Shown: one piece after another, positions 1 through 64,000 of the stretch | Layout: each line of letters begins with the position of its first letter | Numbering within the stretch: position 1 is the stretch's first letter | DNA from: Macrostomum lignano | Taxonomy: Eukaryota | Assembly (NCBI GenBank): GCA_002269645.1 | Contig: NIVC01001629.1 | Location: 62,001-126,000 of the forward strand | Direction: 5' to 3' | DNA: 64,000 nt | Notes under the pieces: model-generated | What the model was told of the DNA's origin: nothing | What the model saw: the letters and a program-made list of their open reading frames with translations, nothing else | The model's database searches: none | Program-made: the position numbers and the translations under genes

Positions 1-2580
1 GCTGACACACTCACAGCACAGCTGACACACTCACAGCATAGCTGACACACTCACAGCACAGCTGACAAACTCACAGCACAGCTGACAAACTCACAGCACA
101 GCTGACACACTCACAGCACAGCTGACACACTCACAGCACAGCTGACACACTCACAGCACAGCTGACACACTCACAGCACAGCTGACAAACTGACAGCATA
201 GCTGACAAACTGACAGCATAGCTGACACACTCACAGCACAGCTGACACACTCACAGCACAGCTGACACACTCACAGCACAGCTGACACACTCACAGCACA
301 GCTGACACACTCACAGCACAGCTGACAAACTCACAGCACAGCTGACAAACTCACAGCACAGCTGACAAACTCACAGCACAGCTGACAAACTGACAGCATA
401 GCTGACACACTCACAGCACAGCTGACAAACTGACAGCATAGCTGACACACTCACAGCACAGCTGACACACTCACAGCACAGCTGACAAACTCACAGCACA
501 GCTGACAAACTCACAGCACAGCTGACACACTCACAGCACAGCTGACACACTCACAGCACAGCTGACACACTCACAGCACAGCTGACAAACTGACAGCATA
601 GCTGACAAACTGACAGCATAGCTGACACACTCACAGCACAGCTGACACACTCACAGCACAGCTGACACACTCACAGCACAGCTGACACACTCACAGCACA
701 GCTGACACACTCACAGCATAGCTGACACACTCACAGCACAGCTGACAAACTGACAGCATAGCTGACAAACTCACAGCACAGCTGACACACTCACAGCACA
801 GCTGACACACTCACAGCACAGCTGACACACTCACAGCACAGCTGACACACTCACAGCACAGCTGACAAACTGACAGCATAGCTGACAAACTGACAGCATA
901 GCTGACACACTCACAGCACAGCTGACAAACTGACAGCATAGCTGACACACTCACAGCACAGCTGACACACTCACAGCACAGCTGACACACTCACAGCACA
1001 GCTGACACACTCACAGCACAGCTGACACACTCACAGCACAGCTGACACACTCACAGCACAGCTGACACACTCACAGCACAGCTGAAAAACTCACAGCACA
1101 GCTGACAAACTGACAGCATAGCTGACACACTCACAGCACAGCTGACAAACTGACAGCATAGCTGACACACTCACAGCACAGCTGACACACTCACAGCATA
1201 GCTGACACACTCACAGCACAGCTGACAAACTCACAGCACAGCTGACAAACTCACAGCACAGCTGACACACTCACAGCACAGCTGACACACTCACAGCACA
1301 GCTGACACACTCACAGCACAGCTGACACACTCACAGCACAGCTGACAAACTGACAGCATAGCTGACAAACTGACAGCATAGCTGACACACTCACAGCACA
1401 GCTGACACACTCACAGCACAGCTGACACACTCACAGCACAGCTGACAAACTCACAGCACAGCTGACACACTCACAGCACAGCTGACACACTCACAGCACA
1501 GCTGACAAACTCACAGCACAGCTGACAAACTGACAGCATAGCTGACACACTCACAGCACAGCTGACAAACTCACAGCACAGCTGACAAACTCACAGCACA
1601 GCTGACAAACTGACAGCATAGCTGACACACTCACAGCACAGCTGACAAACTGACAGCATAGCTGACACACTCACAGCACAGCTGACACACTCACAGCATA
1701 GCTGACACACTCACAGCACAGCTGACAAACTGACAGCATAGCTGACAAACTGACAGCATAGCTGACACACTCACAGCACAGCTGACACACTCACAGCACA
1801 GCTGACACACTCACAGCACAGCTGACACACTCACAGCACAGCTGACACACTCACAGCATAGCTGACACACTCACAGCACAGCTGACAAACTCACAGCACA
1901 GCTGACAAACTCACAGCACAGCTGACAAACTCACAGCACAGCTGACACACTCACAGCACAGCTGACACACTCACAGCACAGCTGACACACTCACAGCACA
2001 GCTGACAAACTGACAGCATAGCTGACAAACTGACAGCATAGCTGACACACTCACAGCACAGCTGACACACTCACAGCACAGCTGACACACTCACAGCACA
2101 GCTGACACACTCACAGCACAGCTGACACACTCACAGCACAGCTGACACACTCACAGCACAGCTGACACACTCACAGCACAGCTGACAAACTCACAGCACA
2201 GCTGACAAACTGACAGCATAGCTGACACACTCACAGCACAGCTGACACACTCACAGCACAGCTGACACACTCACAGCACAGCTGACAAACTCACAGCACA
2301 GCTGACAAACTGACAGCATAGCTGACACACTCACAGCACAGCTGACACACTCACAGCACAGCTGACACACTCACAGCACAGCTGACAAACTCACAGCACA
2401 GCTGACAAACTGACAGCACAGCTGACAAACTGACAGCACAGCTGACAAACTGACAGCACAGCTGACAAACTGACAGCATAGCTGACAGACAAACTGACCG
2501 ACAAAATGACAGAATTGCTGACAGACAAACTGACAGACAAACTGACAGAATAGCTGACAAACCGACAGCACAGCTGACAG
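1..2580. repeat. 20-bp minisatellite (GCTGACACACTCACAGCACA and variants), running off the window start
   Basis: Exact 20-nt periodicity over about 2.45 kb with a few unit variants (ACAC/AAAC, TCAC/TGAC, CACA/CATA); degenerates at 2470-2580. Confidence 0.98.
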
Positions 2581-2601
2581 AGCAGGCCCCTTTACATTCA
2601 G

Positions 2602-3266
2602 TCAGCGCTTGGCAACCCACAGGAAGGTGTCACAGCGAGCCTCGGCATTCTTGGCCGAGCCCTCGGGCCTCGGGCAGACCCAGAAGCGGCGACCGCGGTT
2701 CGGCCCGTCCTTCTTCACCGTGCGCAGCAGACAGGCCTCGCCGTGGCCGCGGCACAGTGGCGGCTTCTCCGGTCCGGTCAGCAGCTGCCGCCACTGATGA
2801 CTGCTGGACGCTGCGGTTGATGAAGCTGATGATGCTGAGACTGAGCCGTTGCTGCCGGATTCCGCGGCGGCCTTCTCAACGCTGCTGTCGGCGGCCGGCG
2901 CTGCGACCTCCGGCGTCGGCGTCGGCTTGGCGAAGAATGAAGACAGGCTGGCCTGGCGCCGCTTCGCTGCCGGCTGCTGCTGCGGCTGCTTTCGCTTCTT
3001 CAGCGAGGCTGGCGGCGGCTCCTGCTTTGCCGGTGGCTTCGGCGCCTGCTGAGCGCCGCGCCATGGCGCCAGAAAGTCGCTGATTCTTCGCTGACGGGCG
3101 GCGAATTCCGGCAGGCGAGCGGCGGCCAACGACGGCAGCGGCTGGTCGGGCGGCGCGGACAGCGGGTAGCCGTCGGACAGGACGGCCAGCACCGGACAGT
3201 GGTCGGAGCCGGACACCTCTGGCTGGATGTCGCAGTCCAGCAGCTGGTCCGCCAGGCTGTGACTGA
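2602..3266 (-). CDS. APEX2: APEX2 exon 6 (SDHCP, PIP-like boxes, Zf-GRF, stop)
   Basis: TTTCCAG acceptor ending at 3267, phase 1 giving ..YVL-V-SHSL; TGA at 2604-2602. Confidence 0.92.
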
Positions 3267-6200
3267 CTGGAAACAAAATTGGATAACAAAGAGTCAAGGA
3301 CCGCTAACGCTAGCAAAGCATCTGGAGGCTCTTCAATGCGAGCGGGCACAATCGACCCAGCATTAGTAGCCACCCGTTTATGAGGCGAGTCCCAGGTGCC
3401 TCCTCAGGACAGTGCTATCTTGAGCTATGGCCTGAAAGCCTCCCAGTCTCTCTCTCTCTCTCTCCTCTCCCGTCTCCCCCTTCGTGTCTCTAACTCTCTC
3501 CTATCGCGTCTCCTCCTCTCCCGTCTCCCTCTCTCTCTCCTCTCGCGTCTCCCCCTCTCCCGTCTCCGTCTCCCCCTCTCCCGTCTCCCTCTCTCCTCTC
3601 CCGTCTCCCTCTCTCCTCTCCCGTCTCCCTCTCTCCTCTCCCGTCTCCCTCTCTCCTCTCCCGTCTCCCTCTCTCCTCTCCCGTCTCCCTCTCTCCTCTC
3701 CCGTCTCCCTCTCTCCTCTCCCGTCTCCCTCTCTCCTCTCCCGTCTCCCTCTCTCCTCTCCCGTCTCCCTCTCTCCTCTCCCGTCTCCCTCTCTCCTATC
3801 CCGTCTCCCTCTCTCCTCTCCCGTCTCCCTCTCTCCTCTCGCGTCCCCCCTCTCTCCTCTCACGTCTCCTCTCTCTCCTCTCCCGTCTCCCCCTCGTGTC
3901 TCTAACTCTCTCTCCTCTCCCGTCTCCCCCTCGTGTCTCTAACTCTCTCTCTCCTCTCCCGTCTCCCTCTATCTCCTCTCCCGTCTCCCCCTCTCTCCTC
4001 TCCCGTCTCCCGTCTCTCCTCTCCCGTATCCCCGTCTCCCCCTCTCTCCTCTCCCGTCTCCCTCTCTCCTCTCACGTCTCCTCCTCGTGTCTCTAACTCT
4101 CTCTCCTCTCCCGTCTCCCTCTATCTCCTCTCCCGTCTCGCCCTCTCCCGTCTCCCTCTCTCCTCTCGCGTCTCCCCCTCTCTCCTCTCCCGTCTCCCCC
4201 CTCTCTTCTCTTCCGTCTCCCTCTCTCCTCTCGCGTCTCCCCCCCTCTCTCCTCTCACGTCTCCTCCTCGTGTCTCTAACTCTCTCTCCTCTCCCATCTC
4301 CCTCTCTCTCCCCTCTCCCCCTCTCGCGTCTCCCCCCTCTCTCCTCTCACGTCTCGCCCTCTCCCGTCTCCCTCTTTCTCCCCTCTACCCCTTTCGCGTT
4401 TCCCTCTCTCTCCTCTCTTCTTCCTTTCCCCCCTCTCGCCCACTCCCATTTTTCCCCTCTACTTCTCTCCTGTCTCCCCTTTCTCCCCTATCTTGTCTCC
4501 CCTCTCGCCCCAAGGAGCAAGCGGCTTTCTTCAACAGCAAGGCTCAGACACTCACCCAGCACGTAGTCAATCCGATTGCCGTAGTTGGTCTGCCGCGCCC
4601 CCGTGCGGCTGCACCAGCAGGTGTACGCGTCCCGCCTGTCCGGGTGCCGCTGACGGAATGCGTCGATAAATCGGCGCTGGTCGGCATCGTCAGCGGAGCC
4701 GGAGTCGGAATTTGAGTCCGAGTTCGAGTCCGACTCGGAGCTGAGCTCGCCTCGGTGAGCAGCGAGTGCGGGGTCCCGCTGCCTGGCAACCAGCAGCCGG
4801 TCCAGCCAGTGCCGCACCGGCTTGGCCAGGAAGGACTGGTGCAGCGCGTCCGAGTAGGAGCCGCGGCCGGCCGGCTGCCATGGAAACGGAGGCGGTGGCC
4901 AATCGTTGCTTTAGCACTGTCTGGCACTACCAGCAAAGGACACTGGTGTTGCTGCCTTAGCAAGTGAACCCAGGAAGCAGAAAAAGTCAAGCGATTAATC
5001 CCACATAGAGGCTTTTTATAGCAAGGAAGGCCAGAGTAATCCGGCTCAGGGTCTGCCTGATCCCTGACTAACGCAGCGGCAATGCGATCCCAAGCCAGAA
5101 AATCAATCAGTTATCAAAAATCGATGCACTGGCCGTCTCTGTCTGTGCATGAATTCGATAGTTGTAAAAACTTTTTTACGCAGCTGATTACTGCTCTGTA
5201 AAGCTTTAAAGCTTTTTATTGCCTTGGTAATTTTTTAGCTTCTCAACGCAAACAGGAAATGAGGACTACGGCTGAACCTGCGCCTTATTTCACATTATGA
5301 TATCCTGCTGATAGGGTAGCCTCACCCTGCTGATAGGGTAGCCTCACCCTGCTGATAGGGTAGCCTCACCCTGCTGATAGGGTAGCCTCACCCTGCTGAT
5401 AGGGTAGCCTCACCCTGCTGATAGGGTGGCCTCACCCTGCTGATAGGGTAGCCTCACCCTGCTGATAGGGTAGCCTCACCCTGATGATAGGGTAGCCCCA
5501 CCCTGCTGATAGGGTAGCCTCACCCTGCTGATAGGGTAGCCTCACCCTGATGATAGGGTAGCCCCACCCTGCTGATAGGGTAGCCTCAGCCTGCTGATAG
5601 GGTAGCCTCACCCTGATGATAGGGTAGCCTCACCCTGATGATAGGGTAGCCTCACCCTGCTGATAGGGTGGCCTCAGCCTACTGATAGGGTAGCCTCAGA
5701 AATGCGTACTGAGTGCTAGTGGGTGTCAGGTGTTTTATCTTGGCTTTGGACCAGCGATCCCGCTTAGTAGTCTCAGGAGTTGCGCTCTCATTCTCTCCTC
5801 GATAAAGCATATGTTACAGCATGTTACACCATTGTGCAGGAGCGCTTTTCTGTTCTGACAGACACCAGTGGAGACGCTTAAAAGTCGGTTTATTAGTCTC
5901 CAACTCCCCGCTGCCCCAGACAGGGAAGTGCGACAGGGAAGTGCAACTGGTTCTCGATTGACCTCCAGACAGAAAGAGTCAGGGGGTCTCCGACTCTTAA
6001 GGAAAAACCGGAGACCTAAATTCCATAAAGTCGATGCACTTTTATATGCTCCGAACTTAATTTTAACCAAACTTAGTTTAATTTCCTGTGCTCTGCGCTA
6101 TCAAGACATTCTTTATCAGTTTAACTCCCTGTGCTCTGCGCTATCAAGACATTTTTTATCAGTTTAACTCCCTGTGCTCTGCGCTATCAAGACATTTTTT

Positions 6201-9200
6201 ATCAGTTTAACTCCGTGTGCTCTGCGCTATCAAGACATTCTTTATCAGTTTAACTCCGTGTGCTCTGCGCTATCAAGACATGCTTTATCAGTTTAATTAC
6301 CCTGTGCTCTGCGCTATCAAGACATTCTTTATCAGTTTAATTCCCCAAAAATCATCTATATTTTTCTGCACTTTTAGAAGCCGCGTGTAAAAAAGCGATG
6401 ACAATTTGGCAAATTGGATTGCTCAGCATCCGCTTCCCTCCATACTCTTTGCTGATCCCCGCAGGCTGCCCTCATCTGCGCGGAGCTTCATACAGTGTAG
6501 ATTTTTGCTCAGCTCAGCCTGAGTAGCCAGCCGCCCGCTGAGCAGGGCTGATAGGGGGCTTGGCAAGAGAGCAACAGCAGAAGCAGCAACTACCCGACCG
6601 CCTACGCCAAATTGAAACTGGATAGATTGCTAAGCTTCATTTCATCCTTTCATCAGTTTTCATCCCGATTTTCATGTCCCAACACAGAGACTGAGCACTC
6701 TGCATCATCTATGAGTGAATATATTACAAGTTTTAAAACTATCGGCGAGTTTTAATTTCTTTAAGATAATGAAAATTTAACAGCTTGGACAAACAGGAAC
6801 AGAGGCAGTTTAGACAATAAATACACAAGAGCTCTGGGCACTTAGTTTGTTAGAATTCATCTGTCCGTAGCCTGATACAGCAGCCCTTAGATGAGGGAGC
6901 ATTGCAGCCTTTGAGATGCAAATTTAATATAAATATAATATTCAATTATTTATTTATTACAAATTGACAATTTCGTACACGGGCATCCAAATTGACGCAC
7001 TGGAACTGGCGCTCCCCTCAGCACTGGAATTGGCGCTTCCCCATCACTGGAATTGGCGCTTCCCCCACCACTGGAATTGGCGCTTCCCCCATCACTGGAA
7101 TTGGCGCTCCCCCCACCACTGGAATTGGCGCTTCCCCCATCACTGGAATTGGCGTTTCCCCTACCACTGGAATTGGCGCTCCCCTCAGCACTGGAATTGG
7201 CGCTTCCCCCACCACTGGAATTGGCGTTTCCCCCAGCACTGGAATTGGCGTTTCCCCCAGCACTGGAATTGGCACTCCCCCAGCACTGGAATTGGCGCTT
7301 CCCCCATCACTGGAATTGGCGCTTCCCCCAGCACTGGAATTGGCGTTTCCCCCAGCACTGGAATTGGCGTTTCCCCCAGCACTGGAATTGGCACTCCCCC
7401 AGCACTGGAATTGGCGCTTCCCCCATCACTGGAATTGGCGCTTCCCCCAGCACTGGAATTGGCACTCCCCCAGCACTGGAATTGGCGTTTCCCCCATCAC
7501 TGGAATTGGCGCTCCCCCCACCACTGGAATTGGCGCTTCCCCCATCACTGGAATTGGCGTTTCCCCTACCACTGGAATTGGCGCTCCCCTCAGCACTGGA
7601 ATTGGCGCTTCCCCCACCACTGGAATTGGCGTTTCCCCCAGCACTGGAATTGGCGCTTCCCCCACCACTGGAATTGGCGTTTCCCCCAGCACTGGAATTG
7701 GCGTTTCCCCCAGCACTGGAATTGGCACTCCCCCAGCACTGGAATTGGCGCTTCCCCCAGCACTGGAATTGGCACTCCCCCAGCACTGGAATTGGCGCTT
7801 CCCCCAGCACTGGAATTGGCACTCCCCCACCACTGGAATTGGCGCTCCCCCCAACACTAGAATTGGCACTCCTCCAGCACTGGAATTGGCGTTCCCCCCA
7901 GCACTGGAATTGGTGCCTCCCAGCTCTCCAACAGAGCATATTTGCTTAAGCAACTGTGTCTCAATAAGCACCTACAAATACATTATAACAGAAGTTGTCT
8001 CATTGACAGCCCAGTCCGACATTTAGGCAGTGTCGGTACCAGCTCGCACCGCCCTGTCTTTACGAAACGCAGACTCAACGGTTGTAAAATGATTTGGGCC
8101 AGACAGTGGGAGATCCCGCAGTCCGCAGAGACCCCAGCAGTGGGGAGAAGAGGGCAGGACGGCAGTTAGTCGCCATTGAATGAAAAGAAGCGGATTAAAA
8201 TTATTCTGCTAGCAAAAATTCCAGCCGCACCCGTGGCAAACTGCGACTGCACTCGGGCTGACAGGTCCTGCCATGAGGGGGCTGGGCTGGGCTGGTCAGC
8301 AGGCAAACGCGGGGTTGGGGGCACGTAACAAGGGGGAGAGGGGGGGTTAAGAAACAAGCGGGACGGTTTCTGGAGGCTCAACAAGCTGCTGGCATTTTGT
8401 GGTGCAGAAATTTTATGACGGGACAAAAAATGACTACAGTGTGGAGATAAGCTGCAAGTTAAGTGGTCTGATATTCAGCTGGGTACTGCCTGATAAATAG
8501 ATGGGCATGTAATACAGTACATGAGTGCCTTATCTAACAGCTAAGCGCTATATCTAATAGCTAAGCGTCATATCTAACAGCTAAGCGCTATATCTAATAG
8601 CTAAGCGCCAAACCTAACAGCTAAGCGCCGAACCTAACAGCTAAGCGCCAAACCTAACAGCTAAGCGCCAAATCTAACAGCTAAGCACCAAATCTAACAG
8701 CTAAGCGTCAAATCTAACAGCTAAGCACCAAATCTAACAGCTAAGCGCCAAATCTAACAGCTAAGCACCAAATCTAACAGCTAAGCGCCAAATCTAACAG
8801 CTAAGCACCAAATCTAACAGCTAAGCGCCAAATCTAACAGCTAAGCACCAACTCTAACAGCTAAGCACCAAATCTAACAGCTAAGCACCAAATCTAACAG
8901 CTAAGCACCAAATCTAACAGCTAAGCGCCAAATCTAACAGCTAAGCACCAACTCTAACAGCTAAGCACCAAATCTAACAGCTAAGCACCAAATCTAACAG
9001 CTAAGCACCAACTCTAACAGCTAAGCACCAACTCTAACAGCTAAGCGCCAAATCTAACAGCTAAGCGCCAAATCTAACAGCTAAGCACCAAATCTAACAG
9101 CTAAGCGCCAAATCTAACAGCTAAGCACCCAATATAACAGCTAAACACCAAATCTAACAGCTAAGCGCCAAATCTAACAGCTAAGCGCCAAATCTAACAG

Positions 9201-12200
9201 CTAAGCACCAAATCTAACAGCTAAGCGCCAAATCTAACAGCTAAGCGCCAAATCTAACAGCTAAGCACCAAATCTAACAGCTAAGCGCCAAATCTAACAG
9301 CTAAGCACCAAATCTAGCAGATTTGTTGAATTTTGCAATCCGCTAAAAGACGAGAACAAAAATAATAACTATAACAGCCAATAATTAGCTCTGAAACTGC
9401 TACTCACACCGGCAAAGTGCACCTGCACTCACAAGGCACTGAAGCCGGGTTGAACAGACACACAGATGAGGGATGGGAGGGGCGGAAATGCCATGGCCGG
9501 GGCGGATGGGCGGATCGGATATCCTTTGGAGCAGCCACTAAAGCGGAGCAAATCAAGGGCAATTTTAGGCAGGTGCTCAGGTGCGCGCGCTCGCTTATCT
9601 CTTATCTCTCTAATGACTGCCTGTCCTGCCCTCAAAAGGGGGGGGGGCAAGAACGAGAGCTCTCAGTTGAATTAGAGATAATTCTCGCGGGCACGCGGCC
9701 TTGACAACAACCCAAAACCTCACCTCGCCATCGCCGCCGCTGATCGGCAGAGCCTCGGCCGTCTCGCAGTGATCGATGAGGCGGTGCGACACGTTCAGGT
9801 CGCCGGCGATGATCACGTGCCTGCGAGTGGGAGTCGGTTGGTCCCGCATAAATTATGATAATTAGTTGACGAAGAGGGGACAGTTTAAAGATGGAAGGTT
9901 AAAAAACTTCAGGGCTGAGGAATGACCAGGCTCGACACTTCAGGCCTCAGGGATGGCCAGACTCGACACTTCAGGCCTCAGGGATGGCCAGACTCGACAC
10001 TTCAGGCCTCAGGGATGGTCAGACTCGACACTTCAGGCCTCAGGGATGGTCAGACTCGACACTTCAGGCCTCAGGGATGGTCAGACTCGACACTTCAGGC
10101 CTCAGGGATGGCCAGACTCGACACTTCAGGCCTCAGGGATGGTCAGACTCGACACTTCAGGCCTCAGGGATGGTCAGACTCGACACTTCAGGCCTAAGGG
10201 ATGGTCAGACTCGACACTTCAGGCCTCAGGGATGGTCAGACTCGACACTTCAGGCCTCAGGGATGGCCAGACTCGACACTTCAGGCCTCAGGGATGGCCA
10301 GACTCGACACTTCAGGCCTCAGGGATGGCCAGACTCGACACTTCAGGCCTCAGGGATGGTCAGACTCGACACTTCAGGCCTCAGGAATGGTTAGACTCAA
10401 AACTTCAGGCCTCAGGGATGGCCAGACTCAAAACTTCAGGCCTCAGGGATAGACCAACAAAAAACCTTAGGCCTCAGGGATGGTCAGACTCGACACTTCA
10501 AGCCTCAGGGATGGTAAAAATGGACACTTCAGGGCTCAGGGATGGCCAGACTCGAAACTTCAGGCCTCAGGGATGGCCAGACTCTTGAAATGGCAAGACT
10601 TCAGGAATCGGAGATAAGTACTCAATACCTCAGGACTCAAATAGAGCACTAACAAATACGGGGCTTTGAGACTGCATGGCTCAAAGGACGCAGACGCAAA
10701 AGACCCGGAGAAAATGACAGCACCACAGTTAGTCAGGGCCGCTCACTTGCCACTCCTGATCAGGCAGTCCGCCCTCAGCCGCAGCAGCCGGTGGTAGCGC
10801 ATTTTGAACTGCATTCGAGCCTCGTTGGACGGGTCGGCATTCGGGCAGTAGACGGTAATGAGCACCAGGCCGCGGCCGTCGCTGCTTTGTTGCAGGCGTA
10901 GAAATTGAGTGAGTGAGGATCTGGGAGGCTGGCCCAGCAACTGAGGATCTGGGAGGCTGGCCCAGCAACTGAGGATCTGGGAGGCTGGCCCAGCAACTGA
11001 GGATCTGGGAGGCTGGCCCAGCAACTGAGGATCTGGGAGGCTGGCCCAGCAACTGAGGATCTGGGAGGCTGGCCCAGCAACTGAGGATCTGGGAGGCTGG
11101 CCCAGCAACTGAGGATCTGGGAGGCTGGCCCAGAGACTGAGGATCTGGGAGGCTGGCCCAGCAACTGAGGATCTGGGAGGCTGGCCCAGCAACTGAGGAT
11201 CTGGGAGGCTGGCCCAGAGACTGAGGATCTGGGAGGCTGGCCCAGCAACTGAGGATCTGGGAGGCTGGCCCAGCAACTAAGGATCTGGGAGGCTGGCCCA
11301 GAGACTGAGGATCTGGGAGGCTGGCCCAGTAACTGAGGATCTGGGAGGCTGGCCCAGCAACTGAGGATCTGGGAGGCTGGCCCAGCAACTGAGGATCTGG
11401 GAGGCTGGCCCAGCAACTAAGGATCTGGGAGGCTGGCCCAGAGACTGAGGATCTGGGAGGCTGGCCCAGTAACTGAGGATCTGGGAGGCTGGCCCAGAGA
11501 CTGAGGATCTGGGAGGCTGGCCCAGAGACTGAGGATCTGGGAGGCTGGCCCAGAGACTGAGGATCTGGGAGGCTGGCCCAGCAACTGAGGATCTGGGAGG
11601 CTGGCCCAGAGACTGAGGATCTGGGAGGCTGGCCCAGAGACTGAGGATCTGGGAGGCTGGCCCAGAGACTGAGGATCTGGGAGGCTGGCCCAGCAACTGA
11701 GGATCTGGGAGGCTGGCCCAGCAACTGAGGATCTGGGAGGCTGGCCCAGTAACTGAGAATCTGGGAGGCTGGCCCAGAGACTGAGGATCTGGGAGGCTGG
11801 TCCAGTAACTGAGGATCTGGGAGGCTGGCCCAGAGACTGAGGATCTGGGAGGCTGGCCCAGAGACTGAGGATCTGGGAGGCTGGCCCAGCAACTGAGGAT
11901 CTGGGAGGCTGGCCCAGCAACTGAGGATCTGGGAGGCTGGCCCAGAAACTGAGGATCTGGGAGGCTGGCCCAGCAACTGAGGATCTGGGAGGCTGGCCCA
12001 GAGACTGAGGATCTGGGAGGCTGGCCCAGCAACTGAGCATCTGGGAGGCTGGCCCAGAGACTGAGGATCTGGGAGGCTGGCCCAGCAACTGAGGATCTGG
12101 GAGGCTGGCCCAGCAACTAAGGATCTGGGAGGCTGGTCCAGTAACTGAGGATCTGGGAGGCTGGCCCAGAGACTGAGGATCTGGGAGGCTGGCCCAGAGA

Positions 12201-13086
12201 CTGAGGATCTGGGAGGCTGGTCCAGTAACTGAGGATCTGGGAGGCTGGCCCAGAGACTGAGGATCTGGGAGGCTGGCCCAGAGACTGAGGATCTGGGAGG
12301 CTGGCCCAGAGACTGAGGATCTGGGAGGCTGGCCCAGCAACTGAGGATCTGGGGTGAGGCCATCAAGCAAACGCGCCAACACAGACCTGGTGGGAAATTC
12401 GATCAGCAGGCAGCGGCCTTCGCTGTCCAAGGCCACCCGGGCCGCCGGGTCATCGTCGCAGCCGACGGCAGCGGACAGGCCGGGCCCATCAGGCCAGGAG
12501 CCCACGGAGTCGTCGGGTCCGCCGGCACCCAGCAGGGAGTCGCCGGCGCGCAGTGGGCGCAGCCGGTCGGAGCAGTAGACGGCTACACCGGAGTAGCCGC
12601 CGCGGACTCGGCAGAAGGCGAAGAACGCGTTGAATCCGTCGACATGGACGAGGCTGCTGTCCAGTTGGTCGCCTGCGGCGGACAATCTTTACATAGTGAG
12701 TCTCTGAGCAGCCTCTAAAGCAATACAAATTAAAATGCCACGCTCTGGCTGGCCCAAATGAAAGCAAGCACCGACGTCAGGCCGGCAGCGACCCCAGCTA
12801 TAAATAAGCTTATCCAATCCCATTGTCCAATGAAAGCGCGGACCCAGACAGCACTGCGGTCACCCTCGGGTTGAACTCGGGCTGCACCAGCGACTCACCC
12901 CCCCCCCCTTCAACTGCCGCACCCACGCAGCTGGGGCAGAAAAACAAAACAGAGCAGAGGCTCACGCGTCACTTTGGTCTCCTGCAGGCAGACAATATCG
13001 GCGCCCAATGAGGGCAGCACTTCGGCAAAGGGCCGCGGCAGAGACCTGATGCCATTAATGTTCCACGTTAGCAGGTGGACTGGCAT
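2602..13086 (-). CDS. APEX2: DNA-(apurinic/apyrimidinic site) endonuclease 2, six exons, about 540 aa
   Basis: Exons 13086-12966, 12672-12387, 10881-10747, 9820-9724, 4874-4556 and 3266-2602 join through GT..AG introns with matching phases to give 1623 nt (541 codons). ExoIII/APE motifs are in order: [42 protein letters not shown]. The C-terminal Zf-GRF ([16 protein letters not shown]) and PIP-box-like QASLSSFF are APE2 hallmarks. An in-frame upstream ATG at 13158 is an alternative start. Confidence 0.93.
3445..4507. repeat. CT-rich minisatellite (20-bp core CCGTCTCCCTCTCTCCTCTC) in APEX2 intron 5
   Basis: Perfect 20-nt period at about 3590-3830, degenerate polypyrimidine flanks. Confidence 0.95.
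4556..4874 (-). CDS. APEX2: APEX2 exon 5 ([29 protein letters not shown])
   Basis: CAG acceptor 4877-4875 (phase 0), GTGAG donor 4555-4551; contains a Ser/Asp-rich insert [16 protein letters not shown]. Confidence 0.88.
5303..5698. repeat. 22-bp minisatellite (CCCTGCTGATAGGGTAGCCTCA), about 18 copies, APEX2 intron 4
   Basis: Direct inspection; each unit contains a CCCT-N6-AGGG mini-hairpin. Confidence 0.95.
6084..6341. repeat. About 43-bp minisatellite (CCCTGTGCTCTGCGCTATCAAGACATTCTTTATCAGTTTAACT), 6 copies
   Basis: Direct inspection. Confidence 0.93.
6998..7915. repeat. 23/24-bp minisatellite (CACTGGAATTGGCGCTTCCCCCAG)
   Basis: Direct inspection; accounts for the spurious ORFs at 6964-8026. 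Confidence 0.96.
8531..9317. repeat. 20-bp minisatellite (CTAAGCGCCAAATCTAACAG)
   Basis: Exact 20-nt periodicity. Confidence 0.97.
9724..9820 (-). CDS. APEX2: APEX2 exon 4 ([18 protein letters not shown])
   Basis: CAG acceptor 9823-9821, GTGAG donor 9723-9719; catalytic GDLN motif. Confidence 0.9.
9929..10584. repeat. 31-bp minisatellite (CAGACTCGACACTTCAGGCCTCAGGGATGGC) filling APEX2 intron 3
   Basis: 31-nt period; repeat ORFs start at 9922, 9953 and 9984. Confidence 0.96.
10747..10881 (-). CDS. APEX2: APEX2 exon 3 ([21 protein letters not shown])
   Basis: CAG acceptor 10884-10882 (tandem AAGCAG, so a 3-nt alternative acceptor is possible), GTGAG donor 10746-10742; VYCP motif. Confidence 0.9.
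10914..12352. repeat. 28-bp minisatellite (TGAGGATCTGGGAGGCTGGCCCAGCAAC), about 51 copies, filling APEX2 intron 2
   Basis: 28-nt period; the array stops about 33 nt from each splice site. Confidence 0.97.
12387..12672 (-). CDS. APEX2: APEX2 exon 2 ([27 protein letters not shown])
   Basis: CAG acceptor 12675-12673, GTCTGT donor 12386-12381; GYSGV and DSEGR motifs. Confidence 0.9.
12966..13086 (-). CDS. APEX2: APEX2 exon 1 ([15 protein letters not shown]...CLQETKVT)
   Basis: TWNING and QETK motifs; GTGAG donor at 12965-12961, phase 1. Confidence 0.9.
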
Positions 13087-13421
13087 GGCTGAGGGAGGCA
13101 GGGCGGGGGTTGAGTGTGAGAAACCCGCAGCCAATGACAGGCCCGCTGTATAGTGCACAGGTAAAAAAACTGCCTGGCATTGAAATAGACAGACAGATCC
13201 TGCCCGAGTAACCTAGTGAAACTGTTCATGCGTTTGCACCAGACCAGATTCAAATCTTCTTTTGTCAACTGCACTTGCTAAAAACTGTTCGTTTGATGCA
13301 AGCTGTGGACTTTGCTTGGACTCAAGAATCAGACACGAAATCAAAGAGACAAATTGCAAAACTTAAACAAAGTCGTTTTTTGAGCTGAAATTGCTTACAG
13401 CAGAGTCAACGCGATTTCAGT

Positions 13422-13770
13422 TAACTGCAATCAATGACTCGCCAAAAACTGCAATTCAGACACTGCAATCAATTCAGACTTACCAAAACTGTAATTCAGA
13501 CACTGCAATCAATGACTCACCAAAACTGTAATTCAGACACTGCAATCAATGACTCACCAAAACTGTAATTCAGACACTGCAATCAATGACTCACCAAAAC
13601 TGTAATTCAGACACTGCAATCAATGACTCGCCAAAAACTGCAATTCAGACACTGCAATCAATGACTCACCAAAACTGTAATTCAGACACTGCAATCAATG
13701 ACTCACCAAAAACTGCAATTCAGACACTGCAATCAATGACTCACCAAAACTGCAATTCAGACACTGCAAT
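13422..13770. repeat. About 37-bp minisatellite (GACACTGCAATCAATGACTCACCAAAACTGTAATTCA) upstream of APEX2
   Basis: Direct inspection, about 9 copies. Confidence 0.93.
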
Positions 13771-14114
13771 TTCTAATTGTGCATTTTACATGTGGTGGGT
13801 CTGCTACTGCATCTTATCTCAGTCTACGCTTTGCTTGGCTTTCTCTTTGTCTATGCTTGCACTTTGACCTAACTAGGGCCCAGGCCCTATGCATATAATT
13901 GGTTTAATCATTGATAAGAAAATTTTTTTTGGAAACATTAATAATTGCTGCTCATAAACTCTTTATTTATTATACTCAAGTTATTATTGGTAATACATAG
14001 CTCCAAATTAAAAATTGGTTTAAGACTTAATGAGAAACCTTAAATCAAAAGAAAAAGATAGGAAAAACGATTATATTGAAATGATCTAAGAATAAAATTA
14101 TAAACTCAAACAAC

Positions 14115-15535
14115 AGAGTTTGGCAATCTTTTGTTTTACGATCCCCAAGCAGGTCCACTTTTGTATTACAATCTCTGTTAAAGAGTCAACAGGACACTCC
14201 AGTATATCAAAAAATTATGTTTCATATTTATTTTCCATTAAACTAACTTCCAAGTCAATTTAAATTGTCACTGCAAATCATAAAAATGTAGGCATAGCAT
14301 AGTTATAGAAGTGCATAATTTATATTCACTTTTGTCATACGATCATTTAAATGGTAAAATTATATGTAGAAGTGATTACAAGACAAAATGGAACTCACTT
14401 TTGTCTTTGATCACCCCACAATATAAAACATGTCCATTTAACTAGGCACTGGGGAGGGGGATTGTAAGACAAAACTGAGTGCCTAGAATTGGGTTGCAGT
14501 TTTTGGTGGCTTTGTGGATTTTGGTTTGTGGACATTATAGAGGCTGAAATTCCATAGTCCGGATCATGCTGGGTGCACGCCCAAACAAAAATTGAATAAT
14601 TACAGATGCACGCCGAAAAAAATGTAAGTGCACGCCCATTCTAAAAAAAACGCCAGTGTTGCAATAATAAATGACCTTTTTTATGTTGTGACAATACAAT
14701 ACCCTTTTTAAATTGCGTAATAGACCCTTATCACCAGATAATTTAGTTACTTTTTATGTTTTTTGGCAATATTATTTATAGCAGAAAATTTATACATGCA
14801 AAGATTTGTTTAACTGCTTTTTTACGAGCTTGAAAAACCCGGAAAGCTTGAAATTTGCACTTAAAATGAACTTTTTAATTCTTTTTTCAACTTTACAATA
14901 ACTCTTAGGCGTGATTCTATAAAGTGCACGCCAAGTGTGCGCGCATACTATTTTTTCAGGAGTGATGCACGCCAACTGTGCATGCCTAATTTTGGCATGC
15001 AAGGCCAATGCACACCCGAATTTTCGGGCATATACTACATGATCCGGAATGTGGCTGAAATTGTTCGTTTAATTGAAATGTTGATTATACCAACAATTTC
15101 CTTTCATTTTGAAATGATAACAAGAGCTGCAAAAACTGCAAACTGATTCTAGGTACCCACACCCCTCACTTTTGTCTTACAATCCCCCCAGTTAAATGGA
15201 AATATGCTTTATCCCTTTATATTGTAGGGTGATTGTAGGATGAAAGTGAGTTCAGTTTTGTCTTGCAATCACCTATAGATATACAATTTCACCATTTAAA
15301 TAATTGTAGGACAAAAGTGAATATAAGCTATGCGTTTCTACAAGATGCAAGATTTGATACTACAATAAAAATACGCTTAGAAGTGGTCCTATTTTAAAGT
15401 TTGATTTTAAGAGCAATTTTAACTTAACCTTTTCGTCTTCTATGGGGGATTGTGTAACGAAAGTCCCGTCCCGACTCCAAAAGGGACAGTGCTATGTGAT
15501 TGTAAAACGAAAGAATGCCCAAAGTTTTATGCAAG
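14115..15535. mobile_element. Old foldback-type (long inverted repeat) element, arms about 14115-14515 and 15130-15535
   Basis: Arms are diverged reverse complements, e.g. GGGGGATTGTAAGACAAAA at 14456 versus TTTTGTCTTACAATCCCCC at 15170, and TTTAAATGGTAAAATT versus AATTTCACCATTTAAA. Boundaries are approximate and no TSD was found. Confidence 0.7.
14558..15048. mobile_element. Possible MITE in the centre of the foldback (11-bp inverted ends TCCGGATCATG...CATGATCCGGA)
   Basis: Short perfect inverted termini plus five TGCACGCC copies clustered near both ends; no clear TSD. Confidence 0.45.
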
Positions 15536-16584
15536 TAGCTGCCTGGCAAAAATGACAAGGCATCGTCATTATGCAGCTAATTCACAATGTGAAATAAAAC
15601 GTTAGGCCTTTATGGCTTTATTACCCGGTATACTGGTACAACTAAAGTTGAAAGTTATATCCACTGTAATTTAAAAAAAACTAGTTTGACAAAGCACATA
15701 ATGTAGTTCCCACTTACACTCCCACACACCCACTTACACTTACACTCCGCCTACACTGTAAAAAAGACTTTTGGGCTGTACTATATTAAGTACAACTACA
15801 GGGTACACTTCATGAGTTTTCTTCTCTCTTGAATGATGGATTCTATGAAAGTAAGAAATTTAAATAATGCCTAAGCAAGCCTTGTAGTTGAAAAGTATTT
15901 TGTTTTAAAAATATTTTTACTAAAATTACTGAAGAATCATTCAAAAGCTATTTTTAGATTTCAGCCAGGAAACTCTTTATTATTATGTTATAGTTTGGCT
16001 TTGAAGCCAATTTCTTTTTTAAATTTAACAAACGCTTTCTATCTAGGGATGATTGATCGAGCTCTAGATTGATCATCCACGGTACGATAACAAAGTAGTA
16101 ATGATCGGACTCGATTTAAACATCAGAGAAAGTGTACCGCATACTGGGCCTAATCATCTCGATTTCTGTTTTATACTAATTGATTAAGATTTAAATCAGC
16201 ATCTGACTCTCTTGTCTCTCTGAATCTGACCAGTGCCGTGGCCTGTACCGCTATTTTGCACAGTCGCACTGACTGAACAGCTGAACCAAATCCAAATGCA
16301 AGATTTGTATTTGTAATTTGTCCTATGCTATTTAATAACTAAGGACATGTGAACGTTTCTCTAAGTCGATACTTTAAAATTGGTAGGCCTATCATTGAAC
16401 TAATTTTGCTAATTATTTAGTTTAGGCATTGTCTTTATCTTGAAGCTATTCTGGCTGTAACTGGACTCTTTGGAAGTAAAAAAACATGGCCAGATGGCCC
16501 AGGCGTTTAACATTGCTTGATGAATTTTCCTATTTTTTTATGAATTATCTTTTGACCTGACCCTTATTATTTATTACTATTAGA

Positions 16585-16964
16585 TAGAGGTCAGACGGGA
16601 TTGAAATCTTCGGTCGGGATCGGGAATAATTTTTTTCTCGGGATCGGGATCGGGAATTGGGATCAGGTCTTTTAGTGTATTGTCCATGTAAAGTTAAACA
16701 AAATTGAGAAAAGATTGTTGGATCAAGAAGTAAAACACAATGAAATTGATATAAAGTTTTGTAACCAACAAAGTAAATAATGTAACGAGTACAAGTTAAA
16801 GCAAAATACCTTCAAGTAGTCACTAACTCTATAAATTATTTAATCAAAAGACCTGTTCCCGAATCTCGAGTTTTTTAGGGTCGGGATTCTCGTCCCATGG
16901 GAATTCAATTTTCCTTGGGATCCCGAGATTTCGGGATCGGGATTGGGATCCCGTCCGACCTCTA
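16585..16964. mobile_element. hAT-superfamily MITE, 380 bp
   Basis: 17-bp TIRs TAGAGGTCAGACGGGAT / ATCCCGTCCGACCTCTA (one mismatch), exact 8-bp TSD CTATTAGA at 16577-16584 and 16965-16972, subterminal CGGGAT repeats. An 8-bp TSD with TAG-starting TIRs is typical of hAT. Confidence 0.88.
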
Positions 16965-19285
16965 CTATTAGACCCTAGCTTTTTAATAATATTATCCTTG
17001 ATAATCTTATAATTGTCAAAAGGGCTATTTTTTAGTATTAATATTATTGGTTTCAACCCACTTTGGCAAAAGAATTTGTGGCAAAAGTTAATAATGGCAA
17101 TAAATACTTTCGAAATGACCATTTCATCTAAAAGCTAACCATTTTAGCAAAAGATTTGTTCCAAGCTTTAGTGAAGAGTTTTTGTTGTTTTAGAAAAAAG
17201 TGAAAAAATGATTAACTTTATAAAGACTAATTTTATCTTCATGTTTTTTTCTGTGACAATTTTATTTAATTGTTTTATTAGGTGCCATTCCATTCTGTTT
17301 CAATTTCAAAATAGGCCTACAATTTGAAAAGTATAACTGATATCTTAAAAACCACATTGTCATCATTAGGGCATCCCTGATCAATCATTGCATATTGATA
17401 GATTGTATGTGCATAACATAGGCCTAGCTATGATCTAAGTCATGAGTTTTAAAATTATCAAACTGCAAACTAATTTTAATAAATAAATAAAAGCTTTAAT
17501 TACCAAATTGGTATATTTGCAATTATATAATATAAGTCATCAATCTTTTTGCCAAACTAGCCACTTTGTTTTGCTGAAATGTACATCTATTTTAACTAAA
17601 AATTCATTTTCACCAAAGCATCTTTTTGCCAAAAAAATTATTAATTAGAAATTGTATAAACTTTTATTATAGTTTAAGATGGATATTTTTTTGTTTTTTT
17701 GTTTTTTAATAGACATTAGGCCCTAACAGTAGCACAACAAGAAATTTTCCAATGGGAGGCAGCAGATTTTAGAAGGTAGGCCTAAAGACATAAGGAGGGA
17801 GGGTATAGAAGGTGGCTTTATATTTTGGCTAAAATTCACTTGACCCATTGATTTTTTTCTAGTCTTTATCTAAGAGAGCAATTGCCTATTGCCCCTCCCT
17901 TGAGTTTCGTAACTAGACATTAACCATGCTATTTTAGATTATACCTAAGTTAAAGCCATATGCTATTTCATAGATAATTCTTATATGCAACCCATATTCA
18001 AGGTATAACATTTGTGTGGGAATATATTTAACATATTTTTAGGTATGAACTAGGTACAAGGCTAAAGTACAAATTTGTATACCAAGTCATACATTCATTT
18101 ATTGACATATAAGTGTATACATAGTAGAGTACCAATATATAATAGCACTAAAAATCTAGTAAAATTCAGATTAAATCAAATTTGAAATAATAGATCAATT
18201 TTTGTTGCTTTTATAGGCCCTTTTAAATTTTAAAACTTTGTGTTTTATTTGAGCTCATTTTGAAAATTATCAAAAAATATTGACTAAAATTTATAGTAAA
18301 TAGTTTTTATTTCAATTATTCATTTAATTTACTAAGAAACAATTATCTAATTGATATGAATACATAAATTAGGCCTAAGTCTTGCAAAAAAGTATTTAAT
18401 TAAATGCATATTTCATGCAGATCATATTAATATAGATTATACATTTTAGGTGACCTCTTGTAACCCTTAATCTTTTTGATCAGCTTTTGTTATACACCAC
18501 TATGCTAACAATTTTTATTAGGCATTTGTACAACATATATGCCACTTTGCATACACTTTTTTGGTTATATGCACTAGAATTTTTTTAATATAGTGTATAC
18601 CTTGCTATGTGTGGTATATAATAAGGTATGGTATATATTTTTGGTATGTATTGCATTTATCATTATTTAGTATTATTATATACCATAGGAATTTTAGGGT
18701 TTGCCTAGTTTTATAAATCTCAATGGCAAAAAACCCAAGTCCTAATTTATTCCTAAATAATAGTTTATAAATCTGTATAATAAGAAGTACATCTACTATA
18801 TTTACTTAAAGAATATACATTTGTATAATAGAATTTTGTTTTAGAACTAGTTTTTTGTAATAAAAGTTTAAATTGTATTTTATGATTTTTAATCATAACT
18901 GCCTTGACACCTTTATAAGGTCTTAGATTTGTTTTTTATTCAAATTATCAATTCTATCATATAGAAAAATTTAGATAGTTGGATTCATCACCTATAGAAA
19001 GCCAATTTGAGTACTTAAAGCATAAAAATTCATTAAAATGATTTGCATATTTTGTTTCCATTTTGTTTGGTGATAGCCAGTTTGGCAAAATTCCAACACA
19101 AATACATCCATGAGCATCTGGTATAAAGGATTTAGTTTGACTTATCAACAACTATGGCCATTGACAAGTTTTATTTTTTAAGCTTATTTCACTTATATTT
19201 GTCTCCGCAGCTGTGTCCATCCGACTGCAGCACCTGCCAGCCACGCCAGCACCAGCCAGTCCATACTTGAGCCCCCGCCAGCGCC

Positions 19286-21193
19286 ATGAAGGTGTACTGC
19301 CTGGCCTGCCAGAAGCGCTGCAAAGGCGAGGTGCTCCGAGTCCAGGAGCAGTACATGCACCGCGACTGCTTCAAGTGTGCCGAGTGCTCAGCCGGCCTCG
19401 AACGCGGCGGCTTCTTCGTCCGGGACGCCAAGTTCTACTGCCCGGACGACTATCAGCGGCTGTTCGGCGTCAAGTGCCGCATCTGCGCCGGCTACGTTGT
19501 CGGCGAGGTGATCACCGCGCTGGGCAGCACCTTCCATCCCAGCTGCTTCCGCTGCCAGACCTGCCGAACCCCCTTCACCCCCGGCGACCGCGTCACCCTC
19601 TGGTCCAATGAGCTCTACCTGTGCAAGGCCTGCTCCCACCGGGAGCGCCTCAAGGACGAGGCCGCCTCCGACACCGACCCGGCCGGCGGACTGCGGGTGG
19701 GCACCGCCCCGCCCACCGCCGCCGCCGCCGCCGCCGTCACTGGCAACGGCGCCTTCGACGCCAACACGGACACCGGGTACACCACCGAGAGCACCGGGCA
19801 CGGCCTGCGCAGCCTGCCTCAGCACCAGCACTACCCGCCGCAGCACTATCACCACTACCACTACCTGGCCGATGGCAGCAGCATCAGGGGCGGCGGCCAC
19901 CACAGCCCTGGCAGCTTTTCCTGCCCGTCCGAGGCGTCCAGCAGCCGGCGGTCGCGCTGGGGCTCCCAGCTGGCCAGGTCCTACCTCACCCTGGAGCAGG
20001 AGGCCGAGCGCAAGCTGCACCCCAACGACCGCTACCACCGGCCCGCCAGCCCCTGCGCCGCCGTGGCCTCTTCAACCAGGTCGCCGAGTCCGCAGCCTCA
20101 GCATTTCCACCTGCCGATGCACCGGGACGGCAGCCGGCCCCGGTCGCGGGCGCACAGCCTCGCTTCGTCATCGCGCGGCGCCGGCACCCACCCCGGCTCC
20201 ATCGGGCCGCGCCGCCCAGCCAGCGTGGCCGGCGGCGGTCGGCCCCGGACGCCGCGGACGCCCAGCCCGGCGCTGTCGTTGGACCCGAACGAGGACCCGC
20301 TGCTGCTCAGCCACTACCCGGCCGGCTCCCGGCCCGACCTGGCCAAGCCGGCGCCAATCGAGCGGGACGACTGGCCCTGCCCGCCGCTGCCCGCCCTCCT
20401 GCTGGCCGAGCGGCAGCGCCAGCGCCGGCGAGAGGCTGAGGGGGCCGCCGCCAGCGCCGATGAGGCAGCCGCCGCCCAACAGCAGCCTGCCGCCTCGTCC
20501 AGGCGCGGCTTCCGCGACGGCAGCCGATCCCGGCGCGAGTTCGAATCCGGCCGGCTGGAGCTCGGCGGCCTCGGCTCCGCCCTGCTGCTCGGCCCGGACG
20601 ATCCGGTCAGCCCGCCGCCGCCGCCACCGTCCAGGGCCAGCCGGCTGCAGCGGATGCAGCAGCAGTTTCAGCAGACGCCGCGCCCGCAGCCGCAGTTGAC
20701 GGCATCCAGGCGGCCGCCCGTGCCTTCGCCGCAGGGATTCGTCAGCGTCGGCAATCGCGGCTACTCGCCTGCGGCCGTCCGCTCCAAGGCGGCCAGCCTG
20801 CCGCCGCCCGACCGCCGCCAGCAGGCGCAGGACCCGAGCCCAGCCGACGCCGCGGCCGCCGCCGCCCGCAGGGAGAGCCGCTACGCCAAGCTGCTCGCGG
20901 CCTCCGACGACGAGGACCTGCTGTCCTACCCCAACATCCTCGGCCTGCACGCCACCGGCGGGCCACTGCGGCTTCACCGCCCGGCGCCGCCTCCGCCGCG
21001 CCAGTTCGACTACGAGGCGCTGCGCCGCCATTCCGGCGCCAAGCAGCCGCCGCGCGGCGCCGATCCGACGCGGCTGGAGGCGCACCTCTCCGACGAGGAG
21101 TTCGTGCACGTCTTTGGAATGGAACGGCGCCATTTCCAGCGCCTCCCCGAGTGGCGCAGGAGCGACCTCAAGCGCAAAGCTGATTTGTTTTGA
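19286..21193 (+). CDS. Actin-binding LIM protein-like (abLIM/UNC-115 family): two LIM domains, dematin-like middle, villin headpiece; 635 aa; intronless CDS
   Basis: LIM1 [18 protein letters not shown] and LIM2 [18 protein letters not shown]; HFHLP and [13 protein letters not shown] segments as in the abLIM anchor region; C-terminal headpiece [32 protein letters not shown]. An in-frame stop at 19268 fixes the ATG. Confidence 0.93.
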
Positions 21194-21232
21194 CACTCCT
21201 TTTCTTGAAGGTTCGGGTCTCGCTTCATCTCC

Positions 21233-21669
21233 GGGGTCAACTGAGGTCAGCTTAGCGAGAATCTTAATATTAGCCCTTAGCTCTGGGGTCAACTGAGGTC
21301 AGCTTAGTGAGAATCTTAATATTAGCCCTTAGCTCTGGGGTCAACTGAGGTCAGCTTAGCGAGAATCTTAACATTAGCCCTTGGCTCCGGGGTCAACTGA
21401 GGTCAGGTTAGTGAGAATCTTAACATAAACCCTTGGCTTCGGGGTCAACTGAGGTCAGGTTAGTGAGAATCTTAACATTAGCCCTTGGCTCCGGGGTCAA
21501 CTGAGGTCAGGTTAGTGAGAATCTTAACATTAGCCCTTGGCTTCGGGGTCAACTGAGGTCAGCTTAGCGAGAATCTTAACATTAGCCCTTGGCTCCGGGG
21601 TCAACTGAGGTCAGGTTAGTGAGAATCTTAACATAAACCCTTGGCTTCGGGGTCAACTGAGGTCAGCTT
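21233..21669. repeat. 52-bp minisatellite, 9 copies (last partial), starting 40 nt after the abLIM stop
   Basis: Unit starts at 21233, 21285, 21337, 21389, 21441, 21493, 21545, 21597 and 21649; the GGGGTCAACTGAGGTCAG core is invariant. Confidence 0.96.
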
Positions 21670-24412
21670 ATAGCTAAAACTACTTTGACCTTCAAACTTC
21701 CCCCAAGCTTGACAGTATTCTTGCACTAAAAAAGTTTGTCCTAAGTTCTTTCCAGGTTCATTATTCACCCGAAACCAATCAGCTGATGCCACCAGATGTT
21801 TTGTGGCCTTGCATCACTCAACGCTGTAGCAGTCTGTCAATCAGTCAATCAAAATTTACATTTAAGCGAGAATCAGCGCAAAATTTTATTTTTAGTTAAT
21901 ATTTCTTAATTACTTGCTGATGCTATTATATTTGCTGTTGTTGAATATTGCTAATTACTATTTGTAACTAATATGATTACTGCTAGCAATCCAGATTAAT
22001 TTGCAATCAATCATTTTTTCATTTTCATTTTTTATTGTTTTGATCTCGCTAGTAGAAATTATTTATTAAAGTTTTTCTCTGTTTGTGTTTTCTTTCCCGC
22101 TTGCTGCTGCTAGAAGAAAATATTTAGATTAGCAATTATCCAAATTTGCTCAAGCCAAGTCGAGCTGTCAGTCTGTGTTGTTCTCTAGATTATTAGATTA
22201 CTTCTATTTATTTATTTATTTGTTTATTCCGAGACAGAACGCTAATTTCAATTGTTGAAGCGTGTTGCCATAGCAACGGATTTTGATGATATTTTTTGTT
22301 ACCTCACAATCTGGTTGATCATTGCCCAGTCAGAAATTTCTATATATAATAATACATACTAACACTGGTCTACAAGTATTGCATTGAAGATTCTGTTTTA
22401 CTTCTGTGTGCGCTTCATCAGCTGACTGAAATTTATTTTATTCATTTTTAATATCCATAATAAAGTATTTGAAAGTTTGTTTGCAATCAGTTTAATATTA
22501 TTAAGCAAATAGGTTAATAAATATATGCGATGAAGAGCCGGCCATGCTGCAGTGCTGCAGTTCTATTATGGTAAAAGAAATTGCCAAACTTGTCTCCGCT
22601 GTGTGTGTGATTTATTATCATGACCACAACCCCCCCCCAATTTCTCTGGGAATGCAGAATCGCCAACCCCCCCACTGTCTGAGTGAGTGCTCACTCTCTG
22701 CTCAACCCGACTGCTGGATGAGGTGGCGGCTGACACTTGACTCGGCTGAGTAATTTCTTCCCGGCAATACTTATCATTATTATTTATTTTCTAGAATCCC
22801 CCCGAGGGCCGGTGCTCTCGTCGCCAGCTGCAGACTCATTTGGATTTTTATAAATCACGTTGTGCCCGCTTTCGCTCGTCGAGTATCGGAACTTAAAAGT
22901 GCAGAAAGGCGATGGGGAATGGAGGCTGGGCGATGAGTCAGCGGTCCAGTCAGTGCCGTCTCCTTCCCTTTAGAGAGACGTGGCCCGGTTGCTGGGAAGA
23001 GACTGGGGGTGGTGGGAGTTTTCTAGCGGGCCCCAGTCTGCGGTGGAAGTCGAGGCTGCTTGATTAGTGGCGGCTCCGGCAGCGTGTTTTCGGGATGGCG
23101 AAGGCCGGGGTGGCGGGGAGGTGCTGGGAGGCTGGCAGCAGTCTGGCAAATGTTGAGTGCTTTCAGATTACACTGGGCTCGTGGGCTGGTGCTGGAATAA
23201 TTGGGACCGGGGCGGGGGGGGGCTGAGCTGCGGCCCTCCATTCATCACCTCTGGAGCCCGCCTCCGTTCCTCCGTGGGAAGAAGTGATGGAGAGGCGTAG
23301 GGCGGGTGTCCAGCTTCACGCGCGACTGCACAGCAAGCAGCAGATTTATTTTCTATCGCACTTTCCCCCGATCGTCTGGGACAGCGCGGCCACCTGCTGA
23401 GCCGGGCTGATTAGCCGGGGTACATGAGACTGCGTGTCCGGCATCTGATCTCCCCGGTGCTGGGCACTGAGTCACTGCGTGCCCTGCCCCCAGAATGATT
23501 GGCAATGATTAATTTGCCAGCCTCTCCCCAACCGGTGCAAATTGGTAGGCGCGGTGACCTTGGGGGGAATTCGGAACTTTCTGGTGAAGTGCTGGCGGAC
23601 TCGATGCGGCAGGGGTTGAACTGTCTGGGGGTCGCGTATCGCTGCCCTTTGAATTCTTCCCCAAGAATGGGGATAATTTGTGTTCGCGCTGGCTTTTCGA
23701 GAGGTCCTCCTGTGCTGCGGGACTTGCCCGGGGCAAGGAGGCCTTGCGCCAGGGCCTTGGGGGTAGCGACTCCTCCAGTCCCAGCCAACTGCAGGCCGGG
23801 CTGCAGAAGTTTTCGATCCTTCATTGACCGACTTCTGATTTTATTGTGACATTTGGCAGGCCGCCTGCTTGTTTGGCACAAAATGAAACTTTGAGTCAAT
23901 GCTCACAAATTCGCCTTGCTGCCTTGGAGTAGAGTTGCCACTCCAAGGCCTGTTCTGGGTCTCCTTGGACAGGTAGGGAGAATTCATACTGTAAAAACAC
24001 ACATGAATGCGCCAGTTAGTGGGAGACTGACATCTGCTGTCCCCCTCTGCCCGGCCCTATCTGTTTCCCCCCCCCCCGGTTCTGCATCTCGGGGCAGCTG
24101 GGCCTGCGGCTGGAAAAGTTCAGCGCGGGAACCTCTTCACGCTTGCGGCAGCAGGCTAAGGTTTGAAATGGTGCGGCAATAAAATGCTTGAACTGGTTAA
24201 GCTGCGCTGCCTGTTGTTGAAACTGTAATTGCGACCCGGTCAGACTGCGTTAACAGCTTGTCATTAGCGGCGCCCTGTGCTGTGAAATTATGGCCTGATT
24301 AATGACTGCTGGAGAATTCTTCAAACTTGGAGACTGCTGAAGCTCGCGAATTGCTGGTGCAGATTCTCAGTTTATCCTTCAGGTCTCAGTGAGGATTAGC
24401 TCTCGTGTACCA

Positions 24413-24700
24413 GCGGCCCAGGCTCGATTCCGAGTGCAGCCACATTAATTTGGAGCTCAATTGGAATCTCGGCTTGGCTCTGCTCGTGCAATCGACGCCC
24501 TTGAGGGCCAACCCCCAAGGCACAGTGAAGTGTACATGCCTAACGATAAATAAAGTTGGGGCTGCTGTACACTCCTGTGTGAGTGTGTGCCTGAGCGTAT
24601 GACTGCGTTCGTATCCACGCGCTTGTGTGCCTGCTCAGGGGAGTCGGCGGAATGGGCAGCAATGCCTCTCGCCGTTGTGCGACAATGTCGCCTAAAGTGC
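24413..24700 (+). mobile_element. tRNA-derived SINE, copy 1 (head partly decayed)
   Basis: Collinear with 33620-33867, from GCGGCCCAGGCTCGATTCC to TAAAGTGC, apart from an extra segment of about 40 bp. Confidence 0.72.
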
Positions 24701-26115
24701 GACAGGGTGCACACAGGCCAGTTGTCCATTCTCGACGAGGCAATCGAGACAAATCTTAATGCCTACAGAAATATTTTGTTAATAAGATCGAAATGAGGAA
24801 GCCGATTTGCTGAAATAATTCTCGTTGAGAATCATGAGTTCGGAAAATGTCGGCCCTCAAAGCTTTGTTTACAAAGTTTCAGATCATCGGGTCAGCGCCA
24901 GCCCTTCGTGCCATGCCCGCAGTCATCAAAGCTCATTTCCGTTGGCCCACAATTCAGTCTCAATCTTTGCCCTTGGCTGAGTCACCTGCTAGAGAGTGAA
25001 CTTTTACTCAGACTTAGCGGCCCCCACCGGCTCACGCAGCCCCCCATTTCTCCCGCTCCCCATCCCCCCTGTCCGTCTCCCTCGCGCCGTCATCTCCTTT
25101 CTCTCTCTCGTTCCACTTATTTCTCAATCTCTTTCAATTCCGAATGCCGCTCGCCTCCGACGCTGCCGCAGCGTCTCAGCCTCTTCAGCTCCTCCTTCAC
25201 CCCCTGTCTCTCCCTGATCGGATTAGCCTCAGATTAATTTAGCTGGCCCACCCGTAGAACGGAGGCGGGGACGGAGCGAGCCGAAGAGCGACGCCAGGCG
25301 TACAAAAATATATCGAACTTGGACTTTATTTAAAAACTGTACACAGAGCTTAAAGCCTGTAGTCAGCGCGTTTATAATGCAATGTCCATAACAGCCATAA
25401 CTGAGCTTGTTTAAGCCCCAGGAACACCTGTTGCTGAGCTTTACAAGCCGCACTTGTCTGGCTTATCGGCGGTCATAAAGTTGCGGATTGAAGCTCGTGC
25501 GGCTTCGCGCCATTCTATATCGCTACCTGGGCCGCACTAGTCCAGAATTAATTAGCGCAAAAAACACTTGACTCTATGCATTCGGATTTGCAAATTTTAT
25601 GTTAATATGCGCTGGCCACGAGCCTTGCTATAGCGAGCCCCTTCCCCCTGACCACCCCAACCTGCTGGTTCTGAAGTTCTACGAATGAAGCAACTTTACT
25701 TTACCTACCGAGCTTGAAGCAGCCCGAGCGAGATCATGGCTTAATCCGCAGTTTGAAAATCGATCCCGGGGTTTTAGGATCGGCTTGCATATCTGGGGCT
25801 TGCATCGATACACCCCCATCGGCTCTGGCGGGGGGGGGGGCACGGACCCCCTCTGCGCGGATGTCAGAAGTTGGAATTCGGTTATGCGCAGGCAAAGATT
25901 TTCAAGCCTCTGTCTGTCTGCTGGGGCGGCAGGGCGAGCAGCCCCCCCCCCCCTTGAACCTTCGCTCCGTCTCTGCTGCCTGGCAACCGAATTCCGTCAC
26001 AGTAGGGGCGAAAAACATTTCTGAAGACATTCTAAACAGAGTTTGGTGAGCTGCTGCTGACAGCTGCGTGCTGTCTGCCCAAAGTTTGCACTGCCTGCTC
26101 TGCTAAATAAGCAGA

Positions 26116-26744
<629 letters not shown>

Positions 26745-27277
26745 AGTTTGCAGAGAAACGAATTCCAACAGATCCAGAAGGCCAGCATATTTGCCGTGCT
26801 GGCAATCCGAGCTGGGAACCCGCAGGTGGCGATGCCCAGCCCGACTCTCATCTCTCAGCCAGAAATGCCCCCCCTCCCGGTGTCGGGTTTCCAGCAGCCG
26901 AATTGGCTTCTCAAGCCGCCCCCGGCCCAGCGCTGGCCCGGTGCGAAATCCGCAGCCCGCTGCCGACCGGCATCGAGTGCAGATCACCTGGGAGTGAAAA
27001 TTCGCTTTTCTTATTAAAAGGAATTTCAGCTCTCCATGGGGCTTCGCAATTTCTTTCCCAAGCCATTTCTTCTTCTCTGCTACTTCGTATTTTCCGGTGG
27101 AGTGCGGAGGGGGGGGGGGCGATTGAAGCGGCCTTCAACCAACCCGACTTCCTGATCCGCCTCCGAGGACTCGAGCTCCGGACGCCCGCCGCCCCTCAAG
27201 CCCCGCCGTTTCTCCGATCCAGGCCGGAGATTCGAGATTGGACTGATGAAGCTAGCAAGAGTCTGGGCTGCGGCGGC

Positions 27278-27280
<3 letters not shown>

Positions 27281-27314
<34 letters not shown>

Positions 27315-27326
27315 TTCTCTCTCTCT
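27281..27326. repeat. (CT)n microsatellite
   Basis: Direct inspection. Confidence 0.9.
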
Positions 27327-27745
27327 TGCCCCATTAAGAAGGCTGGCGGGTAACTCAGCCGGGATGAAGTCTGATGCGGCGGAGGCTGAGCTGCTGGGAA
27401 AAGAGCGAGCTTATCAAGCTTCATCGCTTTGGGGAATAAGAAAGAAGAGGAACAGAGAGGGGGAGAGGGGAGGGCGGAGCTTGAGGGCTCTGCAGCGGTG
27501 GCGGCAGGGGAGGGGGGCACCTGACCCCGGCTTCCCGGTGTCTTCAGGGCTGGCCTTTCAGGTTGCATCTTCGGCTTCTTGCTTCGGCTGCTCTCTTCTT
27601 CTGCCCAACTCGCTCTGCCGCTAGAGATCTTTTTATAGCTCAAAGCCAATCTGATGGGTTTGTTGGCTTTTTAATGAAATTTTTTATACTTGCTGTGCTC
27701 GAATGCAGGTCAGAGATCGTTAGGCTGGCTTTACAGACCGGCTAA

Positions 27746-28066
27746 TAGACAGGTAGGCTGTAGTGGACAGGTGGGTTGTAGTGGACAGGTGGGCTGTAGT
27801 GGACAGGTGGGCTGTAGTGGACAGGTGGGCTGCAGTGGACAGGTGGGCTGTAGTGGTCAGGTTGGCTGTAGTGGATAGGTGCGCTGTAGCGGACAGGTGG
27901 GCTCTAGTGAACATGTGGGGTGTAGTGAACAGGTGGGCTGTAGTGGACAGGTAGTCTGTCTTGTGGGACAGCCTAGTGGACAGGTAGTTTGTCTTGTGGG
28001 ACAGCCTAGTGGACAGGTAGTTTGTCTTGTGGGACAGCCTAGTGGACAGGTGGGCTGTTCTGGTAG
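27746..28066. repeat. 18-bp minisatellite (GTGGACAGGTGGGCTGTA), changing to a longer unit at its right end
   Basis: Direct inspection. Confidence 0.9.
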
Positions 28067-28451
28067 ACAGGCTTAAGGCTTTGAAAGTCCTCAGCCTAGG
28101 CTGTGGGAATTTTATTCATAAACATTTGAGGATCTGGAGCCGGTCTGCCTGAGCCGTGACCCACTAGGTCAATTTGGCAGCAACTCTATGCTCAAATGGG
28201 ACACCGAATAAGTCAGCAAATTCAGCCAGTCCAATTTTGGTTAATCGAGTTTCTCCTTTCGGGTTGAGTTTTGTCGGAGTATTTTTGCAAAGAAGGGTTT
28301 TGAATGTCACCGGATAAGTGCACAGATTCCTGTCTGCCGGTCGCACAGAAGGCCCCGAGTGTCTGGGTGAAGTGGCCGGGCATTTGGATCCTGGCTTATC
28401 TGGACCTGTCAATCAATGAAGGCTGGCGTCACACTGCCTGGCTAAACGGGT

Positions 28452-29215
28452 TGTTAGAGAGTTAAGGTGCTGTGTGGGGACTGGCTGTTAGACAGGGCGT
28501 TACAGTGTGAGGAATTGCTGTTAGATAGGGTGTTACAGTGATAAATTCGGTTAGACAAGGTGTTACAGTGTGGTGACTGGCTGTTAGACAGGGTGTTACA
28601 GTTAAAGTGTGGTGACTGGCTGTTAGACAGGGTGTTACAGTGTGAGGAATTGCTGTTAGATAGGGTGTTACAGTGTGAGGAATTGCTGTTAGATAGGGTG
28701 TTACAGTGATAAATTCGGTTAGACAAGGTGTTACAGTGTGGTGACTGGCTGTTAGACAGGGTGTTACAGTTACAGTGTGGTGACTGGCTGTTAGACAGGG
28801 TGTTACAGTGTGAGGAATTACTGTTAGATAGGGTGTTACAGTGTGAGGAATTGCTGTTAGATAGGGTGTTACAGTGATGAAATACTGTTAGACAAGGTGT
28901 TAGTCGTTACAGTGTGGTGACTGGCTGAGGGAAGGGTGTTACAGTTACAGTGTGGTGATTGGCTGTTAGACAGGGTGTTACAGTGTGGTGACTGGCTGTT
29001 AGACAGGGTGCTACAGTGTGATGATTGGCTGTTAGACAAGGTGTTACAGTGTGGTGACTGGCTGTTAGACAGGGTGCTACAGTGTGGTGATTGGCTGTTA
29101 GACAAGGTGTTACAGTGTGGTGACTGGCTGTTAGACAGGGTGCTACAGTGTGGTGATTGGCTGTTAGACAAGGTGTTACAGTGTGGTGACTGGCTGTTAG
29201 ACAGGGTGCTACAGT
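28452..29215. repeat. About 33-bp minisatellite (ACAGTGTGGTGACTGGCTGTTAGACAGGGTGTT)
   Basis: Direct inspection. Confidence 0.94.
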
Positions 29216-30293
29216 TGGAAAGCAGAGGCCTGAGCTCGGAGCAGACAGCAGCAATTATATACGCAATTAAATTCACAGGTTACAAAGCTGACAACTTCTA
29301 GTGCAGTGAGCTAGCATAATTATTTATTGATGAAGCCTGATTTCCATAACCAATCAAAGCTATTTTTAAAGACTTGCATTTAGATTTTGCGATAAAAAAA
29401 ACTGGAGATTTCCTGAACTTTCTCTTAGCCATCATCAGAAAGCGGTTTACTTTGTCTTTCTATTCGGCAAGAATTTCATTAAAGGGCGCAGACTTAATCT
29501 TTTTTAATTCCAAGGTGAGCCGACAGGCGACGGTCAACGGCCGGCCGGGGCGGGCAGGCCTCCTGACCGAAGGCGGACACTTCGGCTTTGATGCTGGCAC
29601 GGCTCCTGCGGGTCGAGAGAGAACTGATGATTTTGCGCAGTCCGCAGGCACGCGGCTTCATCCCCAGCCTCCCTGTTCCCCTGCGCAGTATTTTTCTAAT
29701 CTGTCCAAGGAATCCCAGACCGAATGATGGCGTGGCCGCTGCAGGCCAAAGCGATGCTGCCCGAGTTTCACTCGCCCTTGTAGCAGCTCGAATGCATTGT
29801 GGCTGGTGCAAATGACGCCTGTCAGTTCTGAAGGCGGAGTCGGATTACGTAATACCCCACCCCCATGATGATGAAGCTGATGAGGAAGCTGAACAGACTC
29901 TGCATTTCCATATTCTGGCCGCATTACTATCGTCATAAAATGTAAAAAGATTGCAAAATTAAAAATTCGTGTTGCATCTGTTTCATACTACTCACGGTCG
30001 GTCAGTAGAGTAGTGAGAAAAATATCAATATTTTAAACAGAACGATAGGAGAATTTAAACTTTCAAGCAGAAATCAGTTTCTTAACCTGTGTCGGGTACT
30101 TGAGCGCATTTCTCATTTCTCGGGAAATCAGAAAAAACCATCGTTTCCAACCGGCTGCTCCAAACTGCAACAGCTGCTCCGCGTCAGATGTTCGTCCAGT
30201 TCGCTGCTCTCTGCATGGTCATAAAAAGGCATAAAATAAATAAAAAGTTTTTGTTTCCGCTTAGCTGCAACTGCTGTAGCCGTGCTCAACACT

Positions 30294-33200
30294 ATGGGAA
30301 TTCTTCTCACTCTGCTGCCGCCAGTCTGCGCGGCTCTGGCCTGCCTCCCCGCCACGGCGGCCCTGCAGCTGCCGCTGACTCGCCTGAACTTCGTGGCGCC
30401 CGCCAAATCCGGACTGCCAGTGGACAGCGTCCAGCTGTTCGGACAGAGGGGTGTCTTCCAGCTGGTGAACGGCAGCGCCATTCACGGTCGACCTGAGGCT
30501 GCCTACTGCCTGCGGCTTGGCGTTGGTACACCCAGGCAGATTGTGAGCTGGGCGGGCAGAGGTGCCGGAGCTCACAGTGCGGTTAAACTTAAGTCACCGT
30601 GAACTCCAGTCGGTTAAAATTTCCATTCAGTTCCCGTGAACTCCAGTCGGGTAAAATTTCCATTCAGTTCCCGTGAACTCCAGTCGGTAAAATTTCCATT
30701 CAGTTCCCGTGAACAGCAGTTGGTAAAATTTCCATTCAGTTCCCGTGAAAACCAGTTGGTTTAAAATCTTCCGTTCCCGTAAACTGCAATGGGTTCAAAT
30801 CTTCAGTTCCCGTGAACTCCAGTTAGTTTCAAATCTTCAGTTCCCGTGAACTCCAGTTGGTGTCAAATCTTCAGTTCCCGTGAACTATAGTTGGTTTTAA
30901 ATCTTCAGTTCCCGTGAACTCCAGTTAGTTTCAAATCTTCAGTTCCCGTGAACTCCAGTTGGTTTCAAATCTTCAGTTCCCGTGAACTCCAGTTGGTGTC
31001 AAATCTTCAGTTCCCGTGAACTATAGTTGGTTTTAAATCTTCAGTTCCCGTGAACTCCAGTTGGTTTCAAATCTTCAGTTCCCGTGAACTCCAGTTGGTT
31101 TCAAATCTTCAGTTCCCGTGAACTCCAGTTGGTGTCAAATCTTCAGTTCCCGTGAACTATAGTTGGTTTTAAATCTTCAGTTCCCGTGAACTATAGTTGG
31201 TTTCAAATCTTCAGTTCCCGTGAACTATAGTTGGTTTTAAATCTTCAGTTCCCGTGAACTCCAGTTGGTGTCAAATCTTCAGTTCCCGTGAACTATAGTT
31301 GGTTTTAAATCTTCAGTTCCCGTGAACTATAGTTGGTTTTAAATCTTCAGTTCCCGTGAACTATAGTTGGTTTCAAATCTTCAGTTCCCGTGAACTATAG
31401 TTGGTTTCAAATCTTCAGTTCCCGTGAACTCCAGTTAGTTTCAAATCTTCAGTTCCCGTGAACTCCAGTTGGTTTCAAATCTTCAGTTCCCGTGAACTAT
31501 AGTTGGTTTTAAATCTTCAGTTCCCGTGAACTATAGTTGGTTTCAAATCTTCAGTTCCCGTGAACTATAGTTGGTTTTAAATCTTCAGTTCCCGTGAACT
31601 ATAGTTGGTTTCAAATCTTCAGTTCCCGTGAACTATAGTTGGTTTTAAATCTTCAGTTCCCGTGAACTCCAGTTAGTTTCAAATCTTCAGTTCCCGTGAA
31701 CTCCAGTTGGTTTCAAATCTTCAGTTCCCGTGAACTATAGTTGGTTTTAAATCTTCAGTTCCCGTGAACTATAGTTGGTTTCAAATCTTCAGTTCCCGTG
31801 AACTATAGTTGGTTTCAAATCTTCAGTTCCCGTGAACTCCAGTTGTTGTTTTTTAACTCTTCAGTTCCCGTGAACTATAGTTGGTTTTAAATCTTCAGTT
31901 CCCGTGAACTCCAGTTGGTTTCAACTCTTCAGTTTCTGTGAACTCCAATTGGTTGAAATCTTCAGTTCCTGTGAACTCCAGTTAGTTTCAAATGCTGATT
32001 CATCTGGCCCACTGTCTGCTGAGTCATCTGGCCCGTTTTCTGAATTCCGAGCTGCCCCTTGAATCAAGAAAACAGCACGAATACTTTTTTTGTCCTCCGA
32101 ACAAGCCTTTTGCGCCACATTCTACACTGTCTACTGGACAGAAGGCTATTAAATTGAAATAAATTCATCTAACCTGATCTCGCAGATCACAGCAAAGTTG
32201 GACACAGGCAGCAGCGACTTCGTAACGGCTGGCGCCAAGACGCCCGGCCTTGACCGGTGGTTCGACGCCAAGTCGTCCAGTTCGCTGGTCTGGCAGCACC
32301 AGCTGGTGCGCACCCCCTACACCACCGGCTTCTGGGAGGGCCACCTGGCCACGGACGTCGTGTCACTGCCAGGCCCTGTGCCCGGACCAGTCCGCGCCGC
32401 CTTCAGCGTCGCCGAGCGCAGCTCCGGCTACTTCCAGGCCGGCGCCGGGGCCTGGCAGGCCTCTGTCGGCCTGGCCTTCGAACGGCTGTCGAATGCGCGG
32501 ACAGCGGCTGGCGGCGGAAACTTCGCCGACACGCTGGCGAGGCAGCTGGGCGACGCCATGTCGACGGGATCGCCTCCCGTGCCGTTCTGCCTGCAGCTGT
32601 GCGGGGGCGACGCGGGTTTAGGGAGCTTCATCAGGATCGGGCAGGCGAACCGCACCGACATGCTGTACGCCTCCGTGCGCTGGGACTGGTGAGACTCGAT
32701 TGTGGCAAAACAACTTGAGGCTTCTGCAATTGTGTGATTCAACTGTACATCTTTGAAGATTAGAAATTCAAGGCCGCTGAGCTTCCTGAGCTTTTATCTG
32801 CGTACGTATCCTTGTGCGTGTGAATGCTCAGCGGAATAAGCAGTCTGGAGAAAGTTTTCCTTTTTCATATTAACAATCCATCAATAATCTCCGCCCTTCA
32901 GGTACTATGAAGTGGTCATAGCCGACATCAAGGTCGGCCGGTCCTCGCTCGGCATGGACTGCAAGGAGTACAACATGGACAAGGCCATCCTGCACTCTGG
33001 CGTCGGTGACATTCGCCTGCCGGCCCGGGTGCACGCTCGCGTCGCTCAGCAGGTGGGGGCGCAACAGCCGGAGCTCGGCAACCGCTTCTTTAACGGCCTG
33101 GGCCTCCTGTGCTCGAGCGACGGTTCACTGGAAGCCACCAAGAGGCTTCTCGACGCTTTTCCATCCGTCACCTTCAGCCTGGTGACGCCGGATAACCAGA

Positions 33201-34268
33201 CGGTGGACCTCGAGCTGAGCCCCGCCCAGTACCTGCGACCGGTCGTGCTCGGTGGCTCTCCAGCCGGAAATGGGTCCTGTTTCCGCTTCGGAATTCAGAG
33301 CACAAGCGATGGAGCTATTCTCGGTAGGGAAGCTGGAAATTTAAACAGCTCAACTGTCATGAAACAGCAATCCTGATCTAGCAAGCTCTGACTCGAAATT
33401 TGATTTCTTTAGTCCGATGATGCATAGAAAGGCCAGAGGTCAGGGTGAAGCGGGGAATGTGGTTCTGAATTTCTGCTAGAGGTGGGCTGCGTGTCCGAGT
33501 GCAGGCAAAGTGAGTGTCAAAGCTCACAGTTGAAATACTTCAGGAGTGGATATATTGGCATTATCATGACCTCTCATCATCAAAGGGGCGTAACCTAATG
33601 GTCTAGCTCTGATGCGAAAGCGGCCCAGGCTCGATTCCAAGTGCAGTCACATTAATCTAGGGCTAAATTGGAATCTCGGTTTGGCTCTGCTCGTGCAATT
33701 AACACCATTGAGAAGATAAAGTTATTGCCGCTTTACACTCCTGTGTGAGTGTGTGCCTGGTCGTATGACTGCGTACGTACCCTTGCGCTTGTGTGCCTGT
33801 TCAGGGGAGCCGGCGGAATGGGCTGCAATGCCTCTCGCCGGTTGTGTGACAATGTCGCTTAAAGTGCACTTACGGCCCCCTGCCTTTAATCTACCTCTCA
33901 TCATCAGTTTCGCTTAACTGCTCCGCCCAGGTGCCACCTTCCTCTCGGGATTCCTGGTCGAATTCGACCGAGCCGGTCGTCGCATCGGCTTTGCTTCGTC
34001 GTCTTGTCCGGAGGCGAACTCGTCGTCCAGGGTGTTGGGGCCGCGGCCCTACGTCGCCATTGGCGGCCCCCAGGACTGCGCTTTCTTCCGCGCCGACGTA
34101 GCCGCATCGACGTCTGTCCTACGTCCGGCAGCGGTTGCCATGGCAACAGTGTGCGCCATGTGCATCCTGCCGGTGTGCGCGCTGTTCGTCTGGCGGCAAA
34201 CGCATCGCCGGTGCCGGGACAGCGACGGCGAGAACGACGGAGAGACAGTCCAGCTGGTGCCAGCCTAA
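30294..34268 (+). CDS. Beta-secretase (BACE)-like type I membrane aspartic protease homologue, four exons, 503 aa; second catalytic Asp replaced by His
   Basis: Exons 30294-30542, 32186-32688, 32902-33323 and 33931-34268 total 1512 nt with GT..AG sites and matching phases. Features: hydrophobic N-terminal signal, LDTGSSDF, flap PYTTGFWEG, FCLQLCG, WYYEVVI, MDCKEYNMDKAILHSG, GFLVEFDRAGRRIGFA, C-terminal hydrophobic helix. All six BACE ectodomain cysteines can be placed. Confidence 0.92.
30598..31989. repeat. 34-bp minisatellite (GTGAACTCCAGTTGGTTTCAAATCTTCAGTTCCC), about 40 copies, in intron 1 of the BACE-like gene
   Basis: 34-nt period; begins 56 nt after the donor. Confidence 0.97.
33583..33892 (+). 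mobile_element. tRNA-derived SINE, full-length copy in intron 3 of the BACE-like gene
   Basis: Flanked by an exact 14-bp TSD ACCTCTCATCATCA (33569-33582, 33893-33906). Head has A-box-like TAACCTAATGG and B-box-like GGCTCGATTCC. Second copy at 24413-24700. Confidence 0.85.
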
Positions 34269-35146
34269 TGAAAAACAAGATGCTCAATTCTTATCAATGA
34301 CGCGGTCCCCGTTGCCTTCCAGGTTAATTAGAAACTTTGCTATCAGTGCCGCTGTCCCCGTTGCAGATTAACATGTCAAAAAGCCGATATTCTATTAATT
34401 GTAACCTTTTACAAATACTTACTGAGCACAATTTGAAAAGTTTCGCCATTTATTAATTACAGAGTATAATGAGTCCAATCAGCATAATTTTTGCTTTTGG
34501 ATGAATAATCTGTGTGAAATACGGAAACAACTTGAGATGTAGCTGTTGACTATTGGCTCTTGGCTTGGGATCAAGATACAGTGAGAGGCAATTTAATTAT
34601 TACGTGAAGTAATGACTTAGAATGTCAGGTATTAATGACGCATTAACACTCTTAGCTGAAGAACTTAGGAATTGTCTTGAATTAAGACCGACAAGACATG
34701 TTAGAATTCAAAATACCAAAATACCAAGCCGGGATATTATGATATGGTAAACAACTTTTGATCAGAGGTGCGACTCTGTAAAAAATTGAGGTAAACCATA
34801 GGAAAACATAATTGCTAGCCAATTTTGATCTACCATCAGCATGCGACTTAATTTGCCAGACTATTTAGAGTGCGAAGATTTTATGGAACGATCGAGAGAT
34901 TCGGCAGAATATAGGAAATGCGTCAGAGTTTAAGGAAGAGTTTAAATGACGCGTACAAGGAAGAAGTGAGTCGAAAGACGCTTTTGCAGACTCGCTAATA
35001 GAACTTTCAGCTACAGAATTCCCGAATGTGAAAGTTCAATAAAGGAGTTAGAATTTCGCAGGACACCAAAGAGAAATGATGCCTATTGTGACGAATACTA
35101 GCGTGGCGGCCCCGAGAATAAGCGAAGGCAAATGAATGCGGCCACC

Positions 35147-35258
35147 TATGTTTTCCATAAACATCGGCAATATAACATGAAAAACTCCCGATGTCTATCG
35201 AGCTGTAACATGTTACCGTGTTATAGAATACGGGTTAGAATTCCGTTTTCTATGAAAG
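35147..35258 (+). repeat. About 110-bp dispersed repeat, with an inverted copy at about 48460-48570
   Basis: AACATCGG(C/G)AATATAACATGAAAAACTCCCGATG..GTAACATGTTACCGTGTTA matches the reverse complement of 48460-48570. Confidence 0.8.
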
Positions 35259-36039
35259 AATTTATAATGCGCAGCGAAGCTTCAAACTAAAAATCCACTA
35301 CGATCCACGACCACTAGCACTAGTATTATTAGTACACTAATCCACTAAAAAGCCTCTATCCACTGTACTAAAAAGGTTATCGACTATAAATATAGATGAC
35401 CCTGTCACTAGCCCCCCTAAGGCTTGGTTTTGATAAGATTTGATGTGATCCACACTATAGTATTAAATATGTGATATTTCGATAATATAAATGGCCTTAA
35501 AAGCCTGATATGCCATTGTGTTCCTGACCTATGACTGACACTTAACAAAACAAGCATTGCTTAACATTTAAGCCAATAATGTTGCTTAGTTATCAGTGCT
35601 GCAAAATTTCAAATGCTAGATTAAAATTGAAACATAATAATATTATTGATAGGCCTACACATTATAGCCTACAATAATGTCTAGGACTCTAGGCCTAATG
35701 ACAATGTACATTTTTATACAAAATATAAAGTTTTTATTTTGTCAATTTTGTAAAGCTTTGACAACTTTAAGATTGGTCTAGGGCTAGGCTTGTCTCAATT
35801 ATAATTATATATTTTAAGCAAGGGCCTAGTGATTAAAAGGCTTAAATTAAATTAGGCTAGGCCCTCACCAAAAATATAATGTAATTAGGCCTAATAGTAA
35901 TCTTTTCCCATTGATTTTATTATAATACCAGTTACTAGGCCTCCAAGTTTATCTATTGGCAATGCATATATTTATCTAGAGTAGCTCTGCCATAGATAGC
36001 CTTTTACTGGGATAAGGTCATTGGCCTAGATGAATGAAA

Positions 36040-36400
36040 CTGGACATAATGTCAGAGTTGCCATTTGGAATTCCGCATTTATTCTTTACTCGGCAACCAT
36101 CAACAGACAAAGCATGCACTACCTTGATATTAAGCCAACTAAGGACCTAATGACTCGTGCTGGTATTCCTTTGCTTAGCTGCACTATCCATAAACACTGT
36201 TAGATATTACTTGGCCACTGCCTAAGAAGCCACAGCTGCGGCAAGTAAAATCCTCTGGTGCTGGCTCTCCTGCATCAGCCTACTGAGCGCTTGTGCTATG
36301 GCCAAAGCCAAAGTGTAACACTAAATGATACATTTCTAATTGACTTGCAGGCCATTAGGCTCAGCTCCTAGTCTGCCATGACTTGCCCCTCTCAGTTGTT
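36040..36400 (+). mobile_element. Highly decayed 3' end of an RTE-like LINE ORF2
   Basis: Interrupted translation ..TRAGIPLLS..LLGHCLRS..LHQPTERL resembles the RTE C-terminal 'RL.LAGH..R' region also seen at about 43500; contains stops. Confidence 0.45.
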
Positions 36401-37608
36401 CTGCTAATGCGTCCACACAGTCTAACTAGATCTCTTTTTGTCTGTGCTACTCTCTATGTATCTACTAGTAGTGTATGTACATAGGCCTATACTATATTTT
36501 TGGCCTGAGTGGTCTTATGGTATTGTCTATCCTTATACTCCTCTAAAGAATTTTATTCTCTCAGTCCTGGGTGTTCCCAAGATCAGAAGGTCACAGCTTA
36601 TTTGCTAGGTATTCTACCCTAAGGTGGGTTTCTTAGACCCTAGGATTACTCTAGGCCTACCCTATAATAGGATTTCTGCCTCCTAAAGGCAATTTCTTAG
36701 ATTCTAAATCTAGATACCTTGTTTTCTAGGAATGGATTAAATTCTTCCAATCTTGGGGCTACTTCTAAATCACTAGGCTTACCTACTACTTGAAATAAGT
36801 AGCATGAGCAGATATAAGCCCTGAGGCTGATTGAGTTCCATTTCTAACTTTTAAAGCTCAAAGGCAAGGAAAGAAAGGAATAAGACAAGGAAACTTATCA
36901 CAATTTATTTGGTTTAATCTTTAGCTGTCTCCTATTTATGCTAAAATTTCCTTTGCTATTTAATTTAAAACAAAATGACAATATATAAAATATATAAAAT
37001 ATGCATGATATTTTTAATATTCATATATTAAAACAAATATAATTTAACAATGTGATATTTCCAGGAAAGTGATTTATCAATAAACAAAGCCTATTTTAAT
37101 ATAAATAAATGAAAATTTATTGCAGTTGGGCTTATATCATTGATAATTTTAAATTTATATTTTAGGCCAATTTTGTATGATTATTAATATTATATATATT
37201 TATAAGGCCTATTATAAAAATATTCTAGCTAAGAAGCCTCTTTGGTACACAAAGGTTATAAATCTAATCTAAGTTAGGCCTAATATAATTTAAAGCTAAT
37301 TTTGATTTGTTTAATTAAACAAGTTAAGCAGCTAAAATCTATTTTTTATTTTTTCAAATTTGGTTTAATTTTAAGCCTATCAAAAGACCTATAAGTTTTA
37401 ATTCTAGCTTTATATAACACTTCTTTCTTTTTTTATTTGATTGAAATATAACTTTAAAAAACATTAAATTATTGTTTAATTCTTTTTTATTGCCTAGGCC
37501 TATTTTTTTAATTCCTACCTTTTTCTATAAAATAACAAGTTTTGGTTTATAATACTTAAAATATTATAAGCTCGTACTGCTAGATTATCACTAGGCACTA
37601 AGAAGTTC

Positions 37609-38026
37609 TAGAATGTGGGAAATGGGGAAGTTCCAGAATATGGAAAGTGGAGAAGTTCCAGAATGTGAGGGGTGGGGAAGTTCCAGAATGCAATGGGCGG
37701 GGAAGTTCCAGAATGTGAGGGGTGGGGAAGTTCCAGAATGCAATGGGTGGGGAAGTTCCAGAATGTGAGGGGTGGGGAAGTTCCAGAATGTGAGGGGTGG
37801 GGTAAGTTCCAGAATGTGAGGGGTGGGGAAGTTCCAGAATGTGAGGGGTGGGGAAGTTCCAGAATGTGAGGGGTGGGGAAGTTCCAGAATGTGAGGGGTG
37901 GGGAAGTTCCAGAATGTGAGGCCGTGAGGGGTGGGGAAGTTTCAGAATGCGATGGGTGGGGAAGTTCCAGAATGTGAGGGGTGGGGAAGTTCCAGAATGT
38001 GAGGGGTGGGGAAGTTCCAGAATGTG
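37609..38026. repeat. 25-bp G-rich minisatellite (CCAGAATGTGAGGGGTGGGGAAGTT)
   Basis: Direct inspection. Confidence 0.95.
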
Positions 38027-38060
38027 GGCAGTCGGGTAGTTTCAGAACGTGGTAAGTTCC

Positions 38061-38127
38061 ATTGGACGGAATAGTAGCCACGTGATTGCTCTCAGCCAAT
38101 AGCGACTTACATGTGTGTGTTGCCAAT
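38061..38127 (+). promoter_or_regulatory. Candidate promoter: three CCAAT boxes and a CACGTG E-box upstream of the three-exon candidate gene
   Basis: ATTGG 38061, CACGTG 38079, CCAAT 38096 and CCAAT 38123; motif clustering only. Confidence 0.35.
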
Positions 38128-38390
38128 AGAAACGGCGGGGTGATTTCCAAGGTTGCACATGTATGCTGTTGGTGTAGGTGAATTTCAAGAATCTGAGGGT
38201 CTAAATGCCGGGAAATCATTTTTATGCATATTTTTTCAGTAAATGTCGGACAAACAGCTCACGACCTGGAGTCTATTTTTGAGGCGCAACCACGTTCCTG
38301 GAACTCCTAGTAGTACACTATTGAATAAAGGTCAATAATTGAGATTTGCGTAGTTTTATTGATCGTAGCAGTCCCAAATGGCAGGTTTAA

Positions 38391-39231
<841 letters not shown>

Positions 39232-39342
39232 CATACGTTTAAGATCATGTTTTCAATACTGTTTATATTGTTTTAGTGTTTTGCCTTTCCGCTTCCAAAT
39301 AATCCGCTTGTATAATTAACTCCATGAATGCACGGGAAGGGT

Positions 39343-39681
39343 AGAGGATTTCCAGAAACGTGGGGAGTGTAGGGGATTCCAGAAACGTGGGGAGTGTAGG
39401 GGATTTCCAGAAACGTGGCGAGTGTAGGGGCTTTCCAGAAACGTGGGGAGTGTAGGGGCTTTCCAGAAACGTGGGGAGTGTAGGGGATTTCCAGAAACGT
39501 GGCGAGTGTAGGGGCTTTCCAGAAACGTGGGGAGTGTAGGGGATTTCCAGAAACGTGGGGAGTTTAGGGGATTTCCAGAAACGTGGCGAGTGTAGCGGAT
39601 TTCCAGAAACGTGGCGAGTGTAGGGGCTTTCCAGAAACGTGGGGAGTGTAGGGGATTACCAGAAACGTGGGGAGTGTAGGG
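39343..39681. repeat. 27/28-bp G-rich minisatellite (CCAGAAACGTGGGGAGTGTAGGGGATTT)
   Basis: Direct inspection; unit resembles the 37609 array. Confidence 0.94.
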
Positions 39682-40824
39682 AAATGAAACCGGGCTTTAC
39701 AGCCATAAACAAGCAGCGGCTCTCGGTCACTGGAGCGGCTGGCCAGACGGATTTCCATCAAATGTTCACACTGTTTACTGCTTTGCATTTCCTCTTTACA
39801 ATATACTAATTAGTAAACTAATGCTCAATGCTACGAGTTATCGATAAAAGTAAAGTAGTTTGATATTTGACTATAAATTATTTTCCAATATTTCTTATAT
39901 CATACCAGTACGTTGCCCTAGTGTGTCTTGAAAATAATGCGCCTACTTTCTGATGTTTCCATCTTCAAATCCTTTGCACTTATAAAAAGAAATGCATAGC
40001 CTAAAAACTAGGAACTGTTGCATTGCCAAGCAATTAAAATAACTCACTAGCACAAAAATTATATTACGAAATAAATTACTTTGTTTAGCAGCAGGAAAAA
40101 TGGTGGGCATTAGCCATTCAACTCTTTGTTCCTTCTGTCTGTTTGGTTATTTTACCATGAGTCCTGGTATTAATTGTTAGTAGTGAGAGTGCCTGTCGCA
40201 GGACATAGAATAGAAGCTGAAGAACAGAGTGGAAGATCACCGAGTATGAGCCGAATTCAACAAGTCCCGTGTAGGATATGCACCACGAGAGAGCACCACG
40301 AGGGTTGCATAGGTGTTTTTCATGCAGCCCAGGTCACGGCACTACCCCCCCCCCCACTGAAAGCTGTGTTGACAGCATTTTGAGGGAGCCAAGGCATAAA
40401 CTATTTGCATGTACATGTATATATAGAAGAAGCTATAGCGGGCACGGAATTCATTCCCGTTCAAAATCATTCCTGCCCGGCACCGAGTCTGGAATAACCG
40501 AGGCTTTTTTAAACTATATTTTTATAAGCTGCATGAGATTCCTGAAGTAATAAAGAGCTAGAATATGTAGAAATATACATGTAATTAAACAATCATGATC
40601 AATTTGCAATTGCAAAGAATCGTCAACGGTGATAATATTACAATGTAATGCAATGCAATGTATGAATGCAAAGATGTCTGTCGATCAGTGGTCGGGATTG
40701 CCAATCCTGGACCTCAGACGTTGAAACTTTCATGGCGGCCAGCTGCGAAATCTGGAAGATTCTTATCACGAATTATAGATGTAGTACACAAAAAGTAGAG
40801 AAAATAAAACGGCTTGTACAGTCG

Positions 40825-41143
40825 TCAAAAGTCGAAATCCTTAGCAAATACTAAGACTCGCGTTGATCGGGTTCGAGAAATTTCTTCGAAAGAAAAACCT
40901 GTCTTCTGCGTCTTCCTGTTCGGATGGTACGGCTGGAGTCCACTGTCCAGGCGATCTACGCCGCCCATAAAAGACGAATAGTTGGCGATGCAAACCGGCT
41001 TTTGGATCACTTATTCCAACGCCGCCTCGGCGAATTCGAGTAACGTTGACACAGCCCGCCTGGCCCGAAGTGTCAATCACGTAGACAATCTTTGTTCCGC
41101 TCTGCTTTTTGTCAACAAACTTGCACGCAACTTGCAACTGCAT
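40825..41143 (-). pseudogene. piggyBac-type DDE transposase fragment (frameshifted)
   Basis: KFVDKK..VYVIDT, then after a frame change QKPVCIANYSSFMGGVDRLD..YHPNRKTQK, matching the piggyBac 'KP..I..YN..MGGVD..D...Y...RK' motif. No TTAA-flanked termini were found. Confidence 0.72.
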
Positions 41144-42026
41144 TTGTCAATGTACACACCCCATGAATCAGTGTCTCCTTCTTTGGAACACACGAAGGCA
41201 TTAGTCAGAAAGTTTGGATGCAATTAAAAACTCTCTCGATGCTTTGCGTATAAACGAGTAATCGATTGAATCAATTGTACACTTGACACATTTAATTACG
41301 TGCTGCCATGCAACGGAAAGACAGGATAATGGGGTGGGTGGTCACGCAGCCTCATTCTCTTTCCTACTGATTTTTCATTATCTATCAATCTCAGCTCTTT
41401 CCGGGGCAACTCGCGCATGTGTGCATAGTTCCTCATCAGATTTACCACATGTTCATTTACATGTGATGTACATATGCAAGCGGCAGCCGATTTAAACCTG
41501 AGAAATGGTTGAAGCACTTCCCCGACTATGACTAAATGCACGTACGTTCAGTCAAATACAGGAAAATTTGACACCCGTAGTATGAAGATGTAATCTTCAC
41601 GAAAGCTTCACATGTTTATCTTTCTCTGTGGAAATGACGATAGTTTCTCAATAAAAATCTGTCATAGGCCCAATATAGCAGTTTAAATATTTTCACGAAA
41701 ATGTCGCATTCTTCCAAGAACTGATTTTTGCAAACTCTACTGTCAGTAGGAAGATGAGTTTTCATAGAGACATTTTGTAAAACATAGACTAAACTTTCAA
41801 ATCATTCGTTTACACGACCAACTGTCTATATTAATGGTGGGGTTATTATTACTTTACAGAAAAACGCATGTCCTGTGTTACGACACTGCCTAGCAACCGT
41901 ATAATTTTTGCAGGTCAAGGAGCATTAATAAATGAACTATAACACTCCTATTTTACATTTATTGAGAGGCGGCGGCGGCAGTAGAGACAGGGACTGTGCT
42001 GCGCACAGTCCGTCCGTCCAGCGGAG

Positions 42027-42280
42027 AGTTCCGCTGCCCACCGCGGCTCCCCCAACAGTTCCGCTGTCTACCACCTCTCCCCCAACAGTTCCGCTGCCCA
42101 CCGCGGCTCCCCCAACAGTTCTGCTGTCTACCACCTCTCCCCCAACAGTTCCGCTGCCCACCGCGGCTCCCCCAACAGTTCCGCTGTCTACCGCCTCTCC
42201 CCCCCCCAACAGTTCCGCTGTCTACCGCCTCTCCCCCCCCAACAGTTCCGCTGCTTGCCGCCTCTTCCCCAACAGCTCCG
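42027..42280. repeat. 30-bp minisatellite with alternating variants (60-bp dimer), CCAACAGTTCCGCTG core
   Basis: Direct inspection. Confidence 0.9.
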
Positions 42281-43339
42281 CCTCTATCAGGATTTTAAGG
42301 AATTTACCACCTATTCGTCTGATCAGTTGCACGTTGTACACCGACAAAATAATGGTTAAACACAGCGTGCAAGCTTCAAGACAGGGACATGCAGTTATCA
42401 ACAAAGCATTCTCTAGGAAGCTTGATCGGCACAAATAATTGGTACCAGACGTATTGCTTTTGACGATGTAAGAGACTTGCGCAAATTCAATTTGGACGCC
42501 ATATGTTTCTCAAGCAACACCTGTGAAGCGAAGTCACAGGATTTTTATGAGTATTGCAAGACACAGCAGTGGCAGAAAGAAAGATTAAGGTGAAGGTTGT
42601 GAAGTGAGTTGTTTTTTATTCAGGCTAGTATTTTGCGTTGGTTTAGCTTACGCCTGTAGCAGAAAAAGTGGTCAAACTCGGGGAAAGTGGAAGTAAAAAA
42701 ATGACCCCGGTTGGCATTTATTGCATTCCATTATATCAAGAACTTTTATTGAAATGTTAGACCTACATTCCTTGGTTCTAGCTCGTATGAGTGATCCAAG
42801 GTATACATGCTTTCCATATATACCTTGCTTGAGAAGCATATGGATCAGTGAGGAGTCTGGCCAGTCTCGTTTGGATCGTCAAAAGCAATACTACAGCATG
42901 GCATTTCAATGTATTTCAAGAGATTCAAACGGCTATTACGCTAGTAGCATTCAACAGCAGATTGGTTTCGGCGCCACGCAATGTAAAATTATTGGCGCAA
43001 TGTTACGTCAGTACATGCGGAAGTACTATATAGTTGTAATGCAGAACAGCGGACACCCAGTATTTAGCTACTGCCGCGTAATATTTTGCGACAATATTAC
43101 ACGCAATAAATAGCTTTGACACCAAACGGTAAAAATTAAAACACAAGAAAAGTACACGGAATTAAAAGTAAATAGTTGGCTTGGTAGGTTCGGAATTAAA
43201 TCAGTGAAACAGTAAGAAGCATAAACTTTTGAATCGTGAGTACGCGATATGCACCATCAACAACAACAACAAGGCAAACCGCCGGGGACTCAACAGAGTA
43301 CAGTTCACAATGGAGGCGGTGTCAGATCAGTTTTCTCGG

Positions 43340-44140
43340 TGCGAGCTCTCTGAAGGCGGCAACAGCATTCCTGGCCGATCACCCCAGCGCCATCCAGCAG
43401 GCAATCCGCGTAGCGGCTCGCCCGGCCGTAGCCTCGCGGCCAGGGGCCCTGCATCGTGAGTAGCAGGACGTCCTGCACTGGTTGAGAACAGTAAGCCTCC
43501 GCCGAATGGTGTGGCCCGCCAGTTGAAGTCTTTGCCTGCGGAGGTTCTCGCTAGGTGATCGCAACAGTCTGGCAGCGCGGCGTTCTACAGGACAACTCGG
43601 ATGGAGCGGAAGGCAACCCAGGCCAGGCCCCTGCGTCGCGCCAAGTCCTCCTGGACACTGGGCACAAGACTGTCTAGGTACGTGAAGCGCGTGCAGCGAG
43701 GTAGAGCCGCTGCACGATCGTCGGGCGTCCCAGCAGGTGATTTTGATCCTGGCAGCTCCGCAGGTACACACATCACCTGCGTCTTCTCGATGTTCACCGC
43801 TAGCCCGACCGATGCCGCAGCTGCCACAAGGCTGTCTAGCATGCGCTGGGCTCCCTCAGCCGAAGAGGCAAGCAGCGCCAGGCCGTCGGCGTAACCCAGG
43901 AGCGACAGCGGAAGCTGTCCTCATCTGTTGGCAGGGCCCTCCGTAGCACCCCATCGAGCACCAACACGAAAAGGTAGGCCGCAAGCGTGTCGCCTTGCAG
44001 CATCCCGAGGTCGTGTTGAACAGGTCGGACAGTACGTCAGGTGCCACTACGGCGGCAAGGGTCTCCTGGTAGAGAGCTATGGTTGCTGCGACCAGTCGCT
44101 ACGGCACGTAGAATGACCACAAGACCGGTGCGAGGACATT
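43340..44140 (-). mobile_element. Degenerate RTE-clade non-LTR retrotransposon RT fragment
   Basis: Across frameshifts: ILRA.., SDLFNTTSG-MLQGDTLAAYLFVLVLD, LLGYADGLALLA (YADD changed to YADG), VGLAVNIEKTQVM, FTYLDS, RLQLAGHTIR. The 5' side is lost next to the 44.2-46.9 kb satellite. Confidence 0.85.
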
Positions 44141-44247
44141 CTGAAGAGAAAAAGGAGAGAAATTCTTCATCACTTCTTCTGAAAAGTACGAGTATAGTTA
44201 AAGTTGAATTAGCAGGGCTACAAGGTGAGACTGGAAAGGAGAAAAGG

Positions 44248-46870
44248 GTAGGGTCTGAAGGGGAGAAGAGGCTGGGGTCTGAAGGGGAGAAGAGGGTGGG
44301 GTCTGAAGGGGAGGAGAAGGTTTGAAGGGGAGGAGAGGGTGGGGTCTGAAGGGGAGGAGAAGGTTTGAAGGGGAGGAGAGGGTGGGGTCTGAAGGGGAGG
44401 AGAGGCTGGGGTCTGAAGGGGAAGAGAGAGTGGGATCTGAAGGGGGGGGAGAGGGTTTGAAGGGGAGGAGAGGGTGGGGTCTGAAGGGGAGGAGAGGGTG
44501 GGGTCTGAAGGGAAGGAGAGGGTTTGAAGGAGAAGAGGGTAGGGTCTGAAGGGGAAGAGAGGGTGGGGTCTGAAGGGGAGGAGAGGATTTGAAGGGGAGG
44601 AGAAGTTGGGGTCTGAAGGGAAGACGAGGGTGGGGCCTGAAGAGGAAGAGGCTGGGGTCTGAAAGGGGAGGATAGGGCGGGGTCTGAAGGGGAGGAGAGG
44701 GTGGGGTCTGAAGGGAAGAAGAGGGTGGGATCTGAAGGGGAGGAGAAGGTTTGAAGGGGAGGAGAGGCTGGGGTCTGAAGGGGAGGAGAGGGTGGGGTCT
44801 GAAGGGGAGGAGAGGGTTTGAAGGGGAGGAGAAGTTGGGGTCTGAAGGGAAGACGAGGGTGGGGCCTGAAGAGGAAGAGGCTGGGGTCTGAAAGGGGAGG
44901 ATAGGGCGTGGTCTGAAGGGGAGGAGAGGGTGGGGTCTGAAGGGAAGAAGAGGGTGGGATCTGAAGGGGAGGAGAGGCTGGGGTCTGAAGGGGAGAAGAG
45001 GGTGGGGTCTGAAGGGGAGGAGAAGGTTTGAAGGGGAGGAGAAGGTTTGAAGGGGAGGAGAGGGTGGGGTCTGAAGGGGAGGAGAGGCTGGGGTCTGAAG
45101 GGGAAGAGAGAGTGGGATCTGAAGAGGGGAGAGGGTTTGAAGGGGAGGAGAGGGTGGGGTCTGAAGGGGAGGAGAGGGTGGGGTCTGAAGGGAAGGAGAG
45201 GGTGGGGTCTGAAGGGGAGGAGAGGGTGGGGTCTGAAGGGGAGGAGAGGGTTTGAAGGAGAAGAGGGTAGGGTCTGAAGGGGAAGAGAGGGTGGGGTCTG
45301 AAGGGAGGAGAGGGTTTGAAGGAGAAGAGAGGGTGGGGTCTGAAGGGAAGAAGAGGGTGGGATCTGAAGGGGAGGAGAAGGTTTGAAGGGGAGGAGAGGG
45401 TGGGGTCTGAAGGGGAGGAGAGGCTTGGGTCTGAAGGGGAAGAGAGAGTGGGATCTGAAGGGGGAGAGGGTTTGAAGGGGAGGAGAGGGTTTGAAGGGGA
45501 GGAGAGGCTGGGGTCTGAAGGGGAGGAGAGGGTGGGGTCTGAAGGGGAGGAGAGGGTTTGAAGGGGAGGAGAAGTTGGGGTCTGAAGGGAAGACGAGGGT
45601 GGGGCCTGAAGAGGAAGAGGCTGGGGTCTGAAAGGGGAGGATAGGGCGGGGTCTGAAGGGAGGAGAGGGTGGGGTCTGAAGGGAAGAAGAGGGTGGGATC
45701 TGAAGGGGAGGAGAGGCTGGGGTCTGAAGGGGAGAAGAGGGTGGGGTCTGAAGGGAGGAGAAGGTTTGAAGGGAGGAGAAGGTTTGAAGGGGAGGAGAGG
45801 GTGGGGTCTGAAGGGGAGGAGAGGCTGGGGTCTGAAGGGGAAGAGAGAGTGGGATCTGAAGAGGGGGAGAGGGTTTGAAGGGGAGGAGAGGGTGGGGTCT
45901 GAAGGGGAGGAGAGGGTGGGGTCTGAAGGGAAGGAGAGGGTGGGGTCTGAAGGGGAGGAGAGGGTGGGGTCTGAAGGGGAGGAGAGGGTTTGAAGGAGAA
46001 GAGGGTAGGGTCTGAAGGGGAGGAGAGGGTGGGGTCTGAAGGGGAGGAGAGGGTTTGAAGGAGAAGAGAGGGTGGGGTCTGAAGGGAAGAAGATGGTGGG
46101 ATCTGAAGGGGAGGAGAAGGTTTGAAGGGGAGGAGAGGGTGGGGTCTGAAGGGGAGGAGAGGCTTGGGTCTGAAGGGGAAGAGAGAGTGGGATCTGAAGG
46201 GGGAGAGGGTTTGAAGGGGAGGAGAGGGTGGGGTCTGAAGGGAAGGAGAGGGTGGGGTCTGAAGGGGAGGAGAGGGTGGGGTCTGAAGGGGAGGAGAGGG
46301 TTTGAAGGAGAAGAGGGTAGGGTCTGAAGGGGAAGAGAGGGTGGGGTCTGAAGGGGAGGAGAGGGTTTGAAGGAGAAGAGAGGGTGGGGTCTGAAGGGAA
46401 GAAGAGGGTGGGATCTGAAGGGGAGGAGAAGGTTTGAAGGGGAGGAGAGGGTGGGGTCTGAAGGGGAGGAGAGGCTGGGGTCTGAAGGGGAAGAGAGAGT
46501 GGGATCTGAAGGGGGGAGAGGGTTTGAAGGGGAGGAGAGGGTGGGGTCTGAAGGGGAGGAGAGGCTGGGGTCTGAAGGGGAGAAGAGGGTAGGGTCTGAA
46601 GGGGAGGAGAGGGTGGGGTCTGAAGGGGAGAAGAGGGTAGGGTCTGAAGGGGAGGAGAGGCTGGGGTCTGAAGGGGAGAAGAGGGTAGGGTCTGAAGGGG
46701 AGGAGAGGGTGGGGTCTGAAGGGGAGAAGAGGGTAGGGTCTGAAAGGGAGGAGAGGGTGGGGTCTGAAGGGGAGAAGAGGGTAGGGTCTGAAAGGGAGGA
46801 GAGGGTGGGGTCTGAAGGGAGAAGAGGGTAGGGTCTGATCTGAAGGGGAGGAGAGGGTGGGGTCTGAAGG
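44248..46870. repeat. Purine-rich minisatellite, about 24-bp unit (TCTGAAGGGGAGGAGAGGGTGGGG), with higher-order blocks
   Basis: Direct inspection; a distinctive variant block (AGACGAGGGTGGGGCCTGAAGAGGAAG) recurs at about 44622, 44851 and 45591. Confidence 0.96.
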
Positions 46871-49463
46871 GGAAAAGAGGGTGGAGTTTGAAGGAAAAGA
46901 GAGGGTGGGGTCTAAATAGGAGGAGAGGGTTAGGGTCTGAAAGGGAAGAGGGTAGGGTGAAAGAGGAGAAAAAGAGCAAAGCAAAGAGGAATGGCAAGGA
47001 GGATGGGGGAGGAGGGGAATAGCAGCAAGGAGGATGGGGAAGGAGGGGAATAGCAGCAAGGACAAAGGAGGAAAGGAATGGCAAGGAAGATAGGAATGGC
47101 AAGGATAAGGAAGGAGGGGAAATTTAGCAGGGAATAAAGAAGAAAAAAATGAAAAGAAAGTAAGAGAATAACAAACATAGGCAAGGAAAAAAATGTCAAG
47201 CGTAGGGGGATAAGCAAAAAGAATGGGAGAATGGAATGGCAAGGTCCAGGGGTAGGTAAAAATGTTAAGGAGGTAAGAAAGAAAAATGATAATAAAAATA
47301 GGCAATATGGCAAAGAAAAAGAATAAAAAGGAATGGCATAGATCATAAAAAAGTAATTACAAGTAATAGTTAGCTGTTAGGTAGAATAGGAAAAAAGGGG
47401 ATGATATAAAAGATAAAGGGAAGCATGGCAAAAGGGATAGAAAAAGGATTCATAGGCCTATGACAAATAAGGTGGGGAAAGGGATAATAAAAAGGGAAAT
47501 AAAGGAAAAGAATATTATTAGAATAGGTAATAATTGTTTATTTATAAAAATAATTAATAATAGAAAGCATTACAATTAGGCCTAAATATTGATATAGCAA
47601 AACTATTTTTTCTAAATTAATTGCTATGCCTACTAGTGTTACTATATTCATTATGATGACAATATAGAATAGCAATAGCCTAGGTGCTAGGCCTATGTTA
47701 GGTCTATATGCAATTATGACATTGTCCATATCTAATTCATTAATAAATTATATCTTAAATAGAACCACATATTATCCCTCCTTAGTCCTTCATAGAAATA
47801 AAGGTTTCTCTTCTATTAAGCAAATCGACTGCAAAAGATTAACTAGGTGTCTAGGCCTATATAATGCTCAACAATCCAAAGGCAAAATCTTCTTGAATCC
47901 TTAGTCAGCCAGCCAATTAATTGTCCTAGAAAGTAGCTGTAGTAGATTCACATTTTATTGAGCAATGCTATAACTATAACCAATGCTTGTTAAATCAATT
48001 AATATTCAACAATCTAAAAAGGACGATCAATACTACAACATTACCTATGAAGGTCAGATGAAAAGGCTTTGTTTCTACTATAACTCTAAGGCAACAATTG
48101 CTGGCCTAGTATATCAGATGATTGCACCCAGAGCGCAGCTCCGCTGCTGACTGGTCCTGGGTCATCATGCACATTTAAATTAGCGCTTATTCCCCGTCCT
48201 ATGTAAAAGTATATATGTTCCGCATTGAAAGCAGCAAACTACCCGTAAAGCTACGACTATACGCGTAGGCTGTAGCTTTGTAAGCCACGATGCGCACGTA
48301 GTTTACCGCTTTATCGTTGTGACACGGGTGCTGCTGTTACTACTTATTACTACTGACTATTATGCACTATTAGTATCATACTGGTTCAATCTATCTAATA
48401 AAAATTAGTCGGTGCTATATAATGCTATAGTCGATATAGCTATTGCGCATTAGAGTTGGTTTCCTAGAAAACGGAAATCCACCGTATTTTGTAACACGGT
48501 AACATGTTACGGCTCGATAAGCATCGGGAGTTTTTCATGTTATATTCCCGATGTTTTTGGAAAACAGGCCTGATGCGGCAGAGGCAAATTTGTAGCGGTA
48601 GCACTTGGCAGTAATATCAGTTAAAGTTAAAGTTAATGCAATCAATGGCTGCAGACTTGGTTTATTGTCAACAGAAATGCAAGTTGGATTCGTAACAATG
48701 CACTGGCGGCTACACAACAACGAGTTTGATAGATAGGTAGTGGAAGTGGCGTGGCTGAGAGTGGCAGAGGCGTGGCCTAAGGCCGTGGCGAAGCGAGGCG
48801 GAGAGAGAGAAGGCAAGTAAACAAGTAAAGGCGGCAAGAGTCTACAAGCCTACACGGGCTCGCAAGGGTGGCGGCGGAGCAAAGGAGTCAACACAGGGTG
48901 CCAGATTGCAAAGGCTCTAAACAGGGGTCTAAGCCCGAGCGCACGGCCAGACCAGCTCGCAGCCACGGCTAGCCGTGAAATCCACTAGTCAAAAATTCTC
49001 GGCTTAGCCGGTGGATCCACCGTGGACCCACGTCCGGCTAGCCGTAGTGGCCGTGGACTTGCGATTTTTTATTGCCCCGTGCGCTACTCCGTACTAGGTA
49101 GAGTAGAGCATAATTATGAATATGGCAAATTCAGTGTACTGTGTACAAAAATACCGATTGCTGAGGAAGGACTAAAGGCATGAGCAAAAAATGGTGAATA
49201 ATTGTATTCCGCTTGGCTAATTATGAAATAAAGCATAAACCGTAATAAAAAGTACTTTGTATTTCTAATACAATACAATACATTAAATAAAATTTATATT
49301 GTTATTGATTATTGTATTGTAATAAATAATTAATAACAATGTTGATCATTGGTCGATACAAGACTTTGGAAAGTATAAAAATGGGACTGCACTTTTTAGA
49401 CACACTAGCAAATTTTAAATATAAAATGTCGAGAAAATTTTCAAGAAAAAATTATTCCTTAAA

Positions 49464-49526
49464 ATGGACTCGAACCAGAGACCTACCAAAAGCAAAGTAG
49501 GCGCCCTAACCACTAGGCCAAGAGAT
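49464..49526 (-). pseudogene. Degenerate tRNA-like sequence or SINE head
   Basis: Minus strand TGGCCTAGTGGTTAGG (A box) and GGTTCGAGTCC (B box) at tRNA spacing, with a CCTAC/GTAGG stem. The loop is 10 nt and the acceptor stem does not pair, so this is not a functional tRNA. Confidence 0.5.
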
Positions 49527-50029
49527 ATAACCACTAGGCCAAGAGTAACCATACGTCAAATGCGCTATTATAAACCTATGAGAAACCTAATAGTAAGGCG
49601 TAAGCAGGCTAAAATTGGGATTGGGACGTATTATTGGGATTGCCAGAGCACAAAAAAGCGCAAAGTACAATAATATAATTTCTTTCTAGACCTAAATAGG
49701 GAATCTTGTTCTCTAATTATTTCTAATTAAGTTATTCTTTGCTCCACCAAATGATGCTACATTTACGCATTTAATAATGCAATAGAATATGACATAAGCA
49801 TACATAAGCATAACCTCTATAAAATTATTTTCCGATTTGAAGTCTGGTTACGCAATCCAGTTACAACAAAGCAAAATGTAATTTTTAGACTTCAAATTTC
49901 AGAAGTCTGTAAAAGTAGCTCAAGACAAAATTTAAGCTTTTAGTAATAAAAAATGTCCTCATTTTCTGGTTAGGGTAAAAAGTTTGAATAGAAAACTCAC
50001 AATGTGCTGAGATATCCACGCTGGATATT

Positions 50030-50878
50030 ATACTTATCAGTAGACTATTTAATTCTTTGGTCACACCAGTTATAACGTATGGTTGTGAAATCTGGGGACC
50101 TCTAGCAACCTGTACTGAACTCAAGAACATCGACAAAATCCAAACAAATTTCTACAAATACCTCCTTAACTTACCTAAAAGTACCTGCAACTCTGTTTTA
50201 TACGCAGAACTTAATTTAACACCTATCTCTCTTACCATCTCGAACTTTTTTCTTACATACTGGCTCAAAATCAAACATAAAAAACTGAATAGTACCACTA
50301 TAGGCATCTTCGAATCAAACAACTGCCCAAACAACCCATGGAAAACCAACATCACTAAAAAACTACAAAACCTTGGTTTATCTCACCTGCTTAATTTACA
50401 AACATCGGACCCTGGTGACAGCTACAACAAAGATAAAACAACAATGACCACACAACTACTCATCTCCTGGAAGCGTGAACTCTTCAAAAAAATAGAAAAC
50501 CACACGAAAGTCATGCATTACAAAAATTGCTTCATCTATAAGAATATTTTCAAGCCTAACTTAAAAAACTACTTTCCCAGTATTTTTAGAAATAAAAAAT
50601 TCCTAGAAATTCTGCTTAAGCTTAAAACTGAGTTCTTACCAAGCAAATACATCCAAGAAAAATGCAAACTTTGTGGCAGAGATTCAGGCAATAATATCTT
50701 ACACTATACAACTGAATGTGTCGGTATACTAGATGTCAGGAAAAAATACTTTAACCAAAGCCACCTGAGCACAAGACACTTTTACAGTTTAGGCTATGCT
50801 ACAAACGAAAACAAAAATAAAAAAGATTTGCTAGCTATTGAGAAGATCTATAAACTCATAGCAAATCTCCCTCCTTAA
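50030..50878 (+). mobile_element. 5'-truncated LINE: ORF2 C-terminal region (post-RT), CR1/L2-like
   Basis: Open 273+ codon frame LFNSLVTPVITYGCEIWG..IDKIQTNFYKYLLNLPKSTCN..LYAEL with a terminal C-X2-C..H..C knuckle (CKLCG..ILHYTTEC); no RT core upstream. Confidence 0.8.
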
Positions 50879-51720
50879 CCGACATGAAAATTATAGAGAA
50901 CACCATGTGTACCACGCTGTTGCTGACCGTCTTACACCAATTGAATCCCTGGTTACATTGATACTCTACTTGCTATTCCCTCTTACTACTATGCATCTCT
51001 TGCTATTAAGTCCCTACCCCGAGTAAAATCGAGTAAACAATACCGGTGCAATCCATCCCGTATTACGCGTTTATTTATGTAAAAATTTTCTTTTTCTAAT
51101 CGCGCCTTATTTTTATTTAAGCACTCTATTTTTGGTTATTTCTTTCTTACATATTTGCTTCAAAAATACCCTTCATATTTACTCCGCGGTCCCCAGCAAT
51201 AGCTCCAGCAATAGAAAAAAACAAAGCAACTGTGCCACTCGAGAAATAATATACACTTTACAGATGTTGCTATTGGGAGTTTGTGCCACGCAGTTTCAGT
51301 TTTGTGCCGGTTCGTTTTTTGTGGATAAAATCGATTAAAAGTACAAAAACACTGGAAACCTATTGCTGAAGTTATTGCTGAGTTCTAGTGACATGGAACA
51401 ATGTCAGAAAGTTGTGCCATTTTGAAAAGAAAATTATTTGGCACATTACACGGTTGTGCCACAAACATTTAACGATGTGCCATACTCATGGAAGCCACGC
51501 CACAGATTATAAAATTGGAGTAAATTACTATACGCCCTCGTTAGTGAGAATGCGAAAAAACAAATTTTGAATAATATATCCACGGACTACAAAGATTGAA
51601 TGTTCAAAGAGATTTACAGCCTACTTAAAATGTAATGCATAAGTTATCGCCTAAGTACTTGTACAATAAATATTTTACAGGAAAAAATTAAGCAGCTACG
51701 GCACGTGCAAGTTTAAGCTC

Positions 51721-54489
51721 GGGTCTGTATAAAAGCAGGGCACCATTGGCACATTGGACACCCCTTATGTTAACAAAAATCGAGTTTTGATCGTTGTTTT
51801 GCTTGAATAAATATACTTTGGCTTTCGAATCAAAACGTAAATATTTATTTATAATTGCACTTTTTCATATACTTCTAACAACCATGAGATTGGTAGTATC
51901 AACAAGTTTTATTCTACATTTAAATTCATTTCTTATCTTGCTTTATTGTCGAACTACTTTCGGTACGTCATTTTCATTTACCTAGTTGGTGCACTTACAG
52001 AAAACATAGAAGCATTAAATGCCGTTTCTTGTTCTCAATAAACGTTGGAAAAAGTGAGCAGCAGACTAGTTGCAGAATTTTATAGCCGGACATGGCATAT
52101 TTGACAATTTGCAGCTGCTCTGGCTTGTTTACTGCCTTTCCATAAATCAACAGCAATGGTGAAAGTGAATCTAATCCTTCTCTCTCTCTCTCTCTCCCAT
52201 AATGTTAATGTTTGATTTGTTGTTAATATGGACTTTTAAAATCCCCCGTGTCTTAAATAAAAAAACGAATATTTTTTTTAAGTTATGATGTCCATCAAAA
52301 TGCAATTAATTAATGTTTTAAAAACATTAAAACTCAATAAATTATTTATTCTCTTATCAAATAGAATCCAACTCTAGAATCTTTTTCAAGGAAAGAATAC
52401 TAACTCCTTAATATTCAATATGGATGATAATAAAGCAGTGCATTACTTTTTCAATTTAGAGAATCTAACAAGGAAATAAATATAATTTAGTACAATACCA
52501 TTGTAAGCAAAAAACCATAAGTTTACAGGTACATTTTTTTGTAAAGATAGATACAGCTGAAAAATTAAAATTTGACAAAAGAATACCACAAACACTAAAA
52601 ATGGGGAGAAAAAGTATAACAAACATTGGCATTAATAAAAAAGTTATAAATATTGCAGCTGAGCAAATGAAATTAGCAATTAAATAATGCAATGAGTTAA
52701 ATGATAAATAACAAAGAAATGCTAAATAACATCTAGCAATGTATATTAAAGCAATTGAAGTGCACTCTGAGTTGAAAGGCTTACAACTCATAAAGTACAG
52801 TTTAAATGCAATGTAACTTTTTATTTATTTGTAACTTTATAACAATAGAAGTCATTACCATAAGCAATTGTATGAAAAGTTGCTATTAATAGTCTTATGT
52901 ACTTTATCTCTACTCTAAGAGCTAACTTTCTATAAATATATATGATTCCTTGTATAAAATTAGGGATTCTTTAAAAAATTCATGCTGCAATATGCATATA
53001 TCACACTCTTGACCCAAGAAAATTATTGAAAGTGGTCAACCAATTAGCACAAAAAAATTATAGACAGGGCTGTAATGGTGCAAGTGGTGTTTCGGCACAC
53101 CACTTAAATTTTTGGAGCAGTTACACTAAAGAAAATTATTATTTTATAAAATTAAGAGAGGCTAATAAAATTAATAAAATTAGTAGGGCTTGAATTGAAT
53201 AATATGCTGTGAAGACGCAAAATTGTAAGCCAAGAAGGCTAGAATTAGGGTTAGCAATTAGGCAATTAGGCGAACTATAGACATTAAGGAATGTGTAGGT
53301 ATTAAATAAATAAATCATGCAGGTGCTAATAGTAGCTTAAAACCTATCACTTGGTCCCTTAGAATGCCATAGTTTTGGACATTAGAATTAAAAAATAGTG
53401 TTCTACTGATTGGGAACTTGTTCTTATTGGGACACTTCTCATAAATATAGAAATATTAATATAAACAATACTAATAAATCTGCCAATTAAAACTTTGTGG
53501 CATTTGTAGGATTTTAGAAAAAGGAAATATACCCTGCAACATACGTGCAGAATATTTATGTGCTAAAGGATTTAGGCCTGAAATAAATGACAATAAATGT
53601 TATGTGAAGATGGTTTATATGTTGTTTATTCAAAGCGTCACATAACTTTTCAGTAAAAATACTTCTTGGTCTGTAAGGTAGATTTTTTACTTAAATGCTT
53701 GAATTTTTTAACTCATAATTTAAATGATTAGCACAATTTCTTAAATATCATGACTTGGCAAATTATTCATAATAAAAGGTTTTCTTACAAGGATTGTATA
53801 TAAAGAAGAGACTGTAATTTGAACTTTCACTGAGTAGCTATTCCTTTTTTGTTGGTTGAAATCATAGAAAAAGTAATTGAACTAATAAAAGAAGAAGCTT
53901 GGAAATTATCAATTTAATCATCATCTTACAAAGTAAAAAAACTTTTTGGGTGCAATTTTTTCATCAAATAATCTGCCAATGTATTAACTTTTTTAATATA
54001 GAAATACTTGCAACTTGGAATATCCAAAGTTCGTTCTTCATGAAGTAATCCTAACAAAATAAGTTGTGGTTTTTTGATAAGAGCAGAATGCTTCATCATT
54101 TTATGGAAAATTGAGTTCTGACTATTAGTTTGATCATTTTATATTATATATCAGGCATATTTAGCATTAAATCGGTACGCCTGTAGTACAGAACCTTCGG
54201 GGTAGTAAAATCACAGTGTAATAGCATTGCAAGCTGCAGTTTTTGCATACATGTGCGATTATTTTAAAAAATCGAATGCCAAATTAAACATGTACAAAAA
54301 ACGATAATACAAAGAATATTTAACAAATCATCTATCACGAAAGCAAGGATGTCATTTCTAATATTATCATTTTTTTAAATTATTTAAAAGGATCTCTGCA
54401 AGTTTATTCTGCATTTTCATATCTAATTTTGTTATAAAAAGGGGTGTCCAATGTGTCCAATGTGCCAGTGCCAGCTTTTATACACACCC
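51721..54489. mobile_element. Nested 2.77-kb non-autonomous Mutator-like TIR element
   Basis: Imperfect TIRs of about 55 bp, GGGTCTGTATAAAAGC..TGGCACATTGGACACCCC versus GGGGTGTCCAATGTG..GCTTTTATACACACCC; exact 9-bp TSD TTTAAGCTC at 51712-51720 and 54490-54498; no intact ORF. Confidence 0.87.
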
Positions 54490-55387
54490 TTTAAGCTCTA
54501 TAGGATATACATGTACATGCCCCTGCCACGGACAAGGGCGCCAGGGCGGTAACGGTATTATGTGAACATTTTTTAGAAATAAATTAAATTGAATTTTCTG
54601 CCGTAACTAAGCATTTAGCATTAAATGTTTTTCTTTGAAACTTGCAAACTTGTAAAGCTATCAGAAGCTTAGCTTCTTGCATTACATTAGGCCTAGGCCT
54701 ATCTAGCCTAGTCTTAGTCTATATTCTCTTTAATGGCTCAGATCAAATATCAGATATTTCGATTATTTTATGAATACTATTAGTAGCTTAATAAAATATA
54801 CTAGAATGCATAATTACTGGACATTATTATTTATTGTGTCAGTACTTATTCTTTAAACCAGATCCAAATTAATAACTAAATCATTGTTGTAATTAATAGT
54901 TAGTCAATAGGAGTGAGGAAAAGTCTTATGGCATACATAAGCTTGAATTTTGATATACAGCATACCTTATATGGCACACATACTCTTATCTAGACCTAGA
55001 AAGGGTTGTGTCATACTACTATTATTTATACAAATACAAAAATCAGATCTATCTAGACTAAGTTATGAAAATTTTAGTTTTTTAAAAGAAATAAATACTA
55101 GGCCTGGGAAAGTTTGAAAAAAATAAAATTATGAATACTATTCACTTTGTAATAGTTACTTTGTAATTATTTTACAAATATATTCTAAATATACAATAGA
55201 TATAAATATGCCATGCCCATAGCAATATTCAATGATCAATGTTTTATTGATCAATGAACATTTTTGTCAATGCTAGAATAAGCTACAGAATAGGAAATTT
55301 GATTTCTAAATTACCATTGGAATATACTTGGTGAACTGGACTACTAATGTACTTTTCCTAGTATATAATCAAAACTATTAGTGGTTA

Positions 55388-55548
55388 AGCCATGCCCAGC
55401 CATGCTCAGGTATGCCAACTATGCCCAGCCATGCCCAGCCACGCCCAACTATGCCCAGCCATGCCCAGCTATGCCAACTATGCCAACTATGCCCAGCCAT
55501 GCCAACTATGACCAGCTATGCCTAACTATGCCCAGCCATGCCCAGCAA
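55388..55548. repeat. Short satellite block (ATGCCCAGCC / AACTATGCCCAGCC), the reverse complement of the 58187-61280 array
   Basis: Same unit family in opposite orientation. Confidence 0.9.
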
Positions 55549-56939
55549 TGTCAACTATACTAACTAGTGCGTTGGCCTATTTAACCCGTTTGTGTGCACA
55601 CATGTAAGAACTTTTTGCTCTCCACAAATGGCACCAGTATGTAGCTACTGCCCGCTAGTACATGTATTTTTGCCAAGGCACTAATTGAGTTTCATCATGC
55701 AAACACTAATGGACTTAAAGTTGAATTTGTGCCTTTGGGCTACACTGTTGACAGGGATCACTATGTTGCCAAGTTTGCTATGGATTATAAATGCATTTTT
55801 ATGAATAATGTAGAGGTTCATTGTTTTTTCTTGTCTATTGTTTTTTTCTGACATTACGAGTAAATGCCACTGCTGTGCTAATTTTTACAGTGTGTTGAAT
55901 TAAATTACAGCAAATCTTTTAGTGCTTGTTTTAATTTGTAGCATATTTACCGCATGGACACACATGGTAGTATAGTATTAGTATATATGTACTTTACGTT
56001 TTTTTAGTATTTAGTATCTTGTTTGCTCTATTCAACATAAAACCTAGCTTACTTATTTTCACTTAATGCACAAACCTTTATTACTGTGTATGTAGTAAAC
56101 GCAATTTTAGTAGTAAATGCAAGTTTAGCAGTTCTACATTACAACGCAATTTAACAATACATTCTTCTTATTTAAGCAATTAAAACTGCTATGGTTTTGA
56201 GAAATCTTAGATTGTACTACACACAAATTCTCTTTTAAACCATTTTAACTCCATACCATGCTACTCCCATGAGTTTCTCAGAATTTCAACAAATATACTC
56301 ATTTTGCAAAGCTAATTTGGCTTTCACATTTAATGCACTATAATTTATTGTCTAAGGAGAGAATGTATGCTTTTGTTTTGTGTTCCCAACGTCTTATAAA
56401 GACTAATAAAGAAGCTTTTTTCAACCATCGAACCAAACTCTAAAAAAATCGTTTATTGGTTTTTAACAACTACTCTTAAACAGTAATAAAAATTATAAAG
56501 TAATAATAATCAATGTGTTACTAAATTTATTTTGATATGAAGTTTCAAGTTGGAAATGTATTGTTTTGGAAGTATGTAATAAGTCTCATTTATTTGATAA
56601 TTGCTAAGTACTGAGTAGCACAAAATTGCATGTAAAGAACGTAAAATTAAAGGACACCTTTTTGGACATTTTATAATGGTTAAACAGATGAATGATAGAC
56701 AAAAAGCTAATTTCAGTCAAATGAAGCTACATAAATAGCACCATACATTACATTACATAAACTGCTTCGTATGGGCTATGTACGAGTACGTCAACATGTA
56801 CACCTTGATTAATGGAACAACTTATTACTTCAAGTAGTACTAACTTCTAAATTAGAGAATAAAAAAGTTTACAATTTTACGTTTACAATTTCTCGCCCTG
56901 GTTGCACTGGACCACCTATTCTGTAACGCGCCCACTTGA

Positions 56940-58074
56940 TCAAAGAGTGTAAGGCTTCAATGGAAACCTTCTCTTTCGTCGCTGTACTGCTAGGTGCTGC
57001 TGCTGTCGGTTGAATGCAGAGAATTCACTCTTAGTCTTTGTGCTACTTACTTCTATAGCAGAGCAGATAGCTTCGACGGTATCGTTATCTCCTGCAGGAG
57101 TAGCAGTAGTAGTTAGACACTGAGGTCTATTTTCTTGTGGTTCAGGAACGCCCTGCTTCTCGACCACGTGTTGAATCTTCCTTATGTCCTGCACCGTCTC
57201 GTGCATCTGCTGTTGCATGGACTTCAAGCTTTCATCCATCTGTCGCAGCTCTTGCTGCATGTTGCGCATGCTTTCTTCCATATTCTGCATTTGCTGCTGC
57301 ATGTTGCGCATTCCCTTAATTTGTTGCATTTGCTGCTGCACGTTTCAAATGTACTCCTCCATTTGCTGCTGCATACTGCGCATGTTTTCAATGTGCTGAT
57401 TCTGTTGAACTTCGGGCATCAGTTGCTGCAACTCGGGTAGCGAGCCGTCAGCTTGCTGACCAGCAGCAGCCTGCGGATCGGCAGCTTGGTTCTCACTAAG
57501 GCTTAATTGAGTGGTCCTTTGTAGTAAAGTGTTGACACTTTGACCTTCCATACCGCGAAGTTTCAAAGAATGCCACCAGATTGCATGTACTGGAGTTCCT
57601 GAGCCGCCCCGTACTGGGAGCCAACAGAGTGCCTGAAAATGTGCGAAACGGAGATTATATAATTTTTATTCGGGAGTAAGACAAGCGAAATTGGTAGGTA
57701 CTGTGAAGAAAGTGCAACTGTAAAAGTGTAAAGCATTTGTAATGCATATAATATAAGAAATCGAACTGCAATAAACTTGTATTTATAAAGACTACTGTGT
57801 TACTAAACTACTGGTCATAAGCGAGTAAGAGTACACTAACCGAGTCTTTAGATTTCCAGTAGACGACCTTAGAATGCCCACTGGTTCCATAGTGACTGCT
57901 CTTCAGACACTCGCACAAAACGGACTTAGCAAAAGAGGGTGGACGTCCGTCAAGCATTAACCACGCTACAAACTGGCTTTCTGGACATACATACGATCGA
58001 TCATCAGGCGCAAGCCGCACAGTCAGCTCATGTGGCAATGGGCCCCGCTCTAGTAGTTGCTCGATTAGCGCCAT
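56940..58074 (-). pseudogene. Two-exon cargo gene (58074-57841, 57632-56940) for an unknown protein with a Gln/Met-rich coiled coil; one in-frame TGA
   Basis: ATG 58074, GTTAGT donor, TTTTCAG acceptor, phase 0. ORFs 57345-57566 and 56940-57341 share one frame separated only by TGA at 57347-57345. MQQQM.. heptad-like repeats. Confidence 0.55.
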
Positions 58075-58186
58075 CACAAAATACATGCACCAGAAAAGAA
58101 AACAGCGAGACAAATAGAAAGAGGCAACAAAATATAAATACACTAAGATATAATATAATAAGTAACAAGTGAAAAAATACACTTGA

Positions 58187-61100
58187 GCATGGCTGGGCAT
58201 AGTTGGGCATGACTGGGCATGGCTGGCATGGCTGGGCATAGTTAAGCATGGCTGGGCAGAGTTAGGCAAAGCTGGGCATAGTTAAACATGGCCGGGCATA
58301 GTTATGCATGGATGGGCATAGTTATGCATGGTTGGTATGGCTGGGCAGAGTTAGGTATAACTGGGCATAGTTGGCATGGCTTGGCATGGCTGGGCATAGT
58401 TAGGCAAGGCTGGGCATAGTTAGGCATGGCTGGGCATGGCTGGGCATAGTTGGGCATGGTAGGCATTGCTGGGCATGGCTGGGCATAGTTAGGCAAGGCT
58501 GGGCATAGTTATGCATGGCTGGGCATAGTTATGCATGGTTGGTATGGCTGGGCAGAGTTAGGTATGGCTGGGCATAGTTGGAATGGCTGGGCATGGCTGG
58601 GCATAGTTAGGCAAGGCTGGGCATAGTTATGCATGGCTGGGCATAGTTGGACATGGTTGGCATGGCTGGGCATAGTTAGGCAAGGCTGGGCATAGTTATG
58701 CAAGGCTGGGCATAGTTGGACATGGTTGGCATGGCTGGGCATGGCTGGGCATAGTTAGGCAAGGCTGGGCATAGTTATGCATGGCTGGGCATAGTTATGC
58801 ATGGTTGGTATGGCTGGGCATAGTTGGCATGGCTGGGCATAGTTAGGCATGGCTGGGCATGACTGGGCATAGTTAGGCAAGGCTGGGCATAGTTAGGCAT
58901 GGCTGGGCATAGTTGGGCATGGTAGGCATTGCTATGCATGGCTGGGCATAGTTAGGCATGGCTGGACATGGTTGGCATGGCTGGGCAAGGCTAGGCATAG
59001 TTGGGCATAGTAGGCATAGTTGGGCATAGTAGGCATTGCTGGGCATAGTTAGGCATGGCTGGACATGGTTGGTATGGCTGGGCATGGCTGGGCATAGTTA
59101 GACATGGCTGAGCAGAGTTAGGCAAAGCTAGGTATAAAGCTAGGTCTAAAGCTGGGTATAGTTAAACATGGCTGGGCATAGTTAAGCAAGGCTGGGCATA
59201 GTTATGCATGGCTGGGCATAGTTGGACATGGTTGGCATGGCTGGGCATGGCTGGGCATAGTTAGACATGGCTGAGCAGAGTTAGGCAAAGCTAGGTATAA
59301 AGCTAGGTCTAAAGCTGGGTATAGTTAAACATGGCTGGGCATAGTTAGGCAAGGCTGGGCATAGTTATGCATGGCTGGGCATAGTTGGACATGGTTGGCA
59401 TGGCTGGGCATGGCTGGGCATAGTTAGGCAAGGCTGGGCATAGTTATGCATGGCTGGGCATAGTTATGCATGGTTGGTATGGCTGGGCATAGTTAGGCAA
59501 GGCTGGGCATAGTTATGCATGGCTGGGCATAGTTGGCATGGCTGGGCATGACTGGGCATGGCTGGGCATAGTTAGGCAAGGCTGGGCATAGTTAGGCATG
59601 GCTGGGCATAGTTGGGCATGGTAGGCATTGCTATGCATGGCTGGGCATAGTTAGGCATGGCTGGACATGGTTGGCATGGCTGGGCAAGGCTGGGCATAGT
59701 TGGGCATAGTAGGCATTGCTGGGCATAGTTGGGCATAGTAGGCATTGCTGGGCATAGTTAGGCATGGCTGGACATGGTTGGTATGGCTGGGCATGGCTGG
59801 GCATAGTTAGGCAAGGCTGGGCATAGTTATGCATGGCTGGGCATAGTTATGCATGGTTGGTATGGCTGGGCAGAGTTAGGTATGGCTGGGCATAGTTGGA
59901 ATGGCTGGGCATGGCTGGGCATAGTTAGGCAAGGCTGGGCATAGTTATGCATGGCTGGGCATAGTTGGACATGGTTGGCATGGCTGGGCATAGTTAGGCA
60001 AGGCTGGGCATAGTTATGCAAGGCTGGGCATAGTTGGACATGGTTGGCATGGCTGGGCATGGCTGGGCATAGTTAGGCAAGGCTGGGCATAGTTATGCAT
60101 GGCTGGGCATAGTTATGCATGGTTGGTATGGCTGGGCATAGTTGGCATGGCTGGGCATAGTTAGGCATGGCTGGGCATGGCTGGGCATAGTTAGGCAAGG
60201 CTGGGCATAGTTAGGCATGGCTGGGCATAGTTGGGCATGGTAGGCATTGCTATGCATGGCTGGGCATAGTTAGGCATGGCTGGACATGGTTGGCATGGCT
60301 GGGCAAGGCTAGGCATAGTTGGGCATAGTAGGCATAGTTGGGCATAGTAGGCATTGCTGGGCATAGTTAGGCATGGCTGGACATGGTTGGTATGGCTGGG
60401 CATGGCTGGGCATAGTTAGACATGGCTGAGCAGAGTTAGGCAAAGCTAGGTATAAAGCTAGGTCTAAAGCTGGGTATAGTTAAACATGGCTGGGCATAGT
60501 TAAGCAAGGCTGGGCATAGTTATGCATGGCTGGGCATAGTTGGACATGGTTGGCATGGCTGGGCATGGCTGGGCATAGTTAGACATGGCTGAGCAGAGTT
60601 AGGCAAAGCTAGGTATAAAGCTAGGTCTAAAGCTGGGTATAGTTAAACATGGCTGGGCATAGTTAGGCAAGGCTGGGCATAGTTATGCATGGCTGGGCAT
60701 AGTTGGACATGGTTGGCATGGCTGGGCATGGCTGGGCATAGTTAGGCAAGGCTGGGCATAGTTATGCATGGCTGGGCATAGTTATGCATGGTTGGTATGG
60801 CTGGGCATAGTTAGGCAAGGCTGGGCATAGTTATGCATGGCTGGGCATAGTTGGCATGGCTGGGCATGACTGGGCATGGCTGGGCATAGTTAGGCAAGGC
60901 TGGGCATAGTTAGGCATGGCTGGGCATAGTTGGGCATGGTAGGCATTGCTATGCATGGCTGGGCATAGTTAGGCATGGCTGGACATGGTTGGCATGGCTG
61001 GGCAAGGCTGGGCATAGTTGGGCATAGTAGGCATTGCTGGGCATAGTTAGGCATGGCTGGACATGGTTGGTATGGCTGGGCATGGCTGGGCATAGTTAGA

Positions 61101-61280
61101 CATGGCTGAGCAGAGTTAGGCAAAGCTAGGTATAAAGCTAGGTCTAAAGCTGGGTATAGTTAAACATGGCTGGGCATAGTTTGGCATGGCTGGGCATGGT
61201 TGGCATGGCTGGGCATAGTTATGCATGGCTGGGCATAGTTATGCATGGCTGGACATGGCTGGGCATGGTTGGACATGGCT
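58187..61280. repeat. 3.1-kb satellite built from 10-bp GGCTGGGCAT / AGTTAGGCAT monomers with a 1318-bp higher-order duplication
   Basis: Identical repeat-derived ORFs are offset by 1318 nt (58509 vs 59827, 58873 vs 60191). Confidence 0.96.
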
Positions 61281-63280
61281 AGGTCATACTTATTCTTGTA
61301 TTAACAGATCATTATAGAAGGCTATAACAAAAAGCATTAGCTATTAGGCCTATAAATTAAAATAATTATTGAATAACAATAATCAATGTATTATAGATAC
61401 TAGTATTTCTAATATTCATAAGAAAATATATTATAAAAAGTAAATAGGGCCTAGTCCTATAACTACAAAGATAAAAAATGCTAATAATTATTTTTAAGAA
61501 ATGATACCTTTTTAAAAAGCAATTAAGTGAGTGTGGTTATTAAAATAAAAATATAGTTAAATCTTTAAGAGAAACAATATCAATGAGTGCCTTATATAGT
61601 AGATTAGTTCAAGGAACGTATGCAAATTATATTTAATTAATTAATAATCAGTAAAACTAGAAAATACATAAGATCATAATGTATAACCAATAGGCAGATA
61701 TTTAAAGTTAAAGTAGTACAAATTATTTTGAATAACCAATTTTGGTAGACTTAAAATGTTAGCATATTTTATAACAACTAGGCCTATAGGCCTAATAAGC
61801 CAATAATTGTCTATAAATTTAAATTTGAACTAATAAAAAATAGTACATTAATTAGTATACTATTTTTAATTAAGTATGATCCTAGTCAGATTTACTAGGG
61901 CCTACTTCTAGTTAGCCAATTGTGCCATAACTAATACAATTAAGTGCAAGAAAATGCATTGTCCACTCTAGATTTTAGCTCATAAATAAAAAAATTATAA
62001 CTTGATAATTCCCTGCTGGCACTAAAAATCCTTGGGTATTTTACATGCTGCAACTAGAAGTAAGTGTCAAAGAACTAAAACCAAATACTAAATAAGGGTA
62101 TCAGTTTACTTAAATTTATTTTCTATAAGTTGCTAGGCCAGTAGGCCCTAGGCCTATTCAACTGTCTTTCAGCTAGTTTAAAGTTCAAATGAAATATTAC
62201 TTTATATAAAAACGAAAAATACTACTAGACAAGCTTGTAATCCTAAAGTCGAAATCTTACAGTTATTAAAATAATTATACACTAAAGTTAATACTAAAAT
62301 AAGATTGCTACGCGTACGCCTGTTTTGAGCCTAAATGAAAGACCCCATTGACGCAGCGCTCTACACGCTAACTTGAATTTTAAATTAGCGCGAATTTGCC
62401 GTACGAATAGTAGCCAAATTATTCATACGGTACCGTACGAATAGTCACTTCCGTTTTAAAGTCTACCTAAAAATTTTCTATTTATTGTACAAGTACTTAG
62501 GCGATAACTTATGCATTACATTTTAAGTAGGCTGTAAATCTCTTTGAACATTCAATCTTTGTAGTCCGTGGATATATTATTCAAAATTTGTTTTTTCGCA
62601 TTCTCACTAACGAGGGCGTATAGTAATTTACTCCAATTTTATAATCTGTGGCGTGGCTTCCATGAGTATGGCACATCGTTAAATGTTTGTGGCACAACCG
62701 TGTAATGTGCCAAATAATTTTCTTTTCAAAATGGCACAACTTTCTGACATTGTTCCATGTCACTAGAACTCAGCAATAACTTCAGCAATAGGTTTCCAGT
62801 GTTTTTGTACTTTTAATCGATTTTATCCACAAAAAACGAACCGGCACAAAACTGAAACTGCGTGGCACAAACTCCCAATAGCAACATCTGTAAAGTGTAT
62901 ATTATTTCTCGAGTGGCACAGTTGCTTTGTTTTTTTCTATTGCTGGAGCTATTGCTGAGGACCGCGGAGTTCATATTTAATGCATAATAATTGCCAGCAA
63001 TCCTTTCATCTGATTTTTTTGTCTGATTAATACATATAAACTTATTTTTATCACCTACGAATTCAAGTGACACCATACTTGTCTTTTAATCCCTTACTTA
63101 AATACTTTTTGCTTTGTTTGCCGTTAAAGATTTTTGAAGTTTCGTAGAAAAAAAAAATTGGCGCTCTTTCAAATACTATATTATTGTAAAACTCGCCGCA
63201 CAGATCCCATTCTATCGAAATAATATTAATATTAAATACACTGACATATACTGGCCAAACAGGCTTCTTGCCTGAGCCAA

Positions 63281-63306
63281 ATTACTACTACTACTACTAC
63301 TACTAC
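63281..63306. repeat. (TAC)n microsatellite
   Basis: Direct inspection. Confidence 0.85.
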
Positions 63307-64000
63307 GCTGTGCAACTTAGTAGCTAGCTCGATCGTTCGATCTCGTTCGTTCGCTTTGCTCATACTATTCAGTCTATTCATACATTCTTTTATCGTAACT
63401 AGCTATAATTATTTGCTAAGCAGATTAACTTAAATTGCAAATTTGTATTACAAACAATTCAAAGCACTTATTCGCACTAATACTAGAAAAAAACTTTCTT
63501 TGAATTCACTATTCATCTTTTGTGCCTGTGATTGTTAACTACTAACTAGGCCTACTACTATCCTACTACTAAGCTTAATTCTAAGTAAAATAAGCAGGTA
63601 AGGACGAGCCTGTACAATATGTGGTAGGCAGGGGTACTATCACTATATGACAGATTGACAGGGTCAGTATCACAAAAATTACTCTAAATAATTTTAGCAG
63701 TTGTTATTGTTCCAGTGACCATAGGCCTATAAATAACAAAATGGTTATTTTTATGGTTAACACATAAGACACTATCTGGGCCTAGGGTTTTAACTTAATT
63801 CTAGTATTTTTCTCCTTTATCTCCATTATACTACTAAAAGATAATAAATAGACTTTACATTAATACATTATTATTATCTATTATATATTTAGAGCTGCGG
63901 CCATCTTAGTATGTGGCTATCTCTGTCATGTGCTATTTGTTAAACTCATTGTATGTGCATTTTTTAGCTTTTTTAACTTTCCAAAAATGAAAATTAGCAT

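Follow-up and report, generated by a model that had tools for sequence, protein, structure and literature searches.

We identified in Macrostomum lignano a homologue of the BACE-type membrane aspartic proteases in which a histidine occupies the position of the catalytic C-lobe aspartate, and we consider that this protein is probably a maintained, membrane-anchored BACE-family pseudoprotease with a nonproteolytic role. The gene, hereafter referred to as the His copy, lies at 30294-34268 on the plus strand of a 64-kb window (the whole stretch of DNA analyzed) from contig NIVC01001629.1 of assembly GCA_002269645.1, and its four exons encode 503 amino acids.

Gene structure and BACE family membership

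The His copy is spliced from exons at 30294-30542, 32186-32688, 32902-33323, and 33931-34268, all on the plus strand and with GT-AG junctions throughout, to yield 503 codons and a stop codon; this four-exon model gives the same protein as the existing annotation (P0052). The gene is at present labeled "hypothetical protein." Exon 1 (aa 1-83) contains the start codon, a signal-peptide-like hydrophobic N terminus, a pro-region, and a remodeled "10s loop" (GRPEAAY versus GKSGQGY in BACE). Exon 2 (aa 84-251) encodes the N-lobe with an intact catalytic motif, DTGSS (32201-32215), whose Asp89 corresponds to BACE1 Asp32/93, and the flap PYTTG (32315-32329), in which Tyr71 and Thr72 are kept and Gln73 is replaced by Thr. 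Just before the DTGSS motif, which starts at aa 89, Lys87 stands in place of BACE Leu30. The first part of the C-lobe is encoded by exon 3 (aa 251-392), including the C-lobe motif KAILHSGVGDIRLP (32981-33022), within which the His282 codon CAC occupies 32993-32995. Exon 4 (aa 392-503 and the stop) encodes the end of the C-lobe, a juxtamembrane Cys pair, a transmembrane (TM) helix, a Cys-rich membrane-proximal segment, and an acidic tail with terminal ETVQLVPA. The TM helix (~aa 453-481; 34113-34199) coincides with a hydropathy peak and a helix in the AF2 model, and it aligned to the BACE1 TM helix and its cysteines. An initial annotation of this DNA had described the features of such a protein as intact over 503 codons, and the DTGSS motif, PYT flap, six cysteines, hydrophobic N terminus, TM helix, and GT-AG splice sites were all borne out. 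No second copy or tandem duplicate of the gene was found within the 64-kb window.

The His copy belongs to peptidase family A1 and its pepsin-like fold. The PF00026 (Asp) profile matched aa 71-414 with an E value of 6e-20 and 72.3 bits against a cutoff of 19.9, and human BACE1 matched with an E value of 6e-60 in a residue-by-residue alignment at ~33% identity. The AF2 model (pLDDT 76.5, pTM 0.74) had a confident core, and the best Foldseek matches to this model were all BACE1, with TM scores of about 0.85. The best PDB and database matches were likewise BACE without exception, and the six cysteines aligned to BACE1 C216/C420, C278/C443, and C330/C380. These matches, together with the tree described below, the TM anchor, the tail, and the three disulfides, place the His copy in the BACE (memapsin) subfamily. 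Membership of the plant xylanase-inhibitor family TAXi_C (Pfam) was rejected, as the score of 20.1 bits lay below the cutoff of 23.9 and reflects the common pepsin fold.

Replacement of the C-lobe catalytic motif

The C-lobe motif reads KAILHSGVGDIRLP in the His copy versus KSIVDSGTTNLRLP in BACE1. HMMER alignment to human BACE1 placed His282 on Asp289, Val285 on Thr292, and Gly286 on Thr293, which correspond to replacement of the catalytic Asp228/289 by His, of Thr231 by Val, and of Thr232 by Gly, with the Ser, Gly, and Arg235 of this region kept. By this alignment, an essential catalytic residue is missing from the His copy (Asp228 to His). Of the two aspartates of a competent A1 peptidase, we found the N-lobe DTG and, in the C-lobe, HSG. 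The arrangement is also not that of Plasmodium HAP, since the His copy has its His in the C-lobe and its Asp in the N-lobe and falls in the BACE clade rather than the plasmepsin clade. The initial annotation had reported the CAC codon at 32993-32995, which translation of the window confirmed, and the exchange of the following Thr for Val, which holds and is accompanied by the further change to Gly286. The span that it gave, 32981-33023, was right in its start and motif and ended one base beyond the last codon (33022).

One base separates His CAC from Asp GAC, which would favor an explanation in which the real codon is GAC and the His is an artifact of sequencing, assembly, or annotation. However, GCA_002269645.1 has HSGVG at three loci, one of them a homeologue with ~3% noncoding divergence, and UniRef entries from another, independent assembly have it as well. 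Across the motif, the canonical paralogue reads GAC TCC GGC ACA ACG and the His copy CAC TCT GGC GTC GGT, so that at least five nucleotide changes separate the two; the neighboring Thr-to-Val and Thr-to-Gly replacements by themselves require at least four substitutions beyond that in the His codon. Among 204 BACE-like proteins examined, HSGV was exclusive to copies of the His gene. Because the motif is common to all database copies, the diverged homeologue included, a base-call error is ruled out (the initial annotation had argued against one from the second changed position), and the probability that the His codon is an artifact is negligible, this explanation being effectively refuted already.

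Changes in the substrate cleft

We compared 18 published BACE1 cleft residues (PMC7226079) and found that 11 of the 18 differ from the consensus in the His copy versus 2 of the 18 in PAA68318.1, the canonical paralogue from the same genome. The changes in the His copy include L30K, F108Y, I110Q, I118S, and G11E, which turn the S1/S3 pocket from hydrophobic to polar, as well as Q73T, Thr231Val, and Thr232Gly. The pepsin fold, N-lobe DTGSS, flap Tyr71/Thr72, Trp115, Gly230, and Arg235 are kept. The excess of cleft changes over changes at other conserved positions was not significant (8/15 versus 43/121; p=0.26), so our claim is limited to the cleft not having been preserved and does not extend to its having been specifically targeted. 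By this comparison, the His copy does not keep the set of conserved cleft residues expected of a catalytically competent A1 peptidase of this subfamily. The lack of conservation of the canonical substrate cleft weakens the proposal in the initial annotation of a receptor for substrates of the BACE type.

Duplication, evolutionary rate, and selection

The search for a DSG-intact paralogue that the initial annotation had recommended was successful. PAA68318.1 (P0002; BOX15_Mlig005505g1) has a canonical DSGTT motif and is about 40% identical to the His copy. Three intron positions are common to the two genes, and the His copy was sister to PAA68318.1 within the BACE tree in 187 of 200 bootstraps. 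The branch of the His copy was longer (0.74 versus 0.31), consistent with evolution 2-3.5 times faster than that of the paralogue (Tajima relative-rate tests, p=5e-8 to 4e-3), and 28 of 82 near-invariant BACE columns (34%) were altered, compared with 8 of 82 in the paralogue. These comparisons indicate that the His copy is an old, lineage-specific duplicate of a flatworm beta-secretase gene that arose by DNA-level duplication. A search of 5.8e9 clusters found no orthologue at 50-90% identity, and a search of 1.84e9 found no further representative; these absences are uninformative because the databases likewise contain no copy of the canonical paralogue from any other macrostomid.

Compared with its homeologue (L001), the His copy showed 8 synonymous and 6 nonsynonymous differences (pN/pS 0.27; binomial p=0.014), a measure of selection drawn from a single homeologue pair with 14 coding differences only. 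In the same comparison, the coding sequence (CDS) had diverged by 0.93% versus 2.95% for adjacent noncoding DNA, with 0 versus 13 indels (Fisher p=9e-6), a divergence of the CDS ~3 times slower than that of the neighboring noncoding DNA. A synonymous GGT/GGC difference falls within the C-lobe motif. The open reading frame is intact in all copies of the His gene. Contig L003 had been a candidate for an independent, ~2%-diverged copy; its whole gene is identical, with differences confined to tandem repeats, and we discarded it as evidence of selection because it does not differ from the window across the gene. Thus, in the one homeologue pair, the His copy is under purifying selection, and its annotation is transcript-derived, as GenBank gene models of GCA_002269645.1 were derived from transcripts (PMC5730564). 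We found no entry for the His copy in the supplementary tables searched of M. lignano expression papers and no literature on the gene ID or on a Macrostomum beta-secretase.

A probable pseudoprotease and alternative interpretations

After DNA-level duplication of the canonical gene, the His copy evolved faster, and its C-lobe Asp was replaced by His and the next two Thr residues by Val and Gly. In the interpretation that we favor, it would have lost canonical aspartic-protease chemistry but been retained as a type I membrane protein, folded and glycosylated and with an acidic tail, that no longer cleaves BACE substrates and that may act by using its ectodomain and TM segment to contact other proteins. 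Its candidate roles, which are purely conjectural, might be to serve other membrane proteins as an auxiliary or regulatory subunit or to be a partner or decoy of canonical BACE. Of the possibilities raised in the initial annotation, a dead membrane-anchored protein gives the best fit to the changed C-lobe Asp, Thr231, Thr232, and S1/S3 pocket and to purifying selection. Pepsin-fold proteins surveyed without the C-lobe Asp are inactive, and HAP, with its N-lobe His, is active (PMC11313796). BACE1 D289N has been described as "enzyme OFF, protein ON," proteolytically dead and functional (PMC12796456), and it regulates channels via its ectodomain (PMC12796456; bioRxiv 10.64898/2026.03.03.709230).

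The mirror-image histo-aspartic protease that the initial annotation had also raised, in which Asp89 and His282 would form the working catalytic pair, is in our view the less likely reading and on its own terms unlikely. The His would act as a general base or transition-state stabilizer, the pH optimum might have moved toward neutrality, and the polar S1/S3 pocket would confer a new substrate specificity. Consistent with such an enzyme, DTGSS, Tyr71/Thr72, Trp115, Gly230, the C-lobe Ser-Gly, and Arg235 are retained despite change at 34% of near-invariant positions, and survival of the N-lobe apparatus and of the C-lobe Ser-Gly and Arg235 along a long, fast branch could mean that the active site remains in use. 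The gene is also under purifying selection, the substitute is specifically His, a residue capable of acid-base chemistry, and not Asn, Gly, or Ala, and HAP shows that a His/Asp pair can support catalysis in the pepsin fold. However, the residue retained by HAP is the C-lobe Asp215, and a structural survey concluded that the C-lobe Asp is the indispensable one (PMC11313796). BACE1 D289N is dead, and the His copy has lost, besides the Asp, both Thr231 and Thr232, neighbors that support the C-lobe Asp and also bind the backbone of the substrate. Its hydrophobic S1/S3 pocket is disrupted, a Lys lies two residues ahead of Asp89, and the retained N-lobe residues are also structural (fireman's grip, psi-loop; PMC11313796). 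We find it doubtful that the His copy is the first pepsin-fold enzyme with an N-lobe Asp and a C-lobe His, a working "reverse" histo-aspartic protease; if it were, it would go against the prevailing view of the C-lobe Asp as indispensable, and it might act on the cell surface at neutral pH, its polar S1/S3 pocket giving a new specificity.

It is very improbable that the His copy is a decaying or functionless duplicate, a pseudogene in the making whose catalytic loss reflects relaxed constraint. Such decay would fit evolution 2-3.5 times faster than that of the paralogue, changes that are scattered across the domain and not limited to the cleft, the lack of an orthologue elsewhere in database searches, and the absence of expression data from the supplementary tables searched. 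Yet at ~60% amino acid divergence, the 503 codons contain zero stops, frameshifts, or lost splice sites, and the six disulfide cysteines, TM helix, and intron positions have all been kept. The pN/pS of 0.27, an indel-free CDS 3 times more conserved than its flanks, the transcript-derived gene model, and the confident AF2 core further argue against decay. A maintained pseudoprotease remains our preferred interpretation.

Implications

Efforts to tell the nonproteolytic functions of BACE1 (ion-channel modulation and the sleep phenotypes seen in D289N mice) apart from the protease activity of this major drug target are only now under way. In the His copy, we may have a naturally occurring BACE paralogue, maintained by selection, that is changed at the D289N residue and is present beside an intact BACE. 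If it is a pseudoprotease, it would represent an evolutionary "separation-of-function" allele that shows what a non-cutting BACE scaffold does, and it could reveal which surfaces are conserved for a non-cutting role and whether functions of this kind arose before vertebrates did. Proof of activity would instead overturn the asymmetry now accepted between the two catalytic Asp residues of pepsin-like enzymes. If neither holds, it would be another lineage-specific pseudoenzyme, of annotation value because the gene is now labeled a hypothetical protein. RNA interference is feasible in M. lignano. Transgenesis is established as well (PMC5730564).

Comparison with known systems

The best match to the His copy in sequence and fold is to vertebrate BACE1 and BACE2 (memapsin 2 and 1; MEROPS A1), with which it shares type I topology, DTGSS, the PYT flap, three BACE-type disulfides, a cysteine-containing TM helix, and a cytosolic tail of acidic character. 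In contrast to these proteases, the His copy has His, Val, and Gly for Asp228, Thr231, and Thr232, an altered cleft, a pro-region without an RxxR furin site, and a tail ending in QLVPA rather than DISLLK, and its gene has four exons. PAA68318.1, its sister in the tree and from the same genome, has the same intron positions, architecture, and tail motif (xLVP), but it keeps DSGTT and 16 of the 18 cleft residues and has a shorter branch.

Plasmodium HAP (plasmepsin III) likewise combines the pepsin fold with a His in place of one catalytic Asp. In HAP, however, it is the N-lobe Asp32 that is replaced and Asp215 that is kept (motifs FHTASS and LDSATS, with both Gly changed to Ala), and HAP is a proven active member of the soluble plasmepsin clade, whereas the His copy has lost the C-lobe Asp and retains both Gly. 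TAXI-I of wheat, basic 7S globulin of soybean, and EDGP of carrot resemble the His copy in having a pepsin fold that lost the C-lobe Asp, and those proteins were repurposed for binding; some pregnancy-associated glycoproteins are likewise noncatalytic pepsin-fold proteins. Unlike the His copy, these plant and placental proteins are soluble, lie outside the BACE clade, and have other replacement residues. The iRhoms, rhomboid pseudoproteases, are dead membrane-embedded paralogues of a signaling protease selected to regulate client proteins; with a fold and catalytic class unrelated to those of the His copy, they are a conceptual analogue only.

By analogy, the best functional precedent for the His copy is engineered BACE1 D289N, which is mutated at the homologous residue and is stable, membrane anchored, and proteolytically dead and modulates KCNQ and Nav channels. 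D289N is a laboratory point mutant with Asn in an otherwise intact cleft, whereas the His copy is a paralogue that arose in nature, diverged long ago, and carries many other changes.

The BACE-like protein carries His at the C-lobe catalytic position

Translation of window:32981-33022 (+) yielded KAILHSGVGDIRLP, in which His282 is encoded by CAC at 32993-32995. The initial annotation had the start of this motif right but placed its end at 33023, a single base past the final codon. Combining stop-free reading frames with splice signals, we obtained a plus-strand gene of four exons (30294-30542, 32186-32688, 32902-33323, and 33931-34268), with GT-AG at every intron and a coding sequence of 503 codons followed by TAA, the length originally proposed. 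The N-lobe DTGSS begins at aa 89, the flap reads PYTTG, and hydropathy analysis revealed a hydrophobic N terminus and a transmembrane (TM) segment at ~aa 453-481. We detected a eukaryotic aspartyl protease domain (Pfam PF00026, E=6e-20), and the closest solved structures were all human BACE1 (E=6e-60). In the alignment to BACE1 (KSIVDSGTTNLRLP), His282, Val285, and Gly286 correspond to Asp289, Thr292, and Thr293, respectively, and the TM helix and its cysteines also aligned. AlphaFold2 modeling of the g3 copy from a 20-sequence alignment gave a confident core (pLDDT 76.5, pTM 0.74), and the top Foldseek matches for the predicted structure were BACE1 only (E ~3e-37; TM ~0.85, normalised to target length). 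Translation, gene model, hydropathy, Pfam, and BACE1 alignment bore out every element of the BACE-like gene with a His motif described in the initial annotation. By sequence, fold, and architecture, the His copy belongs to family A1 and the BACE clade, although it lacks one of the two catalytic Asp residues of a competent A1 peptidase. We rejected its assignment as a HAP-type enzyme, since neither the lobe that bears the His nor the clade of the protein fits that type.

Copies of the gene and their surroundings

The His copy was 99-100% identical to the M. lignano "hypothetical proteins" BOX15_Mlig022958g1 and g3, and its gene occupies three loci in GCA_002269645.1, with UniRef entries from a different assembly in addition. 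L002, on the window contig NIVC01001629.1, matched the window at 24,002 of 24,002 bases, and L003 showed no difference through the gene and thus adds no evidence. L001 is a true diverged homeologue, which fits the partial genome duplication documented for the sequenced line DV1 (PMC5730564). All of these copies, including the UniRef entries, contain KAILHSGVGD; inside the motif, the window and L001 differ by one synonymous GGT/GGC change. Since the canonical paralogue has GAC TCC GGC ACA ACG here, HSGVG is at least five substitutions from DSGTT, excluding a base-call error as had been argued originally.

A 34-bp tandem repeat (30597-31993) occupies the bulk of intron 1 in ~41 copies with 91% matches. 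The intron is 1643 nt in the window versus 1309 nt in L001, a difference probably due to repeat copy number. Upstream lie a (GACA)n microsatellite of ~156 copies (26118-26742, ~3.5 kb from the gene) and then 18-, 33-, and 168-bp arrays (27748-29215), in keeping with the reported 15% tandem-repeat content of the genome. The upstream neighbor (19286-21193, +), a single ORF of 635 aa, carries two LIM domains and, at its C terminus, a villin headpiece. This abLIM/dematin-like actin-binding protein is also annotated upstream of L001, so that synteny is conserved. Alignment to the near-identical NIVC01001628.1 (L003) leaps from about 35142 to 48573; the window therefore holds ~13.4 kb absent from L003. 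Within this segment, the 44-48 kb region has extreme GC skew (0.68-0.79), its minus-strand ORFs of ~1000 aa had no Pfam match, and it is probably a G-rich satellite or mobile element.

The His copy diverged rapidly from a canonical paralogue

The DSG-intact paralogue that the initial annotation suggested seeking is present in M. lignano as PAA68318.1 (519 aa, ~40% identical), with LIDTGSS and KTIVDSGTTDIRLP. Its gene has four exons, and its three introns lie at sites homologous with the intron sites of the His copy, indicating duplication at the DNA level and ruling out a retrocopy. In a neighbor-joining tree of 36 BACE-like proteins, the paralogue was sister to the His copies in 187 of 200 bootstraps, with post-duplication branches of 0.74 for the His copy versus 0.31 for the paralogue. 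Tajima relative-rate tests with six outgroups likewise gave 65-80 versus 22-39 unique changes (p 5e-8 to 4e-3). Parsimony makes Asp the ancestral residue and places the origin of His on the fast branch. The nearest outgroup to the pair in the tree was a transcript-derived protein (P0072; Logan SRR17902662 contig) with canonical DTGSS and DSGTT.

Relatives between 41% and 99% identity were returned neither by a word-indexed search across 5.8 billion clusters nor by exhaustive HMMER scanning across 1.84 billion representatives, and no other macrostomid copy of the canonical paralogue came up in either. Because the paralogue is equally alone, the missing orthologues carry no information on His conservation; other species of Macrostomum are apparently missing from the databases. 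Among 204 BACE-like proteins, HSGV occurred in M. lignano copies only. One oyster "beta-secretase 1-like" model (Saccostrea echinata XP_061184875.1) reads KTIVNSGTTDLRFP, with Asn for the C-lobe Asp at the same position. The model has no N-lobe DTG region and carries its C-terminal part in duplicate, which suggests a degenerated copy or an error in the model and not another maintained variant.

The gene is maintained, but the cleft is not preserved

Despite ~60% protein divergence from the paralogue, we found no stop codons, frameshifts, or lost splice sites. The window copy and L001 differ at 14 coding positions, of which 8 are synonymous and 6 are non-synonymous, so that pN/pS is 0.27 (p=0.014, one-sided binomial test). 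Their coding sequences are 0.93% diverged without indels, versus 2.95% and 13 indel events over 2.4 kb of neighboring introns and flanks outside repeats (Fisher p=9e-6). Transcription and the splice pattern are supported by the GenBank annotation, which was built from a genome-guided transcriptome with novel transcripts below 0.5 RPKM dropped (PMC5730564) and whose product (P0052) matches our model apart from nine additional residues, which come from translated 5' UTR. The literature and M. lignano expression-study supplements yielded no tissue- or stage-level expression for this gene.

Among 82 near-invariant columns from 22 canonical BACE-like proteins (molluscs, annelids, echinoderms, and vertebrates), 28 were changed in the His copy versus 8 in the paralogue. 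Of 18 BACE1 cleft residues listed independently in a published study (PMC7226079), 11 versus 2 were off consensus: G11E, L30K, Q73T, F108Y, I110Q, I118S, D228H, T231V, and T232G in the His copy, and N233D and S325Q in both. Through these substitutions, the S1/S3 pocket has turned from hydrophobic to polar. Also lost are Thr231 and Thr232, the two residues after the C-lobe Gly, which lie beside the catalytic Asp and make contact with substrates. As the excess of cleft changes over other conserved positions was not significant (8/15 versus 43/121, p=0.26), our claim is limited to a cleft that is not preserved and does not extend to specific remodelling. Retained were Asp32, Gly34, Ser35, Tyr71, Thr72, Trp115, Ser229, Gly230, Arg235, all six disulfide cysteines, and the TM helix with its cysteines. 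Both M. lignano proteins share an acidic tail with a final xLVP (ETVQLVPA at 34224-34265 in the His copy; EKSRLVPPQ at the paralogue C terminus), in place of the DISLL sorting signal of vertebrate BACE1; this tail may be the flatworm counterpart of the acidic-dileucine motif used in trafficking.

A maintained pseudoprotease is the favored reading

A structural survey of acid proteases concluded that the indispensable Asp is the C-lobe one: HAP (N-lobe Asp32His) is still active because Asp215 is kept, and xylanase inhibitor and basic 7S globulin, as well as EDGP, which have the pepsin fold without the C-lobe Asp, are inactive (PMC11313796). Mice with BACE1 D289N, altered at the residue homologous to His282, are "enzyme OFF, protein ON" (PMC12796456), and the inactive protein goes on regulating KCNQ and Nav channels, which it contacts directly, mainly through its ectodomain (PMC12796456; bioRxiv 10.64898/2026.03.03.709230). 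Together with the loss of Thr231/Thr232 and the polar S1/S3 pocket, these findings lead us to favor, with moderate confidence, a selectively maintained BACE pseudoprotease that would act without proteolysis, serving in the membrane as a scaffold, an auxiliary subunit, or a regulator. The data show that canonical chemistry is lost and that the gene is maintained; its non-proteolytic role and any partners we infer. The survey, the D289N findings, and the altered cleft argue against an active "reverse" histo-aspartic enzyme, even though the replacement residue is His and the whole N-lobe catalytic apparatus and flap were kept over a long, fast branch; we consider such an enzyme unlikely. Thus, of the two alternatives initially put forward, the catalytically dead membrane protein stands as the likeliest and the mirror-image protease recedes.

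A functionless, decaying duplicate is contradicted by an uninterrupted ORF and by the signs of selection and appears quite improbable, and the multiple copies and multi-nucleotide motif change leave virtually no chance that the His codon is a sequencing artefact. We leave some probability outside these four readings.

Comparison with known systems

Pepsin-fold proteins without catalysis are already known, as are membrane pseudoproteases such as iRhoms. The literature searched contained no paper on the His-copy gene, nor did it describe any natural BACE-family member in which another residue takes the place of the C-lobe Asp. HAP has its His in the N-lobe and keeps Asp215, whereas the M. lignano protein has its His in the C-lobe and belongs to the BACE clade. 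BACE1 D289N was engineered at the position homologous to His282, whereas the M. lignano change is natural and would provide a separation-of-function BACE made by evolution, in a flatworm amenable to genetics.

What the first reader, a model, noticed from the sequence alone, without database searches (positions are those of the whole stretch)
51172..62979. Young 11.8-kb Pack-MULE/Foldback-like element in an animal genome, carrying a spliced cargo gene and no transposase
Seen: 491-bp TIRs that look near-identical (one mismatch noticed), a perfect 10-bp TSD, and an interior with a nested TIR element, inverted satellite blocks and a two-exon gene model. No DDE transposase ORF is visible. Established: long TIRs with a 9-11-bp TSD define Mutator/Foldback elements, and gene-carrying Pack-MULEs are well described mainly in plants. 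Inference: a recently mobilised non-autonomous vehicle that moves host-like genes and satellite DNA.
Basis: partly seen in the sequence, partly recalled or inferred. Interest (0 to 1): 0.8.

Follow-up and report, generated by a model that had tools for sequence, protein, structure and literature searches.

The report
Transposase-less long-TIR transposon in flatworm
This is an 11.8-kb mobile DNA element in the flatworm Macrostomum lignano with near-identical 491-bp inverted ends and a 10-base target duplication: a fairly ordinary transposase-less, Mutator-type transposon that carries satellite DNA, a second nested transposon and an orphan, already interrupted gene for which no host origin could be shown.

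Summary
There are 491-bp terminal inverted repeats (TIRs) with one mismatch, a perfect 10-bp target-site duplication (TSD) TTCATATTTA, a nested TIR element with its own 9-bp TSD, two satellite blocks in inverted orientation, a two-exon reading frame and no transposase. The window comes from Macrostomum lignano (assembly Mlig_3_7, contig NIVC01001629.1).

The best reading is a non-autonomous cut-and-paste DNA transposon of the Mutator superfamily, with a Phantom-, Rehavkus- or foldback-like layout. It sits about 300 bp downstream of a truncated LINE ORF2. Each TIR carries seven copies of TGTGCC, which are probably transposase-binding sites.

The "Pack-MULE with a host cargo gene" part is not supported:
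- The frame looks coding but contains an in-frame TGA.
- It has no Pfam domain and no homologue among 5.8 billion indexed proteins or 1.84 billion representative proteins.
- Its GC3 is about 0.50. Three host genes in the same window have GC3 of 0.74-0.91.

"Young" is plausible but unproven, because TIR identity does not date an insertion. Copy number, an autonomous partner and an empty site could not be tested, since no tool reaches the rest of this genome. I rate it a new member of a known kind, of modest interest.

The parts
51172..51181 (.). Left copy of the 10-bp target-site duplication TTCATATTTA
   Evidence: Identical to 62970-62979. Chance about 3e-6; unique for this geometry in the window.
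51182..51672 (+). Left 491-bp terminal inverted repeat. Terminus CTCCGCGGTCC. Six direct copies of TGTGCC at TIR positions 50, 101, 122, 232, 274 and 295, plus one inverted copy at 259.
   Evidence: One mismatch against the right arm. No 6-mer reached 7 copies in any of 1000 shuffles. Motif spacings are 51, 21, 110, 42 and 21 bp.
51712..51720 (.). Left 9-bp TSD (TTTAAGCTC) of the nested element
   Evidence: Read; identical to 54490-54498.
51721..54489 (.). Nested non-coding TIR element of 2,769 bp. TIR starts GGGTSTGTATAAAAGC and contains GGCACATTGGACACCCC.
   Evidence: Inverted repeat found; alignment (about 65 bp, about 80% identity with indels). No ORF above 119 codons.
54490..54498 (.). 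Right 9-bp TSD (TTTAAGCTC) of the nested element
54499..55387 (.). AT-rich unique spacer between the left end and the small satellite block
   Evidence: No significant inverted similarity to the right spacer: best score 35.4 bits, within the range of 30 shuffles (mean 29.1, highest 42.5).
55388..55566 (-). Small satellite block of 179 bp (10- and 39-bp periods, C-rich strand up), inverted relative to the large array
   Evidence: TRF; 80-85% complementary to many registers of 58187-61293.
56940..57632 (-). Exon 2 of the orphan frame. It encodes a Q/M-rich coiled-coil-like repeat (MQQQM). In-frame TGA at 57345-57347; terminal TGA at 56940-56942.
   Evidence: GC1>GC3>GC2. No Pfam domain. No homologue.
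57633..57840 (-). Putative phase-0 intron of 208 bp, GT...AG, about 29% GC between exons of about 50% GC
   Evidence: Sequence; GC profile.
57841..58074 (-). Exon 1 of the orphan frame (78 codons, starting at ATG 58074)
   Evidence: On this strand, open segments of at least 100 codons cover 1119 of 1310 nt; none of 1000 shuffles reached this.
58187..61293 (+). Large satellite array of 3.1 kb (units GCATGGCTGG / GCATAGTTAG; periods 10, 20, 49 and 69 bp), with a higher-order duplication of about 1.3 kb
   Evidence: TRF. Self-BLAST: 58187-60017 against 59497-61293, 92% identity. Identical ORFs 1318 bp apart.
61294..62478 (.). AT-rich unique spacer between the large array and the right TIR
62479..62969 (-). 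Right 491-bp terminal inverted repeat
62970..62979 (.). Right copy of the 10-bp TSD TTCATATTTA
50057..50878 (+). Context: 5'-truncated LINE ORF2 tail (273 codons). The element sits about 300 bp downstream of its stop codon.
   Evidence: ORF; sequence. The LINE identity rests on my reading of the motif (VITYGCEIWGP...): there was no Pfam hit and no database hit.

Best explanation
This is a non-autonomous class II (cut-and-paste) DNA transposon of Macrostomum lignano. It most likely belongs to the Mutator superfamily, closest in layout to Phantom, Rehavkus and foldback-type elements.

Shown here: an 11,788-bp unit bounded by 491-bp near-identical TIRs was inserted as one piece into AT-rich DNA just downstream of a truncated LINE ORF2, duplicating 10 bp of target. 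It encodes no transposase.

Inferred mechanism: a transposase encoded elsewhere in the genome binds the repeated TGTGCC(A) motifs in both TIRs (seven per arm, several spaced by 21 or 42 bp). It pairs the ends, cuts at the CTCCGCGG termini, and integrates through a 10-bp staggered cut that is filled in to give the TSD.

The interior is accumulated baggage, not a functional payload:
- a second, smaller MULE-like element that inserted 48 bp inside the left TIR, with a 9-bp TSD;
- a 10/20-bp satellite present as two inverted blocks, one of which has expanded to 3.1 kb;
- an intron-containing orphan reading frame that is already interrupted by a stop codon. It is as likely to be a decayed accessory ORF of the element lineage as a captured host gene.
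For: - TIRs and TSD verified and far beyond chance.
- The terminus is unique to the two ends.
- No N or scaffold gap.
- No transposase-size ORF.
- TGTGCC enriched in the TIR: 7 copies, a count no 6-mer reached in 1000 shuffles.
- TSD and TIR lengths fall within published MULE ranges, and within the Phantom range that includes Platyhelminthes hosts (PMC6446971).
- The nested element's 9-bp TSD shows that elements making 9-10-bp TSDs have been active in this genome.
- Satellite arrays in inverted orientation inside long-TIR elements are a described trait of Rehavkus, Tetris and foldback elements.
- The frame shows coding signatures but has an internal stop, no homologues and a GC3 unlike the neighbouring host genes.
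Against: - Superfamily assignment rests only on TSD and TIR length. No transposase, no second copy and no related element could be examined.
- The terminus CTCCGCGG was not matched to any described family.
- The satellite blocks are about 1 kb inside the TIRs and very unequal (179 bp against 3.1 kb). The spacers between TIR and satellite are not homologous. So the layout is not a classical foldback arm.
- A single copy cannot show mobility of a family.
Confidence: 0.6

Rival explanations
1. It is a true Pack-MULE-type capture. The same kind of non-autonomous MULE acquired, at the DNA level, an intron-containing host gene (and perhaps the adjacent satellite) and has recently carried them to this locus.
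For: - The frame keeps a GT...AG intron and exon/intron GC contrast, and has coding statistics.
- MULEs are known to acquire host fragments (PMC6446971).
- The annotated M. lignano gene set excludes transcripts that overlap repeats (PMC5730564), so a parent gene could be unannotated.
Against: - No homologue in 5.8 billion indexed proteins or 1.84 billion representative proteins. The indexed collection holds an annotated M. lignano protein.
- In-frame TGA.
- GC3 of 0.48-0.52 against 0.74-0.91 for three host genes in the window.
- Extra ORFs of unknown function are common in MULEs without any host origin.
Confidence: 0.15
2. It is a non-autonomous element of a different DNA-transposon superfamily, or of an undescribed one, that happens to make 10-bp TSDs. 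It would not be a MULE.
For: - No transposase link was established.
- The terminus CTCCGCGGTCC was not matched to any known family.
- All searches outside the window were empty.
Against: From established TE classification (my own knowledge, supported for MULEs by PMC6446971), TSDs of 9-11 bp combined with TIRs of several hundred bp are characteristic of Mutator/Rehavkus/FB. hAT and P give 7-8 bp, Merlin 8-9, Transib 5, CACTA 2-3, piggyBac and Kolobok TTAA, and Polinton 6 bp with large coding content.
Confidence: 0.15
3. It is not a transposon. It is an assembly artefact or a local inverted segmental duplication in a difficult, repeat-rich, neopolyploid PacBio assembly.
For: Mlig_3_7 is a Canu/PacBio assembly of a highly repetitive genome with much redundancy (PMC5730564). 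The interior's orientation between inverted repeats, and the length of the satellite array, could be mis-assembled.
Against: - A perfect 10-bp direct repeat lies exactly at the outer edges of the arms (chance about 3e-6).
- The arm boundaries are sharp.
- The interior is 10.8 kb of unique sequence.
- There is no gap.
- Missed-adapter PacBio chimeras give spacer-less palindromes, not this structure (my own knowledge).
Confidence: 0.03

Closest known systems
Phantom subclass of Mutator-like elements (Marquez & Pritham 2010; group 20 in PMC6446971)
   Same: Recorded hosts include Platyhelminthes. TSD is 8-10 bp and TIRs reach 613 bp. A minisatellite is reported in some members. This element has a 10-bp TSD, 491-bp TIRs and internal satellite.
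   Different: Phantom is defined by its transposase. This element has none, and no link to a Phantom transposase or TIR sequence could be tested.
Rehavkus / foldback-type elements (Rehavkus in Tribolium, Tetris in Drosophila virilis, FB in D. melanogaster)
   Same: Long inverted termini combined with tandem-repeat arrays in inverted orientation. The arrays can expand greatly and unequally.
   Different: - Rehavkus is listed with a 9-bp TSD; FB also has 9 bp, from my own knowledge. This element has 10 bp.
- Here the TIRs are unique sequence with dispersed 6-7-bp motifs.
- The arrays lie about 1 kb inside the TIRs, separated from them by non-homologous spacers.
Pack-MULEs of plants (Jiang et al. 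2004)
   Same: Transposase-less, long TIRs, 9-11-bp TSD, and an internal gene-like sequence that retains an intron.
   Different: No parental host gene was found. The frame is interrupted. Its composition is unlike neighbouring host genes. The host is an animal.
Muta1 of Aedes aegypti (active animal MULE; Liu & Wessler 2017, cited)
   Same: An animal MULE with long TIRs. Repeated motifs in its termini affect transposase binding and excision (as summarised).
   Different: Muta1 is autonomous and has been tested experimentally. It has a 9-bp TSD and shorter TIRs (my own knowledge).

Membership tests
Mutator superfamily (MULE, including Phantom) | Target-site duplication of 8-11 bp | tested here: met
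   Perfect 10-bp TSD. Published range from PMC6446971.
Mutator superfamily (MULE, including Phantom) | Long terminal inverted repeats (tens to hundreds of bp) | tested here: met
   491 bp with 1 mismatch. Published range is 14-500 bp, with Phantom up to 613 bp.
Mutator superfamily (MULE, including Phantom) | Encodes, or shares TIRs with an element that encodes, a Mutator-clade DDE transposase | not testable with these tools
   The element has no transposase ORF. The rest of the M. lignano genome cannot be searched as DNA. Searches with peptides translated from the TIR and interior found nothing.
Mutator superfamily (MULE, including Phantom) | Belongs to a repeated family (other copies with the same termini) | not testable with these tools
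   No other copy in the 64-kb window. Metagenome scan for the terminus gave 0 hits.
Pack-MULE | Non-autonomous: no transposase between the MULE ends | tested here: met
Pack-MULE | Interior derives from a cellular gene with an identifiable parent locus or paralogue | tested here: not met
   No homologue at E<=0.01 in the indexed 5.8-billion-protein set. The exhaustive search of 1.84 billion representatives gave only one spurious low-complexity hit. GC3 is unlike host genes. Caveat: an unannotated parent gene cannot be excluded.
Pack-MULE | Captured sequence is potentially expressed or intact | tested here: inconclusive
   Coding signatures are present, but there is an in-frame TGA at 57345-57347. 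No transcript data were available.
Foldback / Rehavkus-type elements | Inverted termini built from, or containing, tandem sub-repeats | tested here: inconclusive
   Inverted satellite blocks exist. However, they lie outside the 491-bp homologous arms, are very unequal (179 bp against 3.1 kb), and are separated from the TIRs by non-homologous spacers.
Foldback / Rehavkus-type elements | 9-bp TSD | tested here: not met
   The TSD is 10 bp. Rehavkus is listed as 9 bp in PMC6446971 Table 1.
Polinton/Maverick | 6-bp TSD and genes for protein-primed polymerase, integrase and capsid | tested here: not met
   The TSD is 10 bp. No long ORFs.
DIRS-like retroelements (inverted terminal repeats) | No TSD; RT/RNase H and tyrosine recombinase ORFs | tested here: not met
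   A perfect TSD is present. No such ORFs.

The most novel reading that the evidence does not exclude
The element is a currently mobile animal counterpart of plant Pack-MULEs. On this reading, a Mutator/Phantom-type vehicle in a regenerating flatworm model captured an intron-containing cellular gene at the DNA level and spreads both that gene and a fast-expanding satellite to new loci. That would imply an active endogenous MULE transposase in M. lignano.
Probability: 0.1. Interest if true: 0.55.

Novelty: new member of a known kind. Interest (0 to 1): 0.3.

Why it matters
DNA transposons make up only about 3% of the Mlig_3_7 assembly (PMC5730564, Supplementary Table 4). I found no description of Mutator-like families in M. 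lignano in the searchable literature.

A structurally intact long-TIR element with an intact TSD hints that a MULE-type transposase may be, or recently was, active in this transgenesis-capable model. Such an enzyme could serve as a genetic tool and as a source of structural variation.

The element is also a clear example of a satellite array sitting inside, and potentially being spread by, a transposon. None of this is conceptually new: satellite-bearing foldback/Rehavkus elements and gene-carrying MULEs are established.

Tried and rejected
1. Homologues of the orphan frame. Pfam gave only sub-threshold coiled-coil noise. The indexed search of the N-terminal 173 aa found nothing. Exhaustive phmmer of the 307-aa product found one hit (E=9e-5) to a low-complexity repeat protein, which I rejected as spurious.
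2. Structure. Single-sequence AlphaFold2 of residues 1-173 gave mean pLDDT 40.7. That is uninformative, so I ran no fold search.
3. Copy number through proteins. I concatenated peptides translated from the TIR, the nested element and the spacers and searched the protein collection, hoping ORF calls from other copies existed. There were no hits.
4. Empty-site paralogue through the flanking LINE. The ORF2 tail is not on record and has no relatives in the collection. There is no second LINE copy in the window.
5. The TIR terminus in JGI metagenome contigs: 0 hits.
Replaced by an open-segment census.
7. Extended foldback arms. The spacers between TIRs and satellites show no inverted similarity above shuffled controls.
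8. The satellite-gene-satellite unit (55388-61293) as an independently inserted foldback element. I found no TSD at its outer edges on inspection, so I rejected this for lack of evidence.
9. A mini-intron that removes the in-frame TGA. The only GT...AG candidate is 19 nt and would shift the frame, so I rejected it (sequence).
10. tRNA and Rfam scans of 48-64 kb: nothing.
Full report
**Observation.** The two arms are 51182-51672 and 62479-62969. In ungapped alignment they match over exactly 491 bp with one mismatch (position 12, C against T). From position 492 the sequences are unrelated. TTCATATTTA lies directly outside both arms, at 51172-51181 and 62970-62979. With local base composition a 10/10 match has probability about 3e-6. 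Among 52,192 positions in the window, this is the only one where identical 10-mers flank a span of 11,788 bp. The window contains no N. The terminus CTCCGCGGTCC occurs only at the two ends. BLAST of the element against the rest of the window finds nothing.

**Source.** The LIM plus villin-headpiece ORF at 19286-21193 is on record on one contig, NIVC01001629.1 of GCA_002269645.1. That is the Mlig_3_7 assembly of the flatworm Macrostomum lignano (PMC5730564). The window corresponds to about 62,001-126,000 of that 254-kb contig. Mlig_3_7 is a Canu assembly of PacBio reads. [quoted passage not shown]

**Anatomy, left to right.**
- TSD, then the left TIR.
- 48 bp of unique sequence, which includes the left 9-bp TSD of the nested element.
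- A nested 2,769-bp element (51721-54489). Its TIRs are about 65 bp (GGGTSTGTATAAAAGC...GGCACATTGGACACCCC, about 80% identical with indels). It has a perfect 9-bp TSD, TTTAAGCTC.
- 889 bp of AT-rich unique DNA.
- A 179-bp satellite block (55388-55566).
- 1.4 kb of AT-rich DNA.
- A reading frame on the minus strand (58074-56940).
- About 110 bp of AT-rich DNA.
- A 3.1-kb array of the same satellite in the opposite orientation (58187-61293). Its periods are 10, 20, 49 and 69 bp, and it contains a higher-order duplication of about 1.3 kb.
- 1.19 kb of AT-rich DNA, then the right TIR and TSD.

The stretches between each TIR and its satellite block show no inverted similarity above shuffled controls. 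The homologous arms are therefore strictly 491 bp.

**No transposase.** Outside the satellite and the reading frame, the longest stop-free segment in any of the six frames is 119 codons of hydrophobic low-complexity sequence.

**The TIR.** Each arm carries seven copies of TGTGCC, five of them TGTGCCA. Six are direct, at positions 50, 101, 122, 232, 274 and 295, and one is inverted at position 259. No 6-mer reached seven copies in any of 1000 shuffles of the arm. Spacings of 21, 42 and 21 bp suggest helical phasing. AGCAATAG/CAGCAATA motifs recur near the tip. Such sub-terminal repeats are the usual form of transposase-binding sites. That they serve this function here is inference.

**The "cargo gene".**
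- Gene model. Exon 1 (58074-57841, 78 codons from an ATG) ends at a GT. A 208-bp AT-rich interval (29% GC) ends in AG. Exon 2 continues in phase 0 from 57632.
- Coding signal. On this strand, open segments of at least 100 codons cover 1119 of 1310 nt, which none of 1000 composition-preserving shuffles reached. All three parts show GC1>GC3>GC2. It therefore is, or recently was, coding.
- Damage. A TGA at 57345-57347 interrupts exon 2 after 95 codons, and the same frame then stays open for another 134 codons. The product would be an N-terminal region of about 140 residues followed by a Q/M-rich coiled-coil-like repeat.
- No relatives. Pfam gives no domain. The indexed 5.8-billion-protein search gives no hit. 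The exhaustive 1.84-billion-representative search gives only a spurious low-complexity hit. The AlphaFold2 model is uninformative (pLDDT 40.7). The indexed collection holds an annotated M. lignano protein, so no annotated parent gene turned up.
- Composition. Third-position GC is 0.48-0.52. The three host genes in the window have 0.74-0.91, and the adjacent LINE ORF has 0.41.
- Reading. I regard it as an orphan, element-resident and probably decaying ORF. MULEs often carry extra ORFs of unknown function (PMC6446971). Host capture is not excluded but has no positive support.

**What it is and how it works.** A perfect TSD at the outer edges of long TIRs is the signature of integration by a DDE transposase making a staggered cut, here of 10 bp. 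Published summaries give 8-11-bp TSDs and TIRs of 14-500 bp for MULEs. For the Phantom group, whose hosts include Platyhelminthes, they give 8-10-bp TSDs, TIRs up to 613 bp and occasional minisatellites (PMC6446971). Other superfamilies make shorter or sequence-specific TSDs (my own knowledge). Long-TIR elements with tandem arrays in inverted orientation that expand unequally are described for Rehavkus, Tetris and FB.

The best explanation is a non-autonomous Mutator-superfamily element mobilised in trans. The single-event insertion and the lack of coding capacity are shown. The superfamily, the binding-site role of TGTGCCA and any current activity are inferred.

The nested element, with a 9-bp TSD, independently shows that elements making MULE-like TSDs have been active in this genome. 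Its TIR contains the reverse complement of the same heptamer (TGGCACA), which may be coincidence.

**Age.** One difference in 491 bp means the two arms were identical very recently or are kept alike by gene conversion. TIRs are not regenerated from one template at each transposition, so this does not date the insertion. An intact 10-bp TSD is only a loose bound. "Young" is plausible but not demonstrated.

**Artefact.** An assembly error could affect the interior's orientation or the array length. It cannot create a 10-bp direct repeat exactly flanking sharp-edged arms around 10.8 kb of unique sequence.

**Limits.** No tool reaches the rest of the M. lignano genome as DNA. All three indexed protein searches (cargo, TIR and interior peptides, LINE tail) returned nothing, and the metagenome scan for the terminus was empty. 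Copy number, an autonomous partner, an empty site and expression therefore remain untested.

**Verdict.** It is a new member of a known kind, of modest interest.

Noticed in passing
window 50057-50878 (+), with 50879-51181 and 62980-63306: A 5'-truncated LINE ORF2 tail (273 codons, GC3 0.41) lies just upstream of the insertion. An (ACT)n run at about 63284-63306 might be the LINE's 3' tail. If so, the element inserted into the LINE 3' UTR, and other copies of that LINE could serve as empty-site references.
   Followed up: partly
window 51739-51783 / 54422-54466 versus 51182-51672: The TIR of the nested 9-bp-TSD element contains TGGCACA, the reverse complement of the TGTGCCA motif repeated in the outer element's TIRs. 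The two could be related families recognised by related transposases, or this could be coincidence.
   Followed up: partly
window 19286-21193 (+): A single 635-codon ORF encodes two LIM domains and a C-terminal villin headpiece (ABLIM/dematin-like). It has extreme composition (73% GC, GC3 0.91) beside 23-35% GC repeat DNA. Base composition in this genome is strikingly heterogeneous.
   Followed up: partly
window 2602-3297 (-) and 10729-12685 (-): An APEX2-like gene. One exon carries a GRF zinc finger. On my own reading, another exon resembles an endonuclease N-terminus. The two exons are separated by several kb that include a long GC-rich minisatellite at 10.7-12.4 kb, which stays open in several frames for up to 545 codons.
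   Followed up: no
window 44037-47305: A 3.2-kb minisatellite with GC skew of about 0.7-0.87. It is open for more than 1000 codons in two frames on the minus strand (P/S/L-rich). It is most likely non-coding. It is one of many minisatellites in the window; others lie at about 1-2000, 3400-4700, 6960-8030, 9950-10590, 26000-27000, 28870-29300 and 37600-38220.
   Followed up: no
window 32198-33376 (+): Two GC-rich ORF segments. The first (32198-32692) has a weak eukaryotic aspartyl-protease match (Pfam Asp, E=2e-4). The second (32912-33376) has no Pfam hit. Together they are probably exons of a pepsin/BACE-like host gene.
   Followed up: no
window 49440-49560: A tRNA-like fragment (…GGACTCGAACCAGAGACCTACC…) followed by a 21-bp repeat, TAACCACTAGGCCAAGAGA, present 2.3 times. 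ARAGORN calls no tRNA here, so it may be a SINE or tRNA-derived remnant.
   Followed up: partly
window 54650-55110, 61340-62160 and 63540-63790: Short AGGCCT-containing motifs (for example TAGGCCTAGGCCTA and GGCCTATAGGCCT) recur in the AT-rich DNA, both inside and outside the element. They may be traces of an unrecognised small repeat family.
   Followed up: no
window 62399-62450: Just inside the right TIR, CGTACGAATAGT occurs twice, 38 bp apart, around a short palindrome (GTACGGTACCGTAC). The left end has no counterpart.
   Followed up: no
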